Origin: Candidatus Obscuribacteraceae bacterium
GTDB taxonomy: Bacteria > Cyanobacteriota > Vampirovibrionia > Obscuribacterales > Obscuribacteraceae
Length of the DNA stretch: 64,000 bases
NCBI GenBank assembly: GCA_044226015.1
Contig: JBGAHS010000001.1
Location: 512,001-576,000 of the forward strand
Direction of reading: 5' to 3'
This document shows, piece after piece, positions 1 through 64,000 of this stretch. Below the pieces are notes generated by a model, which was not told where the DNA came from, ran no database searches, and saw only the letters and a program-made list of their open reading frames with translations. The position numbers and the translations under genes were made by a program. Within the stretch, counting starts at the first letter, position 1; every line of letters begins with the position of its first letter.

Positions 1-80
1 AGCGTTAAACCGGGCTTTCCTTCACTGTGCTTGTCCAGTTTTTGCTCGGCTTTATCATTTTTTTGATGCTTTTCGCCCAT
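1..80 (-). CDS. 5' part of a hypothetical protein (MGEKHQKNDKAEQKLDKHSEGKPGLT...), runs off the window
   Basis: ATG at 80-78 preceded by AGGAG RBS; frame open to the window edge. Confidence 0.55.
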   Translation of the reverse strand, partial: MGEKHQKNDKAEQKLDKHSEGKPGLT

Positions 81-182
81 AATGTTTCTTCTCCTACGAG
101 ATTGCAGTCGCGAGTCTAAGAACCGCTCTATACTTTATTCCCCGGGAAGTTCTTATGGCATCAGCTGAGGCGGAAGAAACTA

Positions 183-1682
183 TTAAATGTCACTTTGATA
201 GAGTCTGCGTATGGTGCGAGAGTCCCGACCGGAAAGGTCTCGCCAGCCATCTTTGAATGTCGTGGAATAAAACATTATGTCGTCGGGGTTTGAAGTGTGA
301 CCGCAAAGACCTAGCGCATGACCTACCTCGTGCAGTGCCACCATTCTGAATACATTGTCTGTAAGCGGCATAGATTTTGTCAGTGGTTGGGTGAGAAACC
401 AGATTTCAGCATTGCTTATATAAGATTGGTCTTCAAAAACTCGGGCATCGCCAGCTTCAGAAGAGTTCTTTAGAGATGCCCGATCGCTTGTCCAATAGCA
501 TTTGAGTCGCGCTTGTTCTGGCGCAGAAGCATAAATGAATGAAACATTTCCGTCTGATGCTTTAGCCCAATCATCGAAGCAGCGTCTCAAAATACTCTTC
601 ATTGAGTCGCGATAGCCATCCGTTTTTGTTCCATCTGAAATATAAACGCTGACAGGCAGGCGGCTTTTGGGCCAGCGTGTTAAGCCCACTCCGTTGCGCT
701 GCATTTGCGCAAGGTAATCGTCGTTGGCTTTTTTTGGTGCCTCGGCTGGCTCTTGATCATTCTCTGTTGGGTTTTTGTTTTGAGAAAGATCGAGCATATC
801 TTGTTGAGTTTTTTCGTTATTAAGAGAGCTTCTTTCTTTGCTCAGAGAGCTGACGAGTGCATTTATTTTTGAATACATAGGGTCTTTCTTATCAGCGCGC
901 TGCAAGTACTGTGCATAAGTTGCAATCGCGCGGTCAATGTCGCCCTTTGCCTGATACACTCCTCCGAGGGTAATCCAAGAAGACGCCAGGTTTGGATTTT
1001 GCTCTACGGCTTTCACAAGTTCAGCAACAGCTTCTTCGTTTTTTCCGAGTTTGGCATAGAGAAAACCGAGAGAGGCGTTCACTTTTGCATGCATGTTGTG
1101 ATTTGGAAATCGAAGTAAAAATTCATTGTAAGTGCTAACTGACTCAGTCAGTCTTCCGGCTGTCTGGTTGAACCCCGCCAGCAGAAGCCAGCTGTCAGCT
1201 AGATTTGGGTTGAGTTGGACTGCTGTTCTGAGTTCAGTTAAAGCCGCATCGTTATTGCCCAGTTTCGCGTAAGCTAAGCCCAACGAGTGGTGTATTTCCG
1301 CAAAGCCGTCATAGACGCTGATTGCCTGTTTGAATTTCTCCAGAGCTTGCTCGTTGTTGTTTGCTCGCATCAATAGCAAGCCTTCATCATGTAGCTTGGC
1401 CGCTTCGTACTGTTTTTTGTTCACAGGCTTGCCTTGAACGGTATAGCCATCACCTTTTAAGTCGCTTTTCAATCCTTGCGCAACTGGTGATGCTAGTTGA
1501 GATGAGGCAGTCATGCCTACACCTGGAACCATTAGCTGTTCGTTCCTGGTTGAAGGAGTCGATTGCGCCTTGACAGCGGGAGCCAGCAAGGACATTAATA
1601 GTAGGAGTCGTAGGCTTGTAGCAAAAAACACGCCAGCTGCGGCGGCGCCAGTCGCATTCAGTGTTTCCTTTTCTGCTGCCAT
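183..1682 (-). CDS. Secreted TPR-repeat protein with C-terminal matrixin/M10 zinc metalloprotease domain
   Basis: Signal-peptide-like N-terminus (AVKA|Q), several TPR motifs, HEVGHALGLCGH zinc motif and DIM Met-turn. Confidence 0.88.
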   Translation of the reverse strand: MAAEKETLNATGAAAAGVFFATSLRLLLLMSLLAPAVKAQSTPSTRNEQLMVPGVGMTASSQLASPVAQGLKSDLKGDGYTVQGKPVNKKQYEAAKLHDEGLLLMRANNNEQALEKFKQAISVYDGFAEIHHSLGLAYAKLGNNDAALTELRTAVQLNPNLADSWLLLAGFNQTAGRLTESVSTYNEFLLRFPNHNMHAKVNASLGFLYAKLGKNEEAVAELVKAVEQNPNLASSWITLGGVYQAKGDIDRAIATYAQYLQRADKKDPMYSKINALVSSLSKERSSLNNEKTQQDMLDLSQNKNPTENDQEPAEAPKKANDDYLAQMQRNGVGLTRWPKSRLPVSVYISDGTKTDGYRDSMKSILRRCFDDWAKASDGNVSFIYASAPEQARLKCYWTSDRASLKNSSEAGDARVFEDQSYISNAEIWFLTQPLTKSMPLTDNVFRMVALHEVGHALGLCGHTSNPDDIMFYSTTFKDGWRDLSGRDSRTIRRLYQSDI

Positions 1683-1839
1683 TTCATCAGACCGAACTAT
1701 CTAGGTTCTTTATACCAGTTTACAGCTAATCGAATCTTAGAGCTTAAGCAAGCCTGGCTACGTCCTGATTCAGCAGGCGTGTTTTGAGAGGACTGTTCTG
1801 TTCGCTCAGCAATTCTTGCCGTATTTGCGGTGGATATGC

Positions 1840-1876
1840 AGAGAGGCACCGTGCGTGGTGCCTCTCTTTCGTTTGA
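1840..1876. terminator. Intrinsic terminator-like hairpin
   Basis: AGAGAGGCACC-loop-GGTGCCTCTCT followed by TTCGTTT on the + strand. Confidence 0.55.
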
Positions 1877-1907
1877 ACCTCAAAAGCTGAGCGATGCTTC
1901 GCTTCCG

Positions 1908-2507
1908 TTAGTTTAAGCAGTCTAGCTCTAAGCGATACCTGATTTGATGCATCTCTGTTCCGTTGAGCATGTCATGCTTCTCCTTGTGGTCTCTGGTAAA
2001 TCCAATTTTTTCGTAGAAGGCTTGGGCCTGTTCATTTTCAGCAAGAAACCAGACCGTACACTGGCGAAATCTGGAACGTCGCAGGTCGTTTAGGGCTGCT
2101 TGAATGAGTTCGCTTCCCAGATGCATTCCGACATATTCTGGCTCAATGTAAATCGTGAATAGCTCAGCAACATCTTGATCGACATCTTTGTCCAGGCTCT
2201 TGCCAATACTAGCAAAGCCTCTCACTACTCCATCTAATTCTAATAACCAGATGATGACGCCGCTTTCGATGTGTGCTTGCCAGCCCTTGGAGGCACCGTC
2301 TACGCTGAGTTTGTCCAGGAGTGCATCTGGAAGCAAGCCCCGATATGCTTTCTGCCACGCCCTTACATTTATTTCGGCAATGGCTCGAGCATCAGTCGAT
2401 TGGGCAAGTCTTGTATTCGTGCGCATTCTGTTTGAATCGTTATGCATTCCAGATTTTTTCATGAGACTTGTAGCTGTCATGTTTTTGCTCCGATTGAACT
2501 TGCTCAC
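1908..2507 (-). CDS. GNAT family N-acetyltransferase (true start may be downstream)
   Basis: AWQKAYRGLLP, IYIEPEYVGMHLGSEL and NEQAQAFYEKIGF GNAT motifs. Confidence 0.85.
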   Translation of the reverse strand: MSKFNRSKNMTATSLMKKSGMHNDSNRMRTNTRLAQSTDARAIAEINVRAWQKAYRGLLPDALLDKLSVDGASKGWQAHIESGVIIWLLELDGVVRGFASIGKSLDKDVDQDVAELFTIYIEPEYVGMHLGSELIQAALNDLRRSRFRQCTVWFLAENEQAQAFYEKIGFTRDHKEKHDMLNGTEMHQIRYRLELDCLN

Positions 2508-2534
2508 CGACTTCCGTTTTCGGAATAGATTGAA

Positions 2535-2699
2535 TTAGATTCGTTCTGCCGCAAAACAGAGTTTCTCTGCGGATTTGGGCATGCAGAACTTCTCTTCTGA
2601 CTTTCCTGTTTTTTTCTGAACTCTTTCGCGCAAACCTAGTTTGTTCAATCCCAGTACTTTAGAATTTTGTCTCTTTGATTTACTATTCGAGTTCAACAT
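2535..2699 (-). CDS. Possible 54-aa basic small protein upstream of the GNAT gene
   Basis: ATG...TAA open frame MLNSNSKSKRQ...AERI with purine-rich GAAGGACGGAAG upstream; below the ORF-track cutoff. Confidence 0.3.
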   Translation of the reverse strand: MLNSNSKSKRQNSKVLGLNKLGLRERVQKKTGKSEEKFCMPKSAEKLCFAAERI

Positions 2700-2894
2700 C
2701 GTTTCTTCCGTCCTTCAACTTGGGGTCCAACAAAATCAAATATAGCGCTTGAATGTCGGGATTTCGTGAGGACTGGTAACGTCGTGCAAGAAGCAGTTTT
2801 GGGGATCGGGGGGCTGATTTGTGAGGGTAATTGAAAAGCGAAGTTGTTTATAGACAACCTCGCCCTTCAATTTCTTCTTTAATTGCTTGTAGTT

Positions 2895-4124
2895 TTACTT
2901 TTCAGCGGCCGCTGTTTCAAGCGAGTCGAGACAAGCTACACCTGGAAGTTCCAGCCCTTCGATGAATTCGAGTGATGCTCCACCGCCGGTTGAGACATGT
3001 GTGAACGACTCTGGGCTTGCTCCGTGTGCTTCAATTGCAGCAACTGAATCGCCGCCTCCAACAACGGTCTTAGTGCCCTCTTTTGTCAATTCGACCAGAA
3101 TATCGATCAATGTATAGGTGCCCGTTTCGAATCCGGCGAATTCAAAAGCTCCTAATGGACCGTTCCAGAGAATGGATTTGCAGCTCTTTAGCTCGCTCTT
3201 AATCATGGACATAGTCATTGGTCCTACATCTAACCCCATCATATCGTCAGGAATGGAATTAGCTGAGTGAAGGCTTGCAGGAGCGTTCTCTTTTAATTCA
3301 GAAGCACATACGAGGTCGAGTGGCAGAATGATCTTTACACCTTTCAGTTCTGCTGCTGCTAGAAGTTGTGTGCACAAATCAACCTTATCTTCTTCAACGA
3401 GAGATTTGCCCACTGGCTTGCCTTGCGCCTTCAGGAAGGTGAATGCCATGGCGCCACCGATGATTATCTTGTCTGCTTTCTGCAAGAGATTTTTCAAAAC
3501 GCCGATTTTTGTTGAAACTTTAGCACCACCAATGATAGTGGCAAAAGGTCTGGCTGGAGTGTGAAGAACCTCTGAGAGTGCCTTTATTTCTTTATTGAGC
3601 AAAAATCCTGATACGGATGTCTTCATGTGCTTGCTGACGCCCTCTGTGCTGGCGTGGGCTCTGTGCGCTGTGCCGAATGCATCGTTAACATAGATATCAG
3701 CCAGAGCTGCTAGCTGCTTGGCGAATTCAGGGTCGTTTTTCTCTTCTTCAGGATGAAAACGAACGTTTTCCAGCAACACAACTTCCCCATCATTCATGGC
3801 ATCAATTCGTTTCTTTGTTTCATCGCCAATGCAATTTGCTATCAATTCAACCTTTTGGTTTATCAATTCAGAGAGCCTTTCCGCGACCGGCTTGAGGCTG
3901 TACTTTTCAGATGGTCCACCTTTTGGTCGTCCGAGGTGTGAGCAGAGAACAACCTTTCCACCAGCATCCTTCAAATACTTGATGGTTCCGAGAGCTGCTC
4001 TTATTCTTGAGTCGTCTGTGATTTTTTTGTTTTCGTCTTGCGGAACGTTGAAGTCAACGCGAACAAGTACTCTCTTGCCTTTGTATTGTTCCGGTGAAAG
4101 ATGTTGGATAGTCTTCTTAAGCAT
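2895..4124 (-). CDS. pgk: Phosphoglycerate kinase
   Basis: RVDFNVP, SHLGRPKG, LLENVRF, NDAFGTAHRAHAS, HVSTGGGASLE. Confidence 0.98.
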   Translation of the reverse strand: MLKKTIQHLSPEQYKGKRVLVRVDFNVPQDENKKITDDSRIRAALGTIKYLKDAGGKVVLCSHLGRPKGGPSEKYSLKPVAERLSELINQKVELIANCIGDETKKRIDAMNDGEVVLLENVRFHPEEEKNDPEFAKQLAALADIYVNDAFGTAHRAHASTEGVSKHMKTSVSGFLLNKEIKALSEVLHTPARPFATIIGGAKVSTKIGVLKNLLQKADKIIIGGAMAFTFLKAQGKPVGKSLVEEDKVDLCTQLLAAAELKGVKIILPLDLVCASELKENAPASLHSANSIPDDMMGLDVGPMTMSMIKSELKSCKSILWNGPLGAFEFAGFETGTYTLIDILVELTKEGTKTVVGGGDSVAAIEAHGASPESFTHVSTGGGASLEFIEGLELPGVACLDSLETAAAEK

Positions 4125-4174
4125 GATGCTCTCCTGATTTGATAAGCGACCTGTTGCTGCTTCGCAGCTGCTGC

Positions 4175-4212
4175 CAGAAACAAAGTGCGCCTGGAATTTT
4201 CTCCAGGCGCAC
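4175..4212 (-). terminator. Terminator/attenuating hairpin between gap and pgk
   Basis: GTGCGCCTGGA-loop-TCCAGGCGCAC 11-bp stem followed by TTTGTTT on the - strand. Confidence 0.7.
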
Positions 4213-4272
4213 CCTTCATTTTCTTTCGGGGGTCTACCCTGGGTTAGCGGCTAGCGCTGTTCCCGGTTGAAT

Positions 4273-5298
4273 TTAGACCTTAGCGAGAGCCAATTTGTTA
4301 GCAACGATTGTGCCGAGTTCGATCAAGCGGTTGCTGTAGCCCCACTCGTTGTCGTACCAAGCAAGAACTTTAACCATTTTGTCGCCAACTGACATTGTGA
4401 GGTCAGCATCAACAACTGAAGAAAGTTTGTTGCCGCAGAAGTCGATTGAAACTAGCGGTGTTTCGGTGTAACCCATGATACCGTTCAAGCCAGCGCCTGC
4501 TGCATCTTTGAGCACCTTGTTGATAGCTTCTTTGCTTACTTCTTTCTTTGTGCGAACTACCAGGTCAACAACTGATACGTTCGGGGTTGGAACGCGCATT
4601 GCGAAGCCGTTCAATTTACCCTTGAGGTGTGGCATTACCAAACCGATTGCTTTAGCTGCACCGGTGCTCGAAGGAATCATCGATTGACCAGCTGCTCTAG
4701 CTCTGCGGAGGTCTTTGTGACCTGTGTCGAGCAAGCGTTGGTCAAGGGTGTAGCTGTGAATTGTGGTCATGAGACCTTCTTCGATTCCGAATGCATCGTC
4801 GATAGCTTTTGCTACTGGAGCGAGGCAGTTGGTTGTGCAGCTAGCGTTTGAAATGATGTGGTGCTTGTCTGGATCGTAGCTCTTGTCGTTGACACCGAGA
4901 ACGATGGTGATGTCTTCGTTTGTTGCTGGAGCTGAGATAAGAACCTTCTTGGCGCCTGAGCTGATGTGACCTTTAGCCTTAGCTGCATCAGTGAAAACAC
5001 CGCTGCACTCGAGAACGATGTCGATTCCGAGCTTAGCCCATGGGCAAGTAGAAGGATCCTTCTCTTTCGAGAAAGCGAACTTCTTGCCGTCGATGATGAG
5101 GCTGTCTTCGGTGTGTGATACTTCGTTTGGCAGCTCGCCCAACACTGAGTCGTACTTGAGCAAGTGTGCTGATGTTGCTGTGTCTTGAAGGGGATCGTTG
5201 ATCGCAACTACTTCAAAACCTTTCGGCTGTGATGCGAGATAAGCACGGAGCGCATTGCGTCCGATTCTGCCAAAACCATTTATTGCTACTTTTGCCAT
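4273..5298 (-). CDS. gap: Glyceraldehyde-3-phosphate dehydrogenase type I
   Basis: MAKVAINGFGRIGR start with GGGAGG RBS (start moved from 5541 to 5298); SNASCTTNCLAP active site; WYDNEWGY. Confidence 0.98.
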   Translation of the reverse strand: MAKVAINGFGRIGRNALRAYLASQPKGFEVVAINDPLQDTATSAHLLKYDSVLGELPNEVSHTEDSLIIDGKKFAFSKEKDPSTCPWAKLGIDIVLECSGVFTDAAKAKGHISSGAKKVLISAPATNEDITIVLGVNDKSYDPDKHHIISNASCTTNCLAPVAKAIDDAFGIEEGLMTTIHSYTLDQRLLDTGHKDLRRARAAGQSMIPSSTGAAKAIGLVMPHLKGKLNGFAMRVPTPNVSVVDLVVRTKKEVSKEAINKVLKDAAGAGLNGIMGYTETPLVSIDFCGNKLSSVVDADLTMSVGDKMVKVLAWYDNEWGYSNRLIELGTIVANKLALAKV

Positions 5299-5781
5299 GT
5301 GGCCTCCCGTAAGTGAGATTCTTGCCGCCGATGCGGACTTTTGAGTCGCCGTGTCTGGCTGGATTGGAAGCACAGGAGAATCTGTTTCCACAGTCTGACT
5401 TGTTGCTGCCAAGGCTGAGATTCCTGGTGCTGAACACGCTATCCAGCCGGCTGACCCCTGCCAGAGCCCAGCATATAAGCTGTCGCGTTCCTTCGATTGA
5501 ATATTTACTTTTCTTTTGTATACGCCGCAAACTTTGTTCATTCCTGTCTCAAACGCAGATTTTGCGCTTCAAACGTGTTTACAAAAGAAAGGGGCTTTGA
5601 TGATTGAAGGAGAGCTGGGTCGCCAGTGCCTCAGGTGCTTTCCAAGCTTCAAGCTTGCATTCCAGTAAGTGAAAAGCGCATCGTTGAGCAAAAATTACCA
5701 GTTTTGCGCAGGGCTGAAGCTGAAATTTCGGGTTTGGTCTTATAATGATGGTAGTCATTATGATGAGTTGAGGAAAATGCA

Positions 5782-6000
5782 ATGAAGGAAAGAGTTGAAG
5801 AAATTCTCGAAGGACTGCGCCCTATGTTGATGGCGGACGGCGGTAACATCGAGCTCATCGACGTTAAAGATGGCGAAGTTTTCGTGCATTTGCTGGGAGC
5901 TTGTGGAATGTGCCCAAGTTCAACCATGACATTGAAGCTTGGTGTTGAACGCGCGCTTAAGGAAGCAATTCCTGAAGTCAAGCGTGTTGTTCAGGTCTAA
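5782..6000 (+). CDS. NifU-like (NfuA C-terminal) Fe-S cluster scaffold protein
   Basis: [13 protein letters not shown] and GACGMCPSS CxxC motif. Confidence 0.93.
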
Positions 6001-7246
6001 TTGCTGGTTTAGTCCTCAGCAATTTTCTTGCAAAGACAAGATACATAATCAAATTGACAGCGAAGAAGCCTGCTCCCAAAAAGTAGTCTCTCGTTATCTG
6101 GTTCAATGCTAGCTGGAGAATCCAGGTCGCGAGTGGCAGAAGCGCTAAGGCTGTTATGACAAACCTATTTGAGTTTGCAAAATTTGGCTCGTTGTTTTTT
6201 ATATTGAATAGGGTCATCATGGCTGGAATTGCCAGAAGGCAGCAATCATAGCCGTGCACGTGCACTGAGAAGAGCAGAATGCTCAGCACGACAAAGGCAA
6301 CAAGATTTGCTTCGTTGGAGCCATCTGAATTATTCCTGGCTTTGTTTGTCACAAAGAAGAGCATTCCCAACCCAAGAGCAAGCACGCAGAGTCCTTGCCA
6401 GCCGGCGTAGAATCCAGTTCTTCGTAAGATGCCGACGATTGATACCATAAAGTCGACCTTGAAGTAATAGGGCGGGTTTGTGAATGCTCCAAACAGTGCA
6501 GAGGGGTAGGCTAAAACCGCATCAGCTCCAGCTAACAAGGCAACCAGTCCAAGCAAGCAGAGAAACGAAACCGCGCCGACTGCGACTGCCTTGTAGTTTT
6601 TTCGTGCCACCAAATATGTCGCTAGAACCAAAGCAATATGAGGTTTTATCGCGATGCAGGCCAATATAAATCCAGATAAAATGTGTCGCTTTGATTGAAT
6701 TGCAAAAAAGAAAAAGCCAACAAGGCTCAGCATCAGAAGCGCTGTCTGACCCAGGGCGATACAAATGCAGCTCGGAATTGATAGAAAAGTAAGGACAATT
6801 GTTTGAAAGAGTTTCGATCTGCTGATAGGAAACTTCTTTGATAGCAGCACCAGAGATAATGCCGAAGCACAAAACTGCGTTAGCATGTAAACGCAATAAG
6901 CCAGTCCTGGAGCCATATTTGTCAGGGCAAGGCAAAGCAATGAAAATGGGGGCGAGTAGAGTACATTACTTGCATAGTTCGTACCTGGAAATAATTTTCC
7001 ATAGCATTCTTTCAGCAGCTCGTAGTCATAAAGATCTTTTCCTGATTTTGCCGACGCCAACTTTCCGAAACAATAGAAGGAGCAAAAGTCGTTGAATTGA
7101 CCTGGTGCTGCAACGATTTCTTCGCTGAAATTATTGCCAATGCTCATCTTGCCTAAATAGACCATCTGTCCTGTGAATAGCGCGAGTGCCAGTGTCACAT
7201 AGCAAACAAGAAAGAAGCGCAATGTTTTTGAGAGCAATGCTGACAT
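5978..7246 (-). CDS. GT87/DUF2029-like polytopic membrane glycosyltransferase
   Basis: DFCSFY, YSPPF, GQ, IKPH and HGYD motifs among many TM helices. Confidence 0.8.
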
Positions 7247-7385
7247 TATCGACTTTCGTTCAATCCCAAAGCAGTCGCAAGTGCGTCAGATGACTTGAAA
7301 GAGATTACCATGGATATAGGAAGCTTGCTTGCCGCTTGTAAGCCAAATTATAGGAAGCTAGTGAAATTGAAGATCATTCTGGCCA

Positions 7386-8936
7386 CTAGTCTGTTACGTC
7401 GGCTGAAGAGTTTTCATGGTCGAGAAACGGTATCTCCTCCAGTTCAAGTTCGAGCAGTTGCAGGAAGCTGCTAACAGCATTTCTAATTTCGGGCGATTTG
7501 TGCTTGAGCAGATAGCTTATTAGCTCTGAGCTTCGAGGCTCTTGCAGGTCTTTTCTGCCAAATAAAATTTTCTCGTCTCCGCAATCGAATTTTTTCCAGA
7601 TAGAAGGATCTTGCTGAAGGCAAAGAATGGATGTGTCGATAAGCCAGCCAGCAAAGTTATCTAGAAACAATCCGAAGTGTTTTCCTGCTCTTTTTGGGTG
7701 CTGATAGTTTGGATGCCCAAGCTCAGGTGACGGAAATGTCGCCAGTGCCGGCACAAAAATGCCGTCATAATCTACAAGCATAAGCTGGGTGTTTTCTTTT
7801 ACGATTATATTTCCATGTTGCAAGTCGCCGTGAGCTATTTTTGAATGACGTAAGCCGCTGATCATCTTCTGGAAGTTCAAGCGCAGCTGACCCATCAAAA
7901 CACTGTCTTCTGCGTGCTTATCTATGTATGAACTGAGAGCGTGGCCATCTACCCAATCCATTTTAAGAATGGGATATTTTTTACCAGCTACAGTGATGCC
8001 CTCATTTTGATACTCGAACTCTATGATGGATTCATTGGGGTCGTTTTGCAGATGCCTCTTGAGTATGCTATAGCGTTTTTCCTGGTCTTTTACTGGATGC
8101 AGAAAACAACGAACCGCATAAGTTTTTGTTTGCGTGCGGATTTTATACACGCTTGCGAATGCTCCGCTTATCGCTTTCGGCACCTCAAAAGCATTCACCT
8201 CAGGAAATCCTGATTTCAGAGCACCATCTCTGAGAGCCGTCTGCGGATTTTGAATTGCCTCGTTATAGTCTTGTGCGCTCGGCCAGACAACATTCTCTTT
8301 TGCGCTGTTATAGTTTTGCTCGAGCAGTCGGGGGCGAATTGCCTGTTGTTGCACGGACGATGGCGGAATGTTGTGGCTAAGCTCCCTTTGCTCAAATTCA
8401 TCATTCAATTTTCTGAGAACTGCTTCGGTCAGGCTTGCTATCTTCAGGAGGGTGCTGTGTTTGTGATTCGAAAAGTGATCGCTCATAGTTGTGAACTCCA
8501 GCTGAACCTCATAGTTCAGCACCCCACTGCGATTTATGATCCAAACAAATTTCCCCTGACTTGATCGCCCTCCTTCGTCTTCTGATTCTGGGTATTCAAT
8601 GCTAGCTATGATTTCTCCTGCATCCCAGTCTGTGCTGATGAGTTCAAGCCAGTGTTTATTCAAGGGATATTGCATTCGAGAACTTGGGAATTCTATGAGT
8701 TCTAAAATGGAGTCGAATATTTTTTGTTTGCTTGCTTTGCATATTGGCTGACAAACTATTTTGTCCTCAGCCATTGCCTGCTCTCGCGCCCAAGCCAGGC
8801 GCAAGAGCTTCACTACTTTGGGTTCTTTAATTTGTAGTTTCCGCTTCTTCTGGTTCTTCAACTCTTCCATGGTCATATAGACGACAGCAAGAGTCATGAA
8901 GGCGAGCCATGCCGATAGTAGGGCGGCATCACCCAC
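7386..8936 (-). CDS. Membrane-anchored protein with C-terminal protein-kinase-like domain
   Basis: N-terminal TM; SGAFASVY, YAVRCF, HGDLQHGN and LVDYDG kinase motifs. Confidence 0.8.
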   Translation of the reverse strand: MGDAALLSAWLAFMTLAVVYMTMEELKNQKKRKLQIKEPKVVKLLRLAWAREQAMAEDKIVCQPICKASKQKIFDSILELIEFPSSRMQYPLNKHWLELISTDWDAGEIIASIEYPESEDEGGRSSQGKFVWIINRSGVLNYEVQLEFTTMSDHFSNHKHSTLLKIASLTEAVLRKLNDEFEQRELSHNIPPSSVQQQAIRPRLLEQNYNSAKENVVWPSAQDYNEAIQNPQTALRDGALKSGFPEVNAFEVPKAISGAFASVYKIRTQTKTYAVRCFLHPVKDQEKRYSILKRHLQNDPNESIIEFEYQNEGITVAGKKYPILKMDWVDGHALSSYIDKHAEDSVLMGQLRLNFQKMISGLRHSKIAHGDLQHGNIIVKENTQLMLVDYDGIFVPALATFPSPELGHPNYQHPKRAGKHFGLFLDNFAGWLIDTSILCLQQDPSIWKKFDCGDEKILFGRKDLQEPRSSELISYLLKHKSPEIRNAVSSFLQLLELELEEIPFLDHENSSADVTD

Positions 8937-8940
8937 AGTA

Positions 8941-9687
8941 TCAGTCCTTCAGCGCCATTTTAATTCGCGATTTGAATTCAGCTCGCATGTAGCTTCCCAG
9001 TACAGACTCATTGTTTTGTTCGTTTTCTTCGAACCTGACGACTCGCTTGAATGATGCTTTCGCGTCGCGAATCGAGCTTGAGGAATTCATCAGAATCTCG
9101 TTAGTAATTGCGTTTAAGCGAGATGCGAACTCATAGTTTTCGCAAACATCATTGAGTAGTCCGCATGTAAGTGCTTCTGCTGCTGTAATTACGTTTCCTC
9201 GGAAAATTAATTCTTTTGCTTTTGCAAGACCAACTAGCGAGGTGAGTCTTCCAAGATTCACATCATCCAGCGCAATGCCCAGTTTGGTGATTGGAATGGC
9301 AAAGCGCGAGCGCTTGCTGGCATAGCGTAGGTCGCATGCTATCGCAAGCAGGCATCCGCCTCCCATGCACACGCCATCTACAGCAGCTATTGTCGGCAAT
9401 GCTGACTCTGCTACGCAATTCAGCCCGTTTGCAATTGCGCTCCAGTTCTCTTGAACTTCTTCCGCTGTATTTAACTCTCGAAGTTCGTTAATATCTGCGC
9501 CCGCAGCAAACGCATCTTTGGTTCCCTCGATTACAAAAATTTCCGCACCAGATTTTTCAAGCTCGGACATCAGACCTGGCAGTGCTAGCCACATCTCTTT
9601 GTTAATAGCGTTGCGACTGTCCGGACGATTGAGAAAAATATGACCAAGTCTTCCTTGAAGCTTGCTGTAAATAATTTCTTTGCTCAT
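8941..9687 (-). CDS. Enoyl-CoA hydratase/isomerase (crotonase) family protein
   Basis: LNRPDSRNAI, FAAGADI, AAVDGVCMGGG, ACDLRYA. Confidence 0.9.
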   Translation of the reverse strand: MSKEIIYSKLQGRLGHIFLNRPDSRNAINKEMWLALPGLMSELEKSGAEIFVIEGTKDAFAAGADINELRELNTAEEVQENWSAIANGLNCVAESALPTIAAVDGVCMGGGCLLAIACDLRYASKRSRFAIPITKLGIALDDVNLGRLTSLVGLAKAKELIFRGNVITAAEALTCGLLNDVCENYEFASRLNAITNEILMNSSSSIRDAKASFKRVVRFEENEQNNESVLGSYMRAEFKSRIKMALKD

Positions 9688-9748
9688 GTGTTCGTCCTAT
9701 CTAGTTGCAAAACTGTCTATGTACCAAACTGTCTATGTACCAGTGACA

Positions 9749-10261
9749 CTATTTTTTTTCAACTGCTGTCGTAGCCGTTTTTATACCCGGAAGGCTGAAT
9801 CTTATGGTGTCACCTTCTTTGATGCTATGGCGCTCGCAATAGCCAGCATTGACTTCAAGGACTTCGCTTGCTCTCACTTCTCCATCGTCGGGGTAAAGTG
9901 GGCAATCGCCAGGATTATGCGATTTGCAAGGCGGAACATTTCTAGCAATCTTTACGATTTTACCCTCATCGATGAATATCATGTCGAGTGACATCAGGCA
10001 GTTAAACATCCAGAATCTGACGGGACGTTTGGGGTGGAAGATAAATACCATGCCGTGATCTTCCGGCATTGAAGCCCTTTCCATCAGCCCATGCTCAATT
10101 TGTGCTCTGGTTTGCGCGACTTCTAACTTAACCGTGTTTTTTCCAAGTTCTGCAAGTGGAACCTTCGCAAAGGCTGGACCTGTAAAATAAAGTGCCACCG
10201 TCACTAGTGCCAGCAAAACTGATGCAGCTAATTTTGTGAGTAGCGAATCGAATTTGAGCAT
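9749..10261 (-). CDS. DUF192 family exported protein
   Basis: Signal peptide; GLMER, GMVF, FWMFNCLMSLDMIF, VLEVNAG. Confidence 0.88.
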   Translation of the reverse strand: MLKFDSLLTKLAASVLLALVTVALYFTGPAFAKVPLAELGKNTVKLEVAQTRAQIEHGLMERASMPEDHGMVFIFHPKRPVRFWMFNCLMSLDMIFIDEGKIVKIARNVPPCKSHNPGDCPLYPDDGEVRASEVLEVNAGYCERHSIKEGDTIRFSLPGIKTATTAVEKK

Positions 10262-10266
10262 TTAGT

Positions 10267-11955
10267 TCACCGAATCCTGTAACTGGGACGCCATAACCAC
10301 CACATACGAGTATAGTGAGTGCGTGCACTCAAGAATTGTACCCTGTCCAGCAGATTGCCGCTCTGTCCTGACATCGACTTACTGGTTACAACACCCAGCG
10401 GATTCACCACCGCAGATATGCCGGTGTTTGATGCCACTACCATGTATCTTCCATTCTCTATCGCTCTGCTCACCGCACAGGCAAGCAATTGTTTGGACAA
10501 GATGACATTATGGAACCAGGATAAGTCTGAAACATTTACCAGAAGCGCAGCACCATCATTGACTTCTTGAGCTATCAATTCAGGGTAAACCAATTCAAAC
10601 GATATGCTTGCTCCTACATTTCCCCAGATTGATTTCAGCAAATAAGGAGTCGGCGACGAGAAGAAATTGTTTTTTGACGATGGCAACAGTCCAAATAAAT
10701 TCTCTGGCAGAACCTGCGCTAGAGTCGAGTAAGGTAATGACTCTACAAATGGCAGCAGTCGTGTTTTAACATAGAGGTCGTCGCTCTTGCCTTTTGCATT
10801 TATCAATCGTGCGGCGTTTACCAGACTTGTTTTCAGAAGCTCAAAGGAGCCAACAATGGCTTCCTTCTTTTGATAGCTACAAATTCCGGCAATGCGAGAA
10901 AACAATTTTTTGCCTCCATTATCTTGTAGTCGCATCACAGCTTCTGGGAAAATCAGCATAGCCACACCCAGATTTTCCGAGAGTTTCGTGTATTTCTCAA
11001 GCTTTTCGTCTTTGCTAAAAACTTCCATCTGTGGCGGGCGCACAGGAATGTCACCCTGCAGCACTGCCACCGGTACTGGTGGCGCAAAAACGCGTTTGTC
11101 TGGCGTTTGCACTAAATATGGTGGAAATTGTGTTAGTTTGCGCAGTCTCCACTCACCCCAGCCTGCCGCTGCTCCGACCAGCGCCAGAACTATCATCAAG
11201 TCGAGCATGGCTCCGCCGCGGGGTGATATTGTGCCGACTCGGTCGGGAAGTGGTGGCACCAAGCCGGGAAAAAGTTCAAAAAATAAGACTGCAAGGGCAG
11301 CGTTCACAAAAATGATTAGAATCTCTAATGATTGGCAGCCACCTATGCTGCAAATCTGCATCAGATTCAGGTGACTTGTCTGGGTGTAAGCAAGCTGATT
11401 AACAGGCAATCCCAGGAAGGGCTCGGACGGCGCAACGTTCCATTGCAAGAATATATACACAAGTGGTACTGCGTAAATAAACGGAAAAAACGGTCTCTTG
11501 AAATGTGGAATTAACCCCGAGCGCGTAGGCAGCGCGTAGACCATATATGCAAAGACTGCCATCAAAATAGCCTGATGGGCTGCTTCCAAAAACCATGCCG
11601 CCCAGATAGCTAAGAGTCCCAGCCAGTCGTGTATTTGCATTACTGTCAAAGGATAGAGATCGAGTATCCATCTGTGGCAGACTAGATGATACGCAAATCC
11701 ATAAGCAAATCCGAGCAGTGTTGCTGCAAACCAACTTCCAGAGCTTCGCAAGAGAATGAAAAGTGGAACCAGTCCGACCCAGGCCAGCCACCACACGTCA
11801 AAGCCTGGGCTAGACAAACCAAGTATTGCGCCAAAAATTAGCGCGAACGGAACTTTCTCCCCCGGACCGACGCTGAGAAGCCAGGCGGGACGATTGTTAG
11901 CGTCTCGCTTCTTTCCGGTGCCCTCGCCAAGGGTCTGCATCTGACGTCCCACCAC
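10267..11955 (-). CDS. lnt: Apolipoprotein N-acyltransferase-like protein (catalytic Cys replaced by Ser)
   Basis: Multiple TMs plus nitrilase domain: VAVLQG, FPEA, YVKTRLLPFVE, ISFE, RAIENGR, NTGISAVV. Confidence 0.85.
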   Translation of the reverse strand: MVGRQMQTLGEGTGKKRDANNRPAWLLSVGPGEKVPFALIFGAILGLSSPGFDVWWLAWVGLVPLFILLRSSGSWFAATLLGFAYGFAYHLVCHRWILDLYPLTVMQIHDWLGLLAIWAAWFLEAAHQAILMAVFAYMVYALPTRSGLIPHFKRPFFPFIYAVPLVYIFLQWNVAPSEPFLGLPVNQLAYTQTSHLNLMQICSIGGCQSLEILIIFVNAALAVLFFELFPGLVPPLPDRVGTISPRGGAMLDLMIVLALVGAAAGWGEWRLRKLTQFPPYLVQTPDKRVFAPPVPVAVLQGDIPVRPPQMEVFSKDEKLEKYTKLSENLGVAMLIFPEAVMRLQDNGGKKLFSRIAGICSYQKKEAIVGSFELLKTSLVNAARLINAKGKSDDLYVKTRLLPFVESLPYSTLAQVLPENLFGLLPSSKNNFFSSPTPYLLKSIWGNVGASISFELVYPELIAQEVNDGAALLVNVSDLSWFHNVILSKQLLACAVSRAIENGRYMVVASNTGISAVVNPLGVVTSKSMSGQSGNLLDRVQFLSARTHYTRMWWLWRPSYRIR

Positions 11956-12135
11956 ACTGCGTACGGAACCAAGTTTAACAGAAATGCCCTTTCCATCCCA
12001 ATTCCAATTGCGGTGTTGGAATCTTATTTTGAAAGATGGTAGCTAAGCCTAAGTGAAATTTTACCCGCCCCTCACTTGGCTGCCTTCGAAAGAACTTAGA
12101 TTTGGCGTCCAGGCGGGTGAATCAGGAGTTTTCTT

Positions 12136-12687
12136 ATGAAAACGCTTTTGAGCATTACAGCTCTTGCGACAATCATTTTCGCTTCAGGCACACCGGCATT
12201 CGGTGAGGAATATGCTGACCATGGTTATGAATTGTTGCTCAGAGGAAATTACCAGCAGGCTGTTGTTTATTTGACAGCTGCCGTGAAAATAAATCCGACT
12301 GATCTGGATATTCGCAGGCGTCTCTGCTCAGCATACGTGGGCGCCGGCATGTCTAAAGATGCAATTCAACAGATGAGAGTTATTGGCACTGTTAGCCCGC
12401 TTACAGCTGAAGATATCAGTTTGCAGGCAGATGCGTATTCTCAATTAGGTGACACAAAAACTGCGATTCTAAGATACAAGCAGGCATTGCAAGTTGACCC
12501 GACATATGGTGCAGCTCGAATTGCGCTGGCAAAGATTTTACTTTTTGCTGGTGATTACACTAATGCTCGTGCCGCTTGCAATGACACTCTCCGGACTTCG
12601 AAAGATCCTCTAGTGCGTAAGCAAGCGATGGATATGCTGGGTGCGCTTAAAGATAAAGAGAGAGCTCATATCACAGAGAAAGCTTGA
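12136..12687 (+). CDS. Exported TPR-repeat protein
   Basis: AGGAG RBS, signal peptide (AFG|E), TPR-like helical repeats. Confidence 0.8.
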   Translation: MKTLLSITALATIIFASGTPAFGEEYADHGYELLLRGNYQQAVVYLTAAVKINPTDLDIRRRLCSAYVGAGMSKDAIQQMRVIGTVSPLTAEDISLQADAYSQLGDTKTAILRYKQALQVDPTYGAARIALAKILLFAGDYTNARAACNDTLRTSKDPLVRKQAMDMLGALKDKERAHITEKA

Positions 12688-12710
12688 TAAAGAAAGAGTA
12701 GGGTCGAATT

Positions 12711-13253
12711 ATGTTCATCGTAAAATCCAGGAAAAATTGCAAAGGGTCATTCATAGCGGAGGCTCCTCTTGCCCTGTGGGTGCTGTTTTTCGTGTTTACT
12801 TTTCCTTTTCTCGATTTTGCAACCATCATGTTGCGTTACACCTTTATGGTGTCCGCCGTGCGCGACGGAGTTCATGCTGCTGCTCATGCAAAAACTTTCA
12901 GCAGTAACATTTCCGCTACTAACCTCTCAGCCATTAACGCTGCTTCCCAAGCAGCGAACCTGACTGCGTCTGCATTTAGCGAAATCGCAGTCAGTAATAT
13001 CAGATCGCGAATCCTTCAAACAAACATTACTACTAAAGTGCTCACAATTTATTCTTACAATACAGCATTGGCCTCAGTTGCTGATGATTCCGTGAATTTG
13101 TACGAAATTGAAACCGTAGTCAGCGGCTCTATTAAACCGCTTATTACTATGAACACTGGCTATTTTCCTGGTATTCCGGGATTGACGACGCCTCTTCCCG
13201 TCACGCTGTCGGCACGCGAATACTGTGAGTACCCGCAGGGACTCAATCAATAA
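12711..13253 (+). CDS. TadE-like minor pilin
   Basis: Basic leader RKNCKG|SFIAE (G-1/E+5), hydrophobic helix, AVRDGVHAAA. Confidence 0.8.
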   Translation: MFIVKSRKNCKGSFIAEAPLALWVLFFVFTFPFLDFATIMLRYTFMVSAVRDGVHAAAHAKTFSSNISATNLSAINAASQAANLTASAFSEIAVSNIRSRILQTNITTKVLTIYSYNTALASVADDSVNLYEIETVVSGSIKPLITMNTGYFPGIPGLTTPLPVTLSAREYCEYPQGLNQ

Positions 13254-13285
13254 TTATCTGGCGACTTTGATTCAGGAGTTTTACC

Positions 13286-15064
13286 ATGAGAGCATATAGA
13301 CCCCAAAGGCAGAATGGACAAGCCATGGTCGTTCTCTGCGCGATTATTTCGATTTTGATTTTATTTGTGGTGGGATTGTTTTCCTACGAAGTAAATCGAG
13401 TAGAAGTTTGCCGAACCCAGTTGCGTTCTGCTACTGAAGCGGCAGCGCTGGCGGCTGCAGCGACTCTGGCCAGCCAGGACAATCAAGACCCGGCTGCGGC
13501 TCACAACGAGGCAATTCAGACAGCCATAAGCACTTTCACGCAAAATAGTGTCGCTGGAACTGGACTCGCCAACGCTATTCTTGCCTTTGGTAACAATGAT
13601 TCGCCGACTGCTAACCACTCATCTCTTTTTATTGAATTTCTGGATCCGAACAGGAACAATGTGCCAGTCAACGTTGGCGACCCTGCCGGAAAGATTGTTC
13701 GCATAACTAGCGCTTTTGGCTTGTTGCCATCCTTTGGCAATTTCTTGGGACTGAGCACTGTGCCGCTACGAACTACTGCGATGGGTGGCGTGCCGGACCT
13801 CGATGTTGTTCTCTGTTTCGATTGCTCTGGCTCCATTGATGACCAGACGCCGGTAAGCATGGTTCGGCGGGAGTGGGTTGCCAGCAGTGGTGGCAAGGTT
13901 CAGTATACGGTCGCCAGCACAAGAGCCGGTTCGGCTGCAGGAGCACTTGCGCAAGGAAGAATTTACGACATCATCGGACCTGCACCTACCGGCACTAGAG
14001 TCAATGCGCTCTATCCACAAAATTTAGCTCAAGTTGGTTCAGGCAATCGGTGGAATCTACAATTCAGTCCGGCGCTGAGAAGTCGTGCGCCATCTTCTTC
14101 GGGTACGACAAACAACGAGTCGAATCCTGTACAGGGCTATCCACCTGGTAATCTCAGCAGCACCGTCAGCGGGGTTGATAGATACACAGTAACTGATGTC
14201 GTTGTGAATATAGATGGTAAAAACACTTTTGGTGGGCTCACCACAGGTGATGGCTACGCTTTTCCTGATATCGCAACTTTAGTTGAAGCTTCAAGAGGCA
14301 ACCTGGAAAACGACACGGTTTTCAGAAACAGCAGAGCGAATACTGGTGTGCCAAGCACGATAAGACCAAGAGCTGGATACCAGGCAAAGTATTTTGAGAT
14401 GGCGCGTAATAATTGCCACCCTATTAAGGATGCTCAGGATGCAGCTGCGACTTTCTTCACTGTAATGAATACCAATACCGTTGGACATTTCTCTTTGTCT
14501 TGCTTTTCAGATGATGGTGGCGGCTCAACTGTAAGAGATTGGCGAATTGATAGCTCTTACACAGCCGCTGGTTATGAGAATTTTGAAAAGCCAATGATTC
14601 CGCTCAGTCGAGCCGTGGGTGATACTAAGTATAATACTATTATTGGTGCGTTGCCAGGTACTGAAGCCTTGCATGGAACTAATATTGGAGATACTCTCAA
14701 CGTAGCCGTCACACAGCTAAGTACAAATTCTAGACCTGGTTCGAAAAAGGCCATCGTTTTGTTTACTGATGGTATGCCTACAGTGGGAGGACCTCTAAGC
14801 GGCGACCCGTGGACTAACGCGCGTCTTGCAGCTGACAGGGCCCGAAGAGCTGGAATCCCGATTTACTCTATCGGTCTTGCTCAAAATCCTGAAATAGTTC
14901 CTCAAGAAACACAGATTCTAACTGATGCAAATAGCAGTTTGAACTCTGGTGGTGTAAGTGGTATTGCCGGGCATGGTGGCAAATTCTTCCTCGTTACTGA
15001 TACGAAAGATTTGCGACTCACTTTTGAGAACATCGCCCGTCAGTTAGTGCAACTGGTGCACTAA
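13286..15064 (+). CDS. TadG-like pilus-associated protein with vWA domain
   Basis: RQNG|QAM leader, TM helix, QLRSATEAAALAAA, MIDAS DCSGS ... GTN ... FTDG. Confidence 0.85.
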   Translation: MRAYRPQRQNGQAMVVLCAIISILILFVVGLFSYEVNRVEVCRTQLRSATEAAALAAAATLASQDNQDPAAAHNEAIQTAISTFTQNSVAGTGLANAILAFGNNDSPTANHSSLFIEFLDPNRNNVPVNVGDPAGKIVRITSAFGLLPSFGNFLGLSTVPLRTTAMGGVPDLDVVLCFDCSGSIDDQTPVSMVRREWVASSGGKVQYTVASTRAGSAAGALAQGRIYDIIGPAPTGTRVNALYPQNLAQVGSGNRWNLQFSPALRSRAPSSSGTTNNESNPVQGYPPGNLSSTVSGVDRYTVTDVVVNIDGKNTFGGLTTGDGYAFPDIATLVEASRGNLENDTVFRNSRANTGVPSTIRPRAGYQAKYFEMARNNCHPIKDAQDAAATFFTVMNTNTVGHFSLSCFSDDGGGSTVRDWRIDSSYTAAGYENFEKPMIPLSRAVGDTKYNTIIGALPGTEALHGTNIGDTLNVAVTQLSTNSRPGSKKAIVLFTDGMPTVGGPLSGDPWTNARLAADRARRAGIPIYSIGLAQNPEIVPQETQILTDANSSLNSGGVSGIAGHGGKFFLVTDTKDLRLTFENIARQLVQLVH

Positions 15065-15079
15065 GAAAGGAATGCAGAT

Positions 15080-15562
15080 ATGTTGAATCAATTGAAACGC
15101 AAAGCACTCAGAAGTCGACGAACTCGCGCTCATTCGTTGATAGAAGTAAGCCTGCTGTCTGTCTTGTTTGTCGTTATTGCAATTCTCTGTCTAGATGTAG
15201 GCTACGTCATGATGGGCTCGCAGCTGAATGATAGGGCTTGTCGCGATGCTGCTCGCGCTGCTGCTGAGGCAGACAATTATCTCAGTTCATTGCAGATGGC
15301 ACAGGCTGCGGTAATTCCTCACAAAGGAGATGGATATTGGGTTACTAGTCCCACCGTGGTGACATCGAAATTCATCTATCAGGACTTCAGCGGAAGTCCG
15401 CCCACGAACGTCAGCCCATTTGTGACGGTAACCACAGATTGCGATGTACGACTGCCGGCTCCAATTTTCTTTCTTGGTGCAAGCTTCAAAGCAAATGGCA
15501 TCATGAATTTTTCCAAGACCTATACTTTTCCAATTGTCAAAACGACGCTTTATTTGAACTAA
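15080..15562 (+). CDS. TadE-like minor pilin
   Basis: RRTRA|HSLIE (E+5), hydrophobic helix, ACRDAARAAA. Confidence 0.8.
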   Translation: MLNQLKRKALRSRRTRAHSLIEVSLLSVLFVVIAILCLDVGYVMMGSQLNDRACRDAARAAAEADNYLSSLQMAQAAVIPHKGDGYWVTSPTVVTSKFIYQDFSGSPPTNVSPFVTVTTDCDVRLPAPIFFLGASFKANGIMNFSKTYTFPIVKTTLYLN

Positions 15563-15600
15563 CTGATTGATGCGCGACAGTCTCTTTGCAGGAGGGAAAT

Positions 15601-16068
15601 ATGGCACGATCATATATTACTACTCAGAGTTATCATCCCTGTCCATGCTGTGGATATCGAGTTTTTCAAGTCGGAGGCATCAATGCAACATGTCCGATTT
15701 GTGTCTGGCAAGATAGTGTAGAGCAGTTGCTCGACCCCTATCGGGTCTCTGGGCCAAACTGGATCAGTCTCTATGACGCGCAACTTTCATATTTGCGCTG
15801 TGGAGTCTCGCAAATCGAAAAAGCTGAATTAGCAAGTACTCCTATGTCTTATGATGTTCGCGATAAGAAATGGCGACCGATTCAAAACTCTGATTCGTTC
15901 GGTACTGTTGAGAGGCGTTCTGCCCTGAAGGTAGACGATTATCACGAACTATTTTATTGGTTGGATGAATTTTGGAACAGCAAACATACATATATGCGGC
16001 GATTGCAAGTGTCTGCTTTATTTGAAACCAATAAGGCAAACAATGATTTTGCAATGAGTAGTATTTGA
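15601..16068 (+). CDS. CPCC-family cysteine-rich protein
   Basis: CPCCGY ... CPICVWQD ... GPN.ISL.DAQ; GGAGG RBS before ATG 15601. Confidence 0.78.
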   Translation: MARSYITTQSYHPCPCCGYRVFQVGGINATCPICVWQDSVEQLLDPYRVSGPNWISLYDAQLSYLRCGVSQIEKAELASTPMSYDVRDKKWRPIQNSDSFGTVERRSALKVDDYHELFYWLDEFWNSKHTYMRRLQVSALFETNKANNDFAMSSI

Positions 16069-16223
16069 GAAATGTATTTATAAGACAGTGTGTATCGATC
16101 GCATATCTCGTTTCTGGCTGAATGGATCCTGAAACAGTTGTCACACAATGTTTTGCGGCTTCCTATTCTCATTTGCACCTTACTATGATACATTTGTCTG
16201 GTATCACCAGTGAAGGCGGGGCG

Positions 16224-16841
16224 GTGAAAAAAGGATTTCGCATTATTGGCATTGACCCGGGTACTGCTACCACCGGCTATGGTGTCATCGATCTTCTTTC
16301 CCAAAACAAAATTCATTACATTGGCTCTGGTACGATTCAGACCAGCAAGGACTTGATGATGTCTATGCGATTGAAAACAATTCGCGAGGACATCATTTCT
16401 TTAATTGATTTGTATTCGCCAGACGCCCTGGCAATCGAATCTATCTTCTTTTTCAAGAATGCGAAGACGCTAGTTCCTGTTGCTCAGGCTCGTGGTGTGA
16501 TCATCGAGGCTGCTGCGTCCAGAAATTTAGAACCTGCAGAATATACGCCAATGCAGGTAAAAATGAGCGTCACTGGTTACGGTAAGTCAGAGAAAAGCGA
16601 AATTCAGGCTATTGTTGCGAAGTTACTCAATCACGCAAGCATCATCAAACCAGACGATGCTTGCGACGCTGTAGCTATCGCTATTTGTCACGCAAGAAAT
16701 CGTGTTTCAATGAATCCCCAGGGGGAGTTCAGCGTCGCACCGCCCCCTGCACCGAAAACGATCACGAAATCGGCGAAGTCAATCAAGTCTCCAGCGGCTG
16801 CTAGCTTTGTGCCGCCAATAGCTCCTGTTATACCAGTTTGA
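16224..16841 (+). CDS. ruvC: Holliday junction resolvase RuvC with Pro-rich C-terminal tail
   Basis: IIGIDPG, AIESIFF, QARGV, GYGKSEK, DDACDAVAIA; GTG start at 16224 preferred. Confidence 0.95.
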   Translation: MKKGFRIIGIDPGTATTGYGVIDLLSQNKIHYIGSGTIQTSKDLMMSMRLKTIREDIISLIDLYSPDALAIESIFFFKNAKTLVPVAQARGVIIEAAASRNLEPAEYTPMQVKMSVTGYGKSEKSEIQAIVAKLLNHASIIKPDDACDAVAIAICHARNRVSMNPQGEFSVAPPPAPKTITKSAKSIKSPAAASFVPPIAPVIPV

Positions 16842-16891
16842 TCTGCTGCGGCCTGTTGAAGTGGCAACGCTTCATTAAGATCATGGATTCC

Positions 16892-16937
16892 AAAAAAAAA
16901 ACAAAAAAGGAGCAGAACCCCCGTTCTACTCCTTTTC
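16892..16937 (-). terminator. Intrinsic terminator, strongest on the - strand, possibly bidirectional
   Basis: AAAAGGAGTAGAAC-GGG-GTTCTGCTCCTTTT stem with a G-U pair on the - strand, followed by a long U run. Confidence 0.85.
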
Positions 16938-17064
16938 AGACCTGAGCCAGCCCATGACTCATACGTTTTGAGAGTTCACAAAATCGAATTTCCCAGCCCC
17001 GGAATTTCCGATTTTCGTTTCGCGATTTCTCGCGCCCCCAGCGAACTCTTTAGCGCGTCCGGTG
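16900..17064 (-). ncRNA. Candidate structured small RNA (~165 nt), family unknown
   Basis: Five helices with G-U wobbles that pair only on the - strand, own terminator, TAATAT -10-like box at 17075-17070, no ORF longer than 8 aa seen. Confidence 0.65.
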
Positions 17065-17174
17065 ATTAGATATTAATATCGGGCAGCGCTTATTCTCATG
17101 TGTTTATATTCCGACTTGACCTGTGCATTTATGCACATCAGAACAGGCATTGTTCCCGCCCGTCGCAAGCGCTG

Positions 17175-18092
17175 CTAGCTTTCTATCTTGACCCAAGCTT
17201 TTCCCTCTAGGCCAAAACTAAAAGTCTCTGGATGCAAAATTTCGGCTACTATCTGCAGTGACTCTTTAACTCGAGGTCCTGGTCTATTGAAGAATTGATT
17301 TCCGTCGGCAATAAACGCCCGTTTATTTATTACTGCAGACAACTCGTTCCAGCCCAGGCGATCTTTCAAGTCTTGCAGTTCCTCCAGGCTCTGAGCAATG
17401 CCGAAACCGCATGGTGCAATTATCAAAACATCAGGATTCGCCTCTGTGAGTTTTGCCCAATCCATTACTGCTGAGTGTTTTCCGGCTTCCCCAAAGATGT
17501 CTATGCCACCCCCCATTGTGACCAGTTCTGGCATCCAGTTACCGCTAGCCATTAAGGGGTCTATCCATTCAATTAAGCCTACCCTGGGCTTTTCGGGCAG
17601 GCTGTTTGCTTTTTGTTGTATCTCGGCCATCTCTGACTGAACTTGCTTTATCAGTTTTACAGCATTTTCTTTGACACCGCACGCGGTGGCGACTCTTTCG
17701 ATGTCTGCCCAAATGTCGCTGAGTTGGTTTGGCTCAAGCGAAACTATTTTGGGTTCTGAGCTTATCATTTCGCAGACTGCTGTCTCGACATCTTTCAGGC
17801 TGACAGCACAAACCTCACATTGCGATTGCGTAATGATATGAGAGGGTTGAAGCTTTGATAGAAGGTCAGCGTCTACCCGATAAACGCTTAGCGATTCTTG
17901 CAAAATTCGCCGCACTCGTTCATCAATCATGTAACTTTTCCCGTCCACGTTAAATTTAGGCGACGTGCAAACAGGTAAACTCTTTACTGACTCGGGATAG
18001 TCACATTCGTGTGAGCGCCCGACCATGAATTCTCGTAGCCCGAGAGCACAAAGAATTTCAGTTGAGCTGGCAATTAATGATACGATTCGCAT
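17175..18092 (-). CDS. BtuF/cobalamin-binding-like (class III SBP fold) protein lacking a signal peptide
   Basis: MRIVSL..STE, GRSHECDYP, GNWMPELV, FNRPGPR. Confidence 0.82.
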   Translation of the reverse strand: MRIVSLIASSTEILCALGLREFMVGRSHECDYPESVKSLPVCTSPKFNVDGKSYMIDERVRRILQESLSVYRVDADLLSKLQPSHIITQSQCEVCAVSLKDVETAVCEMISSEPKIVSLEPNQLSDIWADIERVATACGVKENAVKLIKQVQSEMAEIQQKANSLPEKPRVGLIEWIDPLMASGNWMPELVTMGGGIDIFGEAGKHSAVMDWAKLTEANPDVLIIAPCGFGIAQSLEELQDLKDRLGWNELSAVINKRAFIADGNQFFNRPGPRVKESLQIVAEILHPETFSFGLEGKAWVKIES

Positions 18093-18118
18093 GGCTGATT
18101 TTAGACTAAGCTATTCAA

Positions 18119-18751
18119 ATGGAAAGAAAAGCAACATTGGGTACTTCTGCATTTATTCCTCGACCGGGGTGTAAATATATTGCTTTTTTCAAGCCTTTTG
18201 AAGTTCTTACTCAGTTCACCAGAGAGCCGGGTTCTGAAAAACGCACCTTTGCTGAGTTTGACTTTCCCAAGAATGTTTACCCGATTGGTCGGCTTGACTA
18301 TGACAGTGAGGGTTTAATTCTCTTGTCAGACGACAGCAGGTTGAATGGGGCCCTGCTGGATCCAAAACATGCTCATAGTCGCACATATCTTGCCCAGGTT
18401 GAACGAATTCCTTCAACTGAGTTAGTTAGGAAATTGGAAACGGGTGTTTTGATTGAAGGGCGCAAAACAATGCCAGCGCGGGCCGAGTTATTGGATTATG
18501 AGCCGATCCTGCCGGAACGCAGCAAGCCAATTCGCTATAGAAAGAACATTCCAACTGCCTGGATCCGGCTGACTTTACACGAAGGAAAGAATCGGCAGGT
18601 CAGAAAGATGACCGCTGCTATCGGGCATCCCACTCTTCGATTGGTGCGGGTGCAAATTGGCAATCTCTCAATATTTAATCTTGAGATAGAGCCAGGTGCG
18701 TGGCGATATTTGAGCAATGCCGAAGTTCGAAAATGCTTTGAGCGACTCTAA
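18119..18751 (+). CDS. rRNA pseudouridine synthase (RluE/RsuA family)
   Basis: GRLDYDSEGL catalytic motif, EGKNRQVRKMTAAIGHPTLRLVR. Confidence 0.92.
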   Translation: MERKATLGTSAFIPRPGCKYIAFFKPFEVLTQFTREPGSEKRTFAEFDFPKNVYPIGRLDYDSEGLILLSDDSRLNGALLDPKHAHSRTYLAQVERIPSTELVRKLETGVLIEGRKTMPARAELLDYEPILPERSKPIRYRKNIPTAWIRLTLHEGKNRQVRKMTAAIGHPTLRLVRVQIGNLSIFNLEIEPGAWRYLSNAEVRKCFERL

Positions 18752-18849
18752 TTTCCGTAAATCCAATTGCGCGGTTGGAAAAAGGTTCTATAAGCTGCAT
18801 TTATCCCAGGGTCGGGGAATAACTCGTCATATGTTGAAAGAGGAACACT

Positions 18850-21800
18850 ATGCCAGTCATATCCACGCCCGGTGTCGCGCGCCTGTCTTACGTTGTGGTC
18901 GCGCTATCAGTCTTGTTGCAGCCCAGCAGAGCTGTTCAAGCCGCAGATTTACCAATTAACCTGAATTTGTCGTCCACGCAAAAAACAGTACGTGTGCCAG
19001 GCAGTTTTGCAAACCCTGTCCAGATTCAAGTTGGAAATTCAAAACAAACGGTTTCGGCTGGGTCCGTGATCACCCCTGCGCAAATGTTGGCTGTACAACA
19101 GGTGCTTTCCTCTGGCTCTCAGTCCATAGTTATAGGTTCGCTGGGAAATGCTGTTGGCGGAAACTTCCAGCTTGCGAGCAATCAGACTTTCAACAATGTA
19201 ACCGTGCCTCGCAACGTCACACTCATAAACAACTTTTCCGGCGGAAGCCCATTTAACCTATCAGGCAATCTTGTAAATTACGGACATATTTTTGCTGTTT
19301 CTGAAAATTCTGCGGTCAGTAACGCTTTATTCTCAGCGCACAACATTACTAATTACGCTGGTGGACTCATAAGCAGCATGCTTCCTGGTGGTGGCATTGC
19401 GGGTTTCAGCAATGCCATTCCGAATTTGAGTCTTTCTCTTTTTGCCGTTAACAACATTCTCAACAACGGAAGCATCACCAGTGCTGGCAATCTGAACCTT
19501 GTGGCTGGCAATTCCATCATTAACAACAGCGCTGTCAGCGCTGCACCGGCTGTGATGTCAGCACTGGGCAACGTCAATATTGCGACACAAAACCTGGTAA
19601 ACAGCGGACTGCTGCAATCTTCGCTGGGCAACATTAACATTGTTGAGCAAGTGATTCGCAGTAATGAACTTTCGGCGCTAGCTCAATCAGCCAGTCTTAA
19701 CAGTGTTTTGGCTAATTACTCCAATACCAGAAATCTGAACATCAATAATGTTGGTGGCGTTATCGAAGCCCTGAAAGGTAGCGTCTCAATTGATTACAGC
19801 AATGCCCTTGAGAAAAATCTTCTTTCGTTTCATGGGGGCGATGTTCTATCTGATTCGTTAAAGATTGATGCAGGAAAGGGTGTCGTCAATATGTCACTCG
19901 AAAATTTGAGTGGCACTATCGATGTTAGTGCTGGCTGTGCTCAGATAGGCACATTGAGTTCGGCTTTGAATCTTGGTGACATCAATATAACTGGCGACCC
20001 GACTTTTTACAGCGCCTCTAATTTGAATCTCGCTGTGGGTCAGAAATTGCAGTTTGACGAGAAGATCAACTTACTGGCTGCCGGTGATATCAACCTTGGC
20101 GATGGAACTCTCTCTAAGTCTCTAGGGACTCAGGGCTACGACATCACAGTTGTCGCTGGTGGTGCTCTTACTGTAACGCCGGGAGCTCCTGTTTTTCCAA
20201 CTCAGATAACTGGAACCCAAACCGTGAAGGTAAGCGGACCTTCAAACACTGGTGGCAATATCAATTGCAGCACTTGTGTTATCGATACGTCATCAACAGG
20301 ACCCGGACAGAATGGTGGCAAAGTCATGCTGGCTGCCTTTAGCGACGTAAATGGCAACAAAGGAAATATAAGTTTTGCTGGTTCAATAAATACTTCCTCT
20401 ACATTTGAAAAGTCAGGTAGTGTCACTGTTATTGCACCGAACAATATTAGTCTGGGCAAGATTGATTCTACTGCTGCGAAAATCAGCACTAGCACCTCAG
20501 TACTTAACGTGAGCACCGCACAGCCATCAGGCACAATTACTGCCTCATCCAACGGCAACGTCAGCGGAAGTTTGACTGCTAAAACGATTACAAATGGCTC
20601 GGTCACTTTCACTGGAGCTGCTGCGGTGCACAGTGGTTCAATCAATGTAAAAGCTGGTAATGCGATCGTTCTTGCTAATGGAAGCAGCCTCGATACTAGC
20701 GGCTTTTACTTCACATTAGGTGGCGGTGCGGTAAAGCTTGATGCTGTGGGACCTACTGGACACATCGACCTCGGTGGCACCATTAACGTAAACGCCACTG
20801 ATGGACAAGATGGTGTAAGTCCAGGGCAAGCAGGGTCCGCAGCTGCTAAGGCAGGTTCAGTTACGATGACTGCTACTAGCGCTATAAATTCTCCTCTGGC
20901 TATGACTCTTACCGCTTTTGGCGGAAGCGGAGGCAAAGGTGCTGCTGGTTTGGCAGGAACCGCTTCGAAAGTCGCCGGCGGAAGTGGAGGTGCCGGGGGT
21001 GTTGGTACCGCTGGTGGTGTGGTGACAATAAAAGCACCTAGCGTCGACTTGAGTCTTGCTTCCATCAGTCTTTACGGTGGCTATGGTGGCGATGGTGGGG
21101 CCGGTGGCGCTGGATTTGGAGGCACTGCCGCTGCCGGTGGAGCCGGTGGCAAAGGTGGTGCCGGCGGCAAAGCGGCACCTGGTGGCACTTTGACTGTCAC
21201 TTCCACGAGCACATCGGGCGTGACTAATCTTTTCGCCCCGCTTAGCTTGATTTCGCTTGGCGGCAATGGTGGCGCAGGTGGTGCAGGTGCTGCTGGCGGC
21301 AGTAGCACTAAGACTAATGGCGGAGCTGGTGGAGCTGGCGGTGCCGGTGGGCTGGCTGAAGTCGGCGGTAAAGTGACGCTCACTGCCCCACTGGGAATAG
21401 CGCTAAATGGCGACATGGCGGTCGATGCAGGCTTCGGTGGAACCGGAGGACTTGGCGCTGCTGGAGGCAATGCAAGTGGTTCTGGCAACACTGGTAAGGG
21501 TGGAGCCGGCGGCTCTAGTGGAGCAGGTGGTGCTGGTGCTGCAGGCGGTACGGTCACCGTGACTGGTGGCAGCGTGTCGTTCGGTCATGGTGCCTTGACC
21601 AAGATAACTGCCTTTGGTGGTGACGGAGGCGCAACACTGGATGCCAAAGCTGGAGGTACTAGCACCGCAGGTACGGGCGGCGCCGGAGGCATCGCCGGTA
21701 ACAGTGGTAATGGTGGCATGGGCGGTACAGTGAAAATTACCGCTACAGCCGGAGGAATCGTAAACACTGGCAATACTGACTTGACCATTAGAGCCGATGG

Positions 21801-24800
21801 TGGATTTGGCGGAGCGCCAAATGGTGACGGAGGCGCCGGTGGGTCAGGTGCGATCGGCGGCAATGGTGGTCACGCAAGCAACGCCGGTTCTGGAGCTAAG
21901 GGAGGCACTATAACCCTGCTTGCTTCAAAAGGACTTGTTCAAACTGGCAACAAGCAGAAAGGTCTCATCAGTGCTTCTGCTGGTAGTGCTCAAGACCCTG
22001 TGAGTGCAACTCTGGGCGGACTCGGTGGTGTAGGATCTGTCGGTCTTGCAGGCAATGGCGGGGCGGGCGCCGTCGGCGGAAATGGTGGTATAGGTGGAAC
22101 CGTCACTCTTACTGGCACTGGTGTCATTTCTGATGGTTCAATAGAAGTATTTGGTGGTTCTGGATCCAGTGGGTTCGGTGCCGGTGCTGGTGCTTCTGGC
22201 AAAACTACCGGTGGATCTGGAGGTGCCGGAGGTAAAGGCGGCATTGGCGCCATAGGTGGCAACGTCACGATCACCGGAAATACTACCGGAGTTATAGCTA
22301 GATCCGGAATTTTTGGCGACGGTGGCAAAGGCGGTTTCGGTGCATCCGGCGGAATTGGTGCTTCTGGAGAAAACGGTGGCAATGGCGGTGCAGGAGGAGC
22401 TGGCGGCTCCGCAGGAAAGGGCGGCAATCTCACTATTTCTGGCTTGTCGGTTTCACTTCAGTCCGTGGATTTCCGCGGCAACCAGGGTGGCATCGGCGGG
22501 GCTGGACTAGCTGGCGCTACAGGCAGCAACGGCAAGGGGGGGTCTGGTGGTGCCGCAGGAGGCGGTGGCAACGGCGGCAGCGGCGGAATCGTCAATATCA
22601 AAACGCTGGCGGGAAGCATTCTGGCGAACAACTTCATTCTAGTGGATGGCTTCACCGGTGGCGACAACGCTGATGCTGGAAACGGTGGCATTGGAACCAC
22701 TCTGGGAGGAAATGGCGGAAATGTCGGAGCGGCTGGTGCTGGTGGCAGCTCAGGTAACATCACTATCTCAGCAAAGGGCGGCAACATTCAATTATTTGAA
22801 CTCAGTGCTATTGGAGGAGTCGGCGGAAACGCTATTGGTGATGGTGGCGATGCTGCTAGTGGAACTGGCTTGAAAGCCAACGGCGGATTAGGAGGTATCG
22901 CTGGAAATGCTGGCGCTGGTGGTGCCGGTGGCATAATATCTGTTAGCGCGAGCACATCTAGCGGAATAGCAAATATTCAGGCTGCCACAAACTACAGCAT
23001 CATCGCTAACGGCGGTGCTGGTGGAGCCGCTAAGGGCGGAGGTGGCAATGGTGGCGCATCTATTAATGGCGGCAAAGGTGGTGCCGGTGGTTCTGGCAGT
23101 GCTGGAGGTGCAGGTGGTGCAGGTGGAAGCATCACACTGAATGCACTAAAAGGTACTGTTTCAGACAACGCCACAGCAGGCGATATTCAAGCCGTTGGAG
23201 GTGCAGGAGGAAGCGCACCTTCTATTGCAACTGTGCTTGCGGACCTACCTACAGGCGGAAAAGGAGGCAATGGAACGCTTGCTGGAGGCAATGGCGGTGC
23301 CAGCGGACGAGGTGGTAATGGTGGTACTGGCGGCAAATTGACAGTCAATGCAATCTCCATCAGCAATCTTACCGATATGTACTTCGATGGTGGCGCAGGC
23401 GGTGGCGGCATCTTTGCCGGTGGAGCAGGCGGAACATCTTCAGGTGGAGCCGGTGGTATAGGTGGTGCTGGTGGCAGCGGTGGAGCCGGCGGGTTCGGTG
23501 GCAATGTCACACTGAATTCAACGGGGGTTGCTGGTGTCACCCTGGTTCAACAAGTGTCAAACGTTGGTGGCAATGGTGGCAGTCTGGTCTCGGTCAACGG
23601 AACCATCAACTCTGGTGGCGGTGCGGGAGGAGATAGTGGCGGTCTAACTAACGGTGGTGCAGGTGGTGCTTCCGGCAACGGTGGCAATGGCGGTCGGGGT
23701 GGCAGTCTGACTTTCACTGCTGTAGGCGCAGGCACCATCACTCTCAAGGCAGCAAATCTTTTTGTGCCAGGTGGTGTGGGCGGCAGTGTTCAATCTCTTG
23801 GTGGTGTTGGCGGTAACTCTAGTTCTAGGGTCGGTGGTGCAGGCGGCAAAGGTGGTTCTGCTGGCAGCGGTGGAGCCGGTGGGCTTGTAGTTTTTGTGAC
23901 TGGCTCTGGTGAGACTCAAGTTGACCAGATAGTTGCTGATGGTGGAGATACCGGTGCAATCTCTCTTTTAGCAGTGGGCGTCCCGAGTGGAGGCGGTGCA
24001 GGCGGCAATGGACTCACTGGAGGCGGCGTTGGCGGATCTTTCAGTAATCTCGCGATTGGCGGATTGGGTGGATCTGTAATTGTCCGCTCCGTTTCTGGAA
24101 ATTACACGCAGAATATCTCCAACAATGGCTCTAACATTTTTCTGCGCGGAGGCAACGGATTAAGTGCCAACGCCGTAGGGGGCAAGGGCGGTAGCGCATC
24201 TGGGGGCACAGGCGGTGTGGGAGGAAACTCGGGCGCAGGTGCAAGTGGAGGCGCCGGTGGATTCTTTCAATACACAGGTTCTGGAACCATCAAACTCACG
24301 TCAGGCTCCTCAATGACTCTTAGCGGCGGTTCGGGAGGCTCGGCGCTGCAGATTGGAGGCGTTGGTGGTACTGGATTGGGTGGAGTCGGTGGCAAGGGCG
24401 GCAATGGTGGCGCTGGAGGCTCCGGTGGTGCTGGTGGAAACTCCACTATAATCAATTCTGGAACTGGCGCAATCTCCGGAAGCAGTTCTACCATTAATGT
24501 AAATGGTGGAACTGGTGGTAACGCCGCTGATGCTGGTGCTGGAGGCGTCGGCGATGCAGGTGGTGTCGGCGGTAATGGTGGCGCTGGTGGTAGCACTGGG
24601 AAGGGTGGTGTCATTAGTTATAGCACCATAAGTGGTGCCATAATACTTGGCACGGCAAGCGCTCAAAGCTTGAATTCTGGCAATGGTGGCAAAGGTGGTA
24701 ATGGAGGCGCTGGCAACGTATTTCAAGGCGGGGCTGCGGGCAATGGAGGCAGTGCTGGTAATACTGGTAATGGTGGCAACATCACGATAACGGTTCAACA

Positions 24801-25542
24801 AGGAGCTGCCACTGTTACTGCATCTAGTGTGGCTGCCGGCAGTCTCGGAACTGCTGGAGGTGCTGGTAACTCAGGCACACCTAGCGGGGGGTCAGGCTCT
24901 GCAGGTGGTGCTGGTACCAAGGGTAGCGCTGGAAGTAAGATCATCAGTAATTTAGATGATGATTCATTTCCTTCTCTACGCAAGCGCAGGCATTCCTCAG
25001 AAGACCTCAAGCCAGTCGCGTTCGTTGAGAGCATTCTCTTGATGGATGGCAAACAATTCAATGCCAGCAATACTTTCCTTGCGCCGACAGAAAAGGACTT
25101 TCTGGCGCATACAAGTCATGCTGACATAAGCGTTTCGCAGGGGTCGCTTGCGTTCGTTGTAGACAACGGTCGGGACGTCTCTGTACTTGCTCTGCATGAG
25201 TCGAGGTCGGGCAAAATCACGGTGCATCTCGAAAATCGCGAGATCGTGCTGCACTCGGGTGAGCAGGTGATTATCACCGATTCAGATTTGGGTGCCAATG
25301 AGGCGAATCCTCTTACTCAGGTAGCAAGAAGGAATACTACCGAACACAACTTCAAATCGCATAGGGTATTTCTCAGCGAGTTTTCGATTCCCTCGGCGCT
25401 CGCATCACTGAAGCCTCTTAATAGACTCTCGCGTTCAGAGTCCAGGGCAGAAAAAGCAAGTTACTTCAAAATCCTGAAGAACGCTGCAGCTATTCAAGCT
25501 GTGAATGGTGTGCGAAAGGGAGCCTACAAACTGGGCTCCTGA
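18850..25542 (+). CDS. Giant secreted beta-strand/glycine-rich (PGRS-like) protein with conserved C-terminal domain
   Basis: 2230-aa ORF, Sec signal (AVQA|A), beta-helix-like Asn/Ser/Gly N-terminal region, ~1400 aa of GGxGGx repeats, CTD homologous to that of 53972..64000. Confidence 0.88.
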   Translation: MPVISTPGVARLSYVVVALSVLLQPSRAVQAADLPINLNLSSTQKTVRVPGSFANPVQIQVGNSKQTVSAGSVITPAQMLAVQQVLSSGSQSIVIGSLGNAVGGNFQLASNQTFNNVTVPRNVTLINNFSGGSPFNLSGNLVNYGHIFAVSENSAVSNALFSAHNITNYAGGLISSMLPGGGIAGFSNAIPNLSLSLFAVNNILNNGSITSAGNLNLVAGNSIINNSAVSAAPAVMSALGNVNIATQNLVNSGLLQSSLGNINIVEQVIRSNELSALAQSASLNSVLANYSNTRNLNINNVGGVIEALKGSVSIDYSNALEKNLLSFHGGDVLSDSLKIDAGKGVVNMSLENLSGTIDVSAGCAQIGTLSSALNLGDINITGDPTFYSASNLNLAVGQKLQFDEKINLLAAGDINLGDGTLSKSLGTQGYDITVVAGGALTVTPGAPVFPTQITGTQTVKVSGPSNTGGNINCSTCVIDTSSTGPGQNGGKVMLAAFSDVNGNKGNISFAGSINTSSTFEKSGSVTVIAPNNISLGKIDSTAAKISTSTSVLNVSTAQPSGTITASSNGNVSGSLTAKTITNGSVTFTGAAAVHSGSINVKAGNAIVLANGSSLDTSGFYFTLGGGAVKLDAVGPTGHIDLGGTINVNATDGQDGVSPGQAGSAAAKAGSVTMTATSAINSPLAMTLTAFGGSGGKGAAGLAGTASKVAGGSGGAGGVGTAGGVVTIKAPSVDLSLASISLYGGYGGDGGAGGAGFGGTAAAGGAGGKGGAGGKAAPGGTLTVTSTSTSGVTNLFAPLSLISLGGNGGAGGAGAAGGSSTKTNGGAGGAGGAGGLAEVGGKVTLTAPLGIALNGDMAVDAGFGGTGGLGAAGGNASGSGNTGKGGAGGSSGAGGAGAAGGTVTVTGGSVSFGHGALTKITAFGGDGGATLDAKAGGTSTAGTGGAGGIAGNSGNGGMGGTVKITATAGGIVNTGNTDLTIRADGGFGGAPNGDGGAGGSGAIGGNGGHASNAGSGAKGGTITLLASKGLVQTGNKQKGLISASAGSAQDPVSATLGGLGGVGSVGLAGNGGAGAVGGNGGIGGTVTLTGTGVISDGSIEVFGGSGSSGFGAGAGASGKTTGGSGGAGGKGGIGAIGGNVTITGNTTGVIARSGIFGDGGKGGFGASGGIGASGENGGNGGAGGAGGSAGKGGNLTISGLSVSLQSVDFRGNQGGIGGAGLAGATGSNGKGGSGGAAGGGGNGGSGGIVNIKTLAGSILANNFILVDGFTGGDNADAGNGGIGTTLGGNGGNVGAAGAGGSSGNITISAKGGNIQLFELSAIGGVGGNAIGDGGDAASGTGLKANGGLGGIAGNAGAGGAGGIISVSASTSSGIANIQAATNYSIIANGGAGGAAKGGGGNGGASINGGKGGAGGSGSAGGAGGAGGSITLNALKGTVSDNATAGDIQAVGGAGGSAPSIATVLADLPTGGKGGNGTLAGGNGGASGRGGNGGTGGKLTVNAISISNLTDMYFDGGAGGGGIFAGGAGGTSSGGAGGIGGAGGSGGAGGFGGNVTLNSTGVAGVTLVQQVSNVGGNGGSLVSVNGTINSGGGAGGDSGGLTNGGAGGASGNGGNGGRGGSLTFTAVGAGTITLKAANLFVPGGVGGSVQSLGGVGGNSSSRVGGAGGKGGSAGSGGAGGLVVFVTGSGETQVDQIVADGGDTGAISLLAVGVPSGGGAGGNGLTGGGVGGSFSNLAIGGLGGSVIVRSVSGNYTQNISNNGSNIFLRGGNGLSANAVGGKGGSASGGTGGVGGNSGAGASGGAGGFFQYTGSGTIKLTSGSSMTLSGGSGGSALQIGGVGGTGLGGVGGKGGNGGAGGSGGAGGNSTIINSGTGAISGSSSTINVNGGTGGNAADAGAGGVGDAGGVGGNGGAGGSTGKGGVISYSTISGAIILGTASAQSLNSGNGGKGGNGGAGNVFQGGAAGNGGSAGNTGNGGNITITVQQGAATVTASSVAAGSLGTAGGAGNSGTPSGGSGSAGGAGTKGSAGSKIISNLDDDSFPSLRKRRHSSEDLKPVAFVESILLMDGKQFNASNTFLAPTEKDFLAHTSHADISVSQGSLAFVVDNGRDVSVLALHESRSGKITVHLENREIVLHSGEQVIITDSDLGANEANPLTQVARRNTTEHNFKSHRVFLSEFSIPSALASLKPLNRLSRSESRAEKASYFKILKNAAAIQAVNGVRKGAYKLGS

Positions 25543-25560
25543 AACAGAGAAGGGTAAAAC

Positions 25561-25590
25561 AAAAGAGAGGAACCTTGCGGCTCCTCTCTC
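25561..25590 (-). terminator. groEL terminator (may also serve the convergent giant gene)
   Basis: GAGAGGAGCC-GCAA-GGTTCCTCTC followed by TTTT on the - strand. Confidence 0.75.
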
Positions 25591-25614
25591 TCGATTCTTT
25601 ATCTCAGCTTAGAT

Positions 25615-27240
25615 TTAGAAGTCACCCATGCCGGCGCCTGCTGGCATTGATGGCTTTTTTTCTTCCGGGATGTCCACAACGAGTGCTTCTGTTGTGAGGA
25701 ACATTCCAGCGATTGAGGTTGCGTATTGAACTGCGCAGCGCTCAACCTTAGCTGGGTCGATGATACCAGCAGCTGACATGTCGATGTATTCGAAGGTGAT
25801 AGCGTTGAAGCCCCAGCCTTCTTTGTTTTCTTTGACTTTCTCGACTACGACTTCGCCAGAAAGACCAGCGTTGTCAGCGATTTGACGAACTGGAGCTTCG
25901 AATGCCTTGATTACGATTTCGTAGCCAGTGCGCTCGTCGCCAACCAACTCAGTTTTCTTCTTATCGAGAATCTTCGAGATGTGAAGCAACGCGGTTCCAC
26001 CACCAGGAACGTATCCTTCTTCAACTGCAGCGCGTGTAGCGTTGAGTGCGTCTTCGAAGCGGAGTTTGCGATCTTTGAGTTCTGTTTCGGTAGCGCCACC
26101 AACTTTGATAACAGCTACGCCGCCAGCCAACTTAGCCAAACGCTCTTGGAGCTTTTCCTTGTCGAATTCAGAATCCGACTCTTCGATTTGGCGCTTGATG
26201 ACTTGAATGCGCTTTTGAACTTGTTCTTTGCTTTCGTTGCCAGCAACAACGGTTGTCTTGTCCTTGTTGACACGAACTTGACGAGCACGACCGAGCATGT
26301 CGATTGTGACGTTTTCGAGTTTGGTTCCGCGCTCTTCGGAGATAACTTGACCGCCGGTGAGGATTGCGATGTCTTCGAGCATAGCTTTTCTGCGATCGCC
26401 GAAGCCAGGAGCTTTGACTGCGCAGCATGGAAGAACTTTGCGGAGGTGGTTAACAACGAGGGTTGCAAGAGCTTCGCCTTCGATGTCTTCAGCAATACAG
26501 AGAAGAGGACGGCCGGAGCGAGCAACTTTCTCGAGTACTGGAACGAGGTCAGCAAGAAGATTTACTTTCTTGTCGATGCAGATTACGAATGGCTCTTCCA
26601 AAACAGCTTCCATGCGCTCAGGATCTGTTACGAAGTAAGCTGAAACGTATCCTTTGTCGAATTGCATTCCTTCAACAACTTCGAGTTCGGTGTTGAGTGA
26701 TTTGCTTTCTTCAACAGTGATTACGCCGTCTTTGCCAACCTTTTCCATTGCATCAGCGATGATTTTGCCGAAAGTTTCTTCGTTACCAGCTGAGATCGAC
26801 GCGACCTGAGTGATAGCGGTTTTTGTTTCGACTGGCTTAGCCATGACTTTGATTTCTTGAATTGTATGTTCGCAAGCTTTCTGGATGCCGCGACGGAGAA
26901 CCATCGGGTTAGCACCTGCTGCTACGTTGCGAAGACCTTCTTTGATCATTGCTTGAGCGAGAACAGCTGCGGTTGTTGTACCGTCGCCTGCGTTGTCGTT
27001 TGTCTTAACGCAAACTTCGCGGATCAACTGAGCGCCAGCGTTTTCGAGGTGATCTTCGAGCTCGATTTCTTTAGCGATGGTGACGCCATCGTTAACGATT
27101 TGTGGAGCGCCGAACTTCTTTTCGAGAACTACATTGCGTCCAGCAGGACCCATTGTGAGTTTGACGGTGTTAGCGACTGCATCAACACCGCGCTCTAGTG
27201 CGCGACGTGCTGTTTCTTCATAAATAATTTGCTTTGCCAT
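25615..27240 (-). CDS. groEL: Chaperonin GroEL
   Basis: [38 protein letters not shown]. Confidence 0.99.
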
Positions 27241-27304
27241 AAAACTGAATTACTCTCCTTTAACAATGCGACTCAGCGCATTGAATGACTACTTTGTGGA
27301 ACTC

Positions 27305-27619
27305 TTACGCTGTGAAGACAGCGAGGATGTCGCGCTCAGCGAGAATCAAATATTCAACGCCGTCGATTTTGACTTCGGTTCCGGAATATTTTTGGAAGAG
27401 AACTTTGTCTCCGACTTTCAATTCCATCGGGGTCTTGTTGCCCTTCTCATCGGTCTTGCCTGGTCCAACAGCCAAAACTTCGCCGTTTTGTGGCTTTTCT
27501 TTAGCTGTATCAGGAAGAACGATTCCGCCTGGTGTCTTCTCTTCAGCTTCGAGCTTCTTGATGATGACGCGATCTGCGAGTGGTTTGAGGTTCAATTTTG
27601 CTTGTGTTGCAGAAGCCAA
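27305..27619 (-). CDS. groES: Co-chaperonin GroES
   Basis: [31 protein letters not shown]. Confidence 0.98.
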
Positions 27620-27904
27620 TGGTCTATCTCCCTATGTATGCACCATTAACAAATAGAGCTTGGAATTGCGGTCGCTGAACAGCGATCCAGAACTCGTCTA
27701 GCTCTTTACACCAAAAAGTCTATCCATCATCTTGCTAAGAGTGGGGTCTTCTCCCATTTTCTTAAGGATCTTCTTTTCCAATGATGGATATAAACTTGTC
27801 TTAGAATTGTATAATCAGGGTATATGCGCAAGGCCGAGCCGCATGGCATGAGGGTTTTCGCCCTGATACCACCTGTGGTTAGCTCAGATTCGCTTAGAAA
27901 GGAC

Positions 27905-29569
27905 TTAATCCTTCTTCTTAATTCCCCAGCTCGGAACCGCTCTCATCCACGGGGCGTATTCCGCTGGTACGACCAGGCGGCTTTGCAACTTGGACTGTCT
28001 TTCGCTTAGAACAGCCAGCTTAGCCTGTCTTGCAAGTTCGTCCCAGGAGATATGACCCTCTCCAACCATTCCTGAGTCGGCCAGTTTTACCCGGTCTCGA
28101 CCCTCGAACTTCGCCACATCGAGGGCTTGTTCGGCTGTTTTTAGGAGCATTCCCGGCTCTTCCCCATTAGTTGGGTAGGTGGATAGGCCGATTGAGACTG
28201 TAACCATGCCTACGCCTGGAGCACTTTCGCTGCGAATTTTGGCTCGCAATCGTTCGGCCACTTCCAGGGCGTCTTGCCGGGCTGTTTCTGGAAGTATGAC
28301 TGCGAATTCCTGGGAGCCAAGCCTGCAAGGCACGTCGATGTCGCGAAGTGTAGTTTTTACAAGTTTTGCAACGTGTTTGATTGCCTCATCGCCCTTGCCG
28401 GCACCGAGCAGTTCATTGACACGCGTCAGGTGATCTATATCTATGCGCATAATTCCGAATTCATGCTTATGCCTTACCGAACGTTCCAGCTCTTTGCTGA
28501 ACGTATCATTGAAATGCCAGGGGTTGTACAAGCCGGTGTGAGCATCTTGCATAGTTTGGGCAGCAGCGGTCTCGTGGGTGAGTGCGATGTTGAGTGCCGT
28601 GGCAACCTGATGTGCTAGAGACTCGAGCAGGTCGACTTGCTCGCGGTGAAAACTGCGCATTTCCTGGGAAAAAAGCATCAAAACACCAAGCGCTTTATTC
28701 TCATGAACAACAGGAATTGCAATTGCTGAGCCGAATAAGCCACCTCCTGTTGAGCGTGGCAAGCGTAGTTGAATGTTAGTGGCATCGCTTTGATATTCTG
28801 TTTTGTTGCTCATGATGCAGCGCCCGGCTAGCGTGTCTTCAACAGAAAGGTCAAAGTCATTTATGTTGTTGCCATCGAGACCTTTAAATGCTGCCAGATT
28901 GAATTGCTTTTTCTCCTGGTCAAGCACAAGAACAGCACAGTGTGGCGTATTAGCCAGAATCAGCGAAGTGTCAGCGGCAATCTGAAGAACATCCGCCACT
29001 TTGAGCGAACTGTTGCTCAGCGCTACGCTCGATTTGTACAGCGTGCCGAGCCTCTCTCTTTCATATTCAGAACGACCAAATAAAATCGCGTTAGCAACCG
29101 CAATCGCGACAAGATCCGAAAGATGCTTGAGCAGGTCAATCATGCCAAGCAAGCCAGAATCTTTCACATCGATAAGCATGCAGCCGACGAGTAAATTTGA
29201 GGCGATCAACGGCAAGCCAATTTGAGCGGCACTGCCTTCCCTTTTCATAATGACTGCACTTACATCTGGTGCTTGCGCTGGGTCTGAAATAGTGGCAATC
29301 TGCCTTTTCTGAACCACAGGTTTCAGCAAACTGTCAGAGGAAAATTGGAGCACCCGTAGCTGCTCCTGACTGGGTTCTGAATACCCTCTGGAGGTCATCA
29401 GCTTGAGTGAGAGACTGTCGTTATCGGATAAAAATACTGCGACTTTGGCATCACCAGCTAAATCAACGAATTGTGAAACTGCTGTATCCAGAACGTCTCT
29501 CAAACGTAGTGAGCTGTTTAATGCCTTCACCATTTGCAGCAGGTGCTGCACCAGGTTGCCTTCTGCCAT
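27905..29569 (-). CDS. GAF-GAF-GGDEF protein with degenerate active site (GSQEF)
   Basis: Two GAF-like domains; DAHTGLYN, DIDH, RDID I-site, RLGSQEF, TVSIG, AKFEGRDRV. Confidence 0.88.
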   Translation of the reverse strand: MAEGNLVQHLLQMVKALNSSLRLRDVLDTAVSQFVDLAGDAKVAVFLSDNDSLSLKLMTSRGYSEPSQEQLRVLQFSSDSLLKPVVQKRQIATISDPAQAPDVSAVIMKREGSAAQIGLPLIASNLLVGCMLIDVKDSGLLGMIDLLKHLSDLVAIAVANAILFGRSEYERERLGTLYKSSVALSNSSLKVADVLQIAADTSLILANTPHCAVLVLDQEKKQFNLAAFKGLDGNNINDFDLSVEDTLAGRCIMSNKTEYQSDATNIQLRLPRSTGGGLFGSAIAIPVVHENKALGVLMLFSQEMRSFHREQVDLLESLAHQVATALNIALTHETAAAQTMQDAHTGLYNPWHFNDTFSKELERSVRHKHEFGIMRIDIDHLTRVNELLGAGKGDEAIKHVAKLVKTTLRDIDVPCRLGSQEFAVILPETARQDALEVAERLRAKIRSESAPGVGMVTVSIGLSTYPTNGEEPGMLLKTAEQALDVAKFEGRDRVKLADSGMVGEGHISWDELARQAKLAVLSERQSKLQSRLVVPAEYAPWMRAVPSWGIKKKD

Positions 29570-29725
29570 GACCCTTCCTTGTATATGTACTATCATTCTG
29601 CACGAACCACAAACGAATGGAAACTAAACGTATTAGAGCCGAATTCGAGCAAATTCATCTTCTAACCCATCTATAATGAGCCAGTTATTTGCGGTCCGAA
29701 CTCAAACAAATATATGGAGTGTTTT

Positions 29726-30064
29726 ATGACAGATGATTGCCTTTTCTGCAAAATAGCGGGTGGACAGATACCCGCTAAGGTGGTGAAGGAAACGGATTCT
29801 TACATGGCTTTTCGAGACATCAATCCGCAGGCACCAACGCACATCCTTGTTATTCCAAAATCGCATTTTGCTGATGTTTCACAGGTTAAAGATGCGCAGC
29901 TTTTGGGTAGCCTCATGCAAGCTGCGGCGGGAATTGCAGCGGAAGAGAAGTTGGGTAATGGATTTCGACTGGTGGTGAACACAGGAGCAGATGGTGGACA
30001 GACAGTTTTCCATCTTCATATCCACTTGTTGGGAGGTCGAAGCCTCGACTGGCCGCCAGGTTAG
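29726..30064 (+). CDS. Histidine triad (HIT/HinT) nucleotide-binding protein
   Basis: CLFCKI, DINPQAPTH, HLHIHLLGGR...WPPG; GGAG RBS before ATG 29726. Confidence 0.95.
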   Translation: MTDDCLFCKIAGGQIPAKVVKETDSYMAFRDINPQAPTHILVIPKSHFADVSQVKDAQLLGSLMQAAAGIAAEEKLGNGFRLVVNTGADGGQTVFHLHIHLLGGRSLDWPPG

Positions 30065-30170
30065 GCTGTTTGTAAATTTGCTTTGAATCTTCGCGTTTTA
30101 CGCCTCTTGGAAACGGGTATGTATAAGTCAGGAAAGGAAGGCGCTTGACGCCAAAGCAGGAGATCGGGCA

Positions 30171-30386
30171 ATGGCTACGGCTACGAGAAATAAAAAAGAT
30201 CAGGTGCTATGGATGGCGGATTGCTATAGCCTGGCAAAGAGGTTCCCCAACCCGCATACATGGCTGGCTTTGCTCGAACAAGAGCAGCAAGATGCTATCG
30301 ATATCAACCCATTTCACTACTGGTTATGGATGGAAATATGGAAAGCAGCACAAACCTGTGCCCCTGAGGAAGAGGGCTATTGCTAA
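30171..30386 (+). CDS. Small Trp-rich hypothetical protein (71 aa)
   Basis: AGGAG RBS, followed by a terminator. Confidence 0.65.
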   Translation: MATATRNKKDQVLWMADCYSLAKRFPNPHTWLALLEQEQQDAIDINPFHYWLWMEIWKAAQTCAPEEEGYC

Positions 30387-30419
30387 GGCATCCCACGGTT
30401 TTAATTCGGTCTGCTATTG

Positions 30420-30455
30420 AAACCCGAGCCCTCCGGCTCGGGTTTCTACTTTCTG
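30420..30455 (+). terminator. Intrinsic terminator
   Basis: AAACCCGAGCC-loop-GGCTCGGGTTT followed by CTACTTTCT. Confidence 0.75.
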
Positions 30456-30841
30456 TTTGTGTAATCACTCTTGCGAGTTAATCCTTTCGCGCTAAAGGCG
30501 GTCTGACTGAAGCACAGCGTTCAAGTGTAAATGCAAACTGATGACACTTGCGCACATTTTTTTGACAGCAGACGATTTTTAGCAAGCTGATCTTTGTCAG
30601 TTTGTCGTACATTTTTCGCAGCTTACATCGCAGTTTCTGCGCAGTTCGTTGCAGTTTTTTTCGCTGTGAGACATAGCTGTATGCCGCTGTTCAATTGTGT
30701 AAACAGCCGGTTGCAGCTAACCCTGGGCCATGCATGAGTGTGCACGATTCGTCAGCAGTCGTGGGGCTTTCACGCTTTTGCACTATGCAATTCCGTTTGG
30801 ATGAGTACTATGGCAGAGGTTGTTGTATTGAGGTGCTTGCA

Positions 30842-31726
30842 ATGGTTCAAGAACGACTTTCACTCGTTCAAAGTGATTTGTTGTCTGCCAAGGACGAATC
30901 AAACGGTACATGGTCGACCTTGCAGGAAAGTGCATATGACTTTATGAAAGAGCACAAAACTGAAATCGCGGTCGGTGCTGTAGCGGTATTAGCAGGAACG
31001 GCTGGTCTGCAACTTTTGAGGCGTTCAAGCTCTGGGGTTTCTGAGAATATAGCATCGAAGCTCGGCTCTTCTGAGATTACTCCGCTGGCTCCTGCCATCA
31101 CCCGTGGTGAAGCTGCGTTTGGTTCAAACAAAGGTCTTTCCTGGGTTGGCAGAAGTGAGTCTGTGAAAATATCGGATTTGAGTCATCCGGAAATTTTGCC
31201 CGCGAGTGCTTTCGATAATGCGATAGTTGGTCGGGCTCCTCGCAAGGGAGAAGATTTAGCGAATACCTTCATGGGCGAAGGGCAAGTTCAGGGTGAGCAT
31301 TTTGCAAAAGTTATGAAGTCGATGGAGGGAATTGAAATTCCCAGATTTGCAGAAGAATATGCGGCGAAGGTTTCTCCCGGAGTGGCAAAACACAATATCC
31401 ATTTCATATTGGATAGGGCGGAAATGCCGCCCTCGTCAAATCGCTTCTGGGCGGCCACGCTGGCAAATTTAGAAACGCCAGGAGAATTCAGGTCTGGGCA
31501 ACAACTGCTCAGAGAATTCTTGCGTCAGCCTCCGGGAACTCCAAGTTCTGTGTATGCTGAGGTTCTAGCAAGCATGAAAGCAAGGGAGATTCCGCGCTTT
31601 ACGCGTGAGATAGATAGTATGGTGAGCACTTCAATAGAGAATCTGGAATTTTATTTGTCGCACGCAAAAGTCAGTTCTGAAACAAAACCAGTTTGGGAAG
31701 CCGCCCTTGCCAGGCTGCTTCAATGA
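30842..31726 (+). CDS. Hypothetical single-TM protein with duplicated C-terminal helical module
   Basis: GAGGTG RBS before ATG 30842; hydrophobic AVGAVAVLAGTAG; EIPRF-containing segment present twice. Confidence 0.7.
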   Translation: MVQERLSLVQSDLLSAKDESNGTWSTLQESAYDFMKEHKTEIAVGAVAVLAGTAGLQLLRRSSSGVSENIASKLGSSEITPLAPAITRGEAAFGSNKGLSWVGRSESVKISDLSHPEILPASAFDNAIVGRAPRKGEDLANTFMGEGQVQGEHFAKVMKSMEGIEIPRFAEEYAAKVSPGVAKHNIHFILDRAEMPPSSNRFWAATLANLETPGEFRSGQQLLREFLRQPPGTPSSVYAEVLASMKAREIPRFTREIDSMVSTSIENLEFYLSHAKVSSETKPVWEAALARLLQ

Positions 31727-31746
31727 ACTAGAAAATCGCATTAACC

Positions 31747-31777
31747 AAGAGGAGAGGCGAAATGCCTCTCCTCTTTT
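31747..31777. terminator. Intrinsic terminator between convergent genes
   Basis: AAGAGGAGAGGC-GAAAT-GCCTCTCCTCTT followed by TT. Confidence 0.8.
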
Positions 31778-31803
31778 ACGTTTACGAATTTGTCCGAGTC
31801 CGA

Positions 31804-32850
31804 CTAGACTTTAACTACTTGAGGCGGCCAGACCACTGACGTAACCTGTTGGTGCCTTGTGTTGCTATCTACAACACAACCTGAGCCAACGATGCAATGT
31901 TTTAGAGCAGCGTTCTCTTCAACTACGCTGTTCGACCAGACAATTGTGTCTTCCAGAACTGCGTTTCTCTCGATGCGGCAGTTGTCACCGATAATGACAC
32001 GTCCTTTGATTCGCACTCCTGAAGCGATGGTACTTTTCTTGCCTAGAAGGAGCGTGCCCTCTGTGACCACTCCTGAGTCGATTTTTGATTCAGGAGAGAG
32101 GAATTGGTTCTGATTATTCTTCTGAGGTAATTCGACCGTCAGGGCGCCTCCCAGCGCATCAAAGTTTGATTGGCGATATTGACCTACCGTGCCCACGTCA
32201 GACCAGTACGTTCCCAGGTCCACCGATAGCACAGGAAGTCCGTCTTGCACCAGTGAGGGGAAGAGTTGTCGTCCGAATCCGTATGAGCCTGTTTTAGGCA
32301 TGTATTCAAAAATCTGTGGTTCGAGAATGTAGATCCCCGTAGATGCGAAGTTCGACAGTGCTTCTTCCTGAGCTGGCTTCTCCTGGAAGCCAGTGATGAA
32401 TCCCTCTTCGTCTCTCAGAACTACTCCGAACTGGCTCACGTCATCCACTTTCTTGATTCCGATTGTGGCGAGCGCTTTCTTTTTCTTGTGTTCTGCATAG
32501 ATTTTGGAAAGGTCAGCATCTGTAAGCAAGTCGCCCATCAATACGATGAAAGTCTCTTGACCAAAGAAGTCCTTGCAGGCTCTGACGCCACCTGCGTCGC
32601 CGCTCAGCTCTGCTTCGTAGCGAAAGTCCAGGTTCATGCCCAGTGCACTTCCATCACCGAAGTAGCCGCGAATTTTGTCTGGCAGATAGTGCAGGTTCGA
32701 TACTACGTCGGTGAATCCATGCTTTTTGAGAAGCAGCAGCAAGTGTTCCATCACTGGTTTATTAGCGACGGGAACTAGTGGTTTGGGGACTTGTGAGGTG
32801 AGTGGGTCGAGGCGCGAACCGACACCTGCTGCGAGAACCATTGCTTTCAT
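31804..32850 (-). CDS. NDP-sugar synthase (mannose-1-phosphate guanylyltransferase-like) with C-terminal left-handed beta-helix
   Basis: LAAGVGSRLDPLT..PKPL, FQEKP, YWSDVGT, hexapeptide repeats. Confidence 0.9.
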   Translation of the reverse strand: MKAMVLAAGVGSRLDPLTSQVPKPLVPVANKPVMEHLLLLLKKHGFTDVVSNLHYLPDKIRGYFGDGSALGMNLDFRYEAELSGDAGGVRACKDFFGQETFIVLMGDLLTDADLSKIYAEHKKKKALATIGIKKVDDVSQFGVVLRDEEGFITGFQEKPAQEEALSNFASTGIYILEPQIFEYMPKTGSYGFGRQLFPSLVQDGLPVLSVDLGTYWSDVGTVGQYRQSNFDALGGALTVELPQKNNQNQFLSPESKIDSGVVTEGTLLLGKKSTIASGVRIKGRVIIGDNCRIERNAVLEDTIVWSNSVVEENAALKHCIVGSGCVVDSNTRHQQVTSVVWPPQVVKV

Positions 32851-33067
32851 TCTGAATTTGGCTTAAGAAAGCCCCTCCGAGTTAGTACTCAAATAGTAAA
32901 GTTCAAACGAACTCGGAATATTATCCAACCGAACAGTTAAACAAGTCTGTTGGTTAAAAATATCTTTGAGAAAAAAAATGGCAAATTAAGCTCAGCGAGC
33001 CGATTTCGATTAGTTGAAATTCAATTTTGCCCAGTTGGACAGCAATTGAGTTCTGTGAAAGCACTAC

Positions 33068-34456
33068 TTAGCGAGGAGAAATCTTCTCTTTTAGCTTTAG
33101 ATTGTCTCTATCTAATATTTCTCGTGACTTAAGCAGTCCCAACTCAACCTGATCTCGCGAGCTGCCGCCGAGAGAACAAAATGCACCTACCGATTCCTCG
33201 ACAGAGACGTGATCATAAATGTCCATTTCGTAAGCCGGTGAAAATTGTTGCCACTCGCTCAAGCTGAGGTCGGAGAGATATTTATTTCTCGCCTTGCAGT
33301 ATGCCGCGAGTTGTTCAACCACGCGTGTGGCAATGTTTCTATCGACACCACGTGTGATCAAATAATCCAGAGCATTATTGACGTTTACCAGATCAGCACA
33401 AGCAACTTCACGCATGCGCTCTGCATCGAGTTCTATGCCTGGCAAAAGTCCGATGAGAAAATCTAGCAGCACCTTCAACGTATCGATGATGTCTGCAAGT
33501 CCGAGAACGCACTCTTGCAAATCAAGACTGTATCCCGTAGTTATCGCTTTAAGCTCGACGATGAATTCAAGCATGCGACCAAAAATTAGCGATGGTCTTG
33601 AGCGTAACGCTTCCAATATTTCCGGGTTGCGTTTCAGAGGCAATGTGTGCGAAGAAATGATCAGATCTTGTGGAACCCTTGCAAAGGCAAACTCCTGGGT
33701 GACCCACAGAAGCAACTCAGAGCCCAGCTGTGAAAGATGCAAGCCTACGATGGTGGCAAACGCTCCAAATTCGATAACGAAATCACGATCAGAAACTGCA
33801 TCTAAGCTGTTCTCTATAAGCTCATCAAACCCCAATAACTCTGCCACCATTCTTCGATCGATGGGCTCTCTTGTTCCTGCAAGAACGTTGGCGCCAAGTG
33901 GCAATAAATTCAATCTCTTGTAGTAGTCATTAAAACGTGAAAAGTCTCTTGCGATTCTCGCTTCGTTTGAAAGCCACCAGTGAGAAAGCAAAATTGCGTC
34001 GGCTGGCTGCATGTGCGTGTAACCTGGCATAACGATGTCGATGTCGCGCTCTGCGAGGTCATTGAAAACTTTGCGGAGTTGATTCAGTAGCTCTGCAATC
34101 TGAAGTGATTCATCTCTGACCCAGAGACGCAAATCGGTGGCGGCTTGATCATTGTGTGACTTTGCTGTTCTAGCTAATACAAACTCTTCTCCAATGCGTG
34201 CGCGAAGCTCTCTCTCCAGTGCTTCATAAACATCTGCATCGGTATCACATATAGTGCCATTGCTTGCGGCAATGTCATCATATGCGGCAAGAATTCGTTC
34301 AGCACTACCTTCTTTTATGATGCCAGTTTTCGCCAGCATACGCACGTGAGCTGAGCTGGATAATAGCGCTCGTTTGAATAACTCTTTCTCTATATTTGTT
34401 GCAAGCCGAATGCGGCGGAAGTGAATGCTTTTCTGAGCTGTCGATTCTACTGTCAA
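33068..34456 (-). CDS. argH: Argininosuccinate lyase-like protein with divergent active-site motifs
   Basis: SHNDQ, MPGYTHMQPA, NSLDAVSDRDF; signature loop reads SSHTLPLKRNP. Confidence 0.75.
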   Translation of the reverse strand: MTVESTAQKSIHFRRIRLATNIEKELFKRALLSSSAHVRMLAKTGIIKEGSAERILAAYDDIAASNGTICDTDADVYEALERELRARIGEEFVLARTAKSHNDQAATDLRLWVRDESLQIAELLNQLRKVFNDLAERDIDIVMPGYTHMQPADAILLSHWWLSNEARIARDFSRFNDYYKRLNLLPLGANVLAGTREPIDRRMVAELLGFDELIENSLDAVSDRDFVIEFGAFATIVGLHLSQLGSELLLWVTQEFAFARVPQDLIISSHTLPLKRNPEILEALRSRPSLIFGRMLEFIVELKAITTGYSLDLQECVLGLADIIDTLKVLLDFLIGLLPGIELDAERMREVACADLVNVNNALDYLITRGVDRNIATRVVEQLAAYCKARNKYLSDLSLSEWQQFSPAYEMDIYDHVSVEESVGAFCSLGGSSRDQVELGLLKSREILDRDNLKLKEKISPR

Positions 34457-34514
34457 AATAACCCTGCATTTCGTTTTTTTTGTGCCTTATGGCTGCTCGC
34501 TATTATACTGCTTT

Positions 34515-34547
34515 AAAAACAATGAGAACTGGCTTTTGGCCAGTTCT
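34515..34547 (-). terminator. Intrinsic terminator of the 36-aa small gene
   Basis: AGAACTGGC-loop-GCCAGTTCT followed by CATTGTTTTT on the - strand. Confidence 0.7.
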
Positions 34548-34571
34548 ACGTCGTTCAAATCAAGAATGAGT

Positions 34572-34682
34572 TCAAGCAACTTTTTTCTTTTTCTGTATCT
34601 TATTGATCTTGTCTACTTGCCTCTTGTAGCGAGTTAATTCTTGTTGATAACGTTTCTGTACTTCTTTCTCTTTATCTGCCAT
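34572..34682 (-). CDS. Unannotated 36-aa charged small protein MADKEKEVQKRYQQELTRYKRQVDKINKIQKKKKVA
   Basis: ATG..TGA frame of 111 nt, GAGAAG upstream, flanked by a promoter and a terminator. Confidence 0.72.
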   Translation of the reverse strand: MADKEKEVQKRYQQELTRYKRQVDKINKIQKKKKVA

Positions 34683-34795
34683 ATCGTCACTTCTCTGAAC
34701 CGGATTTTGGGAAATTGCCTCATGTCCTGTAGTGAATCCGTTCGCTGACGGTACGAAGGAGTCACCGGTGGACTTACAGCTTCTGATACTACATT

Positions 34796-34824
34796 AATAT
34801 AAACCCTTTTTCAGGATTGCGCAA
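34796..34824 (-). promoter_or_regulatory. Sigma70-type promoter of the small gene
   Basis: TTGCGC-17 nt-TATATT on the - strand. Confidence 0.6.
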
Positions 34825-34881
34825 CAGTCTGTAATCATATCTGATTGCTATATGTTTGGCAAGTCTTGACTTAAAGTGAAG

Positions 34882-36120
34882 TCAAGCTCCAGCTTGAGCG
34901 GTTTCTTTTCCGGAAGCTTCGCCGTTCTTGTTTTTCTCGATTTTCGGGAGCGCTAAACTCAGCAAGACAACCACTGCCATTACACCAGCGCCAACATAGT
35001 ATGGGTAGGCTTGCCCCAGGTGTTGGAACGCAACGGCGCCAGCCACTGGACCCAGAACTCTTCCTAGAGTGGCAAGACTCTGTCCAACGCCCAGAACGCC
35101 GCCGACTACTTCGGAATCAGCAAGTTTTGAGGTCATACTCTGGTTGGAGGGGTTGATGATGCTTGTGCCAATGGCGAGTAGACCCATCGCCACATAAAGA
35201 CCAGTCACGCTTTTCAAGAGAACCGTGCAGAGCAGCCCAGCTGTCACGATAAGAGCCCCTGTTGTGATGAGCGGCGGCTCGGGGCACTTCTTGGAGAGTC
35301 TACCGATTAATCCACCCTGGACGAACACCATGACAAAGCCAATGTACGTGAAAAGCCAGCTCATATCGGCTTTGCTGAACTTGTACCAGTCGGCTGCCAA
35401 CAGAGCAAGAGTGGCTTCCATGTTGGCGAAAGCAAATGTAGAGAGGAAAAATATCAAAAGAGAGGTCGTCAGTTTGGGGTTGGCGATGGTTTTGAAGTAG
35501 AAGCCAGCTTCCATTTTGTAGCGATCATGACCTGCGCTTGAGCGTTTTTCTGGTTCGGGCAATTTTGCTAATGCCAGGAGGAAAGCCAGCGCACTGAATG
35601 CTGCAGCCACATAACCGATCGCCTGGATGCCGAACATGCTCAGTCCGCCACCGATTGCAGGTCCGAGGGTGAAGCCGAGTCCGAAAGCAGCACCGATAAG
35701 ACCCATGCCTTTGGCGCGGTCTTCTGGTTTTGTCACATCAGTTATGTAGGCTTGCGCTACTGCGATGTTGGCATTTCCTGCTCCAGCGACTATGCGTGAA
35801 ATGAACAGCAAGGGCAGGGTGCCTGCAAAACCCCAGATGGCGTAGCCGATTGCCGATGCTGCCAGGCTCACTAGTAAAATGGGTTTGCGACCCATGTTGT
35901 CGGAAAGTCTTCCCCAGAAAGGTGTTAGGAAGAACTGCATCAAGGAGTAGGACATCAAAAGCAGGCCTACAGTCTGTGGGTCAGCGCCGAAGGCGACAGC
36001 ACACTGAGGCAAAACTGGAATGATAATTCCGAAGCCTACCAGGTCGATGAATACGACCAGAAAGATTAGCAGCAGGGCTGATTTGCCTGGTTTCTTTACC
36101 TGTTCTTGATTTTCACTCAA
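34882..36120 (-). CDS. MFS transporter, TetA/DHA1-like
   Basis: GRLSDNMGRKP motif A, AYITDVT..EDRAKGMG, GFTLGPAIGG motif C, about 12 TMs. Confidence 0.92.
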   Translation of the reverse strand: MSENQEQVKKPGKSALLLIFLVVFIDLVGFGIIIPVLPQCAVAFGADPQTVGLLLMSYSLMQFFLTPFWGRLSDNMGRKPILLVSLAASAIGYAIWGFAGTLPLLFISRIVAGAGNANIAVAQAYITDVTKPEDRAKGMGLIGAAFGLGFTLGPAIGGGLSMFGIQAIGYVAAAFSALAFLLALAKLPEPEKRSSAGHDRYKMEAGFYFKTIANPKLTTSLLIFFLSTFAFANMEATLALLAADWYKFSKADMSWLFTYIGFVMVFVQGGLIGRLSKKCPEPPLITTGALIVTAGLLCTVLLKSVTGLYVAMGLLAIGTSIINPSNQSMTSKLADSEVVGGVLGVGQSLATLGRVLGPVAGAVAFQHLGQAYPYYVGAGVMAVVVLLSLALPKIEKNKNGEASGKETAQAGA

Positions 36121-36494
36121 AGCCGATTCCTCGATACACGCCGCCTTAATTTAACGCAGGGCGCGATTGGATGCCTTAAGGTTCTGAAAGGATTTATTTG
36201 TTCACAAGCCGTCAGAGCCAGATTTGCTGCGTTCCATTTTGAAGACTCTTCGCTCTTAGTCTTCTGCAGTCAGTGTGTAATGCGTGCTCAGTTTCCGAAA
36301 TCGAAGAAGCAGGGTCCGGACAGTGCTACGCTCAAACATTCCGGGATTTGTTAATGGCGGTGTTTTTTTTATCAGTCCCCGTGTACTTTTGCGACCGATA
36401 AGATCAAAGCTGATTAAGGCTCGATAAACGAAGTCCTTTGCTGGGTAAGGTTTAAGTAATGGAGCTATTTCCATGCTGTGATGGATGATCTTCG

Positions 36495-38090
36495 ATGAAG
36501 CTTTGTCTAATTTGCAATTTTCAATTTGGTGACGAGCAAGAGCTCTGTCCCAAGGACATGTCTAAGCTTGTCCCTGTTGGCAAAGATCCTCTCATTGGCA
36601 TGCTTATTCAAGACCGCTACCGCATTGAAAGTCTTGTTGCCAAAGGTTCTATGGGTGTCGTTTATCGCGCCATGCAAGAAGCGATTGGCAGACCTGTTGC
36701 CATAAAAGTAATGCATGGTTACCTGGTTCATGACGATGAGTCAATGAAGCGATACCACAAAGAAGCTAAAGCGGCCAGCCGCTTGAATCATCCGAACATA
36801 ACTTCGGTCTATGATTTCGGGGTTCTTGCCTCCGGACAGCCCTACATCGTTATGGACCTGCTGGTTGGCAAATCACTCGCCGAAATTTTGCAGCAGCGCG
36901 GGCAGCTGACTACAGGGCAGACCATGATGGTCTTTAATCAGGTCTGTCAGGCCTTGGCAGAGGCGCACTCACGAGGCGTAGTTCATAGAGACATCAAGCC
37001 GGAAAACATTGTTATTGAAGAATTGCCTGACGGTAAGAATATCAATGTCAAAGTTGTGGATTTCGGAATTGCCACGTTTTCGGCCGAAACCGAAGATGAC
37101 ACCATCGGAAAAATTACAAAAACAGGCACCGTATGTGGTAGCCCATTTTATATGAGCCCAGAACAATGTGATGCCGGTAAGGTTGATGCTAGAAGCGACT
37201 TGTACTCGCTGGGCATTGTTCTGTTTGAGTGTTTGACCGGAAAGGTTCCGTTTGAATCGAAGGATATATACACAGTTCTCACAATGCAGGTTAAAGAGCC
37301 TCCACCGCGTCTCAGCAAAATGCGCCCTGAGCTAGACTTCAGCAACGACCTGGAATTGTTCGTTGCTAAAACTCTATCGAAAGAACCATCGGCTCGTTTT
37401 CAATCAGCACAGCAGTTCTGGGAAGGCTTATTTGCTGCCTCCACTGGTGGTGGCAAGAAACAGCCTTCGCAGGAATTCAGGAAAATTCCAGACGATGCTG
37501 CTTCTGCTTCTTCTTCTTCTTCTTCTTCTCGAACAACTCAAGCAGAAGAGGCGGCAGCAATATCTAGTTCAGTGGCGGCAGCTACTGAAGAGTTGATAAC
37601 TTCCTCACGCTCACAGCGAGCTGCAGTGAAGCAAGAGAAAGAGAAAATGCGACGCCGTGTTCAAAATCGTGGCGTTTCGGGCGTTGATAGATTTGTTAGT
37701 ATCGCTCAGATAGTTGTGCCACCAGTACTCTCAGTGATTATGACTGTTGCTCTGTTCTGGATCGTTGCAAACCAGGCAATTATTCACAGCATTTTTTCGC
37801 CTTCCTCAAGCAGCGGACCGGGCAGCGTGAAGACAGTAGAATCACTCATTGCGCAAGGCAAACTCGAAGAAGCAAGAACCATTTTGGAAATGAGAAGGAA
37901 AGATGGCGCTTTCTCTGAAAACGATCAGGAAAATCTAGACATCACTTTGAGCAAGCTCGCTAAACGTGAGGCGCGAGCCAAGCACTACAAGAAAGCAGCT
38001 GCCTACCTGGAGCAGCTTTCAGACGAGAGCAAAGATGACGAAGCTGTGAAGGCGTTGATCAGGCGCTATAAAAAGATGGCGTCCAAATAA
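36495..38090 (+). CDS. Hanks-type Ser/Thr protein kinase with N-terminal zinc-ribbon-like motif, TM helix and C-terminal helical domain
   Basis: CLIC...CPKD; VAIK, HRDIKPEN, DFG, GSPFYMSPEQ; poly-Ser linker; TM. Confidence 0.93.
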   Translation: MKLCLICNFQFGDEQELCPKDMSKLVPVGKDPLIGMLIQDRYRIESLVAKGSMGVVYRAMQEAIGRPVAIKVMHGYLVHDDESMKRYHKEAKAASRLNHPNITSVYDFGVLASGQPYIVMDLLVGKSLAEILQQRGQLTTGQTMMVFNQVCQALAEAHSRGVVHRDIKPENIVIEELPDGKNINVKVVDFGIATFSAETEDDTIGKITKTGTVCGSPFYMSPEQCDAGKVDARSDLYSLGIVLFECLTGKVPFESKDIYTVLTMQVKEPPPRLSKMRPELDFSNDLELFVAKTLSKEPSARFQSAQQFWEGLFAASTGGGKKQPSQEFRKIPDDAASASSSSSSSRTTQAEEAAAISSSVAAATEELITSSRSQRAAVKQEKEKMRRRVQNRGVSGVDRFVSIAQIVVPPVLSVIMTVALFWIVANQAIIHSIFSPSSSSGPGSVKTVESLIAQGKLEEARTILEMRRKDGAFSENDQENLDITLSKLAKREARAKHYKKAAAYLEQLSDESKDDEAVKALIRRYKKMASK

Positions 38091-38091
38091 G

Positions 38092-39117
38092 CTATGCTTC
38101 GACAAACGCACCGAGCTTACGGAACTTGTTCTGTCTATCGCGTTTGAGTTCGGACGGAGACAGCTTTGTAAGTTCTTTCAGGTGTCGATTGATTGCTTCT
38201 GCCATGCGTTCGGCTGCAAAATCGTAGTCGTGATGGGCGCCACCGAGTGGCTCTGAAATGACTTCGTCAGCGACTCCTAAGGATTTAATCTCCTTGGCTG
38301 TCATCTTCATAGCCTGGCAGGCTTCAGCGACCTTCTCTGCAGAGCGCCATAGAATGGATGCGCAGCCCTCGGGTGAAATCACGGAGTAAACTGAATGTTC
38401 AAGCATGAGAATTCGGTTGGCAACGCCGATAGCGAGCGCACCACCAGAGCCGCCTTCACCGGTAACTACCGCAATGACTGGAACGCTTAAGCCGCATAGT
38501 TCTCGCAAATTAACAGCGATTGCTTCTGCCTGGTTGTGTTCTTCTGCCGTGAGTCCGGGATATGCGCCTGGTGTGTCGATTAAATTGATGATGGGGAGAT
38601 TGAACTTATCGGCATGTCTGAAGAGGCGAAGTGCCTTTCGGTAGCCTTCCGGTTGTGGCATTCCGAAGTTGCAAGTTTGCTTCTCTCTGATGTTGCGACC
38701 TTTTTGTGTGCCCAGAACAACGCAGGTAAAGTCGCCTATCTGGACTAAACCGCCGACCATTGCCGCATCGTCAACGCCCTGTCTGTCGCCATGCAGTTCT
38801 ATCCAACCTGGGTCCCAGCGCTCAATATAATCTCTGGTGTATGGACGCTGCGCATGGCGGGCCAGAGCAAGGTGATCAATGCCACGAAGGTTGCTGTACA
38901 ACGAGCGTTTTAGCTGATCGTACTGCTGGTTCAGGCGATCGAGATCCTTCTCCAATTCTGGATTTACGTTATCTTTCAACTGCTTTTCCAGAGCTTCAAT
39001 TTGTTGTTGAAACACCGTAAGGGGCTGCTCAAATTCGAGCGGAATAATTTTTTTCGCTTCTGCCGTTTTCTTGCTTGCGTCAGCCGGTTTCTTTTCCGGT
39101 TCTTTTCCTTCAGCCAT
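38092..39117 (-). CDS. accA: Acetyl-CoA carboxylase carboxyltransferase alpha subunit
   Basis: LEFEQP, ELHGDR, NFGMPQPEGYRKALR, GEGGSGGALA, SVISPEGCASILW. Confidence 0.97.
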   Translation of the reverse strand: MAEGKEPEKKPADASKKTAEAKKIIPLEFEQPLTVFQQQIEALEKQLKDNVNPELEKDLDRLNQQYDQLKRSLYSNLRGIDHLALARHAQRPYTRDYIERWDPGWIELHGDRQGVDDAAMVGGLVQIGDFTCVVLGTQKGRNIREKQTCNFGMPQPEGYRKALRLFRHADKFNLPIINLIDTPGAYPGLTAEEHNQAEAIAVNLRELCGLSVPVIAVVTGEGGSGGALAIGVANRILMLEHSVYSVISPEGCASILWRSAEKVAEACQAMKMTAKEIKSLGVADEVISEPLGGAHHDYDFAAERMAEAINRHLKELTKLSPSELKRDRQNKFRKLGAFVEA

Positions 39118-39170
39118 TTTCACTCCGACGATTAGTTCGATTGCTAGGACCTGATCAAATTGCAGCTATC

Positions 39171-40088
39171 TCAGCGGGTTGCCATTGCCTTACTTTTTTT
39201 TTCCGAGTCTAGCTCGGGCTTCTTAGCCTTATGTATGGCGATGAGTCTTGCCAGCATGTCTTTTAGTCTTGGTCTTTCAACCACCATGTCGACCTGTCCA
39301 TGACTCAGCAAATACTCTGCGGTTTGGAAGTCGGCCGGCAATTTCTGTCTTATCGTCTGCTCGATGACTCGGCGTCCTGCAAAGCCTACTCGAGCGCCAG
39401 GCTCAGCAATGATAATGTCGCCCAGCATGGCGAAGCTTGCAGTTACGCCTCCATATGTTGGCTCAGTCAATATACTTATATATAGAAGCTTTTCTTCGTG
39501 GAACGAGCGAAGCGTCGCGCTGGTCTTGGCAAGTTGCATGAGGCTCAAAATCCCTTCTTGCATTCTTGCTCCGCCAGAGCTTGAAATAATTATCAGAGGA
39601 ATACGTTGTTCTTCTGCATGCTCGATTATGCGGGCGACCTTCTCCCCGACCACTGAGCCCATAGAGCCACCAAAGTGACCGAAGTCCATTACACCAATGG
39701 CGGTGCTCTGGTTTTCTATCTTGCATACTCCAGTAACGACTGCTTCTCTTAATCCAGATTTGCGGCTGGCTTCCTCCAGGCGCTTTTTGTAAGGCTCTGA
39801 ATCAACGAAATTCAATGGGTCAGCTGAAGACAGATTTGCATTGAGTTCCACGAAAGAATCTGGGTCAGCGATTTGATCGATGCGCTGCTCGGCCCCTATG
39901 CGGAAGTGGTATTGGCACTTAGGGCAGACATGCAGGTTGATGCGCAGATCGCGTGTGTAGAGCAACTCTCTGCAGAAAGGACATTGAGTCCACAGTTGGC
40001 AATATTCGTCAGTATTAGGTGGTAGCTTAGGTTCGACCTCTCTTTGTTTCTGTCGGTTTGCAAACCACTCTTTTAGATCTTTATACAT
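39171..40088 (-). CDS. accD: Acetyl-CoA carboxylase carboxyltransferase beta subunit
   Basis: LWTQCPFC...CPKC zinc finger, GGSMGSVVGEK, SGGARMQEG, GFAGRRVIEQT. Confidence 0.97.
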   Translation of the reverse strand: MYKDLKEWFANRQKQREVEPKLPPNTDEYCQLWTQCPFCRELLYTRDLRINLHVCPKCQYHFRIGAEQRIDQIADPDSFVELNANLSSADPLNFVDSEPYKKRLEEASRKSGLREAVVTGVCKIENQSTAIGVMDFGHFGGSMGSVVGEKVARIIEHAEEQRIPLIIISSSGGARMQEGILSLMQLAKTSATLRSFHEEKLLYISILTEPTYGGVTASFAMLGDIIIAEPGARVGFAGRRVIEQTIRQKLPADFQTAEYLLSHGQVDMVVERPRLKDMLARLIAIHKAKKPELDSEKKSKAMATR

Positions 40089-40255
40089 ACTGCCAGCTTC
40101 CTTTTGTAATTTGGTGCTGCGCTGTTAGCACTACGTTTCTTTTGCCATCACTCTAGCTAGAATTAGCAAGGTGATTGATAGCATTCAAGCAATCAGAAAT
40201 GATTGCCGCGGCTCTTGAAGAGCCACCCAACATTCTTGACGATTGAGATTATAAC

Positions 40256-41134
40256 ATGCGCATCCCTCGATTCTTTGCTACTGGAAAGGACCTCCAGTCC
40301 CTTAAAACAGCACTCTCGGCAGTTTCTGCGGACAGTGCTCATTTAGCCTTAGCTGAAGAGGATCTAATTAAGCAGATACGTGTTGTGTTGCGACTGGGCA
40401 AAGGGTCGCAGATTCTGCTTATTGACGATTCTGGGCAATCTGGCAGGTTTGAACTGAACGAAGTGAATAAGTCGACCGTATCGTGCGTATTGCTCGAACA
40501 AATCAAGGGGAACGCATCATGGGCACAGCGCGTGACGGTGGGGCTTGCCATGATAAAAAACGATCGCTTCGAATGGGCTCTGGAGAAGCTGAGTGAACTG
40601 GGTGTTACAGAAATAATTCCGCTTGGAACTAGAAACTGTGTAGTAAAGATGCCTGATGCAAAGAGTGCAGACAAAAGTCAGTCCGAAAAATCTGAAGGCA
40701 AGTTGAGACGCTGGCAGAGCATTCTTCGAGAGTCTGCCGAACAAAGCGAAAGAGTCACGATACCACAGGTGGTGAAGCCTCAAGCACTGGAAGAGTTCCT
40801 TGCCTACAGTGATACTAAAGGTGATGCAAGCACATCGCTACGGTTTATTTGTGCTGAGCGTAGTCAGGTGATACCACTGGCGAAGGCATTGACCGATTGT
40901 ATATACGATCGTGCATCTGAAAGTGATGGCGCCTGTGGTGCCGATATAAAGTCTATATCTTTATTGGTTGGGCCCGAAGGTGGCTTCGTAGACTGGGAAT
41001 TGGAGCTTGCTGAGAGCAGAGGATGGCAGCCTGTCAGCCTGGGACCTAGAATCTTACGTAGTGAAACCGCTTCTATTGTCGCAATGGCCCAAGTCGCATC
41101 AGTACTGGATATAGCGAATCGAAAATTACGCTAA
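40256..41134 (+). CDS. rsmE: 16S rRNA m3U1498 methyltransferase
   Basis: VLRL, ELGV, AEQSER, VGPEGGF, LGPRILRSETA. Confidence 0.94.
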   Translation: MRIPRFFATGKDLQSLKTALSAVSADSAHLALAEEDLIKQIRVVLRLGKGSQILLIDDSGQSGRFELNEVNKSTVSCVLLEQIKGNASWAQRVTVGLAMIKNDRFEWALEKLSELGVTEIIPLGTRNCVVKMPDAKSADKSQSEKSEGKLRRWQSILRESAEQSERVTIPQVVKPQALEEFLAYSDTKGDASTSLRFICAERSQVIPLAKALTDCIYDRASESDGACGADIKSISLLVGPEGGFVDWELELAESRGWQPVSLGPRILRSETASIVAMAQVASVLDIANRKLR

Positions 41135-41316
41135 GAATTGAAAATAACCTTGACAAAAATTTCTGTAAAAGGTCTTATAGTAACGTTTGTTTATCTCGCC
41201 GATTTTCTGCGCTTAGCTTCCTGCATCAAGCCAAGCACCGCCAGCCTGAACGACTGGTAGCCTTCTTGTGCCGGAATTAGGGAAAAACAGCTAATTGCGG
41301 AAGGAGTTTTCCGAAA

Positions 41317-41985
41317 ATGACTATAGCGGAGAATCTAGCCGATATACGTAAGTCGTTTTCTGCTAAACCGGTAACTCTGATCGCCGTCAGTAAATATGTT
41401 GGCATTGAACAAATTACGGAAGCGTTCGAAAACGGAGTCACCGAATTTGGTGAAAGCAAAATTCAGGATGCATTGCTCAAGCAAAATTCTGTGCCACCAC
41501 ATATGGCGGAACATATCCACTGGCATTTTATCGGACATCTTCAAAGCAACAAAGCTAAGAAGGCTGTTGGGCGCTTCGTTTTGATTCATTCGGTCGACAG
41601 TATTTCTCTTGCAAAAGAATTATCGGCGCAGGCTGTAAAGATGCAAACTGAGCAATCGGTACTTCTTCAAGTGAAAGTTGTTGACGATCCTTCCAAATCT
41701 GGTTTTTCTCCAGAAGCGCTTAAGGACAGCTTTCGAGACTTAGTCGATTTGCCCGGCTTGCGCGTTGATGGCTTGATGACGATGACACCACTCACTGAAG
41801 ACGAAGACGTGTGGCGAAGATGTTTCACCGGTCTAAAATCACTTCGAGATGAGCTTGAAGAGCGGCATGGTGTGCGGCTCAAGGAGCTATCGATGGGTAT
41901 GTCTGATGATTACCAGGTAGCCGTCACCTGTGGTGCCACGATGGTGAGACTCGGAACAGCAATTTTTGAAAATTCCAAAAAATAG
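41317..41985 (+). CDS. yggS: PLP homeostasis protein YggS/PipY
   Basis: LIAVSK, FGE, WHFIGHLQSNK, LSMGMSDDY, GATMVRLG. Confidence 0.96.
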   Translation: MTIAENLADIRKSFSAKPVTLIAVSKYVGIEQITEAFENGVTEFGESKIQDALLKQNSVPPHMAEHIHWHFIGHLQSNKAKKAVGRFVLIHSVDSISLAKELSAQAVKMQTEQSVLLQVKVVDDPSKSGFSPEALKDSFRDLVDLPGLRVDGLMTMTPLTEDEDVWRRCFTGLKSLRDELEERHGVRLKELSMGMSDDYQVAVTCGATMVRLGTAIFENSKK

Positions 41986-42103
41986 GTGCAAAAAGAAGTC
42001 AAATATCTGGTATCTTGTATGGTGGCTAGATGAAAGTGGTGAGTCATTTAGCCAAGGTGATGGACGAGGGGTAAGGTAAACCGGGACGGGTAAGGAGGAG
42101 CAA

Positions 42104-42610
42104 GTGAGCCTAGTTCAAAAAATCAGAAGTTTTTGGTTTGGACCTGCTGACAATTACGATCAGGAAGATTTTGAGGATCTGTTCGAGACAAGTGACGAGA
42201 TTTATCAAACCAGCGGTCAACTTGCTTTAGACAAGGCGCCGACTGTAGAACCAGTCAGAACAGCGAAGATTCTTCCAACAAGCAACACAAAAGTAGTTGA
42301 GCATCCTAATGCTCAACCCAATAGCGAAGTTATGGTGATTGAACCCCGTACCTTCAATGAAGCAATGGACATTGTCGAGTTTTTGCGCGGACGCAAGTCA
42401 GTTCTCCTCAATTTGCACTTGTTGGATAACGAGACTTCCCAGCGAATCGTTGACTTCCTGTCCGGAGCAACACACGCAATTGATGGTCATCAACAACGGA
42501 TTGGCGATGGAGTGTTCCTCTTCGCACCATCTACGGTGGTGATTAGCGCCGAGTCTAGTTCTTCAAAAGCTATTCGCGACGTGTTCTGGAATAAGACCCA
42601 GCTCTCTTAG
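42104..42610 (+). CDS. sepF: Cell division protein SepF
   Basis: GGAGG RBS; EPRTFNEA, SVLLNL, QRIVDFLSG, FLFAP; follows yggS. Confidence 0.94.
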   Translation: MSLVQKIRSFWFGPADNYDQEDFEDLFETSDEIYQTSGQLALDKAPTVEPVRTAKILPTSNTKVVEHPNAQPNSEVMVIEPRTFNEAMDIVEFLRGRKSVLLNLHLLDNETSQRIVDFLSGATHAIDGHQQRIGDGVFLFAPSTVVISAESSSSKAIRDVFWNKTQLS

Positions 42611-42628
42611 TTAGAACCTGCAACATTC

Positions 42629-42672
42629 AATTGAAGGCGGACATCTCCCTGTAGTCCGCCTTCAATTTTTTT
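42629..42672 (+). terminator. Intrinsic terminator after sepF
   Basis: AATTGAAGGCGGAC...GTCCGCCTTCAATT followed by a T run. Confidence 0.85.
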
Positions 42673-42795
42673 GTCTTGGTGCAGGTGTTTTCTTTGTTGA
42701 TGCAGCTAGCGCAGTTGCTAATATTGGCATGCAATTAGGCATGCCTGCTCCCTTGCAAAAGCAAATTCATCGTGGTATCGCAGTTGGTTCAGTGC

Positions 42796-43707
42796 TCAAA
42801 AGCTCTTATGGAACCAATTCCAGGGGTTCACCGCATTGTTATTCACATAAAGACTGAAGTGCAAATGTGGACCGCTTGCTCGTCCAGTTGCTCCAATGAG
42901 CCCTATCTTCTGACCGGCTGATACCATGTCGCCTTCTTTTACTAGAATCTTGCTCATGTGAATGTAGAACGAGACGACGCCTTGCCCGTGGTCAATCGCG
43001 ACGGTATTGCCGTGAAGTCGCCAACCCCATTTGCTTATAATGACTCGGCCATTAGCGCAGGCTGTGATAGGCGAACCGATCGCACCTGCGAAATCTTGAC
43101 CTGAATGGAAATAGTCTGTCAGAAGTTTTCCGTTCACCCGGCGTCGCACTCCATACGGTGAAGATGTCCTAGCCTGACTCGGTTTCAAGAATTGCCCAAT
43201 CCAAAACTGGTGTGGCGTAACTGTTTCTTTCGCCTTCTGTACTGTTTCTTCTTCACCAGGACTGCTAATAAAATTGTCTTTGCCTTTCGGTAGTGAAAGC
43301 ACCTGCACCCCAAACATGCCTGGAGAAATCGTAACTGTCTTTTCCAGTTCACCATATTTCAAGGTAAATTTGCCTGGCTTCTGAAGGGCGTTGACGCCGA
43401 TCAACGCTTTGCCTATGACGGCATCCGCCTGCCCAGCTTTAAGGGGAAACACTTTATAGGAACGGTCGATGAAATGCACCTCCGGCAGTGCCGCACCAAC
43501 TGTGGCATCAGTACCGCCGGCGCTACCATCACCGTCGGTGCTACCAGCCTTCTTGCCTGCATCGTCTTTTATGAGTACTTCTATTGTGTCGCCCTGCTTG
43601 AAAGAGTCCGAATTCAGGATGATTTCGGCTGCATTCGTGCTTTGAGCGAATGCCTGGGAGATGAGCAAAAACGACAAGCTTAGAGAGATTCGTATAATTG
43701 AACGCAC
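42796..43707 (-). CDS. Exported M23 family metallopeptidase
   Basis: Signal peptide; HSGQDF, YIHMS, GATGRASGPHLHF. Confidence 0.92.
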   Translation of the reverse strand: MRSIIRISLSLSFLLISQAFAQSTNAAEIILNSDSFKQGDTIEVLIKDDAGKKAGSTDGDGSAGGTDATVGAALPEVHFIDRSYKVFPLKAGQADAVIGKALIGVNALQKPGKFTLKYGELEKTVTISPGMFGVQVLSLPKGKDNFISSPGEEETVQKAKETVTPHQFWIGQFLKPSQARTSSPYGVRRRVNGKLLTDYFHSGQDFAGAIGSPITACANGRVIISKWGWRLHGNTVAIDHGQGVVSFYIHMSKILVKEGDMVSAGQKIGLIGATGRASGPHLHFSLYVNNNAVNPWNWFHKSF

Positions 43708-43721
43708 AATTTGCTTTCTAG

Positions 43722-43934
43722 TTATTCGTTTGCCATGACTTTTTTCACGGCTTCAAGAAGGGCTTCAACTTTATCGAGCGGTATAGCGATGCCTTTTTTT
43801 GAGGGCTTTTCGCTTCCATCTTTATCAAGATACCATTCTCTTACATGCAAGAGCCTCATTCCGGCGAATTCTTCAATATATACCTTGATGGTCTCGCCCC
43901 TAGCTTTTTCATGAACGGTTACTCTTTCTTCCAA
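43722..43934 (-). CDS. PC4/YdbC-like ssDNA-binding small protein
   Basis: EEFAG..LLHVREWY.DKDG..KPSKKGIAIP is a PC4-type pattern; GGAGGG RBS. Confidence 0.82.
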   Translation of the reverse strand: MEERVTVHEKARGETIKVYIEEFAGMRLLHVREWYLDKDGSEKPSKKGIAIPLDKVEALLEAVKKVMANE

Positions 43935-44109
43935 AGAAGTTCCCTCCAGATGGCTCGCTCAGTCTTGCTGTCTCTTTATTACCATATCGATTATATGAGA
44001 ATAAGTAAAGATCGCGCCGGTTCATTATGTAAGCGTGATGATATATCAGACCAATAATCAGGAAGGAATCAACTAAAATACTCTTGTGCAGATTCAATGA
44101 GCATTAAAG

Positions 44110-45411
44110 ATGCAGTTTGTCGATGAAGTGACCATAAAAGTTTTGTCCGGAGATGGTGGCAATGGGCTTGTTGCATGGCGGCGAGAAAAGTATGAGCCTC
44201 TAGGTGGTCCGGCTGGCGGAACTGGCGGTCGAGGTGGACACGTTATTCTCGAAGCCAGTAATGACCTTTCAACGCTTATGGACTTTCACTTCCGAACTGA
44301 ATTCAAAGCTTTGCCCGGAGAAAAAGGTGGACCAAAAAATCGTCATGGAAAAGATGGCGAAGACCTTATCATCAGGGTTCCAGTCGGAACTGTTGTCACA
44401 GATGTAACTAATGAACGTGTTATTGCCGACCTGTCAGCTCCAGCTGCGCGTGCACTAGTTGCAGAGGGCGGACGCGGAGGTCGTGGAAATAAAGATCTGG
44501 CCTCGCAGGCAAATCGCGCACCTTATTACTGTGAGCCAGGAGAAGCTGGCATCGAACGACAACTCCGGCTAACTCTCAAATTGCTGGCAGATGTAGGTTT
44601 GGTCGGATTGCCCAACGCCGGTAAATCAACTTTGCTTTCTGTGCTTACCAAGGCTCGTCCTAAAATTGCAGATTACCCATTTTCTACGCTCAACCCGAAC
44701 CTGGGAGTCATGAGGTCCTCCGATAATGCTTACGTGTTGGCAGACATTCCAGGTCTTATTGAGGGTGCATCAAAAGGAATTGGCTTGGGACACACTTTTC
44801 TCCGACATATTGAAAGAACAAGAGTGCTTGTTCATCTTGCTGATATAAGCTCGGAAAATTTGGAATCAGATCTGAAAATCATTTGTGCCGAACTTTTGTT
44901 CTATGCCGAAAGTGTTGCAAAAATGCCTCAGATTGTTTTTCTCAACAAGGCAGATCTCCTCAGTCCTGAAGATGCGCAGGAGATAGCACGTTCTATTGAT
45001 GCAAAACGTGCGGAAATCTTTCCATTTCCAGAGGCAATCAACAAAGTCATGTATGGAAGTTGTGGAACAACGCATGGCATTGATGACTTGCAAAATTCTG
45101 TTGTTGAACTGCTTTCAAAGATTCCGAAAGACGATACTGTCATTCAGCCGTTGGATGACGATGCAGCATATCAGCACCCCGATACTGGTTTTGATGTAAG
45201 CCGAAAGAAAGGTGTATTCTACGTTCGGGGCGATCGTATAGAAAGAATTCTTGGGGTCACCAATCTGAAAAATCCCGAATCGCTGCAGCATTTCTTCCAC
45301 ATACTCCGCGCTATGGGAATTATGGATGCCATGCTTCAGGAGGGTTTGAGTCCCGGCGATGAAGTGGTTGTAGGAAAGGTTGCTTTCTCCTACGGTGAGG
45401 AAATGCTCTAG
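44110..45411 (+). CDS. obgE: GTPase ObgE/CgtA with C-terminal OCT domain
   Basis: MQFVDE, GGRGG Obg fold, GLPNAGKS, DYPFST, DIPGLIEGA, NKAD. Confidence 0.98.
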   Translation: MQFVDEVTIKVLSGDGGNGLVAWRREKYEPLGGPAGGTGGRGGHVILEASNDLSTLMDFHFRTEFKALPGEKGGPKNRHGKDGEDLIIRVPVGTVVTDVTNERVIADLSAPAARALVAEGGRGGRGNKDLASQANRAPYYCEPGEAGIERQLRLTLKLLADVGLVGLPNAGKSTLLSVLTKARPKIADYPFSTLNPNLGVMRSSDNAYVLADIPGLIEGASKGIGLGHTFLRHIERTRVLVHLADISSENLESDLKIICAELLFYAESVAKMPQIVFLNKADLLSPEDAQEIARSIDAKRAEIFPFPEAINKVMYGSCGTTHGIDDLQNSVVELLSKIPKDDTVIQPLDDDAAYQHPDTGFDVSRKKGVFYVRGDRIERILGVTNLKNPESLQHFFHILRAMGIMDAMLQEGLSPGDEVVVGKVAFSYGEEML

Positions 45412-45495
45412 CACTTTGATTGGAGTATGAAGGCAGCTTGCCCGAAAGACCTTTCAAGCAGTCACTGAGGTGTTCAAGATCTCAACAAACAACTA

Positions 45496-45519
45496 AAGCT
45501 CTGAGCGAACTCAGAGCTT
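45496..45519. terminator. Hairpin between the convergent obgE and small gene
   Basis: AAGCTCTGAG-CGAA-CTCAGAGCTT; reads as a TTCG loop with T-rich tail on the - strand. Confidence 0.7.
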
Positions 45520-45548
45520 GAATCGATTCAAATTGCTTTGACTGAGGT

Positions 45549-45722
45549 CTAGTGAGTGTGACCTTCATGATCGTGGTGATCATGTCCTGCTTCTGCAGCC
45601 TTCACAGCCTTTTCGAAAGCGTAAATTGCTTGCTTGATATTGGTCTTGCGGGCCAATTTAGCCTTGCTTTGCTTACGCGCCATGACTTTGCGTGCGCGCT
45701 TTACACCTCTTTGTTGTGCCAT
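45549..45722 (-). CDS. Small basic protein with His-rich C-terminal tail (57 aa)
   Basis: AGGAG RBS before ATG 45722; MAQQRGVKRARK...HDHHDHEGHTH. Confidence 0.75.
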   Translation of the reverse strand: MAQQRGVKRARKVMARKQSKAKLARKTNIKQAIYAFEKAVKAAEAGHDHHDHEGHTH

Positions 45723-45857
45723 AACTAAAGCTCCTAATGTAGACAAGAGTGTAGCCGGTGCCACTCTTGCTGGTCAAAAAAATTCCAGATTGCCCATAAT
45801 ACAACAATCTACGGTTTTGAGATCTTCCAGGGCAGTCCGGCGTAACAAATGAACTTA

Positions 45858-46568
45858 CTACTGAGGCATCAAATTGATTTTGTTCTTGATGCTGCCCAGT
45901 TCCAAGTTCTTAGCTCGTTCCTCACATTCAATGGCGTCGTTTTCGCGATTCAATTGTTCATAAATGAAAGCTAATTTATGAAGAACGTCTGCTTGAAAAT
46001 GTAGGTCGCGGTTTACTGCGGTATCCAGCGTTTTGTTCGTGCTCTCAAAAAGCTTGAGCGCGGTTTTGTAGTCTTTCTTGTCTAGCGCCATCTGCCCGAT
46101 TGCCGCTTGAATTTCGCAAGCAAGCTCAGTTCTGGTTTGTTCCGCGCGTTTCAATCTGCTAAATGCTTCGCCTAGAAGCTTTCTTGCTTCCTCGTCGTTG
46201 CCGAGCGTTCGATTGTTTATCGCCATTTCTTTTTCAAGCCCGGCCAGCTTTTGCGGGTCTTCCTTCTTCTTACTCAATAATTCGAACTCTTCAGAACGAA
46301 GAGTCAGAGCACCTTCATCATCATTTTGCATCGAAGCTGTTTCAATTTCAGCTTCGAGTGCTTTCACTAGCTGCTCTGTTCTCTTTTGCTGTCGGGCATT
46401 CATGACCGCACTGTGAAAACTTTGGCGTGCTTTGTCCAGCTTGTTTTTGTTTCTAAATTCATGACCTTCTTGCATGAAGCGCTCAAATGGTGCGGCGCAT
46501 CCCGAGCTGCTCAGTGAGAGTAAAAGAACTGCTAGAACTCCGAATTTGTTCTCGATGTTTTTTTTCAT
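45858..46568 (-). CDS. TPR-repeat lipoprotein
   Basis: Lipobox-like SSGC after a hydrophobic stretch; helical TPR-like repeats. Confidence 0.75.
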   Translation of the reverse strand: MKKNIENKFGVLAVLLLSLSSSGCAAPFERFMQEGHEFRNKNKLDKARQSFHSAVMNARQQKRTEQLVKALEAEIETASMQNDDEGALTLRSEEFELLSKKKEDPQKLAGLEKEMAINNRTLGNDEEARKLLGEAFSRLKRAEQTRTELACEIQAAIGQMALDKKDYKTALKLFESTNKTLDTAVNRDLHFQADVLHKLAFIYEQLNRENDAIECEERAKNLELGSIKNKINLMPQ

Positions 46569-46595
46569 TGGACTTACTCAGAAGGTTGTGGATTG

Positions 46596-47105
46596 CTAAA
46601 CCCAGAGGTTCCCAAGGTACTTTATTCCACCTGCAAATGAATTTCCGATCGATTCAAGAATTTGATTTTGTACCGGAGGGTAAAGTGCAAGTGTTTTCAG
46701 TTCTTCGACGCTTCGAAATTCAACTGCAGCCAGTACAGGTTCATTTCCCAATTTCATTGTGCCGCCAATTACTTTGCCGGTCATGTAAACGTTCACGATA
46801 TGACGGCTACGGTCTGGTGCAATTGCTTCCGATACAAAAACAATCTGCTCAATTTCGATGTCCAGTCCTGTTTCTTCCTTTACTTCACGAACGCCACATT
46901 CGCTGAAATCCTCGCCATACTCTAATCTTCCACCTGGCAAGACCCAATACTGGCGCGTTCCTTTTTTGTGCTTCACCAGAAGAATTTGATTTTCTTGATT
47001 GATGACGATAACCGAAACACGTGTTGTCGGAATGGCTTTGGCTGGTCGACGTCTCAGTCTGTGCTTACGCAATTCTCTCGCCTTCAAGTTCCACTTGCTA
47101 TCCAA
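46596..47105 (-). CDS. NUDIX hydrolase (start uncertain)
   Basis: GGRLEYGEDFSECGVREVKEETGL Nudix box. Confidence 0.9.
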   Translation of the reverse strand: MDSKWNLKARELRKHRLRRRPAKAIPTTRVSVIVINQENQILLVKHKKGTRQYWVLPGGRLEYGEDFSECGVREVKEETGLDIEIEQIVFVSEAIAPDRSRHIVNVYMTGKVIGGTMKLGNEPVLAAVEFRSVEELKTLALYPPVQNQILESIGNSFAGGIKYLGNLWV

Positions 47106-47300
47106 TCAGGAATCTTTTCTAGATTTTAGAGCTAATATGCTCTGCCCGCAATGCTTACAGCTCCATCAGATCTAGCTTTTTTTATACAACAAAAATTGCA
47201 AAATTGCCGCAAAGCAAATACACGTTTGGCGGTTCTTATAATGTCTTTCAGATCTCAAGCACATATGCTTGAGGGTGATTGGAGCCACGAAAAAGGAAAG

Positions 47301-48347
47301 ATGACAGTGAATCAAACTGAGCCGCAGAGTCGAATTATTGCGCTCAAAGAAGAGGGACTCTCTTCAATTCAAAACGCAGGTAGCAGTGACGAGCTTGAGG
47401 CGGTACGTCTAAAGTTTCTGGGTGGAAAGTCTGAGCTGAAGACAATTATGTCGGGGCTTTCAAAACTAAGTCCGGAAGAAAAAAAGACTATCGGGCAACT
47501 GTCCAACAATTGTCGGCAAGAGCTTGAAGCTGCATTGAAAGCCAGGCAAGAAGCACTCTACGCCATTGAGTTGGAGTCCAGGCTTCAAAATGAGCAAATC
47601 GATATTAGCTTGCCTGGCTTCGGTAGACCGGTTGGACACATTCACCCGTTGACACAAATAACCGAAGAAATCATCGGCATATTTCATGGCATGGGTTTCA
47701 GCGTGGTGGAAGGTCCGGAAATCGAGACTGACTTCTATAACTTTGATGCACTGAATACACCGGCTGACCATCCTGCCCGTGACTCGCAGGACACTTTCTA
47801 CACCACTGTTGCTGATCATGTTCTTTTGCGCAGTCAGACCTCGACCATTCAGATTCGCGCGATGGAGAAAATGAAGCCTCCCCTTCGCATTATCGCTCCT
47901 GGACGGGTTTACAGAAACGAGGAAGTAAATGCTCGTAAGTATCCTCTGTTCCATCAAATTGAAGGCTTGTTGATAGATAAGGATGTTAAATTCGGGCAGC
48001 TTCGTGCAACTCTGGAAGAATTTTATCGCTTGCTTTTCGGGCGTGAACTCAAAACCAGGTTTCGCCCTGATTTCTTTCCGTTTACTGAGCCCAGTGCTGA
48101 ATTAGACTGTGAGTGCCCGTTCTGCATGGGCAAGGGCTGCCGCACCTGTGGTAATCGCGGTTGGTTGGAGCTGCTCGGCTGCGGAATGGTGGATCCCAAT
48201 GTTCTGAAAGCAGTGAATATCGACCCATCTGAGTGGAGCGGATTTGCTTTTGGCATGGGCGTTGAGCGCGTCGCGATGTTGAGATATGGCATCAATGATA
48301 TTCGCCATTTCTTTACCAATGACTTGCGCTTTCTCGAACAATTTTAG
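47301..48347 (+). CDS. pheS: Phenylalanine-tRNA ligase alpha subunit
   Basis: HPARDSQDTF, PGRVYR, FHQIEG, FPFTEPS, GFAFGMGVER; ATG 47301 with AAGGA RBS preferred. Confidence 0.98.
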   Translation: MTVNQTEPQSRIIALKEEGLSSIQNAGSSDELEAVRLKFLGGKSELKTIMSGLSKLSPEEKKTIGQLSNNCRQELEAALKARQEALYAIELESRLQNEQIDISLPGFGRPVGHIHPLTQITEEIIGIFHGMGFSVVEGPEIETDFYNFDALNTPADHPARDSQDTFYTTVADHVLLRSQTSTIQIRAMEKMKPPLRIIAPGRVYRNEEVNARKYPLFHQIEGLLIDKDVKFGQLRATLEEFYRLLFGRELKTRFRPDFFPFTEPSAELDCECPFCMGKGCRTCGNRGWLELLGCGMVDPNVLKAVNIDPSEWSGFAFGMGVERVAMLRYGINDIRHFFTNDLRFLEQF

Positions 48348-48362
48348 TCTGGAGGAACTCTC

Positions 48363-50861
48363 TTGAAACTCTCATTTGATTGGCTTAGTGATTTCGTTGA
48401 TTTGTCCGGATTGTCCGCACAAGAAGTGGCAGACAAGCTAACCATGGGCGCCTTTGAAGTCGAGGAAGTCAGCACGACGGGGCCCGATATTGAGGGACCT
48501 CTGCTTGTCGGCCAGATTATGGAAATCAATCCTCATCCGAATGCAGACAAAATTCGTCTTACCAAAATCAAGTTTTCAGAAGATGGTCCAGCGCAAGAAA
48601 TCGTTTGTGGCGCCTGGAACATTGAAGTCGGGCATCGAATTCCAGTTGCACTGCCGGGTGCAAAAGTAATTAATCGCCATGATGGCAGTGCTTTGTTCAT
48701 CAAAGAAAATAAGATCAGAGGTGTAAGCAGCAATGGAATGCTCTGCTCAGCGCCTGAGTTGGGGCTCTCTGGCTCTGGCGAAGGAATTCTTATTCTCGAC
48801 CCGGAGACAAAACTTGGTGCAGATGCCAAAGAACTTCTCGGGCTGAAAGCTGATTACGTCTTGCATGTGGAACCACGTTCCAACAGAGGCGATGCTCTCA
48901 GCGTGCTTGGACTTGCACGCGAAGTCGCGGCATTATTTGGACGTCCGCTGAAAAAACAAAACTGGAATTTGCCGGAAGAGGATGCTTCTCTTCCCTTATT
49001 TGAATCAGCAATCGAAGATGCAGCTGATTGTCCATTCTTTACGCTGAGAACTCTTGGCGGGTTTAAAGTTGGACCTTCTGACCCATTCATCAGTGCCCGC
49101 CTTGAGTCTGTTGGGCTCAAGCCAATCAACAATATTGTTGATATCACCAACTATATTCTCTATGAGCTGGGACAACCTTTGCATGCTTATGATGTTTCCC
49201 GTCTTAAAGGAAACAAGCTCACTGCACGGCTTGCCCGTGAGGGTGAAGCAATTGAGACACTTGATCAAAAAGAACGCAAGCTGAACACCGCAGCTCTGGT
49301 GATTGCCGATAACGAATCTGTTGTTGGAGTTGCCGGTGTCATGGGCGGCAAAGATAGCGAGGTTTCAGAAAGAACTGAAACAATCGCACTGGAAGCTGCT
49401 TGTTTCACAAGTGCAAGAGTAAGAAGAAGCAGCCGTTTGCTCGGGCTATCGAGCGATGCTTCTCTGCGTTTCGAACGCGGGGTCGACAGCATGCAAGTAG
49501 AAGGCGCATCAAACAGAGCCGCATATTTGCTGGTGAAGCACTGTGGTGCACGCCTTGGTCGCATGTCTAAAGCAGGGTCTTCAGAAGTACCTGAGTCAAA
49601 AATTCAACTTCGTATGTCCGAGTTGAAGAGAATTTGCGACATAGATATGAATGCACAGGAAGCTGGCAAAATGCTGGAACCGCTGGGTTTTAAGACTCAG
49701 GGTCATGATGCTTCTGCTAATGCGATTTCTGTTTTTGTTCCAAGTTTTCGCCTGAAAGATGTATATCGCGAGGTAGATCTAATTGAGGAAGTCACTCGCT
49801 TGTATGGCTACAATCGCTTGCCTGTTTCAATGCCAGCAAGCACAATTGCGGCTAAGGTAAGAGACCCAATTCCAGCAAAAATAAGGCTCAGTTTGTGCGC
49901 TTCAGGTCTTAGCGAGGCGTGGCTTAGCAGTTTGACTAAGCGTGAAGAACTCATGTCCCGAGCCACTAACGGTACTGCCGATGATACCGCTGTAGAAGTT
50001 CAAAATCCACTCTCCGCTGAACACCAGGTCTTACGTCAGAGCCTGGTTCCTGGTTTGATTAAAGCTGCTTCCTATAATCAGGATTATGGCAACCTAAATC
50101 CCTGTCTGTTCGAGCTAGGCAAAGTTTATCGAAAAGACAGCCGCAGGCTGAACAGTAAGCAGCCGGCCAATCGTCAAACTGGCACGCATGAGGAACTCAT
50201 GGTCTCTGGCATTCTCTGCTCTGAGCCTCGTCTTTCATTGTGGAATAAACAAAAAGAAGATGAGAACCAGGGACAGTCTTATTATCTGGTGAAGGGCGTT
50301 TTTGAAAACCTTCTTGTGACCTTGGGGATAGACCGGTCTGCAGTACGCTTCGAAAAAACTGATGATATTCCGGGTTTCTTCCATCCTGGTCGCTCAGCGT
50401 CTTGCGTGCTTGAGCTTGCTGGAGATGGCAAAAAGAAAGGCAAGCAAGTTCGCCTTGGGTTTATTGGTGAGCTGCATCCCGCCGTTTGCGATTCCCACCG
50501 ATTGAGTGGTCGAGCTGCAGCCATGGAAGTTTCTGTTCAGGCTCTCACTGATGCTGTGTCGTTTGCCGCATTCAAGGACATATACTCGACTCCGAGTGTC
50601 CAGCGCGACTTGACTGCTGACCTTCCTCATTGCGTAAAGAATCAGGAATTGGAGTCTGTGATTCGCGATTGCACCAAAGAGATGCTAACCAAGCTTGACC
50701 TCGTTAGCGTATTTAAGCTATCCGATAAGCAGAAGAGCCTGTCATACAGGCTTACTTTCCAAGATCCTGAAAAGACTCTGACTGCAGAAACTGTCGACTC
50801 GGCAATGTCAAAAGTTCGAGACGAGCTTGCCAAGAGGGTTGATGCTAAGTTCCGCCTTTAG
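48363..50861 (+). CDS. pheT: Phenylalanine-tRNA ligase beta subunit
   Basis: HPNADK, IVCGA, NRGDALS, GQPLHAYD, RFERGVD, FDX-ACB C-terminus. Confidence 0.98.
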   Translation: MKLSFDWLSDFVDLSGLSAQEVADKLTMGAFEVEEVSTTGPDIEGPLLVGQIMEINPHPNADKIRLTKIKFSEDGPAQEIVCGAWNIEVGHRIPVALPGAKVINRHDGSALFIKENKIRGVSSNGMLCSAPELGLSGSGEGILILDPETKLGADAKELLGLKADYVLHVEPRSNRGDALSVLGLAREVAALFGRPLKKQNWNLPEEDASLPLFESAIEDAADCPFFTLRTLGGFKVGPSDPFISARLESVGLKPINNIVDITNYILYELGQPLHAYDVSRLKGNKLTARLAREGEAIETLDQKERKLNTAALVIADNESVVGVAGVMGGKDSEVSERTETIALEAACFTSARVRRSSRLLGLSSDASLRFERGVDSMQVEGASNRAAYLLVKHCGARLGRMSKAGSSEVPESKIQLRMSELKRICDIDMNAQEAGKMLEPLGFKTQGHDASANAISVFVPSFRLKDVYREVDLIEEVTRLYGYNRLPVSMPASTIAAKVRDPIPAKIRLSLCASGLSEAWLSSLTKREELMSRATNGTADDTAVEVQNPLSAEHQVLRQSLVPGLIKAASYNQDYGNLNPCLFELGKVYRKDSRRLNSKQPANRQTGTHEELMVSGILCSEPRLSLWNKQKEDENQGQSYYLVKGVFENLLVTLGIDRSAVRFEKTDDIPGFFHPGRSASCVLELAGDGKKKGKQVRLGFIGELHPAVCDSHRLSGRAAAMEVSVQALTDAVSFAAFKDIYSTPSVQRDLTADLPHCVKNQELESVIRDCTKEMLTKLDLVSVFKLSDKQKSLSYRLTFQDPEKTLTAETVDSAMSKVRDELAKRVDAKFRL

Positions 50862-51023
50862 TGTCACCTTGATATCTGATAAAAGACTTTTATTTGAGGA
50901 AAGGCTGGAAATCCAGTGCTGACAAAGGTCAATAAATTTAATGTCCCACAGCGATTAACGCCCCCGCGCGGGTATATTGCTCCTAGTTCACTTCTTTTTT
51001 CCCGCAGAAGGGTAGCAAAATAG

Positions 51024-53741
51024 ATGTATAAAGTTACAAGGCGCCCCAATCTATTGCCATTCATCCTACTACTTGCCGTTGGCATAGCGGTGTCGATCTA
51101 CGCTCCTGAGCTCTTCAAAGACGCTAAGGGCGATATTCCGGCAGTTGCTCTTTACCCCGGTGAGATAGCAATAGCGCTCATTCTGAGCGTGCTGATGTTT
51201 GAAAACGCAACGCCAACGGAGTTGATCAAGATCGCAGCAGTGATGCTACTGATCTCCTTCCTCGATGGTGCATTGTGCAATTTCATCGGTCAGCATACAG
51301 TGATGATGCCTGACAATACCGTGCAGCTGAATTGGGTTCAATTGATCGCAATCAACCTCACAGGTATGGGCGGCATCATGTCGTTGTTCACTACCGAGTC
51401 TGACCAGGGCTTGCCGACAAGCTCTCGTCCGCCAGCAGCCAAAGAGCCTCAAAAGGAAGCGGCTGCTCCATCCAAGATTGACTTCAGCCCAGCAGAAGAT
51501 AAGGCTGGGTTCGACAAAGAACGCAAAGAGCAGCTTGATATAAAAGCTCAACCTGCACCCGAACGTGTTTCTCTAGAGTCATTGTTCGCTGAAGAAGGAA
51601 CAGCTTCGGCAGCGACAGTAAATCGTGAACCTGCTAAGCCAGCTCCTGAGCCAGTCAAGGCTGCCGAGCCAGTCAAAGCCCCTGAGCCAGTCAAAGCTCC
51701 TGAGCCAGCACCAGCACCGGTGGCGGAAGTTAAACCAGCTCCGACACCAGAACCTGTTAAAGAGCCAGAGCCAGTTAAGGCTCCTGAGCCAGTAAAAGAA
51801 CCAGAGCCTGTAGCGGCTGCACCTGAACCAACGAAAACGCCCGAACCAGCATCTGGTTTGCTCGGCGATGTAAGCAGCGATATTGAAGACATCTTCGGTT
51901 CGCTAGTAGGTGAAGCTTCACAGAAAGATTTCGCCCCTTCCAAAAAAGAAGAGGAGAAAGCTGCAGCTCCTGCTGCAGAACCAGCTCCGGCTCCAGCTCC
52001 AGAACCTGCGCCAGCTCCTGCCGCAGAAACTCCTCCAGCGGCTCCTGCCGAGTCGTTTGGACCCAAACTCACCGATGCTGGCAGCAGCGCCAAAGCCGCT
52101 GTCAAAGAATTCGGAAAACTTTCCGCTACAGCTGCGGGCAAGCCAGAAGCAACTGGTACGTTGAAGACCATTGGTCAGATGTTGCTCGACACTGCAGCAG
52201 TTGAAAAAATCATCAAGCAAGCAGATAAGAATGAAGGCGGCACTAAGTGGCGTGTACTCACCGTTGACCGCGGTGCAAACCTTCAAGCTCTGATGGATTT
52301 GATGACCACCTATGAGGGTGTTGAGAGCGCTCTCTTGATGGGCAAAGATGGACTTCTCTTGAGCAATACAGAGTCACTGTCAGCGCTCAAGTACGTTTTT
52401 GGACCTCTCTCACTTGCGATGCACAGCACCACCAATCTTGGTACAGCTAAATTGCACATGGGCGAGCTCAGGCAGATGGTTCTTCGCTCAGGCGATAAAC
52501 TCGCCGTGCTGACAGACGTAGGTTCAGCCATCCTTGCCGTATTCGGAAATTGGGATGCAGCTAAGCTCGATGGATTGATGAATCACATCAATAAGGGTGT
52601 TGCTGGTTCAGATGCTGTTGGTGGCGATCTTCCAGCTGAGGAAGAACCACCCGCACTATCGAGTGAACCGGCTCCAGCAGCAGCTGCGCCAGCTCCTCCT
52701 CCCGCTGCACCGGCACCAGCGCCGGCACCAGCGAAGGAAGAACCAGCCGGTGGAGTGCTCAATGTTTCCGATAACGAAATGAGCGATCTCTTCGACAATC
52801 TTCTTTCCGAAGATTCCTCCGATAAGAAGAAAGAAGCTCCAGCCGCGGCTCCTGCGCCTGCAAAGGAAGAACCCAAAGGTGGAGTACTCAACGTTTCTGA
52901 CAATGAGATGAGTGATCTCTTCGATAATTTGTTGTCTGAAGAGTCCACTGATAAGAAGAAAGAAGCAGCAGCTCCTGCTCCTCAAGCGGCTCCAGCCCAA
53001 CCAGCTGCAGCTGAGCAGAAGGGCGGACTCATGAATGTTTCTGATTCAGAAGTTGGCGAATTGTTCGATAATCTACTTGGTGGCGGTGATGCCAAAGACG
53101 CTAAAAAGTCTATGGACTTCAGCCCCGCAGACAAAGAAAAGCCTGCCGAAGCAGCACCCGCTGCAGCCGAAAAGAAAAAGCCAGAAGGTAAGCCTCCTGA
53201 GCAAATCAAAGAATTCGGCAAATTGTCGGTAGCTGCATCTAAGCAAGATGTCGGCAATGAAGCCGGAGCTATGAAAGCAATCGGCCGTCAGTTGATTGAC
53301 GTTCAAGCTGTAGAAAACATCATCAAAGCTGGCGAAAAGCGTGAGAAGATCGGGTCTGGTTTGACGACCGCTCGTGTAATCAGCGCAGCTCGCGGTGAAG
53401 GTATCAAAACCTTGCTCAGCAAAATTGATACTTATGAGGGTGTCATCGGCAGTTTGATTGTGGGTCACGATGGACTTGTTATTGCCTCAACCCTCCAGGG
53501 TGGCATCGACAAGGATATGATGGGCGCTATGTGTACAGCTATCCACAGCCACCTCGATGTAGCTGCTAAAAAGTTGGACCATGGCAAACTTCAGCAATCG
53601 GTATTTTTCGGTGATAGCGGAAACAAGCTTACCGTAATGACTGCCGTTGCTGTTGGAATTCTGGCAGTGTTTGTGGACGGTGCTGGATTTGAGAGAGTAG
53701 ATGGATTGCTTCAAGCAATCGACACTACTGTTCGCGGTTAA
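51024..53741 (+). CDS. Membrane-anchored protein with Pro/Ala/Glu linkers and two Roadblock/LC7 (MglB-like) domains
   Basis: About four N-terminal TMs; two copies of YEGV....MG.DGL...S Roadblock pattern with L..G.L.Q; low-complexity linkers. Confidence 0.85.
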   Translation: MYKVTRRPNLLPFILLLAVGIAVSIYAPELFKDAKGDIPAVALYPGEIAIALILSVLMFENATPTELIKIAAVMLLISFLDGALCNFIGQHTVMMPDNTVQLNWVQLIAINLTGMGGIMSLFTTESDQGLPTSSRPPAAKEPQKEAAAPSKIDFSPAEDKAGFDKERKEQLDIKAQPAPERVSLESLFAEEGTASAATVNREPAKPAPEPVKAAEPVKAPEPVKAPEPAPAPVAEVKPAPTPEPVKEPEPVKAPEPVKEPEPVAAAPEPTKTPEPASGLLGDVSSDIEDIFGSLVGEASQKDFAPSKKEEEKAAAPAAEPAPAPAPEPAPAPAAETPPAAPAESFGPKLTDAGSSAKAAVKEFGKLSATAAGKPEATGTLKTIGQMLLDTAAVEKIIKQADKNEGGTKWRVLTVDRGANLQALMDLMTTYEGVESALLMGKDGLLLSNTESLSALKYVFGPLSLAMHSTTNLGTAKLHMGELRQMVLRSGDKLAVLTDVGSAILAVFGNWDAAKLDGLMNHINKGVAGSDAVGGDLPAEEEPPALSSEPAPAAAAPAPPPAAPAPAPAPAKEEPAGGVLNVSDNEMSDLFDNLLSEDSSDKKKEAPAAAPAPAKEEPKGGVLNVSDNEMSDLFDNLLSEESTDKKKEAAAPAPQAAPAQPAAAEQKGGLMNVSDSEVGELFDNLLGGGDAKDAKKSMDFSPADKEKPAEAAPAAAEKKKPEGKPPEQIKEFGKLSVAASKQDVGNEAGAMKAIGRQLIDVQAVENIIKAGEKREKIGSGLTTARVISAARGEGIKTLLSKIDTYEGVIGSLIVGHDGLVIASTLQGGIDKDMMGAMCTAIHSHLDVAAKKLDHGKLQQSVFFGDSGNKLTVMTAVAVGILAVFVDGAGFERVDGLLQAIDTTVRG
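51630..51850 (+). repeat. Tandem (A/E)PEPVK hexapeptide repeats, ~18-nt units
   Basis: Repeated GAGCCAGTCAA(A/G)GC(T/C) units. Confidence 0.8.
52749..53078 (+). repeat. Three copies of a 57-nt unit encoding GG(V/L)(L/M)NVSD(N/S)E(M/V)(S/G)(D/E)LFDNLL
   Basis: Copies start at 52749, 52878 and 53022, differing largely at synonymous sites. Confidence 0.9.
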
Positions 53742-53766
53742 ATAAGACGAAAAAGAAGAAGTGAAT

Positions 53767-53798
53767 GGGGCGGTGCGAGAGCATCGCCCTTTTCTCTT
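53767..53798 (+). terminator. Intrinsic terminator of the Roadblock gene
   Basis: GGGCGGTGC-GAGA-GCATCGCCC followed by TTTTCTCTT. Confidence 0.8.
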
Positions 53799-53910
53799 GC
53801 GTCAATCAACCAAGCTATCTGCTACGTTCCACAGTGAGTAAAAAGAGGAAAGTGTTGCTTCGTTCGCGATGATGCTGCATGAATGTGCAATTCATTTCAG
53901 TATGATTTCG

Positions 53911-53952
53911 AAAAAAGAAAGAGCGTTCATTCTATGCAGAACGAACGCTCTT
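53911..53952 (-). terminator. Intrinsic terminator of the giant gene
   Basis: AAGAGCGTTC...GAACGCTCTT followed by TCTTTTTTT on the - strand. Confidence 0.75.
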
Positions 53953-53971
53953 CATGAGGAATGGTGACCTA

Positions 53972-56900
53972 TTACTTCATAGCCGATAGCGGTCGTGAAT
54001 ATTGCTGGTAGGGACCCTTTCCTTTGTTCATATTTAGGGTCACGGCTGTTGTTTTCAGAATACTATTGAGCAATTTCCTAGCTTGAGGTCTTTCTGTTGT
54101 AAGCATTGTTCTCAGCGGTTTGACCGCAGAAATCGTTGAGAGAACAGAGAATTCCGAGCTATGTAGTTTCCATCCATTCCCCAAATTCTGAGAACTCAAG
54201 TTTCGATGTGAGATAGCTTCGAGCTTATTTAGTTCGGCAAACTCTCCCATGAATTGAGGAGCAAGCGTGAGATGCATTCCTGGTGCAAGATGGTAGCTGC
54301 CAAAAGCGCTGTTGATCTTCACTGAACCAGCAGCAGTGTCATGAAGGTCAAAAATAGAAATCATCTCTGAGTTGCTGCTTAGCAAAACAACAGCTCCAGC
54401 TTTAATGCTGATGGTTCCCTGGGGAATTTTGAGTTCTAAGTCTTTGCTTGGTGCTAGCAGGAACTTGCCTTCCTCAATCGATAGATTCTGCTTTTCATGA
54501 ATGCTCTCAATTCCGAGGTCTAGATCACTGTATACCTCAGCTGAGATACTCGCGCTCTGCACCTTATCGATAAACGAGGATGATTCATCTTTGGATATTC
54601 CACCAAACAATGCTCTTGTTTTTTCGGAGGCGATATCGGCTCCATTTGATGTCGCTTGCTTCACGAGGGCGTTAGTTGTAGCTGTCCTGGAAACTATCTG
54701 AGTGTCCGCAAAAACGGTAGAAAGGGCGTTCATCTCGGCTGGCATAGATATGTTTACCGAAGATTTCTGTCCTCCCGATGTTCCATTCAAAGCAGCACTC
54801 TGAGTCAGGTTTGGAATTCCACTAGAAATGGAATTGCCAGCCGTCGAGTGATTGTTACTTTGCTGTGTTGAATGCAGAGGCGATGCAATCGCTGGTGTAG
54901 AGCTTGTTGGGACGGCGAGCGATAAGGATGCTAGTGGTGGGTCGGCAGTTATAGTTGTTGGGGACCCACCATTTACTGTGATGGCGGATGCTGGCAATTT
55001 TCCTGTATTGAATATGACGTTTTTGCCGATAGCATTTAAGAAGACTGCCGAAGGTACGCCGCCTATCTTGATGCCATTCGTGCCATAGAATATTTTTCCG
55101 CCACCGCTCTCCGTTATATTTGCGGGCGGTAGGTTAGATGGGGCTGTCCCCTGCACAGGAGTCTTTGAGAGAGTTCCTATTATGATGTTGACGTTACCTC
55201 CACCGACGCCGCTTGTTGCAATCGTGCCAGCAGCGCCGATAAGTATAGAACCCGCTGTGCTGTTGCTATTTTCCAGAGTGATTACAGACGGTGCTGATTT
55301 GTTTGTTCCAGCAGCAAGAATCTGAGCACTAACCGCCGTCTGAAGTAAACCAGCAGCAGCTGCGATAACGGTAATGGAACCGTTAGTCGTTGAGATGCTG
55401 TTCAGAGTGAGGGGGCCGCTCGCGTTAAGGGTGAAGCTGCCGCCGGCGCTTGAATTGTTCAATACCATGGCAGTCTTATTGCTGTTTTTTAAGTTCACCA
55501 GACCTGCAGTGCCTGTGTTAGCGCTAAAAACTGCCGCTGCCAGGTTAAGCGCAGTCTTGCTGCTTCCGATGTTGCCGAAGCTGCTGGAGAGAATCAGGTC
55601 GCTCGAGGCTTTGAGTAAGCCGGTTCCACTTATGTCGCCAGTAGTTGTGCTGAGCGTGACAAAAGTAGTTGTTTTGCCTCCCACGGGTTTGTTTAGGACA
55701 ATGCTGCCCACGCTTGAGGTAGAGTCTAAGGTTATCTTCGTTGCTGAAATACTGGCGTTGTTGATGATTCCCGCTCCAGAGTAGAGCGTGAAGTCAGATG
55801 CGCTGGTCGCTGATTTCAATGTGACGGGGACGGCTCCAGTGTTGAGAATGTTAGCTGTACCAGTTGAGTTCGCTGACAAGTTACTCGTTTGTACAATTAG
55901 GGCTCCGATTGGGGTACCCAGATTTCCGCTAGCACTTACGAGGGAGACTGTCGTGGCGCTGATTGCCTGCGTACTTGTTGTATTTATACTACCAGTTCCA
56001 GTTGCCGTCAGGCTTATGGTGCCACCAAGGCTGGTGGCGCTAATTTTCTCGCCTACATTTATGTCTTTTCCGCTTGTGCTGGTCTTTAGTGTAACTGATT
56101 TGCCGGCGGTGATGCTGCCGCTGGTGTTAATGGTAGATGATGAGAGTAGCGTAAATGTAGAGCTGCTGCCGGTTGCTGAAGACGCACCAAGGTTCAGCGC
56201 GGCGCTTCCTGTACTGGTCAGGTTGATGCTTGCTGATGAATTAGCAAAGAGATTACTAGTGTTTACTTTAATTCCGTTGATGCTTCCGGTTTCCGTTGTT
56301 AGTCGAACGGTGTTTGCTTGAACAGGCGATTTCAATGAAATCGTGCCTGTGCCACCAGCCTTTATTTGAATTTCAACGGTTGAGGCGCTACCCAGTTGTG
56401 AGCCGACGCTTATCGTTCCTTTTGCTGCACCGCTTGTGTCCAGCATTACAGTGCCCGGAGAAGTGAGTGGCTGGGTGCCTGTTGTGATAGCTCCCCCGCG
56501 GTTGCTTACAGAAATTACTCCTGTTCCTAGAGCCGTCGATCCATTCGAAATAGTTATGAGTCCCTTGATACCGTTTGTTATCTTGGCACTTGCACTCTGA
56601 TTCAATAAGAATGCGGTGCTGGAGTTAGATGATAAATAGACGGAGCCGCCGTTGCCGCCATTCGCGCCGCTAGCGAAAGTCAACGGTGCTGTAACTAAGA
56701 GATTTCCTGAGGACTTCGAGCCCGCAGTTAAGCTGAGCGATGCGCCAGTGCCTGTTGAGCTGCTGGGTCCGAGATTAAAGAGGCTAGCTGATGGATTTAC
56801 CGTCAGGTTGCCACCGGCGCTGAAACTGAAGCTGCCACCGTTTACTCCACTTGTACTTACCTGGAGATTATTTTCGTTAAGAGTGTATGCTGCAGCAGAA

Positions 56901-59900
56901 TTTAGGTTGTATATAACCTTACCTCCATTGCCGCTGCCGGTTCCACTTGCGTCAAGAATCAAAGGCAGCGATTTAGAGATTACATTAGACGCAGCGATAA
57001 CCAGTGTGCCACCATTTTGAGATGCATCTGTTGCGGCAGTGAGTTGGGAAGATGGGAAGGCTGAAATATCGATGGTGCCAAATCCGGCGTCCAGCGTAAT
57101 CTGGTGAGCTAACGGATTCGAAGCCAGGCTTATCTTGTAGTTGCTAGGTCCTCCCGTATACAAAGCCATAGAGTTCTGTCCTGCATTTACAGTTCCTGCA
57201 ATGCTGATATCCTGCGCGAGATTTCCATCGCTTACAGTGAAGCCACCCTTGCTTATAGCTCCCGCACTTACTACTACAGGGGCATTAGTCTGTGTGACAG
57301 ATCCAGACCTGATGGTGATCGACCCCGAATTGCTGAGTAGGGTGGCAGAAGTGTTCAGGCTGTTGGCTTTTACTCCAAAACCCATAATAGTGATGTTACC
57401 CGAGTTGAGGTTTCCACCTGATGTGGTGATATCTTTTAGAACTGCTGTTCCGCCGTGTGCCACCACCGTTACATCACCGCCACCAAGAGTGCCTGTTGTA
57501 TCGATATTCACTGCATGCCCGCTCGTGTTGAGCAAAATCGAACCACTGCCACTTTGATTGAGAGTGTATTGTGTTTGGTCGGGACCCGCTGTGCCGGAGG
57601 TACTCGGTAGGAATGTATAACCTGCAATGAGTGTCAAGTTGTATCCATGTCCAGCTGACGAAGATAGATTCAATGTCAGATTGTCTGCACCTGTGTTGAT
57701 GATGTCGCCAGCCGAGAGGATTGTTAGATTAGAGCTGTATTGCAGTGTTGGAAGCTTGGACAAATCGATTGGACCCGAGCTATTTGCGATAGTCGCTCCG
57801 CTGTTAGATGCAAAAATCAGTTTTGACTGCGGGTTTGTTGCTGGGTGCAATTCAATTGTGCTATTCGAATTTCCGGTAACCAGTTTGTTTGTGTTCAGGT
57901 ATACCGTGGTGTTATTTGTTTGAAAGTCCAGAACTACATTTCCATCAATAGTCACCGAAGAGCTGTCACCAGAGTTCGCTGTTAAGTTGACTGTTCCTGC
58001 TGGAGTTCCATTAAATACGAACTGCGTCGTGCTCGCAAATTCAAGGCTTGGATAAGTGCCTGTCTGATTATTTCCTTGAGCTATGAAGTTGATAGAGCCA
58101 TTGTTGACTGACGAGAAAACGCCTGAAGCGTTTCCTGTGATTTGAACATCCTGTCCGAGGGCTCCTGTGACAAAGATGTCCCCGCTGGATGTTATCTGTC
58201 CAGAATTGTCGAGGAACATGGCTTTTCCGTTCCCGAAGCTTCCATTGACTGTCGCCCCCTGTATGCGCACCTGGCTGCCATTCAGTGATGCGCCTGAATT
58301 CACAGTGACCTTATCTGTGTATATGGTTATGTCAGTTGCGTTATTGCTACCATCGAACGCTATTGAAGAACTTGAGGAAAGAAGCAATGTTGAAGCTTTT
58401 GCGTTGTTTAGTGAGCTAGCGCTCTTAAGCCCAAGATAGGCAGCTCCTGATGTTTTTAGATCAAGATTAATCGAGCCATTTCCATTCGAGAGGTTTATTC
58501 GGTTGGATAGTGTGCCGAAGTTTCCGCTGCCGTCGCCGTCTTTTCCGCTAAGGGTGGAAATGAGTCGAATATTTGAGGATATGAGACTTGAGCCGTTGGA
58601 TGAGCTTAGTAGTCCTTGCTGATCAATGCCAACGGAAATGCCAGTAGAAGCGGTGATGTCACCGGAAAAACTAATGTTGGATTTTGTTGAGTTGAGGTTG
58701 ATTTGCGCACCGTTAACTGGTCCAACAGATACTCCACCAGCGCCAGTGCTGATGCTGATGTCACCATTCCCGCTGGTGCCGGCTTTGCTTCCGCTAGCAC
58801 CTTTAATTCCTTGCGCGGTGGTTGTGCCACCGCCACTGCCGCCGGTGCCAGGGGCTCCTAGCCCTACTCCTCCGACTCCTGCGACGATAGCTATATTGAA
58901 TGTTCCAGCGTTACCTCCGGCGTTGGAGAGCCCTGGTGAGCCTGGAGTGCCTGCCTTCAAAGAATCTCCTGAGCCACCAGATCCACCGGCATTATAGCTT
59001 CCACCGCTTCCTCCGCCATTTGCCAGATTAGCTTGGTTTCCACCGCCACCACCGCCGCCGCCGAAGAATCCTGCACCGCCGCCGCCGCCGACACCATTTT
59101 GACTTGTTATGCCGTAGCCACCGCCGCCACCGCCGCCGCCGCCGCCATAGCTTCCGCCACCGCCGCCGCCTCCTCCTCCATTAGATTGAGTCGAGCCGCC
59201 AGCACCGCCTATACCTCCGTCGCCACCGGCAAGCGCGAAGGTGCTTCCAGCTATGTTTACTCCCTGGGCTGCCGTGATGCTGATTTTTCCTGCGGTTCCG
59301 CCAGCTCCGGCTACACCACCGGCGCCATTCTGGGCTCCGCCGCCACCACCGCCGCCGCCTCCTCCTCCAGAGCTGTTGACGTTTGCCCCAATCTGGATGC
59401 TACCTGTGTCACTGTTTATGCTGATGTTTCCGCCTGAGCCGCCGGCTCCACCCTGCTGCCCGACGGCTCCCGCACTTGTCCCGCCACCGAAGCCGCCCCC
59501 GCCACCGCCACCGAAGCTCAAAACGTTGCTTGTAACAGCAATGTTGCCGCCGACATCTATAAGTACGCTACCGCCCGAGCTACCACTTGTGGCGTTTGCT
59601 CCGTTAACGGATTTTCCGCCCAGTCCCGCAGTGATAATTGAGTTTACTGTAACTGCGCCGCTGCCCTTTAATTGCACGCTGCCACTGCTGGTGGTGATAT
59701 CGCTTGTCAGAATGCTTCCTAGTTGTGAGCTTCCTACTCCAATTGATGACTGTGCTACGCCATTGCTGAAGCTAATGCCACCTGACACATCAGGCTCAAA
59801 CATTAGCAGCTGAACATTGCCGCCCCCGCCTGGCGCAGTTGCGATGCTGCTTATGTTCTGTGCTACCAATGTGTCAGAGCCACTAGAAGAAGCGCCTGCA

Positions 59901-62900
59901 ATGACTGTGATTGAACCACCCGAGCTATTACCTGTCGAAGTTACGTTAGCAATATTGATGAAACCTACTCCATCAGTTGTCGATTTCCCGTAAGCCGCAA
60001 GAATTATTTGTCCTCCCGCGCCTGAGCTTGAGGACGCATTCAATGAAGTACTTGCAAGAAGAATTGAACCTCCGGAATTGCTTGCGCCAGTCACTGTCAT
60101 AGTGCCTGGAGTCGAACTGTTGATTGTATACTGTGCGCCTGCTATCAACGAGAGACTTCCGCTGGCAGAGCTGCCTGATGTATCTAGTGTTTGAGCTTTT
60201 CCCGTGTTCTGTATTATGTTTTGCCCCGCAACTGCAAGAAATGAAATTCCTTTTGAAGAGGGGAAGAAGGCCGTGTTATTGAAAATTCCATCCAGCGAAA
60301 TGGTGCCTTGAGCAGATAGGCTCAAAGCTGAACCTGCGCCGCTTAGTTTGAAACTACCAGTTCCGGCAAGTGATAGATTTCCATTACTGTCTAGCGCCAA
60401 TGCCTTTGCTGTCCCAGGGTCTACAGCTCCGTTGTTAACGATTTGCGCACTCCTCAGATAAGCACCTGATGTAGCGCTGAGCTGAGATAGATTGCTTATC
60501 TGCAACGTGGAATTCGACGATAAAGCCAACTGTGTTGTTGCGATAGTGCCACTTACCGCGAGGTCATTTCCTGCAGTGATATCCAGCACCGCTGCGCTGA
60601 ACGAACCAAGGGTTGAATATTGGGACTGGTTTTGTACGTAAGCATCACCTGAAGTCGAACCATGGATGAATCCTGCGGAAACTCCAAAAGGTGCCGTAGG
60701 GCTTCCGATGCCTCCTATTCCCGCCTGCACATTGATGGAATCGGCTGTTACCGCTAGCCCACCGGGAGAACTTATGCTTCCGGCAGGTCCAGAAGCGAGG
60801 AATACTGCACCTGCATCAATTGAAACGATGCTAATGCTGCCGCTTGGAGCTCCTGAACTAAATGAACCTGTCAGCATGCCCTGTAACACTGTAGTGCCAG
60901 GTGCGGCGATTGGGTGCGTTGCGGTGATACTAACGTTGCCCTTAATTTGACCAGTTGCGTTGATAGTGCCTAATGTTACTCCGGGTCCAAGAATCTCAAC
61001 TGAGCCAGCGCTTCCTTTGCTTGCGTGTGTGTCGATGACGGAGATGCTCGTGGTGCCCTCGTAATTGGCTACAGTAACGTTGCCTCCCTGTGAGGTGCCC
61101 GAAGTGCTAATAGAGCCAATTACTATTGAGCTGCTCCCAAAGGATGATTGGAAGCTGTTAAACGTAGTGAGCAAATCAGGATTCGTAGTGGTTCCGAATG
61201 AACCAAGCGGTAAATAATTTGAATTTGCGATTAGAGTGAGATTCCCTCCCCCCGAACTCAGGCTGCTTAAGTCGATTGAGTTACCATGAATTCCCATTGA
61301 CGAAATAAGAGCCAGGCTTTGCCCGTTAAAGGAAATTGTGTCGAAGTCAATGTCTGTGAGACTGGCAACCGTACCTGCGCCAGTTGTGTTAACAGTCACC
61401 TGTTTCGCATCATATTTGCCGGCTGCGGTGGTACTTGCGCTGTTCAACACTATCTTTCCCGCAGCTATGGAGTCAGCGGCGAACGGCGAGCTGCTAAATC
61501 CACTGGCCGGGTAGTGGGTGCCTATCGTGCTCGTGACCGAGATTGTTCCAGCGCTCAGCGTGACAGTGCCATCTGCGCCATTGCTACCTGAAAGTACGGA
61601 AGAGCCTCCTGCGCCGCCAGGTCCTCCCTGTCCGAAATTTCCTCCAGGAAGTGGGAACTGTCCGCCGCCGCTCCCAAATACGCCAGGGTCGCCCGGTCCG
61701 ACTCCGCCACCAAAAGCGCCACCTCCACCAGTGCCCGAGCCTAGCAAGCCGCCACCGCCACCGCCGAAGTAGCCACCGCCGCCGGAGGCTGGGTTCGTTA
61801 GACCTCCGACAGCGCCACCGCCGCCACCGAACGCCCCGCCACCACCGCCGTAGAGCGCTGAACCATCTCCGCCTCCATTTCCTCCGCCAGCTGCAAGTAT
61901 GGGACCTGTTGATGTAAGCGCCTGACCAGCAGAAAGGGTTATGTTGCCTGAAGCCCCGCCTGTACCGCCTGCAAACTGATAACTGGCTCCGCCGCCTCCG
62001 CCAGACGCATTCACGTCGCCGCTTATACTCAGGCTACCGATTGATGAACTGACGTCGATTGTTCCGCCGGAGCCTCCGCTACCTCCCTGCGCACCGAAGT
62101 TGAATTGTGCACCAGAACCTCCCCCACCATATGCTTGCAGGGAACCGGTGTTGACCGAACCGTGAGCATGCACATTGATGTTGCCGCCATCGGCTCCATT
62201 CGATGCCTGGTCCAGAATGTTGGCGCCACCACCGGCGGTGATCAGATCTCCGGCCTTGATTTGGGCATTTTGTGTTAACGATGAACTTGCCGTTATGCTG
62301 CTGTTATCTGCAGAGTTCAAATTCCCGGGCAGAACGATCGAAGCTTGTCCTGGAGTATCAGAATTGACTATGGGTTGTGCAGCCAGAATGCTAATGTTAC
62401 CGCTATGGGAATCGCGTCCGCCACTGGTTGTTATCGAGCCCGTCGACACTGCAACGCTGATGGAGTCTGAACCGCCTGCAATTATTGTTACGTTTCCACC
62501 ATTTCCGCCGCTTGAAAAAAGACCTGGGTTTCCGGTTGTATTAATTGAATTCGTTGCCGTGTTTAGTTTGACGTAACCGCTAGTGCCTCCATTTGCGAAA
62601 GCCGCCAGGGTGACATTGCCACCGCTAGTAGTGCTATGAGTGTCAATCGCGGCGCCTGTGGTGTTGCTGGTGAGGTCAATGCTTCCTCCAGTGCTGCTGG
62701 GCCCACTGATTGTCACTGAGCTGACACTTGAGGTGCTTGGGGGAATTGCCGTGACTGAACTGCCACCATTGATGCTCGTGACGTTTGCTCCTGCGACCAT
62801 TAGTATGTCGAATCCAGGACTTACTATCGACGCTGAGTTGTCGAGTCCTATGATGTTGCCGCTTGCGATAATCGCAACGTTTTCTCCAAAGGTGTTTGTG

Positions 62901-64000
62901 CCAGCAATCGAAATATCGCCGCCGCTGTTAACAAAAATGGGGTCACCACTTATGGTGTTATTTCCAAGTGTAAGATTTGCTGTGTTGGCGGCTAAGTGTT
63001 CAATTCCTGCTATTGTATTTAGCTTGCCGCAAATGTTGTTGACGATGCCTTCGATGTCTCCTGATCCAGAAAATATGTTCAGGTTTTTTGAATAGTAGTC
63101 GCCGCCAAGCAAGTTGGTATTTGCTAGCGCTGTGAAATCTGCCGTTCTGATATTGATATTGTCGGCTGCTCTGAAGACGCCTCCGAGTGCAGTAATATCG
63201 ATGTTATTTTGCAGTGCCGTCGCGATATTAATGCTGCCCGTCTTTGATTCTATAAGTCCTGAGTTGATAATTTGTCCGCTGCCTATAGATAGGTTGACGT
63301 CACCTGCATGGCTGCTAATCTGCCCAGTGCTTGTATTGGTGAACATTCCGCCGGTGAGAATCGTTAACGCACCCGAGCTGCTGATTGAGCCACTGTTTGC
63401 AAAATCCATGGCTGAGTTCAAAATCAAATTGATTGGCGAATTAGATTGCGAGAAAAGCGAAGAAATAACTCCGCCCGATTCATTATTGATATTCTTTGCT
63501 GATACTAGCGCTGTTGCTCCACCTGTGGCGCTTGAAACGAGATTGATGCTTCCGTAATTTACTAGCGAACCAGTGACTTTAAAGGCACCGTTTTTTGAGA
63601 CATCGTCAATTGCGGTAACACCGCTTGCAATAACAAGCTCGTTAGCTCTCAGAGATCCACCGCGCGCTGTCAAATTATCCAGGCTGATGGTACCACCCAC
63701 AGCTCGTCCGCTATTATCGAGCACTAGCTGTTGAGCCCCTGTGTTCAATACTTGTTTAATCGAAAAATACTCTGCGGCAGTTACTCGAGAGCCCGCGGCA
63801 AATGACTTGTTGTTTCCACCTTCGAAAATGGTGATAACGGAACCTGCCTTCATTAGCTGATTGCTAAGAACTACGTTCGTGTTTGCAGAACTGAGGTCGA
63901 AAGACATCGCTTTGTTGGAAGCAAACTGTGCTGACTGATTCAAGTTTGTCGATTGTGGAGTGATGAAGCCTGTAATCTTGTGCGAGTTGTATGCGTTAAA
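53972..64000 (-). CDS. Giant beta-helical/Gly-rich surface protein (more than 3340 aa, 5' end outside the window) with conserved C-terminal domain
   Basis: Frame stays open from 64000 (FNAYNSHKITGF...) to TAA at 53972; Ser/Gly/Thr/Asn-rich beta-strand repeats, two poly-Gly islands, N- and C-terminal homology to 18850..25542. Confidence 0.88.
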   Translation of the reverse strand, partial: FNAYNSHKITGFITPQSTNLNQSAQFASNKAMSFDLSSANTNVVLSNQLMKAGSVITIFEGGNNKSFAAGSRVTAAEYFSIKQVLNTGAQQLVLDNSGRAVGGTISLDNLTARGGSLRANELVIASGVTAIDDVSKNGAFKVTGSLVNYGSINLVSSATGGATALVSAKNINNESGGVISSLFSQSNSPINLILNSAMDFANSGSISSSGALTILTGGMFTNTSTGQISSHAGDVNLSIGSGQIINSGLIESKTGSINIATALQNNIDITALGGVFRAADNINIRTADFTALANTNLLGGDYYSKNLNIFSGSGDIEGIVNNICGKLNTIAGIEHLAANTANLTLGNNTISGDPIFVNSGGDISIAGTNTFGENVAIIASGNIIGLDNSASIVSPGFDILMVAGANVTSINGGSSVTAIPPSTSSVSSVTISGPSSTGGSIDLTSNTTGAAIDTHSTTSGGNVTLAAFANGGTSGYVKLNTATNSINTTGNPGLFSSGGNGGNVTIIAGGSDSISVAVSTGSITTSGGRDSHSGNISILAAQPIVNSDTPGQASIVLPGNLNSADNSSITASSSLTQNAQIKAGDLITAGGGANILDQASNGADGGNINVHAHGSVNTGSLQAYGGGGSGAQFNFGAQGGSGGSGGTIDVSSSIGSLSISGDVNASGGGGGASYQFAGGTGGASGNITLSAGQALTSTGPILAAGGGNGGGDGSALYGGGGGAFGGGGGAVGGLTNPASGGGGYFGGGGGGLLGSGTGGGGAFGGGVGPGDPGVFGSGGGQFPLPGGNFGQGGPGGAGGSSVLSGSNGADGTVTLSAGTISVTSTIGTHYPASGFSSSPFAADSIAAGKIVLNSASTTAAGKYDAKQVTVNTTGAGTVASLTDIDFDTISFNGQSLALISSMGIHGNSIDLSSLSSGGGNLTLIANSNYLPLGSFGTTTNPDLLTTFNSFQSSFGSSSIVIGSISTSGTSQGGNVTVANYEGTTSISVIDTHASKGSAGSVEILGPGVTLGTINATGQIKGNVSITATHPIAAPGTTVLQGMLTGSFSSGAPSGSISIVSIDAGAVFLASGPAGSISSPGGLAVTADSINVQAGIGGIGSPTAPFGVSAGFIHGSTSGDAYVQNQSQYSTLGSFSAAVLDITAGNDLAVSGTIATTQLALSSNSTLQISNLSQLSATSGAYLRSAQIVNNGAVDPGTAKALALDSNGNLSLAGTGSFKLSGAGSALSLSAQGTISLDGIFNNTAFFPSSKGISFLAVAGQNIIQNTGKAQTLDTSGSSASGSLSLIAGAQYTINSSTPGTMTVTGASNSGGSILLASTSLNASSSSGAGGQIILAAYGKSTTDGVGFINIANVTSTGNSSGGSITVIAGASSSGSDTLVAQNISSIATAPGGGGNVQLLMFEPDVSGGISFSNGVAQSSIGVGSSQLGSILTSDITTSSGSVQLKGSGAVTVNSIITAGLGGKSVNGANATSGSSGGSVLIDVGGNIAVTSNVLSFGGGGGGGFGGGTSAGAVGQQGGAGGSGGNISINSDTGSIQIGANVNSSGGGGGGGGGGGAQNGAGGVAGAGGTAGKISITAAQGVNIAGSTFALAGGDGGIGGAGGSTQSNGGGGGGGGGSYGGGGGGGGGGYGITSQNGVGGGGGAGFFGGGGGGGGNQANLANGGGSGGSYNAGGSGGSGDSLKAGTPGSPGLSNAGGNAGTFNIAIVAGVGGVGLGAPGTGGSGGGTTTAQGIKGASGSKAGTSGNGDISISTGAGGVSVGPVNGAQINLNSTKSNISFSGDITASTGISVGIDQQGLLSSSNGSSLISSNIRLISTLSGKDGDGSGNFGTLSNRINLSNGNGSINLDLKTSGAAYLGLKSASSLNNAKASTLLLSSSSSIAFDGSNNATDITIYTDKVTVNSGASLNGSQVRIQGATVNGSFGNGKAMFLDNSGQITSSGDIFVTGALGQDVQITGNASGVFSSVNNGSINFIAQGNNQTGTYPSLEFASTTQFVFNGTPAGTVNLTANSGDSSSVTIDGNVVLDFQTNNTTVYLNTNKLVTGNSNSTIELHPATNPQSKLIFASNSGATIANSSGPIDLSKLPTLQYSSNLTILSAGDIINTGADNLTLNLSSSAGHGYNLTLIAGYTFLPSTSGTAGPDQTQYTLNQSGSGSILLNTSGHAVNIDTTGTLGGGDVTVVAHGGTAVLKDITTSGGNLNSGNITIMGFGVKANSLNTSATLLSNSGSITIRSGSVTQTNAPVVVSAGAISKGGFTVSDGNLAQDISIAGTVNAGQNSMALYTGGPSNYKISLASNPLAHQITLDAGFGTIDISAFPSSQLTAATDASQNGGTLVIAASNVISKSLPLILDASGTGSGNGGKVIYNLNSAAAYTLNENNLQVSTSGVNGGSFSFSAGGNLTVNPSASLFNLGPSSSTGTGASLSLTAGSKSSGNLLVTAPLTFASGANGGNGGSVYLSSNSSTAFLLNQSASAKITNGIKGLITISNGSTALGTGVISVSNRGGAITTGTQPLTSPGTVMLDTSGAAKGTISVGSQLGSASTVEIQIKAGGTGTISLKSPVQANTVRLTTETGSINGIKVNTSNLFANSSASINLTSTGSAALNLGASSATGSSSTFTLLSSSTINTSGSITAGKSVTLKTSTSGKDINVGEKISATSLGGTISLTATGTGSINTTSTQAISATTVSLVSASGNLGTPIGALIVQTSNLSANSTGTANILNTGAVPVTLKSATSASDFTLYSGAGIINNASISATKITLDSTSSVGSIVLNKPVGGKTTTFVTLSTTTGDISGTGLLKASSDLILSSSFGNIGSSKTALNLAAAVFSANTGTAGLVNLKNSNKTAMVLNNSSAGGSFTLNASGPLTLNSISTTNGSITVIAAAAGLLQTAVSAQILAAGTNKSAPSVITLENSNSTAGSILIGAAGTIATSGVGGGNVNIIIGTLSKTPVQGTAPSNLPPANITESGGGKIFYGTNGIKIGGVPSAVFLNAIGKNVIFNTGKLPASAITVNGGSPTTITADPPLASLSLAVPTSSTPAIASPLHSTQQSNNHSTAGNSISSGIPNLTQSAALNGTSGGQKSSVNISMPAEMNALSTVFADTQIVSRTATTNALVKQATSNGADIASEKTRALFGGISKDESSSFIDKVQSASISAEVYSDLDLGIESIHEKQNLSIEEGKFLLAPSKDLELKIPQGTISIKAGAVVLLSSNSEMISIFDLHDTAAGSVKINSAFGSYHLAPGMHLTLAPQFMGEFAELNKLEAISHRNLSSQNLGNGWKLHSSEFSVLSTISAVKPLRTMLTTERPQARKLLNSILKTTAVTLNMNKGKGPYQQYSRPLSAMK

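Follow-up and report, generated by a model that had tools for sequence, protein, structure and literature searches.

Sponge RNAs have been reviewed as a class (PMC13501541). RosA (S345) from Bacillus subtilis, according to the part of the preprint available to us, pairs through its G-rich regions with C-rich regions of RoxS and FsrA and is itself devoid of C-rich regions (10.1101/814905). QrrX from Vibrio cholerae inactivates four sibling small RNAs (sRNAs) via conserved pairing sequences, as stated in the accessible sections of the respective paper (PMC9732341), and NsiR1 from Nostoc, to go by the excerpt of the article at hand, is a ~60-nt sRNA whose copies, up to 12 in tandem, carry a promoter motif of their own (PMC9045159).

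The element analyzed here lies in a 64,000-nt window (the whole stretch of DNA that was analyzed) from Candidatus Obscuribacteraceae bacterium (GCA_044226015.1, JBGAHS010000001.1, positions 512,001-576,000). The labels G000-G007 denote genomes of one Obscuribacterales genus, G000 being the window's own genome, and X, Y and Z are our own labels for accompanying putative sRNA families, sRNA-Y being unrelated to the Ro60-bound Y RNA family, for which Rfam gave no match to the element.

Like RosA and RsaI (the latter from Staphylococcus aureus), the element is predicted to stand alone, to have its own regulated promoter and to direct several G-rich regions against C-rich regions of more than one sRNA (10.1101/814905, in the part available). 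It differs from these two RNAs in that it belongs to another phylum, has no demonstrated sequence relation to them and was predicted from sequence alone, that its sites repeat GG(G)CTGG exactly and lie in hairpin loops, that one partner family comprises up to 12 copies, and that its promoter box is common to one partner. With QrrX, as described in the accessible sections, it would share that one sponge faces sibling sRNAs, that both pairing sides are conserved and that there are conserved promoter elements (PMC9732341). However, QrrX is bound to Hfq and triggers decay by RNase E; QrrX and the Qrr RNAs respond to different activators, but the element and sRNA-Z have one box in common; and QrrX has one partner family, the element two (PMC9732341, same sections). 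NsiR1 resembles the families X and Y in layout and is from the same cyanobacterial phylum but differs from them in sequence and lineage, and the excerpt at hand mentions no natural sponge for it (PMC9045159). No homology of the element to RosA, QrrX or NsiR1 is shown. A literature search found no sRNA paper for Obscuribacterales, Obscuribacter or Vampirovibrionia, although survey supplements may list these motifs, and no paper on sibling-sRNA sponges in cyanobacteria. We regard the element as a real and hitherto undescribed RNA family, probably of the sRNA-sponge kind, which is already known as a class, and predicted together with its partners.

Location and Predicted Transcription Signals

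The features that define the element and its surroundings are the following:

16899..17063, minus strand: predicted ~165-nt non-coding RNA, start placed 7 nt past the -10 box
17121..17136, no strand assigned: palindromic regulator box of the CTGY-N8-RCAG type, centre near -65
17094..17101, minus strand: conserved -35-region element, 18 nt upstream of the -10 box in 6/6 homologs
17070..17075, minus strand: -10 box TAATAT (TAWTAT in homologs)
17059..17063, minus strand: 5' leader, predicted in 4/6 cofolds to pair with the second C-run of sRNA-Y, which adds another short helix
16891..16937, minus strand: intrinsic terminator hairpin and U run, also facing the convergent ruvC
17175..18092, minus strand: upstream neighbour, gene of a periplasmic-binding-protein family (PF01497)
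16122..16841, plus strand: ruvC, downstream convergent neighbour

In all six homologs the palindromic box is followed after 19 nt by the -35-region element, after another 18 nt by TAWTAT and 7 nt further on by an A, and because this layout is fixed the start was placed at 17063 and the length at ~165 nt. A 201-nt contig, obtained in one of four DNA sequencing runs, represents a partial further homolog with identical promoter spacing. The first-pass annotation had placed the TAATAT hexamer within a perfect palindrome (17069-17080); the hexamer is kept in 6/6 homologs, whereas the palindrome is specific to G000.

It could be argued that there is no separate transcript and that the locus is a 3'UTR of the binding-protein gene, the terminator region of ruvC or a silent conserved DNA element. 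Indeed, 4/6 loci have the binding-protein gene upstream of the element and in the same orientation, and the body of the element, taken by itself, exceeds shuffled sequences in stability by only a little. In the other two loci (G003 and G005), however, a divergent pseudouridine-synthase gene takes the upstream position of the binding-protein gene, and yet the box, the -35/-10 spacing and the terminator are kept. Conversely, of the 30 loci read, 7 or more have the binding-protein gene directly next to ruvC and no element between them. For both reasons the element is not the 3'UTR of the upstream gene, an origin that the first-pass annotation had left open; that gene, there called BtuF-like, does belong to the PF01497 family but scores below the BtuF cut-off. 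Considering also that the spacing of box, -35 and -10 is fixed in 6/6 loci, we hold any reading in which a separate transcript is absent to be very improbable.

A riboswitch or leader was rejected because there is no same-strand gene downstream in the G000, G003, G004, G006 and G007 loci, in all of which the downstream gene is convergent, and the compared homologs have no shared or conserved small ORF. The element is a folded and conserved non-coding unit, likely with its own transcription; the standalone sRNA that had been proposed is favoured by conservation and covariation, by the conserved layout of the promoter and by the fact that the element persists where the upstream gene is absent. 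Further in the window, positions 12136-15562 (plus strand) carry TPR, TadE-like and Tad/VWA pilus-type genes, which are syntenic with ruvC in relatives, and positions 18850-25542 (plus strand) encode a 2230-aa glycine-rich protein with a signal-peptide-like start.

Fold and Covariation

The minus strand contains, each in its place, every stem named in the first-pass annotation, the four unpaired stretches rich in G, the palindrome and the terminator followed by its U run. Besides the terminator, the fold consists of:

16971..17049, minus strand: three-way junction domain (P1, P2, P3)
17041-17049 with 16971-16979, minus strand: P1, covaries
17021-17034, minus strand: P2
16980-17015, minus strand: P3, covaries
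16943-16961, minus strand: hairpin P4, holds site 2

The 165 nt from the predicted start fold with -64.3 kcal/mol (z -4.8), a value reached by 0/200 shuffles. It should be noted that the terminator contributes much of this stability, the body alone having a z of -2.0 in G000 and of -0.04 to -2.3 in five homologs. There are 8 G-U pairs on the minus strand versus 2 on the opposite strand in G000, and in 6/6 homologs it is the minus strand that yields the better fold and the larger number of G-U pairs, in agreement with the orientation that had been assigned.

The structure of the element is real. In the 6-row alignment both sides change in 20/38 pairs and 89.6% of the cells pair, which exceeds 500/500 shuffles and all slid controls. 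Since the alignment was fitted to the proposed structure and its rows are kin, the covariation leans in favour and does not go further than that. The helices that covary across the six homologs, whose collection the first-pass annotation had recommended, are P1, P3 and the terminator, which form the scaffold. The closing stem that had been proposed is present in the sequence of G000 but is not conserved and is specific to this genome. Similarly, the G-rich unpaired segments exist in G000, but the GGGG of the terminator loop is G000-specific, and what the homologs have in common is the motif GG(G)CTGG rather than G-runs. Single folds had also shown a hairpin at the 5' end, around the -10 box; the consensus lacks it, and it was discarded.

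Known RNA Classes

Rfam gave 0 matches at the gathering score in the window, the best one (E 0.048) being a terminator-only match; no known family thus matches the element, as the first-pass annotation would have it, a null result that covers RosA and QrrX only if Rfam models for them exist. 6S RNA is a long rod with a central bubble. The fold of the element is branched and the best RF00013 candidate of G000 lies elsewhere, and 6S RNA was rejected. That candidate (L011, C6:800550-800755, minus strand) is a rod with a closing stem and a sigma-70-like promoter and is likely the 6S RNA, although its 23.2 bits are below the Rfam cut-off. SRP RNA (RF00169) and RNase P RNA (RF00010) were also rejected, both being found above cut-off elsewhere in G000.

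CsrB/RsmZ RNAs carry repeated GGA motifs in loops. A protein sponge in their manner had been suggested for the element, which resembles them, as far as the accessible part of the review goes, in a motif repeated in hairpin loops (PMC13501541). Its motif, however, is GGGC-based, not GGA, the sole conserved GGA sits in a stem, and CsrA (PF02599) was not found in G000 (0/1 genome, 92% complete, controls positive), and membership of this class is not supported. Other RNA-binding candidates encoded in G000 are an Hfq-related protein of the type seen in cyanobacteria (C7, L236:1459-1695; 52.3 bits at an NCBIfam cut-off of 52) and, elsewhere, five RRM proteins.

Homologs and Distribution

The element was found in 6/8 genomes of one Obscuribacterales genus. 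BLAST of 61 genomes yielded two homologs, a third came from reading downstream of the best 30 binding-protein loci, and a four-row covariance model (R1), run on 104 genomes of the family (the 8 of the window's genus and 96 others), added those of G003 and G005 with 55 and 54 bits. A six-row model (R2), applied to the best 24 candidates in each of the 104 genomes, gave no further full match, and with the covariance models there was none among the best 24 candidates per genome in the 96 genomes outside the genus; distant forms may be missed because 24 candidates were scored per genome. A GTDB-wide pattern search returned 14 loci, 4 of which are known homologs, these 4 records standing under Obscuribacterales. 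Metagenome patterns gave 0 and at least 121 loci (among 52/64 parts) and a viral pattern search 3 loci, none of them matching model R1, and the matches of a 13-nt motif search, which was abandoned, were mostly coding noise.

G002, in which neither ruvC nor the binding-protein gene was found, contains on C116 (L322:1531-1645) a divergent, shorter unit that agrees with the element in its -10 box and 5' end and has a GGGCTGG site ahead of a terminator. Judged by these features, it is likely a reduced sponge.

The Two Invariant Sites

Only two runs of at least 5 nt are invariant in the six-way alignment, and both contain GG(G)CTGG. They are listed together with a third G-rich segment:

16993..16999, minus strand: site 1, the GGGCTGG of the P3 tip loop, unchanged in 6/6
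16941..16953, minus strand: site 2, within and just past hairpin P4, predicted to form a ~13-bp duplex with the sRNA-Z core
17035..17042, minus strand: G-rich linker, contains an invariant GGGG and fits X and Y weakly

Site 1 is the perfect 7-bp complement of CCAGCCC, which is found in sRNA-Y (nt 2-8) and in sRNA-Z, and site 2 is predicted to form 6-8 bp with sRNA-Y. In each site 4-5 bases are predicted to be unpaired, and opening would cost 4.1-6.5 kcal/mol. The earlier idea of an RNA that pairs with C-rich targets thus holds up, the predicted duplexes indicating that the targets are likely small RNAs rather than mRNAs. Our preferred explanation, which we consider probable though by no means certain, is that the element is an RNA sponge like RosA and QrrX, the two invariant sites of which would pair with the C-rich stretch of Z and Y and block them. 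The element has conserved complementarity to a conserved single-stranded region of other sRNAs, the complementarity to Z being a post-selection result. It should be mentioned that the comparison is based on six related rows and that neither strand of the duplexes varies appreciably, which leaves no true covariation between the two molecules.

A repeated hairpin-loop motif on a covarying scaffold would also be expected if the GG(G)CUGG loops were displayed to an RNA-binding protein other than CsrA, for which the five RRM proteins and the Hfq-related protein would come into question. In one model, the motif stands just ahead of 8 terminators in G000 versus 1.5 expected; however, this excess is gone when compared with control words (1.6% versus 0.2-2.4%), and pairing with Y and Z predicts the same excess. 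Also rejected, for not exceeding control words, was the motif as a general protein-binding element of 3'UTRs. A hairpin nearly identical to P4 is situated ahead of the terminator in the tail of an HSP20 gene in G007 (C21, L052:1501-1556), with a predicted Z pairing of -23 kcal/mol; as a conserved carrier of the motif it was rejected, since it is not retained in 3/3 orthologs read, which also weighs against a protein ligand. Moreover, no CsrA was found in G000, and binding of a protein leaves the fit of the invariant tail of site 2 to Z unexplained. We therefore consider a protein sponge to be quite unlikely.

sRNA-Z

The predicted partner that would account for this tail is encoded in G000 at:

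C3:309130-309213 (locus L428), minus strand: sRNA-Z, ~80-nt unit with a small 5' hairpin, a C-rich core, a terminator and the box

sRNA-Z is present as a single copy in G000 and in up to 4 copies per genome elsewhere. Among the 104 genomes searched, its 20-nt core recurs exactly in 11 and near-exactly in a twelfth, together from six genera (two further matches with 2 mismatches were coding and were dropped). The distance from box to -10 is 45-46 nt in 17/18 copies, as at the element, and a GntR/MocR-like gene (read by eye) precedes Z in 10 genomes. Rfam gave no match above cut-off for the Z loci. Z was not found in G003 (91% complete), G005 (70% complete) and G001, the first two of which carry the element.

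The predicted duplex of Z with site 2 comprises ~13 bp with a 2-nt bulge and has -22.4 to -29.3 kcal/mol in 6/6 homologs (G003 and G005 computed with the Z of G000); it would explain the invariant tail of site 2, which Y does not. Against site 2, Z ranks 1/997 among pre-terminator windows with the runner-up 3 kcal/mol weaker, and in a whole-RNA worst-case screen it ranks 30/997. The whole-RNA duplex with Z averages -27.2, reached by 0/1000 dinucleotide shuffles of Z, and the cofold gain of element and Z is -14 to -22. The shuffle test must be read as post-selection, since Z was first met as the rank-2 match in pairing screens of pre-terminator windows, in which it stood above Y; the independent part of the case for Z consists of the conservation of its core and the shared box, both of which were checked after selection. 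In G007, site 2 has a 2-nt insertion that sits exactly at the 2-nt bulge of the duplex, and this homolog has the best energy. The least fit is G004, where the Z duplex is matched by 86/300 RNA shuffles.

A base-pairing sRNA could also regulate mRNAs containing CCAGCC(C), the match to Z and Y then being secondary or due to chance. Exposed invariant loops suit pairing with mRNAs, an Hfq-related protein is encoded, and site 2 is predicted to pair with two translation-start regions at -23.2 and -21.8 kcal/mol. Yet among 5752 such regions only one pairs slightly better than Z, and in translation-start windows CCAGCC is rarer than its complement (47 versus 99). Regulation of mRNAs as the primary function of the element thus appears unlikely. 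For Z there are 56 translation-start regions at or below -22 kcal/mol versus a mean of 14.5 and a maximum of 27 in 8 mononucleotide shuffles, which suggests that Z may act on mRNAs. The best predicted target of Z, and the second-listed one of Y, is the leader of a 484-aa gene without a Pfam match (L361, G000 C8:288282-289736).

sRNA-Y and sRNA-X

The copies of the other two families in G000 are located as follows:

C11:52149-56091 (7 copies), C11:1386947, C11:1387714, C1:1238279, C6:678340 and C9:543811: sRNA-Y, ~60 nt
C11:356000-356579 (3 copies), C11:363539-363766 (2 copies) and C3:336676: sRNA-X, ~60 nt, same box

sRNA-Y, which was exposed by the control of the X pairing test, is the commonest repeated pre-terminator 12-mer in G000. 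It is found in 8/8 genomes of the genus, with 12 copies in G000, 8-9 in five relatives and 1 in two, and outside the genus with 5 copies each in two genomes of another genus. Each copy has a -10 box, a direct-repeat upstream motif unlike the palindromic box (there are several promoter subtypes) and a terminator, and the first ten bases are identical across the bona fide copies read. Nucleotides 2-8 (CCAGCCC) exactly complement both sites, with about -16.5 kcal/mol per site. The chance of CCAGCCC in a 20-mer of Y composition is 0.8%, and two perfect Y 7-mers exist in 5/6 homologs, each reached by 7-53/2000 RNA shuffles; in G004 site 2 has a mismatch to Y. The two-site energy is reached by 25/500 dinucleotide and 8/500 mononucleotide shuffles, and in the whole-RNA worst-case screen Y ranks 7-113/997. 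The complement of the Y heptamer has a raw rank of 1/42 permutations but of 19/42 once normalized, and Y, too, may act on mRNAs. Two candidate targets were rejected: a 226-aa gene, whose site is not kept in 10 homolog loci, and the recN leader, in which just a 5-nt match is kept, in some Y-bearing genomes.

sRNA-X, which was met by following box sites with no gene behind them, is a short C-rich unit with a terminator. It has 6 exact copies in G000, is multi-copy in 6/8 genomes of the genus and was met with in no other genus; its cluster adjoins recN in at least three genomes. One hexamer is common to X and Z, and another to Y and Z. The whole-RNA duplex of X with the element is matched by 344/500 shuffles and the cofold gain is just -3 to -6.5, and because the pairing is no better than with shuffles X is not claimed as a partner. 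For the X and Y loci, Rfam gave sub-threshold matches only.

That the pairing is real but works in another direction was also considered: Z and Y would then regulate the element or co-assemble with it, forming a stable complex or undergoing mutual decay, and there would be no dedicated decoy. The same complementarity would be seen, and one box for element and Z would suit a stoichiometric partner. However, Z and Y are older and more widespread than the element and therefore work without it, and the element has no ORF or other known output. Such a reversed relationship is, in our estimation, distinctly unlikely. It counts against the sponge reading, on the other hand, that in seven genomes outside the genus (from five other genera), which have Z and/or multi-copy Y, no element homolog could be found, and that no Z was found in G003 and G005.

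Two further gene-free units in G000 end in a Y/Z-complementary site and a terminator. One of them (L366, C3:336791-336900) has no DNA match in 7 relatives; the other (L367, C11:44300-44830) contains three repeats of ~115 nt.

The Palindromic Box and Its Regulon

The box is common to the element, to sRNA-Z, to most sRNA-X promoters and to a large regulon. Its sites within the window are:

2567-2582
17121-17136
53875-53890

A first matrix found 27 intergenic sites with at least 15 bits in G000 versus 6 in a Markov control, and an iterated matrix 56 versus 0, the iteration having been done on the same data. At 88 gene-linked sites a -10-like hexamer is commonest at +46 (7/88), which is the distance at the element. 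Altogether, the CTGY-N8-RCAG regulon of G000 has roughly 50-90 sites, mostly ahead of lineage-specific genes. Of the 39 box-adjacent proteins scanned, 25 have no match in Pfam; among the others are a GH25 lysozyme, LysM, LprI, three protease families, kinases and TPR proteins. The spacing of the box resembles that of a LexA operator, but control by LexA was rejected because no such box is found upstream of lexA. A candidate for the regulator is the product of the GntR/MocR-like gene adjacent to Z.

Proposed Mechanism and Implications

If the element is a sponge of Z and Y, pairing would start from the 4-5 exposed loop bases of each site, which would contact the C-rich, unstructured part of Z or Y; the weak helices at the tips (4-6.5 kcal/mol) would open, and the presumed seed of the partner, which would be a base-pairing sRNA, would become covered. 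Site 2 would zip ~13 bp onto Z, and both sites could take 7 bp of the 5' end of Y. One regulator acting at the upstream box may induce both the sponge and Z, so that the sponge would set a threshold or a time limit for Z and would silence the separately regulated Y copies. Because the box is common to sponge and Z but not to Y, a single signal would increase X, Z and the sponge alike and, through the sponge, dampen Z and silence Y.

A more far-reaching proposal, which we put forward as a tentative one and would sooner doubt than accept, is that the element is the hub of an all-RNA switch in Obscuribacterales. X, Y and Z (~19 genes in G000) would be read by a multi-site sponge, by short sponges and by pre-terminator seed matches in mRNAs, nt 2-8 of Y being a microRNA-like seed, and one global regulator would induce X, Z and sponge and thereby switch a lifestyle programme made up of lineage-specific, envelope-active and proteolytic proteins.

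Most sponge RNAs known so far were discovered by ligation sequencing, in a small number of cultured model organisms. In the present case a probable sponge, its putative partner families and the box of a common regulator can be read from genomes alone, and this in a lineage that is uncultured and sister to the photosynthetic cyanobacteria. The element and its companions would provide four new RNA families for Rfam, and the predicted pairs are exact enough for cheap tests in vitro and with reporters in Escherichia coli. A sponge that is co-induced with its partner would bear on the evolution of sibling-sRNA circuits and of their off-switches.

What the first reader, a model, noticed from the sequence alone, without database searches (positions are those of the whole stretch)
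53972..54484. Shared C-terminal domain on two unlinked giant proteins: candidate sorting signal of an undescribed secretion/surface-display system
Seen: the last ~170 aa here (FLLAPSKD...ISIKAGAVV...ISIFDLHDTAAGSVKI...LAPGMHL...NKLEAISHRN...SEFSVLSTISAVKPL...ILKTTAV...KGPYQ) align motif by motif with 25009-25542 (FLAPTEKD...ISVSQGSLA...VSVLALHESRSGKITV...LHSGEQV...NPLTQVARRN...SEFSIPSALASLKPL...ILKNAAAI...KGAYK). The middles of the two proteins differ greatly, and the domain has ordinary globular composition. Known: autotransporters end in a beta-barrel, TpsA proteins carry an NPNG-type TPS motif and usually a neighbouring TpsB, T1SS cargo has GGxGxD RTX repeats. None of these is evident, and both genes end at their own terminators. 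Inference: the first half looks FecR-like (beta-sandwich) and the second half is a basic helical tail. It could act like the T9SS CTD, as a common export or anchoring tag for a family of giant adhesins in this lineage.
Basis: partly seen in the sequence, partly recalled or inferred. Interest (0 to 1): 0.88.

Follow-up and report, generated by a model that had tools for sequence, protein, structure and literature searches.

The report
FecR-like stopper anchoring giant surface fibres
About 60 proteins in this genome, most of them giant fibre-like exported proteins, end in the same unnamed domain, whose genes travel with an unnamed predicted outer-membrane barrel across a whole bacterial order; the domain likely acts as a stopper that holds the fibres on that barrel, which would be an undescribed way to display very large proteins on the cell surface.

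Summary
The shared C-terminal domain is real (25% identity, E 5e-12). It is one of about 66 copies on 62 proteins in this Candidatus Obscuribacterales genome; those genes make up about 7% of the DNA. Its predicted fold is a FecR/PupR-type beta-solenoid plus four helices. The giants also share an N-terminal TpsA-like beta-helix, but no TpsB was found. The domain occurs in 98 of 107 genomes of the order. An unnamed predicted outer-membrane barrel of about 12 strands co-occurs with it (96 both, 8 neither) and sits beside it (21 of 40 barrel loci versus 14% expected). It is not an obligatory T9SS-like tag: 21 of 23 short sister beta-helix proteins lack it, and it also occurs alone, in tandem and on a membrane histidine kinase. 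Best reading: an optional periplasmic stopper that likely docks on the barrel and tethers exported fibres, as the HMW1/CdrA anchors do. This scan noted the same family and a barrel earlier on another contig of this genome (e1-9162072).

The parts
53972..54510 (-). Shared C-terminal domain of giant protein A: FecR/CJM-like beta-solenoid, beta-hairpin and four helices; invariant Lys in LKTTA (54044-54058), SEFS (54146-54157), GPY (54008-54016)
54511..54934 (-). Low-complexity Ser/Thr/Ala/Asn linker of about 140 aa between the beta-helix and the domain (105-258 aa in 18 paralogues); predicted to span the membrane pore
   Evidence: role inferred
54935..54952 (-). ITADPP motif at the end of the repeat region (15 of 48 own giants; background 0.0)
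54953..63490 (-). Gly/Ser/Thr/Asn-rich repeat passenger of protein A, likely beta-helix; includes the conserved SGDPIF motif at 62933-62950
   Evidence: fold inferred from the model of the paralogous N-terminus
63491..63919 (-). Conserved N-terminal domain of protein A (family of 41 ORFs in the genome)
53972..64000 (-). Gene of giant protein A; continues past the window, start and signal-peptide-like stretch at G000:C11:576309; 3445 aa
53918..53953 (-). Terminator-like hairpin after gene A
18850..25542 (+). Gene of giant protein B, 2230 aa, with a signal-peptide-like stretch at about 18850-18942
18943..20442 (+). N-terminal 500 aa of B: about 70-aa cap then a TpsA-type beta-helix (pLDDT 90.6; EtpA, HMW1 and HxuA secretion domains Z 16.9-19.8); TGDPTF motif at about 19990-20007
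20443..25008 (+). Gly-rich repeat passenger of B (up to 38% Gly) and short charged linker
25009..25542 (+). KPVAF motif (25009-25023) and shared C-terminal domain of B

Best explanation
The domain is a conserved C-terminal module with a predicted FecR-like fold, and it likely stays in the periplasm as a stopper that docks on an unnamed predicted outer-membrane barrel and so tethers giant Sec-exported beta-helix fibres on the cell surface. Shown: the family, its C-terminal position, the shared N-terminal domain, and order-wide co-occurrence and gene adjacency with the barrel. Predicted: both folds. Inferred steps: (1) Sec exports the protein. (2) The N-terminal TpsA-like region threads through the roughly 12-stranded barrel and the beta-helix folds outside. 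(3) The 105-258-aa linker lies in the pore and the folded domain cannot follow. (4) Proteins without the domain are released. (5) Small cargo-free copies and the kinase-borne copy bind the same barrel face, as assembly partner, plug or sensor.
For: Family size and position. Fold: pLDDT 89.6; only FecR-type periplasmic domains stand out (4m0h Z 9.3, rmsd 2.6, 106 aligned; 6ovm Z 8.4, rmsd 2.9, 105 aligned; next Z 3.7). Periplasmic side: the domain precedes the transmembrane helix of a hybrid kinase, a fusion matched in 5 of 7 other genomes of the genus. Passenger resembles TPS secretion domains, yet G000 has one Omp85 gene, POTRA_2 over the cut-off only there and no ShlB match. Barrel co-occurrence among 107 genomes: 96 both, 8 neither, 2 domain only, 1 barrel only; copy numbers correlate (Spearman 0.55, n = 96). 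Adjacency: domain within 9.5 kb in 21 of 40 barrel loci, domain or N-terminal domain in 25 of 40, versus 14% and 18% of random G000 windows. The one barrel-bearing genome among 151 outside the order (G390) has a domain gene overlapping the barrel's start codon. The N-terminal domain was found in 0 of 11 genomes that lack the domain or the barrel. The domain is optional on sister proteins. C-terminal periplasmic anchors are known in HMW1, HxuA and CdrA (PMC5422565, passages).
Against: Neither window gene lies near a barrel, and only 1 of the 3 barrels of G000 has a domain gene nearby. Three barrel genes would have to serve about 46 giants. The barrel fold and strand count come from sequence pattern and Atlas look-alikes only. 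Many genomes have barrel plus small domain proteins but no giant (9 of 10 low-copy genomes), so the pair has a job without large cargo. Shared absences are not independent: the genomes are kin, the genes are linked, and 6 of the 8 double negatives are under 90% complete. The ShlB control rang in none of 14 control genomes, and G000 is 92% complete. In PupR the partner binds mainly the STN subdomain and linker, which this domain lacks (PMC7186176, passages). BamA and two secretins are also present.
Confidence: 0.55

Rival explanations
1. The barrel and the domain form a trans-envelope receptor or signalling pair of the FecA-FecR kind. The barrel is not the translocator; the giants cross by BamA or a secretin and merely use the pair for docking or sensing.
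For: The FecR-type fold. The most conserved members are small proteins with an N-terminal hydrophobic stretch, a Pro-rich linker and the domain, found in genomes without giants. There is a kinase fusion. The barrel has many invariant charged residues. BamA and two secretins exist.
Against: In 10 of 20 second-clade barrel loci the neighbour is a giant beta-helix gene, including further cases coordinates. No TonB-dependent receptor was found in G000. The domain lacks the STN subdomain.
Confidence: 0.22
2. The domain is a true sorting signal as in T9SS: it is recognised in the periplasm, exported with or ahead of the cargo, held by the barrel on the outer face (PorV-like) and possibly cut off.
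For: Strict C-terminal position, a flexible linker and a conserved Asp-Pro or KP[IV][AG][FY] motif before it (29 of 48 own giants). 39 of 41 own N-domain proteins carry it.
Against: 21 of 23 short sister proteins lack it, with no separate copy in the flanks fetched. All giants share an N-terminal TPS-like region that could be the signal. It occurs on an inner-membrane kinase and in cargo-free proteins. Its predicted fold is FecR-like, not matched to T9SS CTD models.
Confidence: 0.15
3. The domain is a partner-free folding cap, oligomerisation or cell-wall-binding module, and the barrel linkage reflects shared envelope gene clusters.
For: The tail is basic (median pI 9.4, net +6 in the last 60 aa), tandem copies exist, and G000 giants have no recurring neighbours.
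Against: A 105-258-aa linker separates it from the helix. The gene overlaps the barrel gene in distant G390, and adjacency is well above background.
Confidence: 0.08

Closest known systems
Two-partner secretion (type Vb) with C-terminal periplasmic anchor: HMW1/HMW1B, HxuA/HxuB, CdrA/CdrB
   Same: Sec signal, conserved N-terminal beta-helix that superposes on the EtpA, HMW1 and HxuA secretion domains, long variable repeat passenger, optional C-terminal anchor (PMC5422565 passages).
   Different: No PF05860 or NPNG motif and an extra 70-aa cap; no TpsB found. The linked barrel is not Omp85-like and has no POTRA match. The anchor is a 170-aa FecR-like domain, not a small disulfide loop. Dozens of unlinked passengers share few barrels.
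FecR/PupR anti-sigma periplasmic CJM subdomain (PDB 6ovk/6ovm, 4m0h; PF04773)
   Same: Predicted beta-solenoid superposes (Z 8.4-9.3); periplasmic setting.
   Different: No anti-sigma domain; the STN subdomain is replaced by a helical bundle; no PF04773 match; profile match to an own FecR domain only 8%; sits at the end of giant fibres.
T9SS C-terminal domain with PorV shuttle (Bacteroidota)
   Same: Many Sec-exported proteins share a C-terminal domain, with a dedicated outer-membrane barrel as partner (PMC12618676 and PMC4560394, abstract starts in the listing).
   Different: Different length and fold, no Pfam/NCBIfam match, not required on sister proteins, also found on an inner-membrane kinase.
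LapA retention module in a TolC-like pore (T1SS)
   Same: A folded periplasmic module keeps a giant adhesin in its pore (10.1101/198937, title and abstract start in the listing).
   Different: LapA has no periplasmic Sec step and (recalled) its module is N-terminal; here the cargo has Sec-like signals and a C-terminal module.
Slam/T11SS and BBP2 barrels (PF04575, PF10082)
   Same: Atlas feature look-alikes of the barrel carry BBP2_2 (12-27%) and SlipAM (44% of one cluster).
   Different: None of 40 barrel sequences matches either family; no TPR domain in the barrel; about 12 strands by eye.

Membership tests
T9SS C-terminal sorting domain | Match to T9SS CTD family models | tested here: not met
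   No such family among hits for 42 members in Pfam or for both window domains in NCBIfam
T9SS C-terminal sorting domain | Domain required on cargo of the family | tested here: not met
   21 of 23 complete short sister proteins lack it (sample chosen for shortness); 2 of 41 in G000
T9SS C-terminal sorting domain | SprA/PorV/Gld machinery in the genome | not tested
   No search for these families was run
T9SS C-terminal sorting domain | Cleavage of the domain at the surface | not testable with these tools
   Needs proteomics
Two-partner secretion (TpsA/TpsB) | Sec signal peptide | tested here: met
   Crude heuristic: 48 of 62 versus 26% of 4447 background ORFs; visible in both window proteins
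Two-partner secretion (TpsA/TpsB) | N-terminal TPS domain by sequence (PF05860, NPNG) | tested here: not met
   No Pfam hit on either full protein; no NPNG; the genome search was blank but its control was silent
Two-partner secretion (TpsA/TpsB) | TPS-type beta-helix fold | tested here: met
   VIA Z 19.8 (2odl, rmsd 3.3, 268 aligned), 19.3 (8cpk), 16.9 (4i84); other beta-helices reach Z 15-16 and Foldseek E is at best 0.017
Two-partner secretion (TpsA/TpsB) | TpsB (Omp85 family, two POTRA domains) partner | tested here: inconclusive
   One Omp85 gene with POTRA repeats; POTRA_2 over the cut-off only there; ShlB 0 in G000 with silent control; 12 of 107 order genomes have one weak match each, 11 of them in 689-769-aa frames, likely BamA. 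Points to absence, but the genome is 92% complete.
Autotransporter (type Va/Ve) | Barrel in the same polypeptide as the passenger | tested here: not met
   The C-terminus models as a soluble beta-solenoid plus helices; no Pfam hit on the full proteins
FecR anti-sigma factor | CJM-like beta-solenoid | tested here: met
   Z 9.3 and 8.4 versus 3.7 for the next row; Foldseek E 0.001-0.005
FecR anti-sigma factor | Cytoplasmic anti-sigma domain, one TM helix and C-terminal STN subdomain | tested here: not met
   The domain ends in four helices; the carriers are fibres, small exported proteins or a kinase
FecR anti-sigma factor | Gly-Thr self-cleavage site (non-conserved, FoxR) | tested here: inconclusive
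   After the conserved Gly (33 of 42): Ser 18, Ala 17, Thr 5, other 2; equivalence of the position rests on a recalled FecR motif
T1SS/RTX adhesin | No Sec signal, C-terminal GGxGxD repeats | tested here: not met
   Signal-peptide-like N-termini; 0 and 2 GGxGxD matches
Slam / T11SS barrel (for the partner) | PF04575 match and TPR domain | tested here: not met
   0 of 40 members match; only Atlas feature similarity

The most novel reading that the evidence does not exclude
Obscuribacterales have their own protein secretion system: a POTRA-less, non-Omp85 barrel of about 12 strands translocates TpsA-like beta-helix fibres of up to 14,400 aa here (25,007-aa frame in a relative), a repurposed FecR fold locks them in the pore, and a kinase carrying the same fold reports pore occupancy. 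This would be a new two-component export class, a split autotransporter with a modular periplasmic lock.
Probability: 0.35. Interest if true: 0.92.

Novelty: new variant of a known kind. Interest (0 to 1): 0.78.

Why it matters
An uncultured order of non-photosynthetic cyanobacterial relatives spends up to about 7% of its genome on giant TpsA-like proteins, with no recognisable TpsB. The finding names two unannotated families: the domain (2,747 clusters at 50% identity) and a barrel (394 hits). Together they give a small, testable candidate machine for export and retention of very large proteins. If the barrel translocates, outer-membrane export of long beta-helices by a separate partner is not limited to Omp85 proteins. 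It also suggests a role for FecR-type folds outside iron signalling.

Tried and rejected
No RNA holder was listed for the gene. The search for related loci found nothing with the single sequence and could not use the alignment. The word-based homologue searches found only 6 and 2 proteins. No solved-structure match by sequence for the domain (best hits were de novo designed proteins, E 8e-4) or for the barrel. Neighbour clustering in G000 gave only response regulators and kinases. Secretin STN docking was considered because of the FecR fold and one secretin near a giant gene; I dropped it because PupR binds its partner mainly through the STN part, which is missing here. The OprB/SomA-type porin was not followed up as a partner. 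My first heuristic barrel scans missed the barrel; it was found through the neighbours of the conserved small member. A shared PTD motif between barrel N-terminus and giant linkers is not enriched (5 of 48, background 9%). The IQ-TREE run timed out; FastTree was used. Literature searches with no describing paper: 0 papers; 3 papers, 2 listed, neither on this; TPS and giant-gene papers; the giant-gene preprint has 0 mentions of FecR, Melainabacteria or Vampirovibrionia. Subscription papers and supplements were not searched.

Full report
Observation. The two ORFs are 18850-25542 (+, 2230 aa) and 53972-63943 (-). The second continues past the window; in the genome it is 3445 aa with a signal-peptide-like start. 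Their last 170 aa align at 25% identity, E 5e-12, and score 129 against a shuffle maximum of 56. Neither C-terminus nor either full protein has a significant Pfam or NCBIfam match.

The family in this genome. An HMM iterated from the two domains over all six-frame ORFs of G000 (8.19 Mb, 92% complete) finds 66 domains on 62 ORFs at iE < 1e-20. These ORFs total 197,788 aa, 7.2% of the genome. 46 of the 80 ORFs of 1500 aa or more carry it, the longest 14,400 aa. At iE < 1e-8, 63 of 64 ORFs have it within 40 aa of the C-terminus. The exception has the domain before a Pro-rich linker, a transmembrane helix and histidine-kinase and receiver motifs (read from the sequence; labels recalled). That fusion is matched in 5 of 7 other genomes of the genus. 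About 13 carriers are small exported proteins with one or two copies. A crude signal-peptide rule passes 48 of 62 carriers versus 26% of other ORFs.

Range. A 42-sequence profile hits 2,747 clusters at 50% identity; all 150 listed have it within 40 aa of their end (these are the best-scoring ones and many are fragments). It occurs in 98 of 107 genomes of the order and in 0 of 200 sampled from the rest of the phylum. NCBI names on homologues place the order as Candidatus Obscuribacterales, a diderm lineage (PMC4040986, passages).

Folds. The domain models at pLDDT 89.6 as about 13 strands and four helices. The only matches above background are FecR-type anti-sigma periplasmic domains: 4m0h Z 9.3 and PupR 6ovm Z 8.4, next 3.7; Foldseek E 0.001-0.005. 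PupR's periplasmic part has a CJM beta-solenoid and an STN subdomain, and its partner binds mainly the linker and STN (PMC7186176, abstract and passages). Here helices replace the STN. Sequence-level kinship to FecR is not detectable. The giants also share an N-terminal domain: 41 ORFs, 39 of them with the C-terminal domain. The first 500 aa of protein B model at pLDDT 90.6 as a capped beta-helix, closest to the EtpA, HMW1 and HxuA secretion domains (Z 16.9-19.8; other beta-helices reach 15-16). A [GED]DP[TVIL][FYI] motif lies in the first 750 aa of 35 of 41, versus 0.005 expected. An ADP or KP[IV][AG][FY] motif precedes the linker in 29 of 48. Whether these Asp-Pro bonds are cut is unknown.

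Machinery. G000 has one Omp85 gene, POTRA_2 over the cut-off only there, no ShlB or TPS match (controls silent), two secretins, many TolC-like proteins and no TonB-dependent barrel. An earlier scan note (e1-9162072) said the tail docks on an unnamed barrel; it gave no coordinates, and I looked for one. In 20 low-copy genomes most copies are small proteins orthologous to G000 C9:607534-608472. Two genes upstream of that gene lies a Pfam-less protein with a signal peptide and amphipathic strands. It has two paralogues in G000, Atlas look-alikes among BBP2/Slam-type barrels and about 12 strands counted by eye, with invariant charged residues. It occurs in 97 of 107 order genomes: 96 have both families, 8 neither, 2 the domain only, 1 the barrel only (Fisher p 1.2e-9; copy-number Spearman 0.55). 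Kinship, linkage and incompleteness inflate these figures. I fetched 40 of the 150 listed barrel matches, picked by hand for contig room. 21 of 40 have the domain within 9.5 kb, and 25 of 40 the domain or the N-terminal domain, versus 14% and 18% of random windows in copy-rich G000. In the second barrel clade, 15 of 20 loci are positive and 10 of 20 lie beside a giant gene. Outside the order 1 of 151 class genomes has the barrel. That genome, G390, has a stand-alone domain gene whose stop overlaps the barrel start; it was the only positive of five genomes tested, and G240, which has the barrel, stayed negative. The N-terminal domain was absent from all 11 genomes lacking domain or barrel and all 9 out-of-order genomes tested, and present in 1 of 10 low-copy and 4 of 4 high-copy genomes. 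ShlB matches in the order are weak (12 of 107) and absent from those four.

Against an obligatory tag. In 20 loci from four relatives, chosen for the shortest N-domain frames, 21 of 23 complete proteins lack the C-terminal domain and no separate copy lies in the flanks. They stop at the end of the helix or carry a short acidic tail. Two G000 giants do the same. The sample is biased to short proteins, but it shows the family does without the domain.

Mechanism. The pattern fits a TpsA-like passenger with an optional C-terminal anchor. HMW1, HxuA and CdrA keep a periplasmic C-terminus that locks them in their pore (PMC5422565, passages). I infer that Sec delivers the protein, the N-terminal region threads through the barrel, the helix folds outside, the 105-258-aa linker crosses the pore, and the folded domain stays inside and binds the barrel. 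Weak points: the window genes are not near a barrel, only 1 of 3 G000 barrels has a domain neighbour, and the pair exists without giants, which keeps a receptor/signalling reading at about 0.22.

Comparison and novelty. It works like two-partner secretion with a retained anchor, but fails the TPS sequence test and shows no TpsB. It is not T9SS, autotransporter, RTX or a FecR anti-sigma factor (see membership tests). Eight searches aimed at the system or its lineage and anchors found no description; the library lacks most subscription papers, and supplements were not read. I rate it a new variant of a known kind, with a 0.35 chance of being a distinct secretion class. The scan had already noted the family on another contig of the same genome, and FecR-barrel-beta-helix clusters in other phyla; I did not test the latter.

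Noticed in passing
L123:12565-14889 (G000 C9:608564-610888); L124:3345-5843 and 6830-9010: Multi-pass membrane proteins without Pfam or NCBIfam match (5 paralogues) recur next to the small core domain gene in many genomes; by recall they resemble GT-C glycosyltransferases and might modify the exported proteins.
   Followed up: partly
L125:2814-5486 (G000 C8:14810-17485): An 891-aa HerA/DUF87-like ATPase whose homologues lie divergent to the small core gene in several relatives.
   Followed up: partly
L201 (G000 C6:296884-300378): Hybrid histidine kinase with the domain as its outer module, conserved in 5 of 7 other genomes of the genus.
   Followed up: partly
L202 (G000 C10:420504-429710 and 433146-442265); L219-L222: Domain-less beta-helix proteins end in a short acidic tail with a [IV]DT[GSQ] motif, a possible second terminus type.
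   Followed up: no
L198:5040-6485; L123:11535-12473: A PTD[VIT] motif occurs both in the N-terminal segment of the barrel (invariant Asp) and just before the domain in the small core proteins; not enriched in giant linkers.
   Followed up: partly
L199 (G000 C8:340215-343454): The third barrel paralogue carries an about 700-aa Ala/Lys/Pro-rich C-terminal extension.
   Followed up: no
G312:C3:174658-249498: A 25,007-aa open frame in a relative carries both the N-terminal and the C-terminal domain.
   Followed up: no
window 51024-53741: 905-aa protein with Roadblock/LC7-like domains, convergent on gene A.
   Followed up: no
window 12136-16068: Cluster with a TadE/G-like vWA protein (13286-15064) and small neighbours, probably Tad pilus related.
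   Followed up: no
window 183-1682: TPR array fused to a matrixin (M10) peptidase domain.
   Followed up: no
G000 C11:156590-160273 and C4:407760-411065: Two domain carriers with simple-repeat N-terminal halves appear frameshifted or mis-assembled relative to an upstream ORF.
   Followed up: no
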